Positions 1-64,000 of a DNA stretch of 64,000 bases are shown in pieces. The translations under genes and the position numbers were made by a program. The notes below the pieces were generated by a model. That model was not told the origin of the DNA and searched no databases. It worked only from the letters and a program-made list of their open reading frames with translations. Position 1 is the stretch's first letter; every line of letters starts with the position of its first letter. Origin of the DNA: Octopus sinensis (lineage: Eukaryota); assembly GCF_006345805.1 (NCBI RefSeq), contig NC_042999.1:169074001-169138000 (forward strand), in the 5' to 3' direction.

Positions 1-1830
1 GTGGAATTTCATGTTACAGAGAACCATGTCATGGTCTGAAAGAAGGGTTTTTCCCACTGTAACGTTATGTATAGTGTTAGTGTGGTTACTAAACCTAGGT
101 CCAAAATGTTTCTTCGATGTCTTGTTGGTGCAAGGACAAGTTGGGACAAGAAAAACTCATTCGTAAAGTCGAAAAGTGACTCTGCTGCTTCTTTGTCAGC
201 GGTTGAGGCGGGAGTGCTTGGTTTCAAACAGTTTGTAGTCCAGTCAACACAGGGTAGATTGAAGTCTCCCATCATGAGTAGGTTACTAGAATGGCACTGT
301 TGAATAAAGCACTTAATGCTGTTGTGGCATTCTTTAAAGCACAGTATGGGTGTTTGGGGCGGCCTATAGAGCCCAATTACTGTCAGGTCATTGGCTTTGT
401 TGTGCACGGTGACAGATTCACAGTAGCCGTTGGAGAATATACTATTTCCATCTGCCGTAAACGAATCATGCAGGAAAATGGCAGTTCCACCCTTCCTTCT
501 GCCGATACGATCCGCGCGGATGGTTGTGAAATTCTTCACTCTGACTTCGGCTTCCAAGTGGGAGTTGTCAAGGTGGGTCTCAGTGAGAATGAAGAAAGGG
601 ATGTGGTGTGGATGGTTACCAACCCAGTCTTCAATGAACTGGACCTTCCATTTTTGTGCATTGATGGAAGGGCTGACACCTCGTGCATTGAGTAGGAATG
701 CGGAGGTTAGTGTAGTGGCTGGTTTTGACTGTTGCAGGGGGCTTGGATTTTTTGTGTGTGTTAGTGGCAGCAAGGTGGGGGAATTGGTGCACTGGGGTAA
801 TAGCATAGGGTGGTGTTGAGTGATGGCTAGAATATTTTTGTGTATCTCTTTTGCCATGTTCAACATGGCTAAAAAAGAATTTTCCTGCTTAGGGAGCAGT
901 TTTTGGCTGGAGGTGTGGTTGTACTGTTGGATAGGGTTGTAGTTTCCACTTTTGTTGTTGTTGTTTTTGTCTTCCTGAAAAGACTGGACCAGCATTACTG
1001 CAGCATGGTGTGTTTCTATTTTTATTTTTATTCAGGTTTGTGTGTTGGCTTGAAGCCCCGTTTCTGTTTGTGCGTCGGGTCCCTGGAAGATGAGTGAAGG
1101 GACAGTCACTCAGAAGACATGTTCTCTCACGTTGGGAATACCGGCAGATTTTGGGACTCCGAGTTGTGTGTGTTTTGAATTTCGATTTACTATTTGGTGG
1201 TGTTGATGTTATTGTGGGATGCGTGCTTTGGCCTTGGCCGGTAGTGCGTCTAGTGCCGGGTAGATGCGTGAAGATGCAGTCACTATTTGTGCAGAGTCTC
1301 TGGCGCAGTGAATAGCGGCATATTTTGGGGTTTCTTGTTTGTGCCGTGGGGGGCGCAGTCTGCTTCATATGTTTCTTTAAGTTTTTGTTACTGCAGTAGT
1401 ATTGAGGTGGTGATGTGGGGGAAGAGAGCAGTGGTTTCTTATTTGGTTTTTTGTTGGTATTTTTGGTGGCAGCGGTGGTGATGATGATGACGATAATTGT
1501 GGTGGTTGCCATGAGAGCCTTGAAAAGATACTGGCATTTAGTGAATCATCTAGTATGCTAGAGTTGAGGAGTGGCTGTTGTTGTTCTTGTTGCTGTGGCT
1601 GTTGTTGTTGTTGTTGTGCTTGACCAAAGTTAGGGTCAGCTATTGTGCTGGGAACTAGGAGTGGCTCATTCTGTTGTTGTTGTTGTTGTTGTTGTTGTGG
1701 CTGTTGATTTTCTAGCTGTTGCTGTTCTTGAACAGTGAAAATATAAAGAAGTTTTTCAAAATGGCTTTTTGTCAGTTTGAAAGAAGCTTCCATATGCTTC
1801 AGTTTGCTATGAATCTGTTTGACAGATCAT
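1..1830 (-). mobile_element. CR1/L2-group LINE, 5' portion (poly-Q + tandem CCCH ORF1, APE endonuclease); runs off window start
   Basis: ORF 9..995 has APE motifs (LLNARG, LTETHL, IRADR..RKGGTAIF, LYRPP, MGDFNLP, PTR..NILDL). ORF 889..1512 has two CRYSxRxRxCxxSDCxFTHLPGTRR repeats. ORF 1377..1793 is poly-Q. The frames are broken by frameshifts. Confidence 0.85.
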
Positions 1831-1890
1831 GTGTTGATTATTTGTGATGTTTTTTCCGAAATCTCATTCAAACATAAAACATTTAAATTT

Positions 1891-2110
1891 TGTATATATG
1901 TGTATATATATATATATGTGTACATATATATATGTGTACATATATATATGTGTGTATATATATATGTGTGTATATATATATATGTGTACATATATATATG
2001 TGTACATATATATGTGTGTATATATATATATATATGTGTGTATATATATATATATGTGTGTATATATATATATGTATGTGTGTGTATATATATATATATG
2101 TGTGTATATA

Positions 2111-2173
<63 letters not shown>

Positions 2174-2221
2174 ATATATATGTATATGTGTATATATGAT
2201 ATATGTATATATATATATGTG

Positions 2222-2266
<45 letters not shown>

Positions 2267-2892
2267 ATATGTGTATATATATATATATGTGTATATATAT
2301 ATATATATGTGTATATATATATATATGTGTATATATATATATATATGTGTATATATACGTATATATATGTGTATATATACGTATATATATGTGTATATAT
2401 ACGTATATATATGTGTATATATACGTATATATATGTGTATATATATGTGTATATATACGTATATATATGTGTATATATATGTATATATATGTGTATATGT
2501 ATATATATGCGTATATGTATATATATGCGTATATGTATATATATGCGTATATATATATATGCGTATATATATATATATATGCGTATATATGTGTATATGT
2601 ATGTATATGTGTATGTATATATATGTGTATGTATATATATGTGTATGTATATATATGTGTATGTATATATATGTGTATGTATATATATATGTGTATGTAT
2701 ATATATATGTGTATGTATATATATGTGTATATGTATATATATGTGTATATGTATATATATGTGTATATGTATATATATGTGTGTGTATATATATGTGTAT
2801 ATGTATATATATGTGTGTATATATATGTGTGTATATATATATGTGTGTATATATATATGTGTGTATATATATATGTGTGTATATATATATAT
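1891..2892. repeat. Compound (TA)n/(TG)n microsatellite, ~1 kb
   Basis: Directly visible; sub-blocks such as ATATATACGT and ATGCGT. Confidence 0.98.
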
Positions 2893-3997
2893 GATTGATT
2901 GATTGATTGATTCAAGTTTCAGCTCATGAGCTGTGGCCATGCTGGGGCACCGCCATTTGGTGTTGCTACATGGTTTTACTTCATGAAAGCTTTTTAGCAA
3001 CTGCCATTTGGTGCATGAGAGAGTTCGATGCAGCTGCCCTCATCTGCAGCTCATGCCGTGAAGTTGGTTCATCTGGGACACCCGACAGGAAGAGATCCAG
3101 TTTCATTTTAAAGACATCTGCATCCACCCCATGCACGTCTCTCAGGTTCTTCGGAGGATATTGAAGAGCTGTGGGCCTCGGAAGCCCAGGCTATCACAGT
3201 ATCTTGTCCTACATCTTGATGGAAAATTTGGAGTCCTAAGCACCACGCAGTGGCGCCTAGTTCTGGCATTTGGGTAACTCTCGATGCCAAAGTTTGGGAC
3301 ACGTCCCTCCAGGATCTTCCAGATGTATATTATGGCATATCTTTCCCGCCTACGTTCCAAGGAATATAGTTTTAATCTCTTGAGTCTTTCCCAGTAGCTT
3401 ACATTCTGCATAGAGGCTATCTTCTTCGTGTAGCTACGCTGGATTGCCTCGAGCTCTGTGATCAACTTGACACTGGATGGTGACCATAACTGAGAGCAAT
3501 AGTCAAAGTGGCTTAGGACAAGTGTCCTCCAGAGGACCATCATGGTTTCTTGTTCTCTTGTTCTAAAGGTTCTGAGAATCCATCCGGCCAGTCGTCTACA
3601 TTTCATTACCAATTTAGCAACATGTACACGAAAGGTTGCGTCATCACTCATGTAAATACCCAGGTCACGCACTGATTGTGCCTCTGGGATTGCTATTCCT
3701 CCGGGTCCAGTGTATTCATTGGGTATTGCATTTAGTTTTGCATGCTGATAGTATAAAGCTTGAAACTTTTCAGCATTGAACTGCATGCTATTCTTTTCAG
3801 CCCACTTGTATATTTTGTCCAGCTCACATTGCAGGTGTTTAGTGTCCTCAGGGTTCTGTATTGCCTGTGAAACTTTTGTATCATCTGCATAACTTGTGAT
3901 CGTGGCTCTCTGCGTGGCTGAGGGCATATCTGAGAGGGCCATTATGAAAAGTAGTGGTCCCAGAACAGTGCCCTGCGGAACACCGCTCACTATTTGC

Positions 3998-5182
3998 GTA
4001 TGTGTATATATATATATGTGTATATATATATATATGTGTGTATATATATATATGTGTGTATATATATATGTGTGTGTATATATATATATGTGTGTGTATA
4101 TATATATGTGTGTGTATATATATATATGTGTGTATATATATATGTGTGTATATATATGTGTGTATATATATGTGTATATATATATGTGTGTATATATGTG
4201 TGTATATATATGTGTATGTATATATATGTGTGTATATATATGTGTGTATATATATATATATATGTGTATATATATATGTGTATATATATGTGTGTATATA
4301 TATATGTGTATATATATGTGTGTATATATGTGTGTATATATGTGTATATATACATATGTGTATATATGTGTATATATACATATGTGTATATATAGATATG
4401 TGTATATATGTGTATATATACATATGTATATATATGTGTATATATACATATGTGTATATATGTGTATATATATATGTGTATATATATGTGTATATATATG
4501 TGTATATATATATATGTATATATATGTGTATATATATATATGTGTATATATATGTGTATATATATATATGTATATATATGTGTATATATATATATGTATA
4601 TATATGTGTATATATATGTGTATATATATGTGTATATATATATGTATATATATGTGTATATATATATATATGTATATATATGTGTATATATATGTGTGTA
4701 TATATATGTGTATATATATGTGTGTATATATATGTGTGTATATATATGTGTGTATATATATGTGTGTATATATATGTGTGTATATATATGTGTGTATATA
4801 TATGTGTGTATATATATATGTATATATATATGTGTGTATGTATATGTGTATATATATATGTTATATGTATATGTGTATGTATATGTGTATATATATGTGT
4901 ATATATATATATGTGTGTATATATATATATGTGTGTGTATATATATATATATGTGTGTATATATATATATTTGTGTATATATATATATATGTGTATATAT
5001 ATATATATATATATGTGTATATATATATATATATGTGTATATATATATATATGTGTGTATATATATGTATGTATATATATGTATATATGTGTGTGTATAT
5101 ATATATGTGTGTGTATATATATATGTGTGTGTATGTATATATATGTGTATATATATATGTGTATATATATATGTATATATAT
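3998..5182. repeat. (TA)n/(TG)n microsatellite replacing part of the LINE RT domain
   Basis: Lies between RT segments ...GRSCLT and QIVSGVPQG... Confidence 0.95.
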
Positions 5183-7059
5183 GAGTTAAGCAGCTTCTAC
5201 CTGGTCGGAAACCATGTTGGGTGTCAGGCAGCAAGTCATTTTCTTCAAGGAAGGTGATCAGTTTCCTTCTGACTATTCGTTCTATGACCTTGCTGATATG
5301 TGAGGTCAGAGAGATAGGTCTATAGTTCTTGGCCTCCGCTCTGCTACCTCCTTTATGAATAGGGCATATTTTACCTTCCTTCAGTTTTCTTGGAAGTTTG
5401 CCAGTTGCAAGGAAGCTCTGAACGAGGAACTGCAGTGGTCTTGCTAGGACTCTCTTACATACTTTTTGAAGGATTGCTGAGAATCCATCGAGGCCAGTAG
5501 CTGAGTTTGTTTTCATTTCATGAATAGCCTTTATTACATCGTCTTCCTTTATATTGATGTAATCAATCATCGCTGCCTCCGATTTTATATCTGCAGTGGT
5601 AAAGAAGTCAGTTGGATTACTGACTTGAAAATGCCCAAGGGGTGGCGTGAAAACACTCTTGAATTGCTCATTTAGTATTTAACTTACCCTCATTGGATTT
5701 CCTGTGAGTGTGCCATCCTTTTCATGGAGTGGCTCTATCCTACAGTGCCCCGTAGCTGTTTCTTTGGCATACCTGTAGAAAGCTCTGGGGTTAGATTTTA
5801 TGTTGTCTATAGCCCAGGCTTTGTCTGCTCTTTCCTTTTCATGGGAGAGTTGCAGACATTTTACAATTTCCAACAGTTTTATTTTCAGGCGGGACTTTTC
5901 ACTGCTTTCAATTCGTTTGTTTAGGCGATTTGAAACTTTTGTTCGCCGTCTCATTAGAATTTTCCTCTCTCTGGGGATGTTGCTCTTGTGTACAGTGGCC
6001 TTTCTCTCTGGGACACATTTGTAGCATATGGCTTGCATTACAGACATGAATTGTTGAAGTTTCATGTCAATGTCTGGCGAGGATAGACATTCAGGCCAGT
6101 TTTGTTTGAGGATCTCTTTCTCAATTTGTTTCCAGTTTGCCTTATGGAAGTTCAAGCTGGAAAGATTCTGAGAGTTACTTGTTGGCTGCATGTCCATGCT
6201 TTCCTTTGGTTAGCTCTCCCATGTTGTGATCCGAGAGTAGTGTCAGCGTCAATTTCACATTATGGATGAGATCCATATTATTTGTGAAGCAGAGATCCAG
6301 TATGTTACTTGCCCTGGTTGGTTGGAGTATTACTTGCTCCATGTACAGAGTGTTGATGAGGTTCAGTAGGGACCTCACCTGTCCTCGTTCACATCGTGTC
6401 ATTCCTGGGAGAGAATGGCCCTCGGGCCATCTGACATTGGGTAGATTGAAGTCACCCATAAAAAGTACACTTATGTGTTGTTCTAATGTGACTACAACTT
6501 CTTCTATTTTTATATGGCAGTCTTCAAACTTGCCTACATATCTTGGGGCATCTGGAGAGCGATATGTAGCACATATAACTACACCAAGTTGCCTCATATG
6601 TACAATTAGTGTGTCACACACCGAATTTGAGTATGACAAAAGGACCTGGGGTGTGAGGTCCTCACGGATGTACATAGCAACTCCTCCATGACTCCTTTCT
6701 TTTCTGTCGGTCCGTAGTACAACATACTGCGGTATGTGTATTTCCGTATCTGCTATGTCCGGTTTCAGGTGTGTTTCCGTAAGTGCTATGCATAAGGCTT
6801 GATTGCATGCAACAAAGTCTCTCAAGAACGGGATTTTTGTCCTATTACTGATTGTTAGCAGTCCTCTGAAGTTCTGTAGGAGCATCGAGGTGAGGTGTAT
6901 ACTGTTGCCGGCGGTGCCCACCCTGGGTCTATTTGCTGTGGCGGTCTTGTGTATTGTGGATAGTCCCATCTGCGAGTTTAAGTTTGATGGAGCCAGGTTA
7001 GCTGCTGTACAATCTTTTATGCCATGCACAAAAAAGATTCTTGTTCAGCAGCTGCCCTT

Positions 7060-7833
7060 TCAATAACATGTTGGTGGTTTGTAGCACGCACCACATCTGC
7101 GTACCTCTGTTTTGTGGCAGGTGGTGCGTGGTCCATTCCGTTTTCCTTTTGGTAGTTGGTTTCTGACCTGTTTCGTGTTTATGTGGCAGGGTCTTTGATG
7201 TGCAAAACGGCAGCCTGCACCTTCCTCTCCATGCCAGCAGACACCTTTCAGGTAGAATTTACACATTCGTGTGCGCTGTGTGTTTCTATCCTTTTTGGTA
7301 CATGGACAGTCAGGTTTTCTTCTATCCTTGGCTGTTTCATCTTTTGATTTTGTTTGAGTTTTAGTTTTTCCTTCTTTGGCTGTTTCATCTCTTGGTTTTC
7401 TTTTAGTTTTTCCTCCTTTTATTTCTTTTTTGGCTCTTTCATCTCCATGGTTTTGGCTTTGGCTTTTGGTGCTGGTTGGAGCACTTGCATTTGGGTTTAC
7501 TTCCCGGGCAGGTTTCTCACTTGAATCTTCTTTGTTGCTATCCTGGGTGTCTACCAAGTGGGGGTGACATCTTTCATCAGCACCTGCGCCTCCATCCTTG
7601 CCATCTTTACTTTGTTCGTTGTCAAAGATGGCATCAAGCGTGCCAATGTGAGATCTTCTGAGTGCATAGGATCGTATAAACTCCTGCTTCTTTCGCTCTA
7701 TCTGTGCCTTTGTCCTTTTATATCCACTGCTCTTCAGTGCAGATGTAAGTATGTTATTCGGATTATCTCTGTCGGTGCATTGCCAGGCTCTCAGGAACAA
7801 CGCCAATTCGTTACTTCTCCAGGTTCTGGACAT
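7060..7833 (-). CDS. LINE ORF1: N-terminal Myb/SANT (trihelix)-like domain + basic linker + CCCH zinc finger
   Basis: TWRSNELALFLRAW...LKSSGYKRTKAQIERKKQEFIRSY resembles a trihelix/Myb_DNA-bind_4 pattern. CKFYLKGVCWHGEEGAGCRFAH is CCCH-like. Confidence 0.7.
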   Translation of the reverse strand: MSRTWRSNELALFLRAWQCTDRDNPNNILTSALKSSGYKRTKAQIERKKQEFIRSYALRRSHIGTLDAIFDNEQSKDGKDGGAGADERCHPHLVDTQDSNKEDSSEKPAREVNPNASAPTSTKSQSQNHGDERAKKEIKGGKTKRKPRDETAKEGKTKTQTKSKDETAKDRRKPDCPCTKKDRNTQRTRMCKFYLKGVCWHGEEGAGCRFAHQRPCHINTKQVRNQLPKGKRNGPRTTCHKTEVRRCGACYKPPTCY

Positions 7834-7837
7834 TTTG

Positions 7838-8092
7838 GATCATCATCATCATCGTTTAGCGTTCGCTTTCCATGCTGGCATGGGTTGGACGGTTCGACAG
7901 GGTCTGGGAAGCCAGAAGGCGGCACCAGGCCCTGTCTGATCTGGCAATGTTTCTATGGCTGGATGCCCTTCCTAACGCCGATCACTCCATGAGTGTAGTG
8001 GGTGCTTTTTACATGCCACCAGCATAGGTGCCAGACGACGCTGGCAAACGGCCTCGATCGGATGGTGCTTTTTACGTGCCACCGGCACGGAC
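7838..8092 (-). mobile_element. RTE-tail SINE/short RTE 3' fragment with (GAT)n tail
   Basis: catcatcatcgtttagcgttcgctttccatgctggcatggg...; same family at 23178, 26088, 32470, 43394 and 48936. Confidence 0.8.
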
Positions 8093-8319
8093 TGGTTATT
8101 ATATTTCCTTGATTTATGAATCGACTGGATGGTCACTACAGGGACGCCTATCATCGTAGGTCTTTTCGATCAAAGTTAACCCGTGCTTAAACTATAATTC
8201 TTTCTATTATAGACACAAAGGTATGACATTTTGGAGGATGTGGGTTACTCGATTACATCGACCCCAGTGCTCGACTGGTACTTAGTTTATTGACTCTTAA
8301 AGGATGATGGCATATAAAA

Positions 8320-8565
8320 TTTCTTTGATATAACCATGGGGTCATCAGACTCTGCACAGGTGACTGACTTAGTTGGCCTATATCTACTCTCGGAAGTTAG
8401 GAAAAGCTTCCCTAATCTTACTGGTGGATTATATAGGGATGATGCCCTCTTTGCCGTGTTGGGCCTCTCTAAGACGGAATTAAACAGATTAAAGAAGTCG
8501 TTGAGAAGTTTTTTGAGGGATTTTTTAAATCTTGATATCATCTTCGACATTAACTCTAGGGTGGT
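8320..8565 (+). mobile_element. Penelope-like RT fragment
   Basis: MGSSDSAQVTDLVGLYLL...GLYRDDAL, homologous to the RT core of the PLE at 60829+ (MGSYDGAGICDLIGLFLL). Confidence 0.8.
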
Positions 8566-8801
8566 ATTGTGCAAAAAAGAATTTGTGCATGAGAAGAGAG
8601 GAGGCTCAACTTTAAACTAACTTATAGCTTGTTTCATGAAGAGTTTAAGTTGGAGTTTAAGATAATTTCCAAGGTCAGTATGGTTTCTCAGAGACATTTT
8701 ATATAAGAATTTATAGAGGAAAAGAATGTGATGTTTACACATTTCTTAAATGTTAGTGAAACAGCTTCTTATGAGAAATGGAAATCACACCACATGCTTA
8801 A

Positions 8802-9009
8802 CCCTTTAGCATTCAAACCGGCCATATCCGGCCAGAATATTTAACCTGTTTTATATTGAAATTGACCAGTTCTCGCCTCTCACCTCAGCCCTAAAACTTA
8901 AAAAAACACATCACTGAAATCTCTAAACTACAAGATAATGCATGATTAATTCAAAACAATATAAATAAACAAACATCACGTTTGATAGAATAATCTGAAC
9001 ACTAAAGGG
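8802..9009. mobile_element. TTAA-flanked MITE (piggyBac/Kolobok-like termini); degenerate copies at ~19450-19660, ~28290-28345, ~32130-32350
   Basis: TTAA|CCCTTTAGCATTCA ... TGAACACTAAAGGG|TTAA; internal sequence (ctacaagataatgcatgattaa) recurs in the other copies. Confidence 0.75.
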
Positions 9010-9338
9010 TTAAATTACAAAGAACTTACTCCTGCACTGTTACATTCTTCTTGATATGTCTGATAGCATATGTTTGATAGTTTCTTTTGATTAGCTCCAA
9101 GCCAGCACTGCTCAAGTAGACCTATGATCAAAAAAGTATTTTAGATATAATCATTCTTTTTTTTACAGACCATATGTATTAAATATGTCTTTCCTTTTTT
9201 TATGAAATCCTGCAGTAACTTGAGAGAGATTTCTATCTGGTAGCAACCATGTAGAGGCTCTTTGTTGGCTCCCTTTTCAGAATATTGTCAGGTTTTGAAA
9301 AGTTGCATCTTTTTGTAGCATTACTCACTATATAAATA

Positions 9339-9572
9339 AGGCGGGCGAGCTGGCAGAAACGTTAGCACGCTGGGCGAAATGCGTAGCCGTATTTCATCTG
9401 CCATTACGTTCTGAGTTCAAATTCCGCCGAGGTCAACTTTGCCTTTCATCCTTTTGGGGTCGATTAAATAAGTACCAGTTACGAACTGGGGTCGATATAA
9501 TCGACTTAATCCCTTTGTCTGTCCTTGTTTGTCCTCTCTGTGTTTAGCCCCTTGTGGGTAGTAAAGAAATAA
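9339..9572 (+). mobile_element. tRNA-derived SINE with Meta/MESC-like core (family also at 43805, 44244, 53198)
   Basis: Head ggcgagctggcagaa...gagttcaaattcc (A/B boxes); core gcctttcatcctttxggggtcgat..aagtaccag; tail agtaaagaaata. Confidence 0.85.
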
Positions 9573-9729
9573 GCATTACTCATATTGATGTTTCTCATGG
9601 AGATACTTCTTATGAATTGTATATACTACAATCCAGCTTTTCATACTTACTAGATTAAGAAGTGAAGGGGATATCTTATCACTTGGCCATGTTAATAACT
9701 TAGATTAATTGTAAGTAAAAAAGAAATAA

Positions 9730-10385
9730 GTAACTACAGAATGAGAATAGGATGGAGAAAGTTCAGAGAGCTTTTGCCTCTGTTGGCAACCAAAGGTCTC
9801 TCTCCGAGTGAAGGGAAGATTGTATGATGCATGTGTATGGACTGTAATGCTGCATGGCAGTGAGATGTGAACCTTGAATATGGAAGACATGTGAAGGCTG
9901 GAGAGGAACGAAGCTGGTATGCTCCACTGGATGTGTGATGTCAGTGTGCATGTGTGACAGAGCATTGTTGTATTGAGAGAGAAGTTGGGCTTAAGAGGAA
10001 TTATATGCAGTGTGCAAGAGAGGAGACTGCACTGGTTTGGTCATGTGATGTGACTGGATGAGGACAATTGTATAAAGAAGTGTTGATCAAGGAGATGACA
10101 GAAGACTGAGATGTGTGGGGCATTGCTGTACTCAAGAAGACCTGCCCACTACAACAGAATTGAGATCCTAAAACCAAGATGCTTAGGAAAAAGCATTGGT
10201 GTGGGTACTGGTGCCATGTAAAAAGCACCCAGTACGCTCTGTAAAGTGGTTGGGGTTATGAAGGTCATCCAGCCATAGAAACCAAACCAAAACAGACTAT
10301 GGAACCTGGTTCAGTCCCTGGCCTTGCTAGTTCCTGTAAAACCATCTATGTCAGCATGGAGAATAGATGTTAAATTTTGATGATG
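9730..10385 (+). mobile_element. RTE LINE 3' fragment (degenerate)
   Basis: Translates as RIGWRKFRELLPLLATK.LSLRVKGRLYDACV...LHGSE; ends in the family 3' UTR (gtaaaaagcaccc...gatgatg). Confidence 0.8.
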
Positions 10386-13300
10386 CTGTTGGTGAACACT
10401 AAGTTTTTTTTTTTCATATTTTTTCTTCATATTTATGTCTTGAGATGTTTGTAATTCTGGACATGTTTCATATATATGTGGTTAACATTTTTTACAGCTG
10501 TGCCACATGCCTGCAACCATTGGCACTTTGTGATTAGTAATTATTTTTAGACAAGTACATTCTTCATGTTTGTGCCTGTCCTAGGAATGTAACAATGAAT
10601 GATCCAGGTACAGTTAAATTAAACTTTAAAGATATTTAATCACTGAATTTCTTTATTTGATAATTAATGAACATCTTCTAGACCTACTTCTGGAGGAGTA
10701 AGAGTGACAATGTGCTGGTTCTTCTGAGGCACAATCACTGTAGAATTATGAGTTCAAAGGTTGTTAAAGAGATTTTGTTGGTCCTTGTGAGTAAGGCCTA
10801 TTATCTAGCTGATAATTTAGCATCAAAGAAGACATTTTATTGGTATGTATAACACCATTAGTGGTATCTAATTGAATTTTTTTTTTAGTTTTATATTTAA
10901 CTTTTTACAGAAGTGAATTTAGTTATTTTTCTGGCATTATACTTTTTTACAGTGGTTGTGACTTTAAATTACTTTGACTTTTGGCTATTTGTAGCTAACT
11001 TTTTAAGGCTCCATGCATTACATATGTTAATTTAGCTATTCTGTATTAGTTATGTGTATGCCTCTTACCAAAGCCTTAGTCTATACATTGCAACCCCCCC
11101 CCCCCAAAAAAAAAAACCATGAATGAGTTGCCATCAGTTGGGAGAATGTATGAATATTTATTTAATTCACGAGCAAATACTTAAGTTTGTAAAAGAAACA
11201 TAACGTTCAAAATGGAATAGATGCAAACACAGATTTCTATGATGGCATGATTTTTACTTATTGATGATTTTATTATTTTTTTTTTGTCTTTTAGACAACA
11301 GTGACAGAATGGCTTAGTAAGATTGGTTTAGGTATGTGAAATGAGACTTTTCACAAGGTCTTGTGAATTACTAATTGAGACCACACCACTTGAAAACTAT
11401 TTTCATCTGATGTATTAAAGGTCATGCAGCCTAGTAGCTGTTGTATTTCTACAGATCATTAACAATGACTAGGAATTACTGGCACAAATCACAAAATACA
11501 AAGGCTCATCTAGGAATTGAAACTTGGTTACAGATTCTTTGTAAATTATAAACCTTTTATTGTTTAGCCTCAGATCTAATTGAGCAGAGCTGTGATCAAA
11601 AGTGCTTTAACTTACGGTGGATTCCAGTATTTCAGTTTATTCCACCTTTATGGTACACCTGTTGTGCATTAAATTCAACTGATGATATAGTGATGTGCAC
11701 AATTCTTCTTTATCAAAATTTTGTTGCATACCCATTTGAATATTAGCTGATGATTCATTTTCTATAGTGATGTTTAAACAAAATTTTAATATTTTTACCT
11801 TTTGCTCAATTTACCTGGATTTACCTGTAATTAAAGTCACTTTGAGACAAAAGTTATGCAAGAGAATTGATTAAGAACCCTTTCTTTAATTATGTTCCAA
11901 ATATCACATTAATATGTTGATAAGTGAAAAAGTTAGTTATTTAATGAAACAAGCCTAAATTCATGATTATTTTAGAATTTAATTGAAACTCACGAGGGGT
12001 GTATTTTGGTCAGAAATATAGTAACGAAAGGGTTAAAAAAGGAATAATAAATTGGCCAATGTAATTCTTGATATATAAAGAGGCTAATGGTCATGGATGG
12101 AATGACATTCTAATGGTCATGGATGGAATGACATTATAGGTATGTTCAACCTAGGCTGACCTGGGGCTAAACAGCAGCAACTTATTTAAGGTGAAGTTGA
12201 TTTAGCTTTGAGAGTTAAGTATTTTGGTCATGGACACACTACAAAGTAAGCACAATGAACTCTCAGCTGTTTGTTTGGTATTCCATTCCCACAGTCATCC
12301 ATACCCATGTTTGGTATTCCATTCACTCAGTCATTCATAACTCATATTACTGGTAATTATTTCATTTACCATTGCAAGTTAGTAGCCAGAATCAGTTATT
12401 TTATTTGACTAAAACATACAGCTTTAGTGTATGGAGAACAAAAAAAATACATTTGCAAATAAATATATTTTGAAAATATATTGTAAATGACTGCCAGTCA
12501 GCTTTCACCAAAGATCTACCAACCTGCATCTGCACCGAAAGAAGCAATTCATAGCACTAACAAAATGTAATGTATTTAGAGCACAACTTTTCTTTACCAC
12601 CCCTCTCTACTGGTCTCAAAGATTATTTGCACTATTACGTAGATTTTTTTTTTCTCTATTCTCTTTATATATTTCAGAAGGTGTACTTGTTTCTCAACTT
12701 TAGGTGCCAAAGAGTATGATAAGGAAAACAAAATAGCCTAGTACCCTAAAAACAATTATTGCTATTCTAATAAATGTTTTTCTATAGAAATGTAGTGATA
12801 TGTGTAACTTGAAACTGGCATCACCAAGTCAAATATTTTAAAGGTCGAGTGAATTGTTTGGGTTGGCAGTAGTGATAATGGTGATAGTTGTAGTATTAGT
12901 AGTAATGTTTTTTTTGAGAAGTTAGAGGAAAAGGCAGGTGTAGTACTCAGTCACTGACTTAGAATGGATAAATATAATCTTTGGTAGAGAAATTGGTGGG
13001 TGGCTATGTAGATAGGATGGGTTATAATAAAGGTTGATTATAATCAAAGAGAATGCAGGTGCAATGTGAGATTAGGAGTAATATATATATTTACTTAGTG
13101 TCCAGTTGAATGCTAATAAAAATGTCTGATTCAATTGAAACATTTCAAATATGTCAGATGATGTAATAACATAAGCCATTGTGTAATGTTATACTGTTTA
13201 AAGTTTTGCATCTCAGAGAACTATTTGAGAGAGTTTGCTTCATTTTTCTACTGCTTCATAATCTTTTTCAAAATACTAATAATTATAGATTAATGAGTGG

Positions 13301-14372
13301 AATAAGGTTGTTTAAACCAAAGTTAGTTTTGATTGACATTCTAGCCATGACTAATTCCTCTTTTAGTATATCTAAGGCTAGATGTGTACATTCTTTTTTA
13401 AGAAGGTGGGTGTGATTTGAAAGAGTTTGGTTGCTATTTCCAATAGGTTGAGCAGTTGCATAGTTAACTGTAGTCTTTCAATCAGTTTTCTCCTTTCTGG
13501 TTTTGAAAAATCTAATTTCTTACAAATCTCAGTGCCCAAATAATTATCTGTGGGTCAAGTAGCTGTAGATTTCTCAATAGTTTAGCGTAGGTATTTTTTG
13601 TCACTGATCTTTAACCTTATGTTCACATCTGCTAGGCACTGTGCACAGTTTCCCTGCTCTGACCCAAATCACTCTATATTTACATTTTATTCAGGTTTCC
13701 ACTGGACATTTCACCAGTACTTATTATGAATGGCTATGACCGCTACCATATTGTGGGTTCTTATTTCTTTGGCCTCAGGATTATCCTTCTGACAGATCTC
13801 ATTGTACAGTGTCTTGGCTACATCATCATATCTCATTGATAGATAATACTGCAATGATATTTTGGGACAACTGCTTATGATGTAGGTGATATCTTCAGTG
13901 TTAATTCCACAAAGTCTGCATCAGTTATTGCATTTTGGTATTTTTCCTGCATCTGTGTCCCTTTTGTGCATCAGGTATGCAGTTTAGAAATGTAGTTTGG
14001 TTTCTTGGTGTAGGGTGTGCGAAAAGTTTGTTGTTACGTTACATGTGGGTGGGACACACTGCTTCTAGCATTCACTTTTGCTGGTGTGGGCAGGTTTTTT
14101 CTAGAATCTCATATTGCCCAACATTTTATGATCAGTCCTCACCACTTCATCCCATGTCTTCTTGGGTCTCCCTCTATCACAGGTACCCATCCACTTTCAT
14201 TGACAAGCACTTCTGTATACAGTTGTCTTCACTTATACACATCACATGTCCAAACCAATGCATTCTCCTTTCCTGCATGCCACATTTAATCCCTTTTATG
14301 CCTAACTTTTCTCTCAATACAGTTGTACTTTGTTGGTCATGCACACTGATGTTTCAAATCCAACAGAGCATA

Positions 14373-15663
14373 CGAGGGGTGTTCAATAAGTAATGCCCCT
14401 GACCCACTTCCCATAGCAGTAGAGCAACGAAACTTGGCACAGTTATTAGTCTTTTTCTACATAGGAGCCACCTAGAGTTACGCATTTCTCCCGTCGTTTG
14501 ATACAGCTCTGGAGACCGTTTTTGTAGAAGACCCCAGTTTGGTCCTCCAACCACGACGTGACTTCAGAAATCAAGGCTGCATCATCTGGGAAACGCTTTC
14601 CTTTCAAAAACAACTTCGTGGCTGGGAAGAGGTAAAAATCAGAGGGTGCACGGTCAGGAGAGTAGGGGGGTGGGGGAGGAGTTCATAGCCATATGCCTGT
14701 GCTTCTGATCTGGCGACACGCGAGTTGTGGACCGGAGCGTTGTCCTGCAGGAGGAGGATGCCTTTGCTGATCTTGCTCTGCCACTTGATTTTGATAGCTT
14801 CTCTTAATTTCTTCAAAAGTGAAGCATAATAGGCTCCTGTAATTGTGGTACCCTTTGCCAGGAAATCTGTCATCACTACTCTGTCCTGGTCCCAGAAGAC
14901 TGTGAGCATGACCTTGTCAGAGGAGGGCTGCACCCTTGCCTTCTTTGGAGGAGGTGAGTCACGGTGCTTCCACTGCATTGACTGGGCTTTGGTCTCTGGA
15001 TCATAGTGATGGACTCAGGTTTCATCCTGTGTAATCAATCTTCTGAAAAATTTTGACTCATCTTCTTGGCACATCTCCAAATTCATCCTCGAGCACTCGA
15101 CGCGTTCTTGCTTCTGGAAAGGTGTGAGCAACCTGGGAATCCATCTGGCAGACACCTTTTGCATATGCAAATGGTCATGAATGATAGTTTCCACAGACCC
15201 GGTACTAATCTTGACCTCATGGGCTATTTGGTGAATAGTTATGCGTCGATCTTCCAAAATGGCAGCCTCAACTTGACGGACAGATGCCTCATCAATGGCA
15301 GAAGGGGGCGACCAGATCTGGGAGCTGTTTCCACAGAGTTCCGACCATGTTTAAATTCACGATGCCAGTGTTTTACAAGGTCATATGATGGGGCATCATC
15401 ACCATAAGTTACTTTCATTTCATCAAAAGTCTCCCGTGGTGTGCGTCCTTTCAAATACAAAAACTGGATCACTGCTCGACACTCAACTGGCTCCATTTCA
15501 CACTTGACTCTGTTCAAACACCTGTAAATCAGAAACCACAATTAGTTCAGAGCTGTAATTTGCCTCTTAATCTATAGAGATATAAATGATTGCACATGCA
15601 AAATTTCAGCTAGATCAAACAACTGCAAGTGGGTCAGGGGCATTACTTATTGAACGTCCCTCG
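14373..15663 (-). mobile_element. Full-length mariner (Tc1/mariner) transposon, transposase pseudogenised; nested in an RTE fragment (~14120-15880, -)
   Basis: TA|CGAGGGGTGTTCAATAAGTAATGCCCCTGACCCACTT ... AAGTGGGTCAGGGGCATTACTTATTGAACGTCCCTCG|TA; 1291 bp. ORF pieces give HTH, WIPRLL, TQDET, LQDNAPVH. Confidence 0.96.
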
Positions 15664-16789
15664 TATTACCTTCATTCCTCTCCAGTCTACACATGTCTTC
15701 TGCATTCAGAGCCCATGTCTTATCTACTTTCTTGCTAACAACAACTTTAGTCTTTGCTAACTTAACTTTAAGGTCCTTTGATTCCAGGTTTTGTTTCCAA
15801 ACTTGGAACTTCTCCATTTCTGCTTCAGATTCTGCAATAAGAACAAAATCATCAGCATAAAGCAGTTCCCATGGGCTGATGATGAGAGAGAGAGAGAGAG
15901 TGTGTGTGTGTGTGTGTGTGCACTCTCTCTCTCTCTCTCTCTCTCACAGAGTAAGAAGATAAATGAAAGTGGTACCTAACGCATGGGTAGGAGTTATATT
16001 ATTTAATAATAGTTTGATTTGGCTCCATGCATATCATGGGCTCATTAAATAAACCTGTCTCATGAAGCATAGTTAACAGAATGGAGCAAGTTTAAGATAG
16101 CTACTAGAGATTGGGCTGCTATTTGTCAAGGCATGTCACACTGTTGGTATTGATATGGTAGTGACATCAGATGCATATCCCAATCTGTATTTCTAGGCTT
16201 GCGTGCTTGGACAGTATTTTAGTGCCACCTCTCTGTCTGGGAAATGGAATGAGTGTTACTTGCAACACCAGTTTTTTGGTGTGGGTGTACCTGTTGTATA
16301 GGTGTCTAAGTGTGTATCTGTATATGTGTTTGTGTGTATGTGAGTTGATCGTATCAGCTCATCTGGTATGTGTATGCATCTATGTAGGTGTGTAGGGCAG
16401 TATCTGATGTATGTGTGCCTGCATATCTGCATGATTGGGTGTGTGTATATTTACATTTAGTGTGTATGTATATGCATAGCTCTGGTATTTGTGCATACAT
16501 GTACATCTGGTATGTACACATCTGGAACTGGTGTGTGAGTATGTGTGAACTGATGTACTGGTGTGCTGTGCTTGGTACTCTGTGGTAGCAACAGCATCAT
16601 TTGTGGGGAAACCAGAATTGTTCTTGGATTAAAATTTGGTGGAAGACCCTTGTCCAAGATGTTGCACAGTGAGAGAGAACTCAAGACCATGTGGTAACAA
16701 AGTGTACTACATATTCATATAGCCAGGCATCTTGATTTTGCCTGAAGCAATTTATGGTTGTGATTAGCTGTGTATTCTTATATTCTTTT

Positions 16790-16994
16790 TACTCATTTCA
16801 GTCATTTTGACTGGCCATGCTGGAGCATCACCTATTAATTAGTTGAAGAATTCGATCCCTGGACTTGTTCTTTGTAAGCCTGGTACTTTTTCTATTAGCC
16901 TCTTTTACTGAACCGCTAAGTTATGGGGACGTAAACACACCCACATCGGTTGTCAAGTGATGGTAGGAGGACAAACACTGACACAAACACGCAA

Positions 16995-17038
<44 letters not shown>

Positions 17039-17200
17039 CAGGCTTCTTTCAGTTTCCATCTACCATATCCACTCACATAGCTTTGGTTGGCCTGAGGATA
17101 TAGTAGAAGACACTTGCCCAAGGTACCGCACTGTGGGACTGAACCTAGGACCATGTGGTTGGGAAGCAAACTTCTTACCACACAAACATGCCTGCACCTC
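16790..17200 (-). mobile_element. tRNA-derived SINE with internal microsatellite (family S1)
   Basis: Diverged reverse-complement match to 18438-18838. Confidence 0.85.
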
Positions 17201-18437
17201 AGAATATTATAATACAAGTCATTGAAACTGAATAAGTTTGTCATCATAGTGTTTATTGCATACACTGAGGCCAGTTGTTCTATTACATACACAAATTAAA
17301 TGACTATTCACAAAATGTCTTAGTGCTTTCTTTGATATGAGAATTAGGAATTAATTGTTACAGTTTTAAAGCTCAAATACACTTTATGTCACTTGGAGCA
17401 GCACAATCACTTTCTCTCACATTCATAAAAAACATGTTTTCAGTTCTTCCCCCAACTCAAGAAAATTACAGTTTTTTCCTCCTGAATAGTCTTAATTTCT
17501 CCAGGCAATGATTAATTTTTGCCTTTTGTTTATGCTACAAACAAAGGATCCACTAATTCTAAATTGCCTGATTGCTTCTTGATTTCCTGTTTTCTTTAAT
17601 ATTTAAAGCTTTTCTCCAATTGTATAAGAGTAATGATGCTCAAAGCATTCAAACTGGAAATAATACTGTGATTACCTCTATACAAAAGTGACACGTAAAT
17701 TGCAAAGAAAAATAAGCATGTACACTGATTTCTGTATTTTTGTATTGAACCATACATCTTAAAATGCACAAATATGCTTACTAACACTGATAGAAAGTCA
17801 TGGCAGCATGAAAACTATAATTTCATTTTCATTATCCTTTATTTAGTTCTTCTGTAACCTTGAGTGATGATTCAAACCCATTGCCCTCTTCAATGCACGT
17901 TGGCATGACTAATAAATGACAGTTGAAAGGATAAAAGGAGTGCTTGCAACATAGCATTGTAGTTTCACGTCCCATACTGAATGCAATCCATGCTGAGTGT
18001 CAACATCTTATAGTTTCAGTTGTACTGGTAAATTTGAATTTTGGTAGATAACAAATGTTGTTTAACTGGATTTTTCATCCATGCCCAATTATAAAGAAAT
18101 GTTACAAAGAACTTCTTACAAAAGTTCTTACTACTGTTAGTATCTAAAAAAAACTGTAGTCAGCAGAAGTTGTTAAAGAAAAAAGGACTTTATATTCAGA
18201 ACTGTTACAACACACTATACTCACTGTACTAAAATTTTGGTTTTTGTACCTGTTGCTCAAGGCCATGTATAATTATCATCATGGTTCTGGAAGATCATGC
18301 TGTTACACATATAAAAAAGTATGATCATGCTGTTACACATGTAAATACGGTACTTTAGAGATAGGTAGTGTTGAGCAAGTATTGAAAGGTAGTGGATGTT
18401 CTAGATTATTTTATTTAGAACTTTATATTTAAGTATA

Positions 18438-18838
18438 GGCGCAGGAGTGGCTGTGTGGTAAGTAGCTTGCTAACCAACCACATGGTTCCGGGTTCAGTCC
18501 CACTGCGTGGCACCTTGGGCAAGTGTCTTCTGCTATAGCCCCGGGCCGACCAATGCCTTGTGAGTGAATTTGGTAGACGGAAACTGAAAGAAGCCTGTTG
18601 TATATATGTATATATATATATGTATGTGTGTTTGTGTGTCTGTGTTTGTCTCCCTAGCATTGCTTGACAACCGATGCTGGTGTGTGTTTACGTCCCTGTC
18701 ACTTAGCGGTTCGGCAAAAGAGACCGATAGAATAAGTACTGGGCTTACAAAGAATAAGTCCCGGGGTTGATTTGCTCGACTAAAGGTGGTGCTCCAGCAT
18801 GGCCGCAGTCAAATGACTGAAACAAGTAAAAGAGTAAG
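18438..18838 (+). mobile_element. tRNA-derived SINE, full length (family S1; resembles octopus OR-type SINEs)
   Basis: ggcgcaggagtggctgtgtggtaag (A box) ... gggttcagtccc (B-box-like), central (TA/TG)n, 3' ggtgctccagcatggccgcagtcaaatgactgaaac + (AAGAGTA)n. Confidence 0.9.
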
Positions 18839-19824
18839 TAAATTCCATTAGAAACAGTTTCATAGGTCCATGAAAGTGCAGTACATAGATATGTACTGAG
18901 TGAGAAAAATGATACACTTAAATTTCACAAGTTCACAGGTGTGCAAATTAAATTACTGTTTTTGTTTTCAGGCTAAAACCATTTTTTTCTGAAAAGGATT
19001 TTTAGAAATTCTGTTAGCTTCCAGCTTCAAATTTGATTGCGGATGATGGTTTCTCCACCCTTGCTCATTCATTTGATTTGCTGGAAGTAGCAGTCAAATT
19101 TCTTATAAATAATATAATACTTTCTGAAAATAGGAATGATACATTGGAAATAATGAAAAAATTTTGAAACATCCCAAAATCTTACTTCACTGTAATCATA
19201 ACATATAATTAATTATAGTAATCAGGTAATATGAACTTCACTTTTTTTAAAAATATTATTTCTTATCTGGTTTGTAACAAGATTGAATATAATCATTGGT
19301 GATTATAACAGATACAATATACAGAGGATCCAATTAAAAATTAAAACACTCTTCTATCAAGTTGTTGGTCTTCGCCTCTCTTTATCTCCCTGAATACACA
19401 AAATATGGAAGAGGTTATAATGAGCATTTTTGTAACATTCTTTTAAATCTTTAACCTTCAGATTACTTTGTCAAATACAATGCTTATTTATTCACAGTGT
19501 TTTGAATTAACCATGCATTATCTTGTACCATAAGGTTTTGATGTTATTGTTTATTTTTAGAAAGACAAGGATAAGTGGAAAAGGTTGGATCTGGTCAGGT
19601 TGAACGTAAAACAGGCAGACTATTTGGGTCAGATATGACCAGTTTAAATGCTAGAGAGTGAAATGTACTTAGTTATTTTTAGTATCTCACATCAACTCTG
19701 ACACCTTCTTGAAGCAATTAAATGTTTGGTAGTGCCCTATAGGTCATATGCTTTGGAGATATCAAAGTTTAATTTGTTTTTAGGGACCATATTATACATT
19801 CTGCCATGTAATATTTTATTATTA

Positions 19825-20031
19825 CTCTTTTACTCTTTTACAAGTTTCAGTCATTTGACTGTGGCCATGCTGGAGCACCGCCTTTAGTCGAGCAAATCGA
19901 CCCCGGGATTTATTCTTTGTAAGCCCAGTACTTATTCTATCGGTCTCTTTTGTCGAACCGCTAAGTGACGGGGACGTAAACACACCAGCATCGGTTGTCA
20001 AGCAATGCTAGGGGGACAAACACACACACAT

Positions 20032-20072
<41 letters not shown>

Positions 20073-20128
20073 ACAGGCTTCTTTCAGTTTCTGTCTACCA
20101 AATCCACTCACAAGGCATTGGTCGGCCC
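19825..20128 (-). mobile_element. S1 SINE, 5'-truncated
   Basis: Reverse complement of the 3' two-thirds of 18438-18838; ends ~140 bp upstream of the exon acceptor. Confidence 0.88.
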
Positions 20129-20220
20129 TTAAACAAAATGTATCTATATTTTTTCTTTCAGCCTATGAAATCCTATAACGAACAGTTCTTCATTAACATT
20201 ACTTTTGTATATCTTACTAA

Positions 20221-20478
<258 letters not shown>

Positions 20479-20479
20479 T

Positions 20480-20522
<43 letters not shown>

Positions 20523-21153
20523 CACACAAAACTTCTTTGTAAAAGCATATATAAAACTATAGTGCACATATCCTGTGTATGTGGGGAAGGAAGCAGTTTT
20601 TAGATCTGTATACTGGTATTGTATGTATAGGAAAAATAGCTGAGTGGATAGTGTCTTGGGTTACCAGCTCATGGGGTACAAGTATATCTTTCATTGTAAG
20701 TACTTTATTGTATTCATTGGCAAGGTAGTTAATTCTAATTGTTTCTACTTACCTGACTGAATAATGGGTAGTAGGTCTTCTGAGAGGCTGGTGATAAAAG
20801 ATCTATTTGACAAAAATGTATGGCATTCATTAGTTTTCATTGTTTCATTTTAAAGTTATGATATCTATAACAATGCTGAGGCTTTCTTAAATATGCATGA
20901 AAGCTGAGGAATCTGAGTAGGGGTGAAAGTGAAACTAAGAACTGAAACCTTGGATCATTACTAATTACTACAATGATAATGTCAGCACTTGTGATAATCA
21001 GCCATCTTTTAGTGCTTGTTGTGTCACTTGTTAGTGTACTGTTGTTAAAAAAGAAGTCCCAATTTTTGTGTAGTCATTTGAGCTGCTCAGTGTGGTAACC
21101 AAATAATCGACAGCATTATTTTATATGAGGACTTTCTTTCTTTTATATGAGGA

Positions 21154-21548
21154 CTAGCAGTATCGCCCGGCGTTGCTCGGGTTTGTAAGGGAAATAACTA
21201 TATAAGCATTTTTAGAGATGTAAAGTATAATAGCCATCTCAATATGGCTAACCACAAAGGGGGGGGGGTTACTGTAGCTTTTTACGTTCTGAAATTTAAT
21301 AATAAATTTTTAGAGAGTTACTTCCCTTATATATGCCAAAAATGCATTAAAAATGGGAAAATTGATGGTAATTTTTTTTTAAATCGTAGACTCATCGTAA
21401 ACGCGCGCTAGTACCCAGAAGGGCTCGATATGAATCACGACTATAAGATACTCGGTTTTGGTTAAACTGCACCACAAAATGTGGGAGTAGTTAGGAATCT
21501 AAATCATAGGAGACAGACAGCACACAACCTCACTTTTATATATAAAGA
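21154..21548 (-). mobile_element. Non-autonomous Helitron-like element
   Basis: On the - strand: A|TCTTTATATATAAAAG ... CCCGAGCAACGCCGGG hairpin ... CTAG|T. Second copy at 29456-29845. Confidence 0.8.
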
Positions 21549-22672
21549 TTATGCTATTTAAAATTGAAATTTTAGGACATGTTACACAATAAAAACATGA
21601 TGGCTAAAAATAGAATGATGACCAAATACTGAGTTTTAGCAAACTAACACAGTTGATGTCTTTTATTTGGATTTCTAACCTTCTGAATCCTTTGGTTAAT
21701 GCCAAGTGTTTGTTTATCTCTTTGCCACATAAGTCTTGATCAAAGACAGCTAGCCCGAGAGACTTAATAATAACAAACGCTGTATCACCAATCATGTATA
21801 TGAAGAAGATTACAGTGAGGCTCCATAAGGAAGCCACAAAAGATTTTGATGGTCTTATTCTACCCATCCTGCTCATCAAGCATTCCCCACATTTCATTTC
21901 CTTAGCACTTACTCTCTATCACTCTTCTGAAATCTATGGCATTACTCGGTGGCTGAAGTTATTTGTGGGCAGAATCAGCATATACTACTCCTTCTTTCTT
22001 TGCACTACCAGTTACCTCTTTCCTTTTGGAGCCACTCCCATTCCTTAATCCTGTTGTTCTCCCTTTCCTCCCCAATCTATTTCCACTGATCATCTCCTCC
22101 TTTCTCTGCCTTCAGTTATCTTTCTCCTCTGCCATGCTCCATGTAACACCTCACATATCCACTTTCATTCTTGGTTCCTTCTCTTATCCTCCATCACACA
22201 TCACTCACAATAACCACCCTTAAGTACCCAAACATCTTCTTTCTCCCCACTCCTTTACCTTGCACATCATCCCCTACCTTCTGATCTATCCTTCCTGAGC
22301 CATTTCTATCCATCTCACCCTACTCATTCTCCATACTGATATTTCCCATCAACTGTATCTGTACTCTTGTTCATCAATCACTAAATTCGCCCCTACCCCT
22401 CTTTCTAACCACCTATTACTCTCCCCTAACAATCTTATGGAAGTCCTTGTTCTCTCACCCCTCTCCTGACCAGCTGTCTGTATTCTTACCTTCTTGTACC
22501 TTTAGAGCTTGCTCTAGCACTCCATCACTACCATTTCTGTCTTCTTCCCAACTACTTCTATATAAAGTGTGGTAGCTGTGTATCTTTTCTATAGCAGAAC
22601 AGTTATGCTTGTCTCTCTGTCATACTTTGGTCTTTTAACATTTGGCATAAAGCCATCTCCCTATCTTAAATA

Positions 22673-22707
<35 letters not shown>

Positions 22708-23177
22708 TTTGTAGCAGGAGCTTTTTCCTTGTTCTTTTTCTGCTTTGAAAGTTACTTGGTAACTTCAGTAGTGCTGGTGGCATGAAAAGGAAAAAAATCC
22801 CACCCAGTACACAAGGTAAAGTGTTGGACATTAGGAAGGACATTCAGCTGTAGAAGCCATATACTGTGAAACCATTTAACTCATGCCAGCATGGAAAATA
22901 GATGTTAAATGATGATGATGATAGTGATGATATCTGGTGGTTCTAATGTTCAGATGAAATTGGACAGTAAATTTTTAACTGAAGTTTTTTATTTCTTAAA
23001 ACTAAGGTCATAAATAATTATAACTAATTAAAAACCTAAAATCACAATTGTTTTATTAGTTATGAACATAACTACCAATAAATGACCATTATTGTGTTCT
23101 GTCGAGTTTATATATTTTATAGCATTTCTTTTTTCATATTTTGGATTTTTAAATGACTTCTAATCACTTGTTAAGCT

Positions 23178-24210
23178 TCATCATCATCATCGTCGTTTAA
23201 CGTCCGTTCTCCATGCTAGCATGGGTTGGACGGTTCGACCGGGGTTCTGGGAAGCCAGAAGGCTGCACCAGGCTCCAGTCTAATCTGGCAATGTTTCTAC
23301 AGCTGGATGCCCTTCCTAACGCCAACCACGTCTTGTCAAAATCATTTTTGGTTTGTTAGTTTACACAGCTCTCTCTCCCACGTGTCCTCTGGAGTCACAA
23401 CCATGTTTTGTTATCATGTAGAATAGCATTCTGTACATAGACAACATACAATCTGCCTTTCACTCTGAGGGAGAGGTCCTTTGTTACTAGCAAATGTATT
23501 AGTTTTCTGAACTTTGCCCAGCCATTTCTTATTTTAATAACTACAATTTCTGAAGCAAAAAAAATATAACCTCTATATTTAGCTTTTGTCAACATGGAGA
23601 AATCTTTTAACAGGTCCCTTGTTCCCTCATCTGGTGGTCAGTGCGGAAGCTAGGTGTAGGTTAGAGCCATACAAGCCATGTACATGCATGCTGTAGTAAG
23701 GTGAAAATTAGTAATCAGTATAGCAGTGAATTTAGTGTGCAGGTACAAGTTCACTAAGAATTGGTTCTTGGTGAACTGATTCTTGATTTATCATAGTCCT
23801 CCAGACCATAGCAGATGAATTTAAAACTTGTTGGTTTTGGAGCTCCTCAATGCTGATGACATTGTTCTTACAGCTGAATCTCAACTAGAATTAGAGAAGA
23901 AATTTCAGGTGTGGAAGCAAGGATTAGAATCAAAGGGCCTTAGAGTTAATTTAGCTAAGACCAAAGTACTAGTAGGAAATCTCTTCAGGGAAATGGGCCT
24001 GCTTGGTATATAAAAAAGGTATAGATAGAAATTTCATACAGTGTACCAAGTGCAAGATATGAACATATAAGAGGTGCAATGGTACCACAGGAATGTTAAC
24101 AGAGAAAGTAGTCTTTGTATGTGGCAGATGTGCAAGTACAATGAGCGCTGAGAATGTACAGGAAATAGACTTCTGTTACCTAGGTGACCTAGTTATGCAC
24201 ACATATACAA
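23178..24210. mobile_element. RTE LINE remnants in inverted configuration (3' part on -, RT/PHD-like part on +)
   Basis: Tail and LRVKGRLY on - (23178-23570); ELLNADDIVL..WKQGLESKGLRVNLAKTKVL on + (23580-24210). Confidence 0.75.
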
Positions 24211-25189
24211 AAGCAACATATATATAAACACTCATACACAAACACATATGTGCATGCACATTTCTGTTTTCAAGGAGAACATGTTGTATGTCATGTGGTT
24301 TGTCAGAGAAGTAAAATATATATGTTAACCATCAAACCAGTAACCATTTCAACCATTTAAAAAAAATTCTTCCTTGTTTGGCATTTAGCATTGAAGATTT
24401 ACACACAATACCTGTTTGTAAACTAAAAATTGTTTTATAAGAAATTTTCTTTGTTTTCTGTGATACTGGGAGTTTTTATTTATGTTTTATTGTTTATCAG
24501 AGTTTATTTTTCTTTCATTTTATTTACTGTTTGGAATATCAAAAACAAAATTACTAAAATAAAATGAATTTTTGAAATTTTCTCTTACCTTTTAGTAAAG
24601 TTTGTTCTTTGATATGATTCCTTATAAACACAAAAGAAAGAAGTATTTTTAGTTATGTTTTGTTCTACAGTAATCTGTTCCCTTTTTGTATGTGCAACAT
24701 CTGCTTTAGCAGTTAATGAAAAATATTTAGATTCATAGCACCATCTTACAAACACTACTATGTAAATATGAATAGAAAATGATAAATTTTATTAGTTTAT
24801 TTCAGAGTAGTGGCTGGCAGAAGAGCAAGATAGAGAACAAAATATTTTGCAGTATTTACTTCTGTCATAATATGCCTTAAATCCAAATTCTTCTAAGGAT
24901 TGAAATTATATTTCATTCTCTTAAAAAATACGTCCATTTAAATCTCCTTGACTCCATAGTTTTCCTAAAAAATGTGTGGCTTTGTGCCAAAGGTAGAAAT
25001 CAATTTTTTATTAGGTAGTGTAGCAGGGATATTGTAGCAACAACACTAATATGTTGGATTACCTTGTCTTCCTATTCCTAAATCAACAGTCCTCTTTATC
25101 CCTTTGGGTCTGATAAAGTAATGCAGGTCTCATACTGATTTGCTTTGATAAGTGGTATCAGGCTACAATATATATATATATATGTATAT

Positions 25190-25400
25190 TCTTTTATTAT
25201 TTTACTTGTTTCAGTCATTTGACTGCAGCCATGCTGGAGCACTACCTTTAGTTGAACAAACTGATCCCAGGATTTATTCTTTGTAAGCCTAGTACTTATT
25301 CTATCAGTCTCATTTGCCAAACCGCGAAGTTATGGGGATAAACACACCAAGATCGGTTGTCAAGCGACAGTGGGGTGACAAACATACACACACACACACA
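25190..25400 (-). mobile_element. S1 SINE 3' half
   Basis: ttttacttgtttcagtcatttgactgcagccatgctggagc... Confidence 0.8.
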
Positions 25401-25570
25401 AATGTATACATATGCATTTTTATAATTATTAGCTGGACCTGTGAAAAATTCATGGAAAACAAAGAAATATGCAAGCATTTGTAAATTGTGTGCTGGTGCT
25501 ATGCGAAATGTTTCTATATTTTGACAGTTACAGAATATAGAAAGAAGTGTAAAACTGATTACTAAAATTC

Positions 25571-25666
25571 TTTTACTTTTGACATATGTTTCGAAGACAA
25601 CATTGGTTTTATTCCAAAGGAATAAACAGTGTAAAATGCAATCTTCTCATCAGGAAAGAAAGAGAG
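25571..25666 (-). ncRNA. Minimal type-I hammerhead ribozyme (intact CUGAUGA core)
   Basis: - strand: cuuuc-CUGAUGA-GAAGA...UCUUC-GAAA-C-AUAU-G-UC|aaaag; palindromic ACAUAUGU stem III; predicted cut between 25581 and 25580. Confidence 0.8.
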
Positions 25667-25904
25667 CCTATCTCAACAGCAACACATTATAACAATTACG
25701 ATTGACTGCATAAATGATAAACAGAACGTTAAGTATTTTAAGAAAACCGTGAGTAGATTCGACGTCAAAGGCAGATACTAGAAAGAGGAGTATCTGACTT
25801 TGATGTCGAATCTACTAACGGTTTTTTAAAAATACTTAATAGTGTTCTGTTTATCATTTATGCAGTCATCGTAATTGTTATAATGTCTTGTTGTTGAGAT
25901 AGGC

Positions 25905-26000
25905 TCTCTTTCTTTCTTGATGAGAAGATTGCATTTTACACCATTTATTCCTTTGGAATAAAACCAATGTTGTCTTCGAAACATATGTCGAAAGTAAAAG
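25905..26000 (+). ncRNA. Minimal type-I hammerhead ribozyme with C3U core change
   Basis: cuuuc-UUGAUGA(25917-25923)-GAAGA...UCUUC-GAAA-C-AUAU-G-UC|gaaag; site after 25989. Confidence 0.72.
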
Positions 26001-26197
26001 AATTTTAATAACATCTACGTTCAACTCCATTTATTTACTTATATATATATGTAGATGTATATCTATATACATATATTTCTTTGTATACATCATCATCATC
26101 ATCATCATTTAACGTCCGCTTTCCATGCTAGCATGGGTTGGACGGTTCAACTGGAGTCTGGGGAGCCCGAAGGCTGCACCAGGCCAGTCATGTATAT

Positions 26198-26235
<38 letters not shown>

Positions 26236-26799
26236 TTATATGACGTATATTTGTATACATATGTATATTTGTTTCCATATATATACACACACACACATAT
26301 CTCTATATTATAAATCTGAAATGCGAAAAGTTTGTTTGTCTGGTTTTGGCATTGAGAACGGGTTAAAGGCCACTAGATCCCGTCGGATTGACTCCAAAAT
26401 TTACAGGGACATGTAAAATGAGGTGAGGATGCGAGTGGGCTAGGTTAGAAATCCCCATCTTAAAAGGTGTCGTTGCTAGGGCCAAAAACTCACTTTGACA
26501 AGTCTACTCTCATTCTTTTATGTATCTGTCTTCCTCCGTCACTCACTCTCTTTCCTCCCTTCCCATCACTTTCTATATATAACGTCGTTTCACGGCGTCT
26601 ATCTCCCTTACCTTCACTTTCTCTTTATGACGTTGTGTCACGGCGTTCTATATCTCCCCCCTCCCTGCCTTCGACAGCGCTTTCACACACTCTCTCTCTC
26701 TCTATGTCTGTCTGCATTCATAGAGAGAATTATCATCGCCACGACCACCATGCAATCATGAGAACAAATATTATGAATCATATATTTATTGGGTTAATT

Positions 26800-26832
<33 letters not shown>

Positions 26833-26881
26833 ATTCTATATATAAATATGTATATATAATGTATATATACAAAGTGTATAT

Positions 26882-27058
26882 ACTCTTTTACTTGTTTCAG
26901 TCATTTGACTGCGGCCATGCTGGAGCACTGCCTTTAATCGAGCATCTCGACCCCAGGACTTATTCTTTTGTAAGCCCAGTACTTATTCTATCGGTCTCTT
27001 TTGCCGAACCGCTAAGTAACGGGGACATAAACACACCAGCATCGGTTGTCAAGCAATG
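26882..27058 (-). mobile_element. S1 SINE 3' half, fused to LINE RT fragment
   Basis: SINE sequence stops at ...gtcaagcaatgc and joins LINE sequence directly. Confidence 0.85.
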
Positions 27059-28100
27059 CCGTGGATTTTTTATTGTGTGGTGACCATAGTTGGGAGCAAT
27101 AGTCTAAGCAGCTGAGAACGTATGTCCCCCAAAGGATCATCAATGTCTTCTTTTCTCCTGGTTTGAAAGTTCGGAGGATCCATCCAGCCTGCCATCTGCA
27201 TGTTATTACCAAATTGGTAATATGTACTTGGAAAGCTGCATCATTGTTCATGTCAATGCCCAGGTCACACACTGATTTTGATTCAGGGATTGCAATTCCT
27301 CCTGGGTTTGTGTATCCTGTCAGCATGTCATTCAGCTTTGTGTGCTGGTAGCATAGGGCCTGAAATTTTCCTGCATTAAACTGCATATTGTTGTCCTGAG
27401 CCCACCTGTATATTGTGTCCAACTCCCGTTGCAGAAGTGCAATATTTCCAGGATTTTGTATTGTCGGGAGGGACTTTTCTGTCTTCTGCACAGCTAGCAA
27501 GCATGGCTATCTGAGCAGCCAAGGGCATATCTGAGAGGGCCACTATGAACAGCAGTGGTCCCAAGACAGTGCCATGTGGAACACCACTTGCTATTTGTGT
27601 TTCCTTGGAGGTGGCTCCATTGGTTACTACTTCCTGATGTCTATTCTTAAGAAAGTTGTGCAGCCATTCTCACAGTTTTCCACATACACTGAGATCGTGC
27701 GGTTTGTGACATATCATACTATGGTCAACTTTATCAAAGGCATTTGCAAAGTCGAGATATATCACATGCATGCTTGAGTCATTCAGCAACTGTTTTAACA
27801 TCCAATCGTAGTGTTGCAGGAGCTGTGTCAGACAGCTTCTGCTGGAGGAAATCTATGCTGGGTGTCAGTAAGTCATTTTCTTCTAGGAACATGATTAGTT
27901 TCTTGCAGACTATTCCTTCCATAACTTTACTGATGTGTGAGGTCAGAGAGATAGGCCTGTAATTTTTAGCATCTGCTCTACTTCCTCCCTTATGGATAGG
28001 GCATATTATCTCTTCCTTCAGTTTGTCTGGGAGTTTACCACTTGCAAGAAAGCTCTGGAAGAGAAGCTGCAGTGGTTTTGTAACAGCTTGCTTGCATTCT
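27059..28100 (-). mobile_element. CR1/L2-group LINE RT fragment related to 2893-8190
   Basis: [54 protein letters not shown]. Confidence 0.9.
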
Positions 28101-28844
28101 TAGTGATCAAGTTGTAGAATCCAAATAAAATATTTTGAAAGATAACATTTCTCCTTTATATAGTATGTATGAATTTCCACAGGTATCTTTCAGCCTCTTT
28201 CAGTATGTGTGTGTGTAATAGAGAGAGAGAGAGCATACTTGTATGTCAAAAATTAGCAAAGTTACTAGCAAATATTCTGGACACCCCTCGTGAACGTGAA
28301 TAATTCCAAATAATGTGAACAAATAAGCATTACATTTGACAGATTAATCTGAACACGAAAGGGTTGGATCTATGTCTTATTATTTCTGCAGTTTGTTGAA
28401 ATGGTTTAGAAATAGTACTTTCATAGTTCAAATTATACTTGTTTTTTTTTGTTTTTAGTTACTCTAGGCACAAGGCCGGAAATTTTGGGGGAGTAATTTC
28501 TTCTGCATTAAGTCTGTCATTCACCTTTCTTAAACTGATTATTTCTACATTAGATTCTAATACTTAAAGGAATTCTGACACTATCCCTTCCTTTAGTGTT
28601 TTCTCTAGGATCCTCTGAATATACTTTGTTTCACATCTTGCTTATGATTTCTAAATGTATCTTTTATTTTGCATTCTGAATTTTGTAGGAGAGGTGAAAT
28701 TCCATCAGATACATATAAGCACATGTACATATTGCATTTGTGCAAATATGGGTTTATTGTCCACAAAGCAAGCTTTCTCATAAATATTGTCTTAATGTTC
28801 ACTTCTTCTTTTAATATTGCGACACCAAGGATATAATACTTTAT

Positions 28845-29118
28845 CTAAAGCTCCACGAGGCTCCGGCAGGGGATGGTGGTGATCCCTGCTGTACTCTTTC
28901 ACCACAACTTTCTCTCACTCTTTCTTCCTGTTTCTGTTGTACCTGTATTTCAAAGAGCCGGCCTTGTCACTCTGTGTCACGCTGAATCTCCTCGAGGACT
29001 ACGTTAAGGGTACACGTGTCTGTGGAATGCTCAGCCACTTGCACCTTAATTCCACGAGCAAGCTGTTCCGTTGATTGTATCAGCTGGGACCCTCATCGTT
29101 GTAACCGACGGAGTGCTC
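28845..29118 (+). mobile_element. tRNA-derived SINE family S3, 5'-truncated
   Basis: Matches 52492-52876; flanked by aatactttat direct repeats. Confidence 0.82.
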
Positions 29119-29455
29119 CTATCAATACTTTATATGTATACTTTCACTCTAAAAATGGATATTTTAATCACATTTGAATTTTTGTTTTTTAGTTACAAAA
29201 TAATGACATGAATTATTATTGCTCTGGATTTTCACTTAGATACACACGTAATGTTTTGGGGGAATTTCAAAGTTGTCATGTAAAGCTCATAAGCATAAAA
29301 TTTTATTTTTATCTTTTAAAAAAAATAGCTAAGTTCATAAAAAATAATATAACTTGTCTATTAAAAATCCATTACTATGAATTACCTCCTTTTCTGCTTC
29401 TATATACAGTACTGAAAGGGTGACAAGCTCATGTTGCAAAAGTGTTTATAAGAAA

Positions 29456-29845
29456 CTAGCAGTATCGCCCGGCGTTGCCCGGGTTTGTAAGGGAAATAAC
29501 TATATAAGCATTTTTAGAGTTATAGCCAAAAAATAGCAAAAAAAATGCATTAAAAATGGGAAAAAAATGATGGTAAATTTTTTTTAAATCGTTGACTCAT
29601 CGTAGACATTTTTAGAGAGTTACTTTCCTTAGCGAAAAAAATGCATTAAAATGGAAAAAAATGATGGTAAATTTTTTTTTAAATCGTAGACTCATCGTAA
29701 ATACGCGCTAATACCCAGAAGGGCTCGATATAAATCACGACTATAAGATACCTGGTTTTGGTTACACTGCACCGCAAAATGTGGGAGTAGTTAGGAATCT
29801 AAATCATAGGAGACAGACACACAACTTGACTTTTATATATAAAGA
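29456..29845 (-). mobile_element. Non-autonomous Helitron-like element (second copy)
   Basis: Same TC...hairpin...CTAG termini as 21154-21548, with different internal duplications. Confidence 0.8.
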
Positions 29846-30164
29846 TATTTTCAATTCATTTAGTGCTTTCTACTTAGGGCTGCATAGCAAAGTAGCCACT
29901 TCTCTCAAGATTTATTTACTGTTTTTTTACAGCATAGTGGACATTGCTTTGTGAAAGATGCTCTCTGATTTTGGAAATGTATTCCTAGGAAAAAAGTCCT
30001 ATCCATGTGATTAGGTAATGTTCAGCAGGCATGAGCTAAATGCTTGTCATCAGAGAAAATTGGTGTGTAAACCAGCAGAGTTCTCATGTTGGTTGTTAAG
30101 TGAAATCACTAGACAATGGCTATCTATGTGGTGCTTTGCTGCTAGGTATTATTTTAGTACACAT

Positions 30165-30578
30165 AGGTGCAGGAATGGCTGTGTGGTAAGTAGCTTGCTA
30201 ACCAACCACATGGTTCCGGGTTCAGTCCCACTGCGTGGCATCTTGGGCAAGTGTCTTCTGCTATAGCCCCGGGCCGACCAATGCCTTGTGAGTGGATTTG
30301 GTAGACGGAAACTGAAAGAAGCCCGTCGTATATATGTGTATATATATATGTGTGTGTATGTGTTTGTGTGTCTGTGTTTGTCCCCCTAGCATTGCTTGAC
30401 AACCGATGCTGGTGTGTTTACGTCCCGTCACTTAGCGGTTCGGCAAAAGAGAGACCGATAGAATAAGTACTGGGCTTACAAAGAATAAGTCCCGGGGTCG
30501 ATTTGCTCGACTAAAGGTGGTGCTCCAGCATGGCCGCAGTCAATGACTGAAACAAGTAAAAGAGAGTAAAGAGAGAGT
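30165..30578 (+). mobile_element. S1 SINE, full length
   Basis: Near-identical to 18438-18838. Confidence 0.9.
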
Positions 30579-32469
30579 ATCACTATGCTCTTCACTTCAA
30601 CTCCTTTCTGATTATTCCTGTGATTGTACCACATCCAGCACTGCTGACCAGCTATTCACATCTGACTCCAACTGTGCCAACCACTCTGTTGTTTTCTGGA
30701 AATCACAACAACTTCTTAGCTAGTATCAAGGAAAATGCATGGTAATTTTCAAGCTACTTTTCTTACTAAAAGTGCATTTTCCATGCCAGAAAATACAGCA
30801 ATTATATTTCTTTATTTCATTTTTGTTTCTGTTTCTAATTTTGTTTCTGTTTCACCAGTATGCCTGCTTTCCCAACAGATGTTTGTATTGTTTGGAATTC
30901 TTAAACTAGTGTTGTCTTAGCTGATTTTGTTGTTGATATTTACCTGCAAATTAATTCACAATATTCTTAAACATTGAAACATCTTTTGTTTGCAGTTTAC
31001 TGTCCTTTTTGATCAGGATTTTGTATTCTATTGTAGTTGCATGCTTTAGACCAGTTACTTAATTTCATTTGATTCACTTTACATAGTCAGATAAAGAAGT
31101 CTTTTCATCCATTTATTTGCAGTCACATGTCAAGAAACTATAACTAAGCTCAAAGAATTAGAAAACATTTGCCTTTTTATTTTACCTAGCATCTAGTCTA
31201 TCTTGTTCAAAGAAAGCTAATATACATGTATTACTGTTGAAGGGAAAATTAGACAAAAATACAAGGATTTCCCCTCCCGCTTTGAGGATTTAAATATTGT
31301 TGAAAGTTATATGGATTTATTTCCTTAATATATTAGTTGCTTGTTCATTAATAGATCAACATAGTGTATTGTTAGTCATACCACTAATCAAGTAGCTGGG
31401 TTTTAAAACTAGCTGCTCGTTATGAAAGTGTTTTGGTTATATTTATGAAACTTGATAGGACTTCTCTGAAAATAGCGAGAACTGCACTACAATATAGGTT
31501 ACAAAGTGTATGCGAAGCAAGCAACCTTTTCCTTGTATTCCTAATCTATCTGTTTATGTGTACCCACAATCACTCATGAATGTGCACATACAAATACACA
31601 CTACATATCCAAGCATATATTGTGTAACACTATATCTGCAATATGCTATGGCAGTAATTTTTCAAGTGTGTCTAAATTGAGCATCACTATCTATCTGGGA
31701 ATCTCTAAAATTCTTAATGTATCTTGTAAGTATCATATTGTCTGCAGGAACAGTTCTTCATTCTGAGAAACTTTTTTTTTTTTGCTAGTCTTATATTTAT
31801 AATTTTTCTCTCCAATTAATGAATTTACCATATGGTGTTCTCAAGTTATTTCATTTCTTAAGTTACCTGGAGAACTCCATATGTGTTAAAAAATTTTCCA
31901 TTTTTGTTCCCCACCTCATTTCAATATTTCTTTGAGAGTAGGGTTAGAATTAGTAAATTATTGATTGGTCTATTAATCTCCTCTAGTGTTTTTCAGTTTA
32001 TATTTATTTATATGACATTTTTGAGTTGATAGAATCTCAAATTTGAGTGTCATTTTCTTGTGACATTAATATGGATGAAAGAAATAAAAATGAGCAGGCA
32101 TTTCAAACATGTACTTTAAAAACTAGAATTTACCTCATAGCATTGAAAGTAGCCATATTTGGCCCAAATATTCTACCTGTTTTATGTTCAAACTGGCCAT
32201 ATCCAGTCTCTCACACCTAGCATACAATGTCATTCTAAAAATATCCACATTGAAATTTTTAAGCTACAAGATAATGCATGATTAAGTCAAAACAATCTGA
32301 ATTAATATGATTACATTTGATAGAGTAATCTGAATGTTTAAAGCGTTAAAGTATTTTGCCAATCGAAGTTTTTAAATAAAAAGTCTATAAATTCATTTTA
32401 GTGATAAAGTAATATTACTTGGTCATAAGATTTTAATTAACTGGCCAAAATAATTTTGATTTTTAAATT

Positions 32470-32838
32470 GAACATGAACATCGAAATAAATATCAATGGA
32501 AATAGTAGTTGTGATACCTGTGCCGGTGGCACATAAAAAAGCATCATCCGAACGTGGCCGTTGCCAGCGCCGCCTTGGCTGGCTTCCGTGCCGGTGGCAC
32601 GTTAAAAGCTCCAACTGATCGTGGCCGATGCCAGACCCCCCTGGCACCTGTGCAGGTGGCACGTAAAAAGCACCCACTACACTCGCGGAGTGGTTGGCGT
32701 TAGGAAGGGCATCCAGCTGTAGAAACTCTGCCAGATCAGACTGGAGCCTGGTGCAGCCCCTGGCTTCCCAGACCCCGGTCGAACCATCCAACCTGTGCTA
32801 GCGCGGAAAACGGACGTTAAACGATGATGATGATGATG
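32470..32838 (+). mobile_element. RTE-tail SINE/3' UTR fragment with three tandem GTGCCGGTGGCAC hairpin units and (GAT)n tail
   Basis: gtgc(c/a)ggtggcac(g/a)t.aaaa.gc occurs three times ~65-70 bp apart; ends ggacgttaaacgatgatgatg. Confidence 0.8.
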
Positions 32839-32894
32839 AAATTATAGTTATTGTGTTAAAAAAAAAAAAGGTAATAATTAAAATATTTCACCAT

Positions 32895-33073
32895 AGGTGC
32901 AGGCGTGGCTGTGTGGTAAATAGCTTGCTTACCAACCACATGGTTCTGAGTTCAGTCCCACTGCGTGGCACCTTGGGCAAGTGTCTTCTACTATAGCCCC
33001 GGGCCGACCAAAGCTATGTGAGTGGATTTGGAAGACGGAAACTGAAAGAAGTCCATTGTGTGTGTGTGTGTAT
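32895..33073 (+). mobile_element. S1 SINE 5' half, broken at its internal microsatellite
   Basis: Head matches 30165; the 3' half is absent. Confidence 0.85.
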
Positions 33074-34246
33074 ATATATTAGTTGCTTGTTCATTAATAG
33101 ATCAACATAGTGTATTGTTAGTCATACCACTAATCAAGTAGCTGCTCGTTATGAAAGTGTTTTGGTTATATTTATGATTCTGATAGTAATGATGTGCAAG
33201 ATTGACTTAGTCAAACTGCAACACTTGCTGTTCCTCTGCACTTATTGTTGGTTAGGTTTCAATTAATTTTAGTGGATTGAAAGAAACAAAGATACACTGA
33301 AATGAAATACTTTCTGGTATTTAGTTGTAACTCATGATGAAGGCTGGAGAGTATACCAGGAGAAACATTGAGGACAAATATCCGTAAAATGTAAATAATG
33401 CAAATAATGAACTCAAAGGTAGTCCATCCTTTATATGGCTGTTTATTATTCTAGAAATTGCAGGGATCACATGGGTATATTCTAACATACAAAACAGCCA
33501 TGCCAACAAATTCACCTCTGACCCCCCCCCCCCCCAGTGATCCCAGACCCATACCCTCATTCAGCTGACCTCCCAGTAACTTGAAATTGTGTTCATATTA
33601 AGAAGGGGTTTCATTAACCCAGGGCATAATTTGAAATCAGTTTCAGATTATACTCTCAAATCAAATAAGGTGTCTTTTTTTGTTGTTTGTGTATGTGTTA
33701 GGTATAAGTATCCACTTTGTTGGTTAAAGTTGAGTTTTTTAAAAAAATAATTGTGTATGAATATATTTTGTTTCGTATACAGATATATTTTGTTTGCATT
33801 TAAAGTGTGTGTATTAATATATTTTGTACTGTATAATATATATTTCAATTGCTAGTTTGTTATTTTTTTTAAAAAATGCTAATTTAAAAAAAATTGCCGA
33901 CTCAGAATCTCTGATGTTCAAAATGTTTTTTTGAAGGCATCATAAAGATGTTAGGGAAAAAACATTGAGAAACTTACTATTGATTCTAACTTATTGCTTT
34001 TCCATCAAAAAACAAACAAACAAACACACACACACACGCACAAAATTTAATTGGAGGATATGTTAGCCTCATGAAGGGTTGCATCCAAGAAAATACTGGT
34101 TCAATACCTATTATTTTGGGGGAATGAAATTCCCTTAAAACATTAGGTATATATAAAGCATATAGTTTATATCCATTTAAAAGAAAAAAATAAAAGAAAA
34201 TGGAGATAAGGAGGTTAATTGTTTATTATTAACAAATTGGTCGTCT

Positions 34247-34349
34247 TCGCTTCTTACAGCTGTTTCAATTAATACTCAGTAATTTAATTACAAATTTGTA
34301 CATTAAATTTATATTTATGTGGCATGAGTATAATTTCATCAGAGGAAAA
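34247..34349 (-). ncRNA. Minimal type-I hammerhead ribozyme in a probable PLE remnant
   Basis: - strand: uuccu-CUGAUGA-AAUUAUACUCA...UGAGUAUUAAUU-GAAA-C-AGCU-G-UA|agaag; palindromic ACAGCUGU stem III. Confidence 0.75.
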
Positions 34350-35234
34350 AAGATGTACCTCTGGGTGTTATATGCAGGCTTGTCAATTCATTTCAGCAGA
34401 CTAAATGCTATGGTTTATGATTTTTATTATCATATGCTCTGGTGAGAGTTTTACAGGTTGATTAGAAATAAAGTATGGTAAATAAATAAAATTAGAACAA
34501 TAAAGTCAGTAGAGATGATTGGGGAAAGTTAAATATAAATAAGGTAAATTTATAGTTAATAAAAGAATAAAATATTCTTTTATAAAGTATGAATAAAATT
34601 ATAAAAATTTTTATATTTGTATGTAAATATATACATTCACATATACACACAAAGATACGCACATATATCTATACATATACATGCATTGCCACATATACAT
34701 ATAACACATACACGCAGGCATATACATGCATAAATATGCACACATATATATACACACACAAATATATATGCACTTTGTACCCATCACCTCTAAAAAGAAA
34801 TGAATATAGATCCATATTAGTCAGTTAATGCCCATTGGTTATTGAAATTTTGAATTAGTGTGTTTACACTATAGTATTTCAAGGAATGTATATCTATTCT
34901 TAATGGTTTGGTGAAATATTGATGTCTGAATGTACATATGAATATTTTTATTTAAAATATACGCACAATTTGGAATTTTAACAAATTTTCTAGACAATGG
35001 AGATTTTAATAATTGTTTCTTTTAGTAAAAGTTATATAATTCTCAACTAATTAATATGCAGATTTCTCCATCATAATGTATACATATAAAAAAAAATAAA
35101 ACAAAAAACATTTAAACTAAATTTCTTTCATGGTATATCTAAACCATTATTGTTATCAACTATAATAAATAGTTTTGATATTTGAGACTAAAGTTTCTGT
35201 ATACATTATACGAGTTATTATCACTCTTTTTTAT

Positions 35235-36195
35235 TTATAATATATATAATGAAATTATTGTATACAGTGCTCAGGTGCACCACAACTTGTCAAAAGTGCA
35301 CATAAAGCATATGCAGTATTGTACAAATGTCTGGAAAGTGAACAGTGTATGAGTCAGATACATGCCTGTGTGTGTATGGAGGGGAGAAAATCAGGTGTAG
35401 TGTTGGCGAATCTCAGGAAGCATGGAAATTTTGAAGGATGCGGTGCTCCGACAACTAACAACTGATGCCGGCAGTTTGTTCCATGCTTCAGCAACTCTTA
35501 GCGTGAAATAATGTTTCTGAAAGTCATGGGAGCTGTGCTGTTTTCTGACTTTGTAAACATGTCCACGGGTGTTAGATGGAGTTTGAAAAGGTGCTCAGAG
35601 TTATTGTTTGTAAGATGGTTAATAATTTTATGGGTGTCTGCCAAGTCAGCTGCCAGACATTGGAGTTTCAATGTATCCATGCCCAAGGAAGTAAGGCGTT
35701 CAGAATATGGCAAATGCCTGATGGAGGGTATTCTCTTGGTTGCACGTCGCTGAACGGCTTCAAGACGATTAATATCCTGGCCAAGATAGGGGTTCCAGAC
35801 CGGTGATGCAAATTCCAGGTGAGGATGCACCATAGCTATATAAAGCCTCAGATAGATAGCCGGAGTGCAGCTCACAAAGGACTTGGTGAGTGATGCCAAG
35901 ACATCCTCAGCCTTCTTAGCAATTTTAGCAATGTGTTTTGTCCAACGCAAATTGCTGATGACAATAATGCCCAGGTCACATTCACACGAAGACTTTTTGA
36001 GAATAGTGTTGTGGAGGGAGTAAGTAGACGCTGGGTTTTTCCTCCCAAAATGCATGGTGGTACATTTGTCCACAGCCAGCTTGAGTTGCCAGTCCATGAC
36101 CCACTGCTGCGGTGTGTCCAGGTCTGATTGCAATAAAGATCTATAGTGTACAGGATCTGTCCTCTTTATTTCGAGGTACAGCTTGATGTCATCTG
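35235..36195 (-). mobile_element. CR1 LINE 3' fragment
   Basis: DDIKLY..., DLGIIV, HPHLEFASPVWNPY, LEAVQRRATK; 3' UTR gtgcacctgagcactgtatacaataatttcatt. Confidence 0.88.
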
Positions 36196-39100
36196 TACTT
36201 AGAGCGTGCTGGACAGTTTCACTGTCCTACCTGCATCTTGGACATGTCGGTGGCACTGCCATACCGTGCCTAGATAACTTACCGCAAACAGGTAAAGCAT
36301 TCCTGTAACACTGCCAAGCTAGGGATTTTTGGAAATTATCCAAATACTCCGGCTTGAAGGATTTTCGGAACAGGTTGGTAAGTTGGTTCTCATCGAACCC
36401 CAGAGCCCTTCCTAAGACATTTTTTCCTTCTACCAGCCCTCTATAGAATACTGAGGTGGTATTCCCACAGCCAGCCTTGCCTGTCTTGTGGATTAGCTAG
36501 AGTTCGTGACAGAGCACCTCACAAGTGGCTTTCCCCCTCTCCACAAAAAGCGGAATAGGAGTCATTCCAGCTTGCTTAGCCAAGAATCAGGGTAAGGCAC
36601 AACAGACAGGCAGTAGGTGATTACAGATGCTATAAACACCTACACCACCTCCACTCTACCCTTCAAGGACAGAGACCTTCTGGACCACTTCCGTACTATG
36701 GTCTCTGCCTTATCCAGTACCTCGCTCCAATTCTTCTCCACCTGGAAGTATGAACCAAACCAAACTCCAGGCAACTTAATAGGACCATCTGTCAAGTGTC
36801 TGACGACACTGGACGATATCGGCTTGTTCCTCCAGGTGCCGAGGCGCAAACCGATGGACTTGTCCTTGTTAACCTTTGATCCTGCCACCGCTTCGTATCC
36901 TCGGAGAGTATCTTCTATACGAGGTGGTTGTGCTTCGTTAGTTGTACTTCTGCATAAGCAGAAGTGAACTTATCACATCCAATCTCATTAGGGTTGCCAC
37001 CTAACTTCTCCAGCCCCCGCAGCAATGGCTCCAGGGCCAAAACATACAGAATTGGAGACAAGGGACACCCTTCACGAATGGACCGACTAATCAAAAGTGG
37101 CTTTGTTAGGTAACTGTTTATCTGGAAGGTGGACTTGATGCCGCTATACATAGTGGAGATCCACCCATGAAAGCCAGGGCTCAGCTCAGCTGCCTCGAGG
37201 GCAGCCCCCAATTACTGGTGGCCTACTCTATTGAATGTTTTACTTTGGTCTAAATGAACCAATGCCCCTCCTTTGCCGGCTATTTTCCCTACCCTATCGA
37301 AGGTGTAGCGGAGAAGGTGAAGATTGTCCTGGATCAACCTGCCTGGGATTGCACAAATCTGTGCCTTCCCAACAAATTTCTCCATGACAGCCATCAACCT
37401 TTTAGCTAACACCTTGGCCAAAATCTTTAACTCTACTTTAAATAAAGTTATGGGCCGATAGTTACTTATGCTACCCGCCTTGCTCGGGTCTTTCTGGACC
37501 AGCGTCACTACTCCCCAGCTTACAGAGCTGGGAATTCTCCCATTCTGCTGCCAGTTTGCATAGATACCAGCCAAGTTCGGCATTAATTGGTAAAACTCAT
37601 AGGGCCGACCATCCAGTCCTGGAGACTTTTCCCCAGCGCACTCAGCCAGTACCTCTCTTACCTCCACGGTAGTGATTGGGCCTCCACAGCATTCAGCATC
37701 ACGTGTTGAGAGCCGAGGCCTGCCAGCTAGGAACTCCTTTAAGCCCCCGGCACTCAAGCTGGCCGCTCTCCCAGAACAACCGAGCTAAATGCCTTTTGCA
37801 TCTCTTTCTGTCCATAGATCCTGCATCCCTGCTTGTCGGTTAAAGACTTAATACAGGACTTTTTGCCCTTCTGACTCTCCACTTGACGTGCCCATCTGGG
37901 TACGTTAATACCCTCTTGTTTCCCAGCGCGTAACTTAGCTCTAACTCGGCACCCTTCATGTTTGGCATTGAGGTGACGGTACAAGACCGTTCTCGCTGCT
38001 AACATTCCAGGTGCAGAGCCAGATTGCATTGCCTCATCTAGGTTCTTCCCTAAGTCAATCTCTATTTTAGTCCTATCTAAACTTAGCTGCTTGCTAAATC
38101 TAATTGACTCAAAATGGATGGCTCTCTTGAGGACTTGCCACCATCTATTATTAATGATGGTGCCACATAATGCCCTCTGAACTAACTCCTTAATCCGGGT
38201 ACGGAAAGCTTCACAAGCCAAAATAGACTTGTTCATTTTCCAATACCTGGGTCCCTGTCTATAACACTTATCTACCTGTACCTCACACGTCACAAGTTTG
38301 TGATCTGTGTAAGGCACAATGCAAAATTGTGAACAGCTAAGACTATGTTCATCTCATTCCATAACAAATATTCTTTCCATATACGGTCTGCATGAACTGT
38401 CCTTATTACTCCACGTCCACTGTGGAACGCTGGCTCATCCACTACTAGATTAAAGTTCTCTAGTAGACCCTTGAGGCAAGGATTCCCTTTCCTATTGGGG
38501 CCTACACTATCGACGCACGCATCAAGGATAGTGTTGAAGTTCCTTAACAAAACTACCATTTTCGACGTCAATAAAAAGTACTCCAGGTTCCGAAAAAGCC
38601 CGACTGCCCATGCTCGTTAGGAGCATAGACAGCTACCAACCTGAAGGACTGCTTACTTTCGTATGTTACATCCAGGACAACCAGCCTATCTTCTGGGTCC
38701 AGAAAGATGGTACTTATCTGTAAGTTCAAGTTCTTCCTGATAAGGATTGCCACGCCTGCACCTCCCCTCTGGCTCGGAGAAATAAATTTCTCGTAACCAT
38801 TGAGGAGGAGCGAGAATGCTTCAGGTCCCTTCATCTTGGACTCGGTCACAACAGCCACAGTTATTCAATGTGCAATGAGGTCGTCCTCGAAAACAAGTCT
38901 GTTTCCATCTTGACCCCATTCCATGCACATTCAAACACCCCAACTTAATCATCGAAGAAGAAGAAAGGAGTTACTTACGGTTGCGAGAGGGAGCATGGCC
39001 CTTTGCCTGCTTCCCTCATGCTCCTCGTTTCTGCTTGGCTCTGGGTTGGGGTGACTGCCGGGCTGATTATAAATTTGCCCATACACACATCACTAGTAAC

Positions 39101-40900
39101 GTCTATTATTAATTTGTCTTTGTTCCTGCAACAGTCTATCCCTCCAGTCCCCCCTCGCCCACCTTTGCATAGCGGTACTGAGCGTCTGTATTACTTTTAA
39201 AAAAATTTATGCGTGGGTGGGCTTGGATAAAGTTAGTAACTTTTTCATTTTTTGTGTTCACTGCCACTATACGGTCAGTTTTTTCCAGACCCTTCAATGC
39301 AGGGGGATGTGGAATGTTGAATTTTTGTCCAACAAACATTTTACCGGGAGGGTGGGATTGGGAGATTTTTTATGTTCTTCTGTCTGTAAATTTGTTTTCT
39401 TTTTTTGTTTGGGGAGGGGAATCAGGTGTGTTTTGTTTTTTTCTCTTATTTGTGACTGTTGTAAATTCCATCTCCTTGGGTTCATTTCCTTTTCTCTGTT
39501 GTTCTTTCCTCTCTTATTTTTTCCTTTCCTTGTTTTATTTCCTCCTGTTGTTTCTCGTCAATTCTTTTTTTCTCTTTTGTCGAATTGAGATTTTTATTTC
39601 CTTCATCCACGTTCGAAGGAGGGGTGCTACTCGCGTTGGTGTTTATTTTATTTTCTACACAGTCCGAGCGAACGTGACCCTTTTGTCCACACTTGAAACA
39701 TCTGGGCCAACGTCCCTCTACTGAAACATGAATGGTGTGCCCCTCCCCCACAAACACCCTATTAGGCAAACCTTCCAGTGTATTATTCTCCGCTTGAACC
39801 ACCATCTCCAGCATTTGCCCACGCCAATTACGTGCCTCTTTCTTCCTCATGCTCAGAATATTTATTTTCTCTTCTGTGTCAAAAATGACAGCTGCTGCTA
39901 CCCACATCATGTCGTATCCAACCAGTATATCTTCTACCGTCACTCGCTCTGTTCGTCGTCCCATGTAAGTGGGCAGCAACATTATTGATTCGTTTTTCAA
40001 GGTTTCCATTGAAACCTCTTTTGCCACACCAGCCGAGTCAAAATGAACTTCAATGGTTTCACTTCTTGTACCCCAACTAACGTGGCAAATTTTTGGCCAT
40101 ATTGGTGCCAAACATCTTTCCACAATGTCATTTTTCACCTCTGCAATTTTCTTTTCTTTAATGTTGTACACCTTGTATACAACAATTTTCTCCTTTATAG
40201 TGTTAATAGTTTCCACAATATACCTATCAGGAGTAACAAAACACAATAGACTTTCCTCAAAACATAATAGACTTCATCATGGATATAGAGACTGCAATAT
40301 AAATCACTTAATATTCAGACAAAAATATAACTTCATTGGAAGAAACAAAAATCTCTTTATCTCAATGTAGCAGCACTCCAAATCAGGAATACCTGTCATC
40401 AAAGCACACTAGAAATAAATATAAGGACAACTTCAGACAAGATTGACCACAACCATGAACCTATAATAGACCAAGTTTTTACAGAAGGCCAAATAACAAC
40501 ATAGTTAACCAATACAGGAATCATTTTTACTTTTGATACAGTGGATAGAATTCAAGATATGCAATTGACAAAACAATTCTAAAATTCCAAAGGTAATCAA
40601 TCAATCACACAAAAGCCTCTCAACTCCACAAATGTAAATTCCAAAATTCACCCCAACACAACAAAATTCCAAAATGAAGTAAAAACTATTTAGTTACTGA
40701 ATGGCCTAATTACTGGTACTTAGCACAGACTTCTCAGTACTAAATCCATCAGCAAGGGGTTAAGAAAGATAAACCAAAATTAAATACCCTATAACAAAAT
40801 AATAGAATGAGAAAACAGTGCATTCAACTCAACTAAACAACTAGAAGCAACAAATATAAAGAAAGCAAATCAAAAGTTGAGGTAACAGGTTTACTCAGGA
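36196..40900 (-). mobile_element. Tx1/L1-clade LINE (ORF1 with CCHC knuckle 39482-40246; APE-RT-zinc finger ORF2 ~36200-38950, many stops)
   Basis: CFKCGQKGHVRSDC; LVAVYAPN, TDHKLV, WKMNKSIL; KSPGLDGRPYEFY, NYRPITL, LDQSKTFNRV, REGCPLSPILY; C-terminal CPRC..ETVQHA. Confidence 0.92.
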
Positions 40901-42106
40901 ATAGAAACCCTAACTTCAAACCACTTCGTAATTACATTTTTCCTACACTATTTGCTGACCAAGTTAGATTGTGATTTTATGTCAATATCAAGCTTTTAGG
41001 AAAAAAGTAAAACTCAAGTGATGCTATTAAACATTTGACCAGAAAAACAAGTGACATCTTCAGGGAGTTAGCCAATAGGAATACCATCAGACAAAAACAA
41101 GTGACCATAATGGATGATAAACAAGTTCCCAAGTTGTCAATCAACCAGAATTCTGGACTACTCTCAATCTGGCAAGTGATCAGAATGTATGATGAATAAA
41201 TGATGTTCCCAGGATGTTAGGCCTCATGTGAACAAAACAAGTGATGTATATAAGTAGCCAATCAGGACATGAACCAATGTCTTTGCCTCACTCAACATAG
41301 TAGAGCTTGTAAAAAAGTTTTTTTCTTATTCTTTAAAATCTTGAATCTTCATCTTATTTCTTGAAGGATTTAGTTGAACAAATTGACCCCATTTTAAGCA
41401 TGGTACTTATTCTTTTGGCTTCTTTTGAAGAACTGCTAAGTTACCTTGATGTAAACAAATCAAGACTGGTTGTCAAATGGTGAGACAGACAAACACACAC
41501 GCATGCACACAGACACACACACACACACACACAGATACAGACACACACACACACAGGGCTTTTTTCAGTTTCCATCAACCAAATCCATTGACATCACTTT
41601 TGTCATATAATTTTGCTATGAAACCTATTGAACATTTAATTTTTGAATATGTTTTATCACGATAAAACATTTTCCTTCTGTATTTAGAAATTTTCATCTC
41701 ATATATTTATGAACAGACTAGCTGAATTACCTGGCATTGCCTGGGTTACTGCTGTTCTTATTCAGATTAAGAAGATATATTTTTTTCCTCATAATTATTT
41801 TAAAATATCCAAATTGTAATGATAATTAGAATTCAGAACTGAAAAATCTTTCCATCTTGAAGTACCTCAGGGTAAACAATATTCATTGTGTAATATTTTC
41901 TTGGTGTCCAAATGAATAAATTGTTGCTACTTCCAGATCATGAGCAACCATCATAGAGAAGCAAAGGAGAAGCATAAGGTAGAGAGATGAAGTCCAACAA
42001 TCTTGAGGGATTGATTCTGAGATTTGTTAATTGAAATACTGAAACTTAGTTTGACTGGAAACTGAAGTGTCTTAAATTCAAATGGAACATCTATAGAAAG
42101 ATATGT

Positions 42107-42531
42107 TACTCTCTTTTCTCTTTTACTCTTTTACTTGTTTCAGTCATTTGACTGCGGCCATGCTGGAGCACCGCCTTCAGTCGAGCAAATCGACCCCGGG
42201 ACTTATTCTTTGTAAGCCCAGTACTTATTCTATCGGTCTCTTTTGCCGAACCGCTAAGTGACGGGACGTAAACACACCAGCATTGGTTGTCAAGCAATGC
42301 TAGGGGGACAAACACAGACACACAAACATATACACACACATACATACATATATATATACATATATACGACAGGCTTCTTTCAGTTTCCGTCTACCAAATC
42401 CACTCACAAGGCTTTGGTCGGCCCGAGGCTATAGCAGAAGACACTTGCCCAAGATGCCACACAGTGGAACTGAACCCAGAACCATGTGGTTGGTAGGCAA
42501 GCTACTTACCACACAGCCACTCCTGCGCCTA
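42107..42531 (-). mobile_element. S1 SINE, full length
   Basis: Reverse complement of 18438-18838 with (TTTTACTC)n tail on +. Confidence 0.9.
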
Positions 42532-43804
42532 TGTATTGTTGTATTGTTTTAATCTAAATGAAAATAAAAATTCCATGTTGACACTTGCAGAGTCTAATAC
42601 TATTACCTTATTTGAGAATGCATAAGGAACAGACAGACATACAAATAGACAAAAAAATTTATGTAGAGAGAGACAAGCACACACTCAGGTAGGATATAAA
42701 TTGCACCCTCAATATTGATGTATTGTTCAAGTAAATGAGTTTTTCACTAGCTTACTTTTTGGAGGAGATTTGGTTTTGGGCCCTCACAAATATTTTTGTT
42801 TCCTATAAGGGATAGGTTTGCAATTGAAATAGTTTTTTTTGTAGTTGAAAAATGTGTTAGACCAGACACAAAAATGTAATCTCACCCATCTCCCTCCATC
42901 CCTGTTCTGCATACGCTTGAGCATATATAACAGCTTCCCTTCATTTCATACACATTTAATTGTTAATTAACACATATTACAAAGATAGTTTTATATTCTC
43001 CTCTTCAAATGAAATATAGAATATTTGTTTTCATATCGTCTATTCTCTCTTGACTGGATGCCAAGAGCATAAAAAAATCTATTTTGGCCTTCAACTTTTA
43101 ACTCTCTTTATATTTCTCCCTCTCACCTCTCTTTCCGTACAACACTTGTTCACTATATTGATGTAATATCTTTTATTTGTTTATTTATTTGTAATTTTCT
43201 GATAATAAACATTTTCACTTTTGAATTATCTGAATATTATCTCTCAGAAATGATTTTAAAAACTTCCCCTCCCCCCTATATTTTCCCAAGATAGCAGATC
43301 TTTGAAAATGTGGGGAGCAAGAAAAAAAAACAAAACAATTATCTTAATTTTTAAATTCTTGTGATTAAATGTTTGCACTAGCCTAATAGAATATCATCAT
43401 CATCATCATTTAATGTCCACCTTCTATGTGGACATGAGTAGGACAGTTTGACAGAGAACCAGCAAGCTTTAGGGCTGTGTCGAGTTTCAATGTTGTCATT
43501 GGTGTGGTTTCTATGGCTGGATGCACTTCCTAATGCCAACTACTTTACAGAGTGTACTGGGTAATTTTTTTGTGCCACCAGCACTAGTGACGTTACCCTG
43601 TAACTTACAAGACAGATAAGAAGAGAAAAATGAAAAGGAAAAAGCTCCCACCGCTAAGAGGAACTATTAGGGAGGAGGGAAAATAGAGGTGGGTGGCTGC
43701 ATGCCAAGTATTGAAAGGCTAAAGTATGATAGAGGTACAAGCACAGGTGTCTTACTATAGAGGAGATACATGGCTGAAGGAGATAAGATGACGGTTGTGA
43801 TCTG

Positions 43805-44472
43805 GCTGCGAGCTGGCAGAAACGTTAGCACGCTGGGCGAAATGCCTAGCGGTATTTCGTCTGCGTTACGTTGTGAGTTCAAATTCCGCCGAGGTCGATT
43901 AAGGCGGCGAGCTGGCAGAAACGTTAGCACGCTGGGCAAAATGCCTAGCAGTATTTCGTCTGCGTTACGTTGTGAGTTCAAATTCCGCCGAGGTCGATTA
44001 AGGCGGCGAGCTGGCAGAAACGTTAGCACGCTGGGCAAAATGCCTAGCAGTATTTCGTCTGCGTTACGTTCTGAGTTCAAATTCCGCCAAGGTCGACTTT
44101 GCCTTTCATCCTTTCGGGGTCGATAAATTAAGACCCAGTTACGCACTGGGGTCGATGTAATCGACTTAATACCTATGTCTGTCCTTGTTTGTTCCCTCTG
44201 TGTTTAGTCCCTTGTGGGTAATAAAGAAATAGGTTGTGATCTGGCTGTGAGCTGGCAGAAACGTTAGCACGCCGGGCAAAATGCCTAGCGGTATTTCGTC
44301 TGCGTTACGTTGTGAATTCAAATTCCGCCGAGGTCGACTTTGCCTTTCATCCGTTCGGGGTCGATAAATTAAGTACCAGTTACGCACTGGGGTCGATGTA
44401 ATCGACTTAATACCTATGTCTGTCCTTGTTTGTCCCCTCTGTGTTTAGCCCCTTGTGGGTAATACAGAAATA
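43805..44472 (+). mobile_element. Tandem pair of Meta-core SINEs; the first has a triplicated 99-bp tRNA-like head
   Basis: Head units start at ~43808, 43907 and 44006; ggttgtgatc is repeated at 43793, 44232 and 44472. Confidence 0.9.
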
Positions 44473-44866
44473 GGTTGTGATCGGGTACTAGAACAAACTC
44501 TCAAGGAACAAGAAAGTGAGCATAAGAGGACATGGGTGGTTGGTCACAGAAGGGGATGAGAAAGTGTATGAGGGAGGAGTAAACCGATGGAGGTAGAGGT
44601 TAATGCTGTGAGTGATAAACAATGGTGGGTGTACAGGTGATTGGGGATACTGATATATAGAGAGGTAAGGTGGGAAATGTAGGAGTGTCTCAGGAAGGAG
44701 AACAGAAAGTTGTAGAATAATCTGCAAGGTGTAGGAGCAGTGAAAAGAGAGAGAGAGAGGGATATGTGAGAGGCTATAATAAGTGGATCATGATGGTAGA
44801 TATGCGAGGGTACTGAGAATGATAGCAGATAAGGGAGGTGTTTAGAATGAAGAATAGCAGAAGGGG

Positions 44867-44897
<31 letters not shown>

Positions 44898-45280
44898 CAG
44901 TGGCTGGAGACACAGAAAGAAGGTGACTGGCTGAAATAGCGTTAGCAGGAATTATGACACATGGAAATAGTTCTGGTGGTGGTAGGGAACTGTTTAGGTG
45001 GGGATGAGATGTAAAATGTACTGATTTTGCTCTCATGTTTCCTTCACAATATACTAGGACATGCAAGAAAACATGAGACTCTACAAGAGCTGATGAAAGT
45101 AAGGGTCATTATTCAGTTATCATGAATTGAGATTGCTTGTCCATGTTGCACACTTCTTTCATGTTATCCCTGACAGAAATTTAAAACATATTTACCATTA
45201 CTGTTAATATGATGATAGATAGGTCCATAGAGCAACCCTTCATAATACCTCTGACAGAAATTTAAAGTTATTTACCATTA

Positions 45281-45651
45281 GGGGAAGCACTCCATCGGTT
45301 ACGACGACGAAGGTTCCGGTTGATTTGATCAACGGAACAGCCTGCTCGTGAAATTAACATGTAAGTGGCTGAGCACTCCACAGACACGTGTACCCTTAAC
45401 GTAGTTCTCGAGGATATTCAGCGTGACACAGAGAGTGACAAGGCCGGCCCTTTGAAATACAGGTACAACAGAAACAGGAAGTAAGAGTGAGAGAAAGAGT
45501 ACAGCAGGGATCACCACCATCCCTGCCGGAGCGTCATGGAGCTTTAGGTGTTTTCGCTCAATAAACACTCACAACGCCCGGTCTGGGAATTGAAACCGCG
45601 ATCCTACGACTGCGAGTCCGCTGCCCTTACCACTGGGCCATTGCGCCTCCC
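45281..45651 (-). mobile_element. SINE family S3, full length
   Basis: 12-bp TSD tatttaccatta (45269-45280, 45652-45663); tRNA-like head ggaggcgcaatggcccagtgg...ggtttcaattccc. Confidence 0.9.
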
Positions 45652-46078
45652 TATTTACCATTATTGCTTGTATGACAGATAAATCAACAGAGAGACACTT
45701 CATGATATATATCTCTGATAGAAATTAAGAGTTATATACCATTAATATTTATAAGCTAGGTTGATTGCTGGATTGATACAGAGATAGCTAGCTAACTAGA
45801 TAGAAAGGTGATGTTATTTATTACTATCATTAAAGGCTATTCGATTCTGATGGAATATTTGGTGGGTAGGCGTCTGTGAGGGACTGAAGGAGATGTAAAG
45901 CAATGATGTCACATTAGACCAGCAACAACAAACTGACAATGAAGTAAACTAGCTTAACTTAGTTAAAAAGTTTTAAATTCCTGCCAAGGATTACATGAAA
46001 GAGGTATGGAATGTGCACGTGAAATAACTTAGATCAATGCATGAGTTTTAGTTGCCATAGATAACCAAAATACCACGT

Positions 46079-46468
46079 AGGCGCAGGAGTGGTTGTGTGG
46101 TAAGTAGCTTGCTTACCAACCACATGGTTCCGGGTTCAGTCCCACTGCGTGGCATCTTGGGCAAGTGCCTTCTGCTATAGCCCCGGGCCGACCAATGCCT
46201 TGTGACGGAAACTGAAAGAAGCCTGTCGTATATGTATATATATGTATATATATATGTATGTGTGTTTGTATGTCTGTGTTTGTCTCCCTAGCATTGCTTG
46301 ACAACCGATGCTGGTGTGTTTACGTCCCCGTCACTTAGTGGTTCGGCAAAAGAGACCGATAGAATAAGTACTGGGCTTACAAAGAATAAGTCCCGGGGTC
46401 GATTTGCTCGACTAAAGGTGGTGCTCCAGCATGGCCGCAGTCAAATGACTGAAACAAGTAAAAGAGTA
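46079..46468 (+). mobile_element. S1 SINE, full length
   Basis: Matches 18438-18838. Confidence 0.9.
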
Positions 46469-47567
46469 ATCCTCAATATTTACTTTTTCTTTTCACAAAT
46501 CAGTAAAAACTGTGCTCGAGAAGAGATTTTAAATCTATCTTCTTCAATGCTGGTATGTATAAATATTCTAGCTAATCAGGGTAAGTGTGATCAAATAGTT
46601 TATTGATCAGGTATGTATTAATAAAGAATCAATCACAATGACTTTTATTGCTGAGTGAACTGAAGCACTATCTTTAAGAAACATCGCAAATTCTTGAACA
46701 ATTATCCATTCAGCAATTTTGCCATTATTTTCCCTATACATTGTTTGCAATACTATTAGCATTTCAAATTGTACATGTATGTATAATTACCCACTTGGAG
46801 TTTATTGTAGTTTAATAAAATTCTATTACTAAAATTAGAATTATACTTTATTAGTGACAAATTAAATGGATTGTGATATTTAAACTCGTCTATATCTCAA
46901 GATATTCCCTTTCGTCCTTTGGTGGAAAATATAATGAACACTAGTTAAGCATTTTGATCAAATATGTCATTTATACTTTTTCCTCAATATTCATAGCCTT
47001 CTAAATAAATCATTGTACAAAATTATAAGATTATTTTTATTTTTATTTTTTTTTTGTGGTGCATTAACTGTAGAATTAAAGTACCATTACTCATTTTCTT
47101 AATTTAAATACTAAGAAGCCTTTATAATGAGAAGTTACATGAAGACAAAACATCTTCCTAAGGCCAAGTTATTCTCATTGTTTTCTGAACTAGTTCCCTC
47201 CTCTCTTTCTCTAAATCTATTTCAGTTTTCTATACTATTTATCAAAATAGCTTATCAAGCATATTTGCTCTTCACCTTGTTTAGTATGTTGCTAATATCT
47301 CTTTATTTACCTGTCTGTCTGTCTGTCCACACATCCCTCCTTCTATTGATTTATCTGTCTTTTGATCAGAAACACGTGAGAATTGATGGCTGGAAGGGCG
47401 TGTGGCCATAGAATAAATTACCTCAGTAAGTCTCATGTAAGCCATGCTTGAAAGGAAATATTGAGTAATGATGATGGTAATGATCTATGAAAGAGTAAGC
47501 CACATTACCTCATGCCTTTTATAGACTTCACAGTATACATCAAGCTTTTATAGGACTTCACAGTTTC

Positions 47568-48805
47568 CATGGGTTGACTGAAAAGTTCATATGCTGACTA
47601 TGATGGAGTGACGCTAGAGCTGTGAAATCTTGCATGCATTAATTTCAACTCTTCTTATTAGTAACTGCATTATTTCTTTCCAGGTAAACTGACAGCTGAC
47701 TGTTCAAAGAAGACTTCAAAAGTAACTAGTAGCAGCTTCTCTTGAAAATGAAGAAAATTTAGCATTGTGGTGTTATGAAGAACCTGCAAAAAAAGGGTCT
47801 AGCCCCCAAGGATATTCATGCTGATGTGGTTACTACATTAGGGGATAATGCTCCAGCTTTATCAAAAGGGCAAAAGTAGCAGCTGAATTTAGGAGGGGAA
47901 AGTCTTGAAGATGACCCAATGTCTGAACATCCTACAATTGCCACCACTGAAGAAAACATTGATCATGATCACCACATAGTGATGGACAACAGGTGATTGA
48001 CTATAAATCAAAGAGCCAATGTAATTAGTATATCCTGTGAGAGAGTTGATAATATTCTGCTCAATGAGCTTTGCATGATGAAGGTTTCTGTTTGGTGGGT
48101 GCCACATCTTCTGACTCCTGATCAAAAGTGCACCAGGTTGATCACATCTCAGGAATATTTCAGTATTTCCTTGAGTGTTTCTGAACCTAGGATGAGTGTT
48201 GGCTTCATTACTTTGAGCCATATGCAAAGGGACAGTCCGTGCATTGGAAACATCCCTCTTCACCAACTCTAAAGAAGGCCAAGGTCATTTCATCTGCAGA
48301 GAAAGTGATGCTTCAGTTTTTTGGAATGCAAAAAGCATTGTCTATATTGACTTCAAAAGGTGTACACCATCACTGGAAAGTACTATGCCAACTTACAGAG
48401 GCATTTACGATAGGCTATCAAGACCAAATGCCTAGGAAAACTGAAGAAAGAGCTCTTGTTTTATCAGAACAATCCTTCAGCACTCAAAACCTTTGTTTCA
48501 ATGGCTGTTGTGGCTTTGAACTGGTTGATCATTCTCCTTGTTCTCTTGATTTGGTCCCATCTGGCTATCGTCTGTTCCTCAACATAAAAAAAAAACTTTG
48601 CTGGGAACCATTGTTGCAGTGATGAGGATTTCATACCTGATGTTGATGACTTTCTTTACCCACAGCTTCTTCATCAGTGGGATCCAAGTACTCCAAAGAT
48701 GGAAGTGTGTGGACCATAAGGGGGACAGTGTTGAAAAATAAACCTCATGTGGTCGTTCCATGAGAATATCTTGGTCAGCCTATGACCTTTTCAGCTGACC
48801 CTTTA
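47568..48805 (+). mobile_element. Degenerate mariner transposon
   Basis: TIR-like gggttgactgaaaagttcatatgctgac / gtcagcctatgaccttttcagctgaccc; WWVPHLLT, KKAKVISSA.KVM, HSPCSLDLVPSGY (YSPDLAPSD-like). Confidence 0.85.
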
Positions 48806-50140
48806 TAGATGAATAGTTTGTGAAAACCATGCACACTATGTGCAGAGATGCTATCACCAGGGTGAGGATTATACATGAGTTCAGTGAAGAGTTTAACAGA
48901 TAAGTAGGTGTCCATCAGGGCTCAGTTTTCAGACACATCATCATCAACATCATCATTTAACGTATGTTGGCATGAGTTGGACAGTTTGGAGCTGGTAAGC
49001 TGGCGAACTGATCTAAGCTTCTGTTTTGGTTTGGTTTCTACAGCTGGACGCCCTTCCTAATGCCAATCACTTTACAGATTGTACTGGGTGTCTTTTATGT
49101 GTCACTAGCACAGGTGCCCTTTACATGTCACTGGCAATGACTACAACCGTGATTTCACTTAGTTTGACTGTGTCTTTTCAAGCACAGCAAATCACCAAAA
49201 CTCTTGGTCATTTGTCTTTGCCTTCAACAGCCAAAGATAATATTTCACCATCTCATCCCACATTTTCCTAAGTCTACCTCTTCCACAGGTTCCCCCACAA
49301 TTAGAGATTGACACTTCCTTATACAGCTGTCCTCATCCTTATGTATCACATGACCATGCTAGTGCAGTCTTCTCTCTTGCACACTACATCTGATGTCTCC
49401 TGTACCCAGTTTTTCTCTTAAGACACTTACACTCTCTTGTACATGCACCCTGACATTGCACATCCAGTGGAGCATGCAAGCTTCTTTTATCTCAAGCCTT
49501 TGCATGTCCTCTACAGACACAGCTCATATCTCACTGTCATGTAGCACGGCTGTTCACACACAAGCTTCATACAAGATAAGTAGGTGTCCCTGATGGACAC
49601 CTACTTATCTGTTAAACCCCTCACTGGACTCATGTACAATCCTCACCCTGGTGATAGCATCTCTGCACATAGTGTGCATGGTTTTCACAAACCATTCATC
49701 TACTAACGAAGGTAGAAGCTCTCTGAATGTTGCCCAACCTGTTCTTATTCTGGCAGCTACATTCTCAGTGCCTCCTCCTCCTCCACTGCTGACTTGATCA
49801 CCTTGGTAATGGAAGCTATCTGTTACTTTTAAGTATTCCCTGAGGCATTTGACTAAATCTATTTTCAGTACATTCTTAGTGTTTATTGTACTCTCACATC
49901 TGCCACACACAAAAATTACTCTCTGTTAACCTTCCTCTGATACTGCTACACCTCTTATATGTCTTTGATTCCCGACCTTGCTTCCACACCTGAAATTTCT
50001 TCTCAAGTTCTTGTAGTGATTGAGGAAAAAGTCATCAGTATAGAGGAGCTCCCAAGGGTAGTCTGTCTTAAATTCCTCTCTTATATTATCCTAGAGGATT
50101 GTCATGAACAAGAGAGGACTAAGAACTAATCCTTGACTAA
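48806..50140. mobile_element. Rearranged RTE LINE remnant with inverted duplication
   Basis: RT piece EWFVKTMHTMCRDAITRVRI is present on both strands; RTE tail on - at 48936; QG.VLSPLLF on - near 50110-50135. Confidence 0.8.
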
Positions 50141-52491
50141 AGCTGTCTATAGGTTGAATTGGTAAAATAAACTAATTGGACTTTTTCCTTACTTCTTTAC
50201 TGGTTCTCCAATGAATGAGAATTAAGGAAAATGTCCTTTACAATTACTGCCTTAATTTGATAGCATTTATTTGAGTTTAACCTTCTAACTAATGATATTA
50301 TTATAAAATATTTATCTTTAAACTTTGCTAGAAGATATTATTGTTAATAAATGTTGTTGCAATATAATTTATTTTTCTCTTAACCTGAAAATAGGATTTT
50401 TCAGATCTTTTTAGACTTGAAGACATAATACTGGGTGAATTTAATATAGTAATAAACAATTAAGAGAATGTAAATATTATCACATGAGATTTCTAATTTA
50501 TAACTTTTTGAATGTGAATGTAATTATTATAGTTAGTTTCATGTACACTTTACTTTCTTTCTTAGGCATGAACTTAAAAAGGAGAGGTATAACATTGATA
50601 AGTTCCTCCGTGATTAAGCTTAATATCGGATAGTAATCCCAATACACAGCATAGTTTAACATGACCATATGGTATTTGGATGCTGGCATTTAGGCCAGAT
50701 GAGTTTCTTCTCTGCTTGAAATTTTCTGGGGGTGTCTGCAGATGTTGTGGGTACTCATTTCTGCTAACAAAGTATTAAAAAAAATACAAAGTGAATTGAC
50801 CTAGAGTGTTTATAAAAAAAAGTCTCCCTGTGGATTACTTCTTACACTATATTAATTATTACCTGATATTATTATGGATAATTAATCTTTCAAGTCAATT
50901 ACATTCATATTTCACATACTCTAAATAACTAACAGTACAATTTTGTTGTTTCCAGTATCTTTATATACTCCGGGGTCCCCCACCGCTACTTATTAATTTT
51001 TCAGATTTTTTCCACCTCCTCACTTTTATTCTCCCACCCTGCTTATTAATTTTAAGACTTTTATTCCAAGCCCCCTCCCCCCATTTAAATTTTATTGTAA
51101 GCTATTCATATTGAAACAACAACAACAGGAGAATCTAATTATAATATTATTTTACATCAAAACATATGTATTAGACAAAAAAAGAACATTACAAGTAATA
51201 CCATTTGTTATAAAATAAGTAGGATATATAAGCTAAATAACTAATTCTGGTTTTTAAAAAAAAAAAAATGAAAGGTGACAGCCTAGAAAATTTTAAATAA
51301 TGATTTCTTATTTAGGCACAAGGCCAACAAATTGTGGGGAGGGACAAGTGGATTAAAGCTGCCCAGTACATTACTGGTGCTTTATTTTATTGACCCTGTA
51401 GGGATGAAAGGTAAAGCTAACCTCAGCGAGATTAAACGCAGAACATAATGGGCTATAACTCTATGCTGCAAGCCACGTTGCCCAATGCTTAGGCACAAAG
51501 CCAGCAATTTAAAGGGAAGGGGAAAGTCAATTAAACTGACTCCCGTTACTTGTACGAAACAAACAAACTCTAGGGAATTCATTATTTTTTTGACTGACAC
51601 AAATTGTGAATCAGCATGACTGGAATGGGAAGAAAACCTGGAATGTTCTATTTGTTTTCATAATGCATGCAAGAAAAATATTTATCCACAGTATATGTAG
51701 CCAACGTTCACGTGGGTGAGCCATCAACATTTTAGAGCATTGATAAGAAGATCAATCGTTTTGAGACACAACACCTGCATAGAAAACAAGGAAATTATTG
51801 CCAGAGAATATGCTTTACAACCAGCCAAAGTTTATAAAGACTTGAGGCTGGACAAATGCCCCAGTCTCTAACATACACACACATGAGTTTATTGCTACTC
51901 TACACCGTAGTCAACAAATCTTCATTTTCAAACTAAGAACTTCAATGACGAACTGCTTATCCTTACAGTACAAGCTTTTTACGGATTTAACAACATATAA
52001 GGATTTAACAACATCAACACAACTTGAGTAATTTCTCTGAGCTTTTTTTTTTTTTTTTTAACAACATCATGACAGAGAAAAGAGTATTTGGTGGTGTGAC
52101 ATATGGAAATTATTCTATAGAAGAAAAAAGCAAGCATCTACTATTGTGGTGAACAGAGGCAAAGAGTAGTAGGATTCCGAATTTGAGCGAATGAAAGGGA
52201 AACTCATTGGGATGCTAAAAGGAAATGCCATGTGTCAGACACCCTGAAACAGGGACATCTCGCCAAAGCAGTTTGTTTGTTTTACTTGAATTTGGCTGGT
52301 CTCAAAATCTCTGATCAACTATTTGATTCTGCTGTTAAAGTAACCAAATGCTGCTATAAAAAATAGCTGAAAGGCTAACTTGACCACTAAAAAAATCCAA
52401 AGAAACCTTTCAGAGTCACTGGAGGAGTTCGTAAAACAAAAGCACCAGGTGTGAGAGACGTCTTGTTTGAATGGTTTGTAGATGTTAGAGT

Positions 52492-52876
52492 GGAGGCGCA
52501 ATGGCCCAGTGGTTAGGGCAGTGGACTCACGGTCGGAGGATCGCGGTTTCGATTCCCAGACCGGGCGTTGTGTGTGTTTATTGAGCGAAAACACCTAAAG
52601 CTCCACGAGGCTCCGGCAGGGGGTGGTGGCAACCCCTGTTGTACTCTTTCGCCTCAACTTTCTCTCACTCCACTCTTACTTCCTGTTTCTGTTGTACCTG
52701 TATTTCAAGGGGCTGGCCTTGTCACTCTCTGTGTCACGCTGAATATCCCTGAGAACTACATTAAGGGTGCACGTGTCTGTGGAGTGCTCAGCCACTTACA
52801 CGTTAATTTCACGAGCAGGCTGTTCCGTTGATTCGGATCAACCGGAACCCTCATCGTCGTAACCGACGGAGTGCTT
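52492..52876 (+). mobile_element. SINE family S3, full length
   Basis: tRNA head ggaggcgcaatggcccagtggttagg...ggtttcgattccc; TSD-like ag(a/g)tgttaga. Confidence 0.9.
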
Positions 52877-53197
52877 CCAGGTGTTAGAACATCGCTGCAT
52901 GTGAGATTATCACAAGCTCTTTTCCTATTACAGGCTGAGAAATTTTATAAGGAGTGGATTTACCAATACCCAGACACACGAACTGAGGAAAAGCTTTGGT
53001 TTTCAAAACGCTGGACGAAAGGTTGGCAAAAGGAGTATGGGGTATCACTGAAATTTCCAAACAAATGCATTTCAATCTCCAAAGAGCAATGTGTTGAGCA
53101 CATTCAGGATTGTTTGAAAAACATATGGAATGTGCATCGTTATTTCCTTGATAAATTTGGTGTAGATCCTCCTAATTATCAATGAAGATCAAATACC

Positions 53198-53404
53198 TAT
53201 TTCTTTATTACCCACAAGGGGCTAAACACAGAGGGGACAAACAAGGACAGACATAGGTATTAAGTCGATTACATCGACCCCAGTGCGTAACTGGTACTTA
53301 ATTTATCGACCTCGGCGGAATTTGAACTCACAACGTTGCGACAGATGAAATGCCGCTAAGCATTTCGCCCGGCGCGCTAACGTTTCTGCCAGCTCGCCGC
53401 CTTA
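53198..53404 (-). mobile_element. Meta-core SINE (internal deletion)
   Basis: 13-bp TSD aagatcaaatacc at 53185-53197 and 53405-53417. Confidence 0.9.
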
Positions 53405-54699
53405 AAGATCAAATACCCTTGCACTGGAATGAAAGTAGTAGACAAGCTACCTTATAATTCAGAAATAAAGATAAACGTTCGTCAAAGACAACCACCATTT
53501 GTCTAGGGAATGTATCACAGTGTTCACCTAGGTTAGCAGTGATACCAAAATCAATCTATCCCAGAGTTTCTGTTTAAAGGAACTGGAAAAAGACCACCAC
53601 TATTGAATACCCTGCCTACAATGAAATATCAGTGGTCTCCTAAAGGTTCTTATAAATTAGAACAGCTGCTGTGTACTATTGAAAACCTTCCAAACCAATT
53701 CAGCATGTTTTCACCTGCAAACTTTGCCCTTTATAAGCTTGATAATGCACCATGGTGCATTTGATGCTGGAGGTAAGAGCCCTGTGCTAGTCATCATCAG
53801 TCGTGGTATCACTGGATTTGTTCAAGCTAATCACACACACTTACATAAACAACTGAAAGCAAAATATCATGAAATAGAGAAAGCAAAGATGCTAGAAAAG
53901 TTGGTATACAATTACTGATTTTCCAACTTCTCCATTTATTCCAACCTGCCCGCTTATATGGATTGAAACAGTCAAGAAATAATTTATTTGATTGACTACT
54001 TCAGTACCGTACCTTATGCGAAAGTGACAGATTTTTTTCCACATGATTTACTAAAAGAATTCTTTTATAAAACCATATAAATAAATGCTCTACAGCATTT
54101 TGCTTTTCTCATAAATTCATGTTTTCCCTCCCATGGAAGTCATATATGGCAGCTTGCTTGCTTGTGATGACGGCAGCATGGCTACCACCTCCATTGGGCA
54201 GCTCATACTTCCTGTCCTGTTGTTTGGTTCATTCATTTGCTTTGCTTTTCATGAAATGAACTCTCAGCCATTACAATACTGTGTTGAATGAAAAGTGTTA
54301 TCCAGATCAGCTTAAATTTGTTTTCTTGCTTTCAACTTGCATTTCTATCTTGTTAAAGCTATGCTGTCGTTAATCTAGTGTTATTTGAATTAATTCTAGT
54401 ATATCTCTTTGTTATGAGGGCCCAGCCTGCCCCTCCTACATGCTTTGCATTTCCTGATATGTACATCTTATCTTTTTCAAGGTGATATTATGTTTCATCT
54501 AGTGAAGTTTATAAGGCACAGCTGGCACCCTTGACATAGTAAATATGACTTAAGTAAAGTCACCAGCTAATTAATTAATCAGTATTATTGATCTTTGTAT
54601 AAACAATGGTTGTATACCACACCCTCATCTGGGAGATGCAGCAAGTGTGAAGCAAATGAATGATGGAAAATTTAATGTGAGGACAAACTGACCTGATGT

Positions 54700-57130
54700 A
54701 CCTGTTGGCAAATGTCTATGCAAACTTTCTTTTTAGATGCTGAAAATTGTGCCTACCTGTTCCCTCTTGTCACTCATTCTGCATTCTTAAAGTTGGCACA
54801 GTCAGTGTAGCCACATTGAAATGTAGGTCTAGTGAAATTGATGAGATGCTCAATCAGAGGCATGTAGATGTGTGTTGCGTTCATGAAGAAAGGTGGAGGG
54901 GAGTTCCTGCCAGCTTCCTCACAAGCAAAGAACATAGATATAAAAATATTCTGGGTATGCAATAGTAATGAAGTAAATGGTGTGGGCATACTTTTAGCTG
55001 AAAAATGGAGATAAGGTGATCAAGGTAGTCAGAGTGTGATAGGATATTTATGCTTTGACTATTTTTGCATAGAACAACTGTTATTTCTGCCTTATGCTCC
55101 TTAACTGGAACTACCAGATGATCAAATTTATGATACTCTTTTACAAACTACCTTGATAACAAATGATAGTGACCCTATCTTCATGGTTGGTGACTTCAAT
55201 GGCATGGGCGGCTTCCATGTTATGCATGGAAGTTATGGAGTTGGTTCCTGAAATGAGGCAGGAACAAGGCTACTAGAATTCTGTGATGCAAATAACCTAA
55301 CAGTCTGTGATGCTAACTTCAGGAAACCAGTTAGTTAGCTGATCAGTTATCTATCTGGTGGCCACACAAGCTAGATTGAATATATTCTTGCCAGAAAGCA
55401 GGATAGATGCTCAACATAGGTTAGTGACTTCAGATTTTGGGTTAGATGGTCTCAAAGAGGCAAACTTGTCAGGAAAAAGGAGATTTAGAAGCTTAAAGAT
55501 CTTTTGGATAGTCAGAGACTTAGAGGTCTTCTAATGGAGGTATTTATTGAGAAAGAGGAGGAGATAATGAGATAAGACATAGAGGATAACTGGAAGTTCC
55601 CATGGGACAACTTATTGAGGCTAAAAAACCAAATTTGTGGCTGTTGCAAAGTTTCAACTAGACATAGGGTGACATTGTAATGGAACAGTTAAGTAAACAG
55701 GGCCATTAGAGTAAAGAAACAGGACCAGAAGAGTGGTGGTAGCAGAGCTCTATACCAGGTAGCTAGAAGGGAAGCTAGGTGACAGGTATATATAGCTAGA
55801 AGAGAAGCAGAATGGAAGAAGTTTGCCAATGTTCTGTGACATGAGGACCAGAGGCATTCTAGATTACTAAACAGCATGTAAGAGAAAATCGTGATGTTAT
55901 AGCAGAGAAGTGTGTTTGCTTGGAAGATGGTACACTTGCACTTAGTGATACTGCAAAGAAAGGCATGGAAGTGTCACTTTCAAAGGCTGCTAAATGTAGA
56001 GAATGCATGGGAGAAGGAGAGTTTTCCTTACATGTGTCCAATGGAAGGACCCAGCTGAATTGACAGTAGCATGATAGATAAAATGATTAAGGATATGAAG
56101 ATAGGGAAAGCTCCTGGCCCATCAGAATCACCACTGAGATGCTTAAAGTATCTGGTAGTGTGAGATATGGCCCTGTCACCCATACAGTTAATCATATTTC
56201 CCAGGAAGGGTTCATTCTCAACAACTAGTGTAGCAGCGTTATAGTCAACTGCTACAAAGGTAAATGTAACACCTTAGAAGTAATTACAAAGGTATCAAAT
56301 TACTGGGCCAGGTCATGAAAGTTACAGAAAGGTTGATAGCTCAACTAATTAAGAAAAAGTTAACCTAGAAAAGTTGCAGTTTCGTTTTGTGTCAAGAACA
56401 AGTACTACTGATGCTATCTTCCTAGTAAGGCAACAGCAGGAGAGGCATTTACTGAAAAATAATCTGCTGTACCCTTATTGCTGAATCTTTGATGGAATTA
56501 GAGAAGACATTTTAAGTGTGGAAGCAAGAACTGGAATCAAAGGACCTTAGAATTAATTTAGCAAAGACCAAAGTACTAGTAAGTAGAAAAGCATACAAAT
56601 GATTAATCGTTCAGGGAAATGGCCTTGCTTAGTATGTAGAAAAGGTGTTGGTAGAAAGTCCATACAGTGTACTTAGTGCAAGCTACAGATACATACGGGG
56701 TGCAGTAGAATCACAGGAAGATAACAGTGAAGGTAGTTTGTGTGTGTGGCAGATGTGCAGGTACAATAAATACAAAGAACATACATGAAATAGACTTCTT
56801 CAAATGTATAGTGGGGACTCTTAGAGGTAGTAGATAGTTTCTGTTACCTTGGTGACAAAATTATCAGTGGAGGAGGTTGCTCTAAAACTAGTTACTAGAG
56901 TACAAATTGGCTGGGCAAAGTCCAAAGAGCTATATTTGTTGGTAAGAAAGAGCCCCTTCCTCAGATTGTAAGGCAGATTGTATGAAGCCTGTGTATGTAC
57001 AGCTATACAACATGGCAGTGAAAGTGGTGAGAAATGATCTTCAGATGTTGAACCTCACAGAGGAGATGATAAAGGACCAAGACAATTGGCAAATTGCTGT
57101 GCTTGAGAGGACATACCCAGCTAATTAAAA
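54700..57130 (+). mobile_element. Degenerate RTE LINE (APE + partial RT + PHD-like C-terminal region); family 3' tail at ~57640-57835
   Basis: LKVGTVSVATLK...VDVCCVHEERWRG, NGVGILLAEKW, VGDFN, MKIGKAPGPS, STTDAIFLVRQ, WKQELESK.LRINLAKTKVL. Confidence 0.85.
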
Positions 57131-58764
57131 CCTGCTCATAAAGGCAAGTCCTTTATGTTCATACTCCCTCTCTTGTGCACAATCACTTCCGTCTCCTTCT
57201 GCACATAATCTGTCTTCCCCATCTCCCCACAACCTTTCTTTCCAACATGCCTCCCCCCACCTATGCCCACCATTCACTGTATTCTCCTTACCCTCCTTCA
57301 CATACCTACCTGCACACAATATGTCCCTATTGAGTCTCTCCCCTCAGCATACCTTCTCTTTTTTCCCCTCCTTCTACTTGTACCCATTCATTACACTCCA
57401 CTCCACCTACCACTCTCCCATTGCAATCTCTTAACTCATCTTATTCAATTCCTGACCCACTCCCATCTGTCACCACCATCTTCTCTCTTTCACTCCCCTT
57501 TCCACTCTCTCCCCATTTGAAGTAGCCATGTTTTCCCTATAATGCAAGACTCCTTTTTCTATACCTCATTTCTACCCCCTTACTCTCATTTGAGGGGTTT
57601 TGCTTTGCAAGGTATTTGGTGAGCTCACTGCTACTGCTGCTACCATGTAAAAAGCACCCAGTGCATTCTGTAACATGATTGGTGTTAAGGAGGGTATCCT
57701 GCTGTAGATGCCATGCCAAGGTAGACAGCAGGGATTGGTGCTGTTATCTGTCTTGCCAGTTCCTGTGGGACCATCTAATCCATTCCAGCATGGAGAGCAA
57801 ATTTCAAAAAATGATGATGACTATGATCATGATGATTGATGTTTCTTCATTCTTTAGAATTTGAAACTAACTAATATATCCATTAAAGCCTGATGTCTGT
57901 ATATCCATCTGGAAGTGTGTATTCTTTGATTAATTGTAAGTATATTGTATATATGGATAAAAATTCCAAATTTCTGATTGGAAACAGATTTACACATTTG
58001 CTTGTTAAGAGTTCCATAAAATGCCATTTGAAGTCTGATATTATTTTAATTCAAATGAACATTACAATAGTTTTAAACTTAGTCAATTATACTCAAGCAT
58101 ATATTTTGATACATAGTAGGCCTTACAGATCCAGCATATCAGAACATTATCCTCATTTTATGTCTCCTTTCCATGCTGGTATCGACTGAACAGGTTGAAA
58201 GCCACTACTCTCATAAACTGGTACTTGTATTCTTTTCTTGTCACTGACTCCTTTAGAGTGTATGGACTAGATTTTCTTGTGGCACTTACACTAGGGAGAT
58301 TGAATAGTTTTGATTGAGTCAGGGCTGTAGGGGTTTCACAGCCCTACATTTTTTCTGCTCAGTTACCAACTACTGTTCAGCATGTAAAGGGTACATTATT
58401 CATGGCATCAGCATTGTAGAAGTTGTCATGCCCACAAGTCTCTCTAGAGGTGGTACGATTTGGCAGCTTTCTATCATAGCACCAGTACAGGCAAGAAGGA
58501 TAGGTGCCTTGTACGCAGGAAATATACAGAGTACTCAAAAACCTAAGAAACTGTGTATTTCCCTTGTCTTCTTTAAACTCTCTGTGACCATAGAGAGCGA
58601 GAGATCAAGTGCCTACGGCCATTAATAACCGTGCTCCTTGACTGGACAAAGGAGATCACACTGACTTGAACAACTGAAGCGATGGTTCGATTCCAAATAA
58701 TGGAACAAGCTAATGTTTTTTGTTCGGCTATATGATTTTTCCGGTTTCCGTTGGTAACAATATG

Positions 58765-59327
58765 TGTATTATATATATATTATATATATATATATAGATA
58801 TATATATATATTATATATATATATATAGATTATAGGGATTATATAGTATATATATATAGATTGTATATATATATAGATATATATATGATAGATGCTAGAT
58901 AATAGATATATATATATATTGTATATATATATATATAGATATATTATAGAGATATATGTAGATATATAAGATATATATATATTGTATATATATATAGATA
59001 GATATGGGTTATATGATATTATATATATTATGGTATATATATATATATATATATTGTATGATATATATAATATATATATTGTAGATATATATATATATAT
59101 ATATATTGTATATATATATATATAGATATTATAGATATAATATATATGTAGGGTGATATATATATATATATATTGTATTATATATATATAGATATATATA
59201 TTGTATATATATAGTATTATATATATATTGTATATATATATATATATATATATAATGTATATATATAATATATATATATATTGTATATATATGTATATAT
59301 ATATATTATATATATATATATATTGTA

Positions 59328-59370
<43 letters not shown>

Positions 59371-59408
59371 GTATATATATATATATTATATATATTGATA
59401 TATATATA

Positions 59409-59465
<57 letters not shown>

Positions 59466-59814
59466 TATATGGTATATATATATATATATATATATATTGT
59501 ATCTAATATATATATTATATATATGTATATATATATATATATATATTGTAATATATATTATATATATATTTGTATTTATATATATATATATATATTGTAT
59601 ATATATATATATAAATATATTATTGTATAGATATATATATATATATAAGGGTATATATATATATATATGATATATATGATAGTATATATAATATATATAT
59701 ATGTATATATATAATATATATATAATATGGATATATATATATATATATATATATTGTGTATATATATATATATAATATATATTGTATATATATATATATA
59801 TTATATATATATTG

Positions 59815-59865
<51 letters not shown>

Positions 59866-60202
59866 TGATATAGATATATAATATATATATATTGTATATA
59901 TATATATATATATATTATTATATTTGTATATATATATAGATATATATATATATATTGTGTTATATATATATTATATATATATATTGTGTATATATATATA
60001 TATATATATATTGTGTATAGTATATATATATATATATATTGTGTATATATATAATATATATATATATTGTGTATATATATATATATATATATATTGTGTA
60101 TATATAGATATATATATATATTGTGTATATATATATATATATCTATATATATTGTGTATATATATATATATATATATATTGTGTATAATATATATATATA
60201 TA

Positions 60203-60235
<33 letters not shown>

Positions 60236-60327
60236 TGTGTGGATATATAATAATATATATATATATTGTGTGTATATAGAATATATTATATATGATGTGG
60301 GTATAATATATATATATATATATATAT

Positions 60328-60358
<31 letters not shown>

Positions 60359-60364
60359 TAGTGT

Positions 60365-60405
<41 letters not shown>

Positions 60406-60828
60406 GATATATGTTATATTATATAGAATATATATATATATATTGTATATATATATATATATATAATATATTATATGATTGATATATATATAATATAGAT
60501 ATATATATATGTATTATATATATATATAGATATATATATATTGTATATATATATAATATATATATAATATTATATATATATATATAGATATATGTATATA
60601 GATATTATATATATTATATATATGATATATATATGGTTATTATATATATATATTATTATATATATATATATATTGTATATATATATATATTTATATATAT
60701 ATATATATATTGTATATAATATATATATATATATATATATAATGTATATAATATATATATATATATATATATATTGTATATATATATATATTATATATAT
60801 ATATATATGTGTGTATATATATATACAC
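58765..60828. repeat. ~2-kb degenerate (TA)n array
   Basis: Directly visible; irregular interruptions. Confidence 0.97.
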
Positions 60829-62860
60829 TAGGGCACAGACATATAACGAAATTAATAAAGAAGCTAGCCTCATCGCCGCTAAACTTAAATTAGATAAAAA
60901 AATAGAAGCCCTCCCCCCAAAAGAGGCCTTTATTACTATTAAAGATCACAAAGAAAACTTCCTTTCCAACCCTAAATGTAGGCTTATCAATCCAGCCAAG
61001 TCAGAACTAGGGATTATTAGCAAAGAAATTTTAGATAAAATAAATACGAAATTAAGACCGATACTAGGCTAGTGCAATGGTCCAATAGTATAGAAGTAGA
61101 CTGGTTAAAGCTATTAAGAATAAGAAAAAGCGAGGTTTACACAATTCGAATTGTTGATTTTTATGCCTCTATCTCTAAGAACTGCTAGATAAAGCCCTAA
61201 TCTTCGCTAGTGACTTCATAGATATTAGTAAGTGACTTCATAGATATTAGTACCAATGATAAGGACATAAATCTTCCATGCTGAAAGACATTACTTTTCA
61301 GTGAAATGCAAAGTGGGTAAAAAACACCGACACGGAGGGCGCTTTCGATGTGAGCATGGGTTCATATGATGGGGCAGGCATCTGTGATCTAATTGGACTC
61401 TTTCTCCTAGATACCTTCGGTAAGACATTCCCTAACGTACATTTCGCCATCTACAAGATGATGCCCTCGCCTTAACAGCTAATACAAATGGACCAGCACA
61501 AATCGTTTTAGGAAGGATATTATCCAGTTAATGAAACAATTCGGACTTAGTATAACTATAGACACTAACCTGACGGTTGTCAATTTCTTAGACGTTTCCT
61601 TAGATCTTAATAAAAATTTTATAAGCCTTATAGAAGCCCATGAAGACTAAGTTATATGAATGTAGGTTCATGCCATCCCCCTATAGTATTCAAAAATTTA
61701 GTTAAAATATTAGTAAGAGGATTTCTAGCCTCTCATCTAATGAGGACATCTTCAATAGCGTTGCCCAGTTTATAATAAAGCTTTAAAAGATAGTGGTTTT
61801 TAGCAAAAAATAAAAATATACCCTATCACTAGCCCACGTAAGGAAAAGGAATATAGAAATAGGAGGTCATCTGGTTTACGCCCCCTTACCACCCGAGTGG
61901 CCTTCATATAGGTAAATATTTCCTAGCACTGATAGATAGACATTTTCCAGTTAACCCTGCTTATAGGAAACTCTTCAATAGGCACATTTAAAAATTAGTT
62001 TTAGTTCAACTACCAATTTTAAAAACATAATCAATCATAACATACAAAAAACACAAGAGAAAACAGCTGTTCATGCAGGATAAAGAATTGTGCCCGCTAA
62101 TGGAGCTTGCATGTCCAAGCCATCATATATGAAGCTACCGTAACTCTATAACCACTAAAGACAAACCGTTTCGACGAAGAAATACGTGGCCTCAGAGGGT
62201 AATTTCAAGGCCAGTTCATAACCACACTTTGAGCTTTAGGCACTGGAACAAAAGAAAGCGACACAAATTATCCAATCATATTTGGTCTTTAAGAGATAAA
62301 GGTGTCGATTATACACATCCATGGAAGATTTTGGCCAGATGTAGCCCTATACTAACGCAGCGAAGGTGCGGTTTATGCGACATGGAGAGATGGCTTATCT
62401 GGAAAGCAGCTTAGACCCCCTACTACATGTCTAAATACAAGGACAGAGCGTTTCGGATCATGCCCACATGTGACTAAATTTCTGTTTTACGTTTTTGGTC
62501 CCCTCAAGAACGGATAGAACATGCTTTTCTGTGTAATGTCCAAGAAGATTTATATATTTTTATATATTTTTGTATTTTTATATAATTTTTAATGACGAAA
62601 AATGCGAGCGTGTATAAGTACGCAGGCAAAGCAGAGTTATAACAGAGTAATTTCCCTTCATTTTTACGGTATTTGTTTCATACGTTTTCAATAGCCAGAT
62701 AACCAAAGAGATGGGTTGTGGATTTCCACTTCGGCATCTGAAACTCAGAGGTTTTATCTTGACTACCGAGTAAATGTAACATATTGTATAGATAAATTTC
62801 CTCTATTTACATAACATTGAGGTCTCTTTCTTTCTTTTGTGTATCTTACCGTATAATCTT
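60829..62860 (+). mobile_element. Penelope-like element (RT + C-terminal GIY-YIG, frameshifted) with 3' terminal repeat, embedded in (TA)n
   Basis: AFITIKDHKENFLSNPKCRLINPAKSELG, FDVSMGSYDGA, VNFLDVSLDL, IIYEATV, LSNHIWSLRD, CGLCDMERW, CLNTRTE..SCPH. Short, TA-flanked architecture is suggestive of the Hydra clade. Confidence 0.9.
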
Positions 62861-62955
62861 ATATATATATATTGTATATATGTATGTCCCGGGTTGATTC
62901 GGGGTTAACCACGTAAATAAGGTACTCAATACATAGCAGAGTAAAATTAATTTTT

Positions 62956-63049
62956 ATAGAAGGAGCTTCTACAGGACTAGAACTGTTTCATTCAGAGAAA
63001 TCTTCTTCTCTTGAATGAAACAGTTTAGTCCTGTAGAAGCTCCTCTATA
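62956..63049. repeat. ~45-bp-arm inverted repeat; likely inverted PLE terminal fragment
   Basis: aggagcttctacaggactagaactgtttcattcagagaa / ttctcttgaatgaaacagtttagtcctgtagaagctcct. Confidence 0.85.
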
Positions 63050-63109
63050 TAATAAATATTGTATATATATATATTGCGTGTATATATATATTGTTATATA
63101 ATATATTGC

Positions 63110-63146
<37 letters not shown>

Positions 63147-63456
63147 ATATATATATATTGCGTGTATATATATATATATTGTATATATATAATATTGCGT
63201 TTATATATATATATATATATTGTATATATATATATTGCGTGTATATATATTATATATATATATATATATTGTATATATATATATTGCGTGTATATATATA
63301 TATTTTGTGTGTGTGTGTGTTATATATATGTATATATATTTTTGTGTGTGTGTGTATATATATATATATTGCGTGTATATTTATATATATATATATATAT
63401 ACCCACACACATATGTATTATATATATATATTGTGTATATATATATATATATATAT

Positions 63457-64000
63457 CCCACAAGCTGATTGGAAATCGATCCAACAAGAGATCCTCAGAG
63501 AGGACTGGCCGGAATGTCTCTCCCCACCAGACATTGAATTGAAACTAGAATGTTTCATGTCTTCTGTGTCAAGCCACATGCCAGAAATATGTCCCAGAGC
63601 AAGACCAAAACAAATAGGAGCAAGATTCCAAGACAGAAGATCCTCATGAGACGATGGACGAAGGTTGCAAATCGTCTCAACCAACATCCCAAAAGTAGCG
63701 AACGTCCCGCCTAAAACAACACTGATGGAGATCGAAAAAAGGCTGCAACCCACACCAGACATGAACTAGAACATTCTGTGCAAGCCACATGCGAAATATG
63801 TCCAGAGCACAAGACCAAAACAAATAGGAGCAAGATTCCAAGAGACAGGAAGATCCTCATGAGACGATGGACGAAGGTTGCAAATCGTCTCAACCAACAT
63901 CCAAAAGTAGCGAAACGTCCCGCCTAAAAACAACACTGATGGAGATCGAAAAAAGGCTGCAACAATCCTATGTGAAGGAGAAAGTAGACAAAGAAGCCTG
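63457..64000 (+). mobile_element. CR1/L2-group LINE ORF2 linker fragment with ~210-bp tandem duplication
   Basis: ADWKSIQQEILREDWPECLSPPDIELKL is homologous to ANWKQIEKEILKQNWPECLSSPDIDMKL (5679..6197); 63570-63748 is repeated at 63781-63963. Confidence 0.85.

Follow-up and report, generated by a model that had tools for sequence, protein, structure and literature searches.

A palindrome of two hammerhead-bearing repeat ends in an intron of octopus scribble, probably the stump of a Penelope-like element insertion

We analysed a window of 64,000 nucleotides (64 kb) from the genome of Octopus sinensis. The only host gene confirmed in it is scribble, represented by a single plus-strand exon of 118 nt (20269–20386) that encodes codons 55–93 of ~1,900 and was identified by protein identity (98% with the proteins of Octopus sinensis and Argonauta hians). 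Searches with two full-length proteins (P0016 and P0040) gave no further scribble exon in the 64-kb window. Both introns beside the exon leave the window and measure at least 20 kb and at least 43.6 kb. Because the window holds no other scribble exon, the intron of at least 43.6 kb, assembly permitting, contains a palindrome that begins 5.2 kb downstream of the exon. Possible minus-strand exons around 24.6 and 25.1 kb were discarded, since a single candidate (24589–24757), and a weak one, came out of the scan.

The window also holds relics of several transposable elements. A decayed Hydra-type Penelope-like element (PLE) occupies 60830–62860 (+), where fragments of a reverse transcriptase and then of a C-terminal endonuclease follow one another in several frames and end at (TA)n. 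Its 3′ region carries a decayed hammerhead-like motif (62697–62759) with a 6-bp stem I, two core changes, and a Hydra-type stem III; a relaxed scan for this motif, written after the motif had been seen, gave one match in 15 shuffled windows. A second Hydra-type PLE reverse transcriptase fragment was found by eye at 8318–8620 (+). Pfam and NCBIfam recognised neither PLE-like fragment, and both were identified by eye against Hydra-1_Obim, which the longer one closely resembles. A relic with a reverse transcriptase (Pfam RVT_1), an endonuclease-like part, and an upstream ORF, located with Pfam and the ORF list, lies at 36600–40300 (−) and is presumably LINE-like, and two relics from the ORF list (14604–15541 and 48191–48622) we take to be Mariner-like transposases. 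Very long TA-rich microsatellites lie at 1830–5190 and 58780–60820, the first of which splits a reverse transcriptase frame, presumably of LINE type, that resumes on both sides. A SINE-like repeat of ~400 bp (78–95% identity) occurs in both orientations at 16776–17199, 18435–18842, 19822–20128, 25187–25424, 26881–27059, 30161–30582, 42104–42534, and 46074–46469; inverted pairs of it in one intron would yield dsRNA, as would the palindrome.

The palindrome comprises arms at 25559–25779 and 25789–26011, of which 207 of 224 aligned columns are identical, with 13 mismatches and four gap columns (13 substitutions against two indels). The fold-back energy of the region was −323 kcal/mol, compared with a mean of −94 for shuffled sequences, and none of the 100 shuffles equalled it, so the palindrome with ~220-bp arms reported in a preliminary description of this DNA is real. 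If the arms were identical at birth, each would have changed by ~3% since then. Within the 64-kb window there is no third copy of the arm. The preliminary description had called the element ORF-less, and neither arm has a consistent ORF.

Contigs of four public sequencing runs were aligned to 621 bases of the locus (25430–26050) and numbered 2,721, 2,637, 1,183, and 269, counts that include the repeat in the left flank; the 269 come from run X10, which is only guessed to be RNA. Part of the stretch was present in 20 of the 24 runs listed, under four organism labels. Of the sampled words, half were present in the best run and a fraction of 0.20–0.23 in eleven runs that are guessed to be RNA. 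The arm is thus a very abundant repeat. Motifs of the family had no matches in metagenome contigs, prokaryote genomes, or viral contigs.

These contigs were used with the arm alignment to place the boundaries of the two repeat copies. The left copy, which is pseudo-LTR-like, lies at 25565–25787 (−), with its 5′ end at 25787 and no tail, as placed by the arm alignment and by loose contig ends at 25564 and 25787. Its outer limit is uncertain between 25559 and 25565 because a few bases of the flank look like the element. The right copy lies at 25789–26040 (+), with its 5′ end at 25789 and a tail included. The centre of the palindrome (25780–25788) had been described as a 9-nt loop. Comparison with contigs showed that eight of these nine bases, 25780–25787, are element sequence, being the longer 5′ end of the left copy, and in a contig that joins 25787 to 25946 the family letters carry on past 25787. 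Base 25788 does differ from the family and is either untemplated or a substitution beside a 2-nt overlap. Upstream of the arm, the family sequence is a long, splice-acceptor-like pyrimidine run ending in AG, which adjoins the 5′ ends of both copies (25780–25790); no spliced form was seen. A retained intron is known in some PLE terminal repeats.

The outer ends of the two copies are unequal. The right arm had been thought to abut (TA)n at 26011, but ~29 more bases of the repeat lie between that position and the (TA)n. These belong to a tail of ~29–35 nt (26006–26040, +), family sequence present on the right copy only, as indicated by contig depth, variants, and loose ends. Family depth reaches ~26040, with a depth in run X1 of 185,637 over 26018–26038 against 203,107 over 25997–26017. 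Family variants occur inside the tail at 26014 and 26017, and left-oriented contigs run past 25564 into the same tail sequence. The right copy is therefore ~30 nt longer than the left at its outer end and reaches the (TA)n, which with a TA-rich, low-complexity flank spans 26040–26075 and is the likely target. The left flank (25460–25564) belongs to a different abundant repeat, whose depth in X1 rises to 68,836 and which is interrupted at a TA-rich site where the left copy starts. Behind 25564, loose ends with a common continuing sequence were found in 17, 23, and 9 contigs of X1, X4, and X7, respectively; the continuation of this repeat is absent from the 64-kb window. The longest match between the two ends of the insertion is 5 nt, the right flank being of low complexity, and target-site duplication is optional in PLEs.

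Each arm carries one hammerhead motif. Run on both strands of the 64-kb window, a type I hammerhead descriptor gave exactly two matches, one per arm; 40 dinucleotide shuffles gave 0.1 matches per window, and 0.0 when stem III was required to be short and stem II to have 5 bp or more. Hammerhead positions are numbered according to the standard scheme. The motif of the right copy (25912–25994, +; descriptor match 25917–25989) has a 5-bp stem I (25912–25916 paired with 25990–25994), the core UUGAUGA (25917–25923), in which C3 is changed to U, a stem II region of 54 nt (25924–25977), GAAA at 25978–25981, and the sequence ACAUAUGU (25981–25988), and its predicted cut lies after 25989. The motif ends ~45 nt before the right end of the right copy. 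In the left copy (25576–25658, −; descriptor match 25653–25581) the core is CUGAUGA (25653–25647), GAAA lies at 25592–25589, and the cut is predicted between 25581 and 25580, where the base at 25580 breaks the first stem-I pair (C.A). The two motifs and their different lesions thus agree with the preliminary description, as does the long stem II with an inner hairpin, which is the predicted fold of both copies. Also borne out is the palindromic sequence at stem III, ACAUAUGU being a perfect 8-nt palindrome. The term "minimal" does not fit: stem III has 2 bp with a 4-nt loop and stem II spans 54 nt, unlike the loop-less minimal hammerhead described in PMC4209133. The right-copy flanks 25890–25900 and 26002–26012 are predicted to lengthen stem I by 11 bp, which is not the case for the left copy. 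Rfam at E values up to 10 returned 19 matches, none of them a hammerhead and all below gathering scores.

The two lesions overlie an intact family norm, as had been proposed. In the four runs, C accounts for 92, 97, 92, and 100% of the depth at position 25917, so the intact CUGAUGA core is the norm of the family, and because most family sequence has CUGAUGA, the UUGAUGA of the right copy is its own decay. At the first stem-I pair the norm is probably G, judging from the lack of any change at 25990 among the 40 of 61 variant rows listed, where the depth is mostly right-arm. Among the same 40 rows, three stem-I variants were found, of which two give G.U pairs and one is a mismatch that breaks the outer pair; those of stem II are confined to loops and the ends of helices, no compensatory (double) stem change was found, and, given a density of about one variant per ten bases, their absence from the core is not significant. 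Of the 13 inter-arm substitutions, two fall in the 34 structurally critical positions (2.0 expected), and the lesions of the hammerheads accumulate at a neutral rate. Since C3 pairs with G8, and C3G and G8C changes abolish cleavage (PMC11167929), the C3U change would be expected to do likewise; we found no measurement of C3U cleavage in the literature. Both ribozymes are presumed to be inactive today. The motifs lie on opposite strands and are never both in one transcript, and therefore could not dimerise in cis.

We next consider how the family is distributed around the ribozyme. Summed depth, which does not equal copy number, was 6-fold (X1) and 22-fold (X4) higher immediately past the ribozyme than at the 5′ end, and its peak sits over the ribozyme. 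5′ truncation would give such a pattern of falling depth. Loose contig ends before 25791 and 25793 and behind 26043 show the family going on with other sequence, and 13 contigs of X1 share one non-TA sequence beyond 26043, so longer forms of the element exist. No reverse transcriptase or GIY-YIG gene linked to the repeat was found among the contig pieces listed, which are short.

Head-to-head joints between antisense and sense copies recur elsewhere. Of 21 joints, 15 are listed, and ten of these lead from antisense into sense sequence; four more in a second joint listing bring the number to 14. Four "opposite strands" joints, which are switches between the two arms, and one joint inside the right arm, a deletion, were excluded from this count. 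All 14 breakpoint pairs differ, each occurs in a single contig, and 2–32 letters lie between the copies where this is known. Offsets range from −87 to +165 nt, against 8 nt at the centre of the palindrome in the window, whose own junction is repeated by none of the 14. X1 by itself supplied five junctions, which rules out alleles of a single locus unless that sample was pooled. Head-to-head joining is thus a habit of the repeat family. Half of the 28 junction ends lie in 42 nt (25875–25916, at stem I and immediately upstream of it; scan-statistic P = 0.0025 for uniform ends), although the sample is small, holds the best-supported joints only, and may count the same locus twice. This cluster overlaps the 5′ strand of the 11-bp stem I extension. 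Of the 28 ends, just one comes within 3 nt of the predicted cut site, which is spanned by both copies in the window, so the RNA that served as template had either not been cleaved or been re-ligated. In the joints listed (15 of 21), the 3′ end of the element is nowhere linked to its 5′ start.

This architecture is of a kind already known from PLEs. Their insertions are described with an inverted, 5′-truncated copy adjacent at the 5′ end and a tail of 30–40 bp, often at one end only (PMC8557442). In Adineta the pseudo-LTRs (pLTRs) measure 193–218 bp and are most frequently arranged head to head, and one inverted pLTR carries a 31-bp tail (PMC3846280). PLE fragments of Schistosoma contain paired hammerheads on opposite strands 100–700 bp apart, and variants with a small palindromic helix III occur in several animals (PMC4209133). 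On AT-rich DNA, a purified PLE protein that is predicted to form a dimer cleaves both strands and extends both; it initiates at two positions of the RNA, one at each end of the tail, and can do without cleavage by the hammerhead (PMC11167929). At the octopus locus we found a type I hammerhead near the 3′ end of the terminal repeat, an inverted, 5′-truncated, head-to-head copy with breakpoints that vary between the window and the 14 other junctions, a 29–35-nt tail on one copy, (TA)n at 26040, and a TA-rich left site. The earlier suggestion of a PLE-derived origin with an inverted 5′ repeat is upheld by this geometry, the tail, the TA target, and the junctions, all as in published PLEs. Endonuclease-bearing PLE insertions, as described in PMC3846280 and PMC8557442, share with the locus an end of ~220–250 bp, head-to-head copies, a 30–40-nt tail on one copy, a TA-rich target, and a 3′ hammerhead. 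The locus differs from them in that two ends stand alone, with no ORF between or beside them and no target-site duplication seen.

The hammerheads of Schistosoma mansoni pairs and of other PLEs resemble those of the arms in being type I, in having a 5-bp stem I and a G10.1-C11.1 closing pair, in a palindromic helix III able to pair two molecules, and in the spacing of opposite-strand motifs a few hundred bases apart (PMC4209133). They differ in stem II, which has 7–8 bp in that description and is a 54-nt region with an inner hairpin in the octopus; the octopus motif also lacks an unpaired base between positions 9 and 10.1. A stem II of 54 nt exceeds that of every animal PLE hammerhead listed in File S2 of PMC8557442, where the one precedent for a long stem II is the spike-moss PLE-X1; in eight Naiads of the same source the half-cores are 35–50 nt apart. 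We found no description of the present hammerhead in our literature searches. Hydra-clade PLEs, including Hydra-1_Obim, and octopus Naiads share with the locus the host group, (TA)n targets, and inverted truncated copies (PMC8557442). The Hydra clade has canonical 3′ hammerheads and Naiads are reported without them (PMC8557442). The hammerhead and 3′ sequence of the arm differ from both, as seen by eye against the 3′ ends of Naiad_Obim and Naiad_Ovul and the hammerhead of Hydra-1_oBim. Nine arm and flank motifs had no matches in the supplement of Craig et al. (PMC8557442), in which line breaks could hide some. In O. vulgaris, 190 families of PLEs make up 6.83% of the genome (PMC13282606), and for this reason the present family may already be catalogued in Repbase, Dfam, or the PMC13282606 library. 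What is unusual is the 54-nt stem II, missed by Rfam, and the clustering of 5′ ends just upstream of the ribozyme.

Because a truncated 5′ end, an inverted copy, a one-sided tail, and a TA target are all published marks of PLEs, the palindrome is best explained as two back-to-back hammerhead-bearing repeat ends that probably represent a stump PLE insertion, its mirror half built during insertion and since decayed. The decayed Hydra-type PLE with its own hammerhead-like motif in the same window is in line with this reading; the similarity of the arm to the 3′ region of that relic is not significant, with 80 of 294 background windows scoring as high. We infer a PLE parent and two-strand priming, by the following route. 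The RT-GIY-YIG protein of the element would nick both strands at a TA-rich site, and reverse transcription would be primed from each strand on uncleaved element RNA. One cDNA would begin at the tail end and the other ~30 nt further in, both would halt at a point ~130 nt beyond the ribozyme on its 5′ side, and a head-to-head joining of their 5′ ends would follow, after which the mirror half would decay. Self-priming on an antisense template, as proposed in PMC3846280, is a possible alternative to two-strand priming.

The source could also have been a non-autonomous, ORF-less derivative of a PLE end, either pLTR-only or retrozyme-like, that borrowed PLE enzymes and took the same insertion route. 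No ORF is linked to the repeat among the contig pieces listed, and both the depth peak over the ribozyme and the gathering of 14 of 28 junction ends in 42 nt fit a short template. It has been argued that animal retrozymes derive from PLEs and are non-autonomous (10.64898/2026.07.22.740005), and there are known non-autonomous PLEs that carry pLTRs (PMC8557442). The family's share of words in the eleven runs guessed to be RNA and the 269 contigs of X10 point the same way, although the RNA status of X10 is itself a guess. Non-LTR animal retrozymes are likewise short, ORF-less, and AT-rich, with a type I hammerhead, a 2-bp stem III, and a 4-nt loop (PMC7229834; 10.64898/2026.07.22.740005). However, they are arranged in head-to-tail tandem, whereas the locus has a head-to-head pair and its family a tail and variable truncation at the 5′ end. 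The retrozyme-like reading of the preliminary description is not supported if retrozyme is meant as in the literature, since head-to-tail tandem units are absent and the two copies in the window are inverted; the joints listed hold no 3′-to-5′ connection either. The family also runs past both arm ends with other sequence, as a longer element would. We consider an ORF-less source rather unlikely, though it deserves to be taken seriously, and an origin by either a PLE insertion or such a derivative is, taken jointly, very probable.

That the host keeps the hairpin as a functional dsRNA, a substrate for editing or small RNAs in the scribble intron, is improbable. The locus is intronic and, by inference, transcribed in sense, and the fold predicted for it contains 222 pairs, including unbroken helices of 64 and 54 bp. 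Against this, the arms have drifted by 13 substitutions and two indels with no signal of constraint, only half of the sampled words occur in the best run, and none of the contig pieces listed extends across the locus. Counts of A>G and T>C places (9 and 6) were equal in X10 and in the DNA run X1, in contigs that are family-wide and not locus-specific and with X10 only guessed to be RNA, and therefore weigh neither for nor against editing.

The earlier view that the palindrome lies in host pre-mRNA, where a dsRNA of ~220 bp would sequester the ribozyme, is sound as a prediction: in scribble pre-mRNA the sense motif would be the right (C3U) copy only, transcribed after its complement, and it is predicted to be fully paired in the dsRNA, the stem probability of the motif being 0.0 in full context against 0.89 for stem II alone. 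Most likely the locus is a decayed insertion without function.

Two further explanations have next to no standing. Near-symmetric arms and a centre offset of just 8 nt might suggest that the palindrome is itself mobile, a MITE-like or fold-back unit copied whole, as the preliminary description had inferred, but the 14 other junctions with different breakpoints, none matching that of the window, and the asymmetry of the outer ends caused by the tail largely refute it. A fold-back read or assembly artefact is just as hard to credit: none of the 32 pieces listed (6,888 in all) bridges the centre or spans the stretch, but most of the differences between the arms are substitutions, each arm departs from the family majority at positions of its own (25628, 25683, and 25742 in the left copy; 25843, 25917, and 25943 in the right), and the tail asymmetry and the other junctions fit PLE biology.

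The locus is a clean example of the inverted-end-plus-tail structure of PLEs, the origin of which is unexplained, and it points to an abundant cephalopod family with a long-stem-II hammerhead missed by a standard Rfam scan. More tentatively, a very abundant PLE-type family of octopuses, with a 54-nt-stem-II hammerhead that evades Rfam and short-spacer descriptors, may scatter hammerhead mini-palindromes with 5′ ends concentrated just upstream of the ribozyme. In that case, its insertions would be a large natural record of how inverted copies are built, by two-strand priming and from two start sites that bound the tail. Cephalopods edit their RNA heavily from A to I, and such a family would be an unrecognised source of long intronic dsRNA in these animals. 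A genome-wide set of junctions could tell two-strand priming from self-priming, and would gauge how much intronic dsRNA is offered to ADAR.
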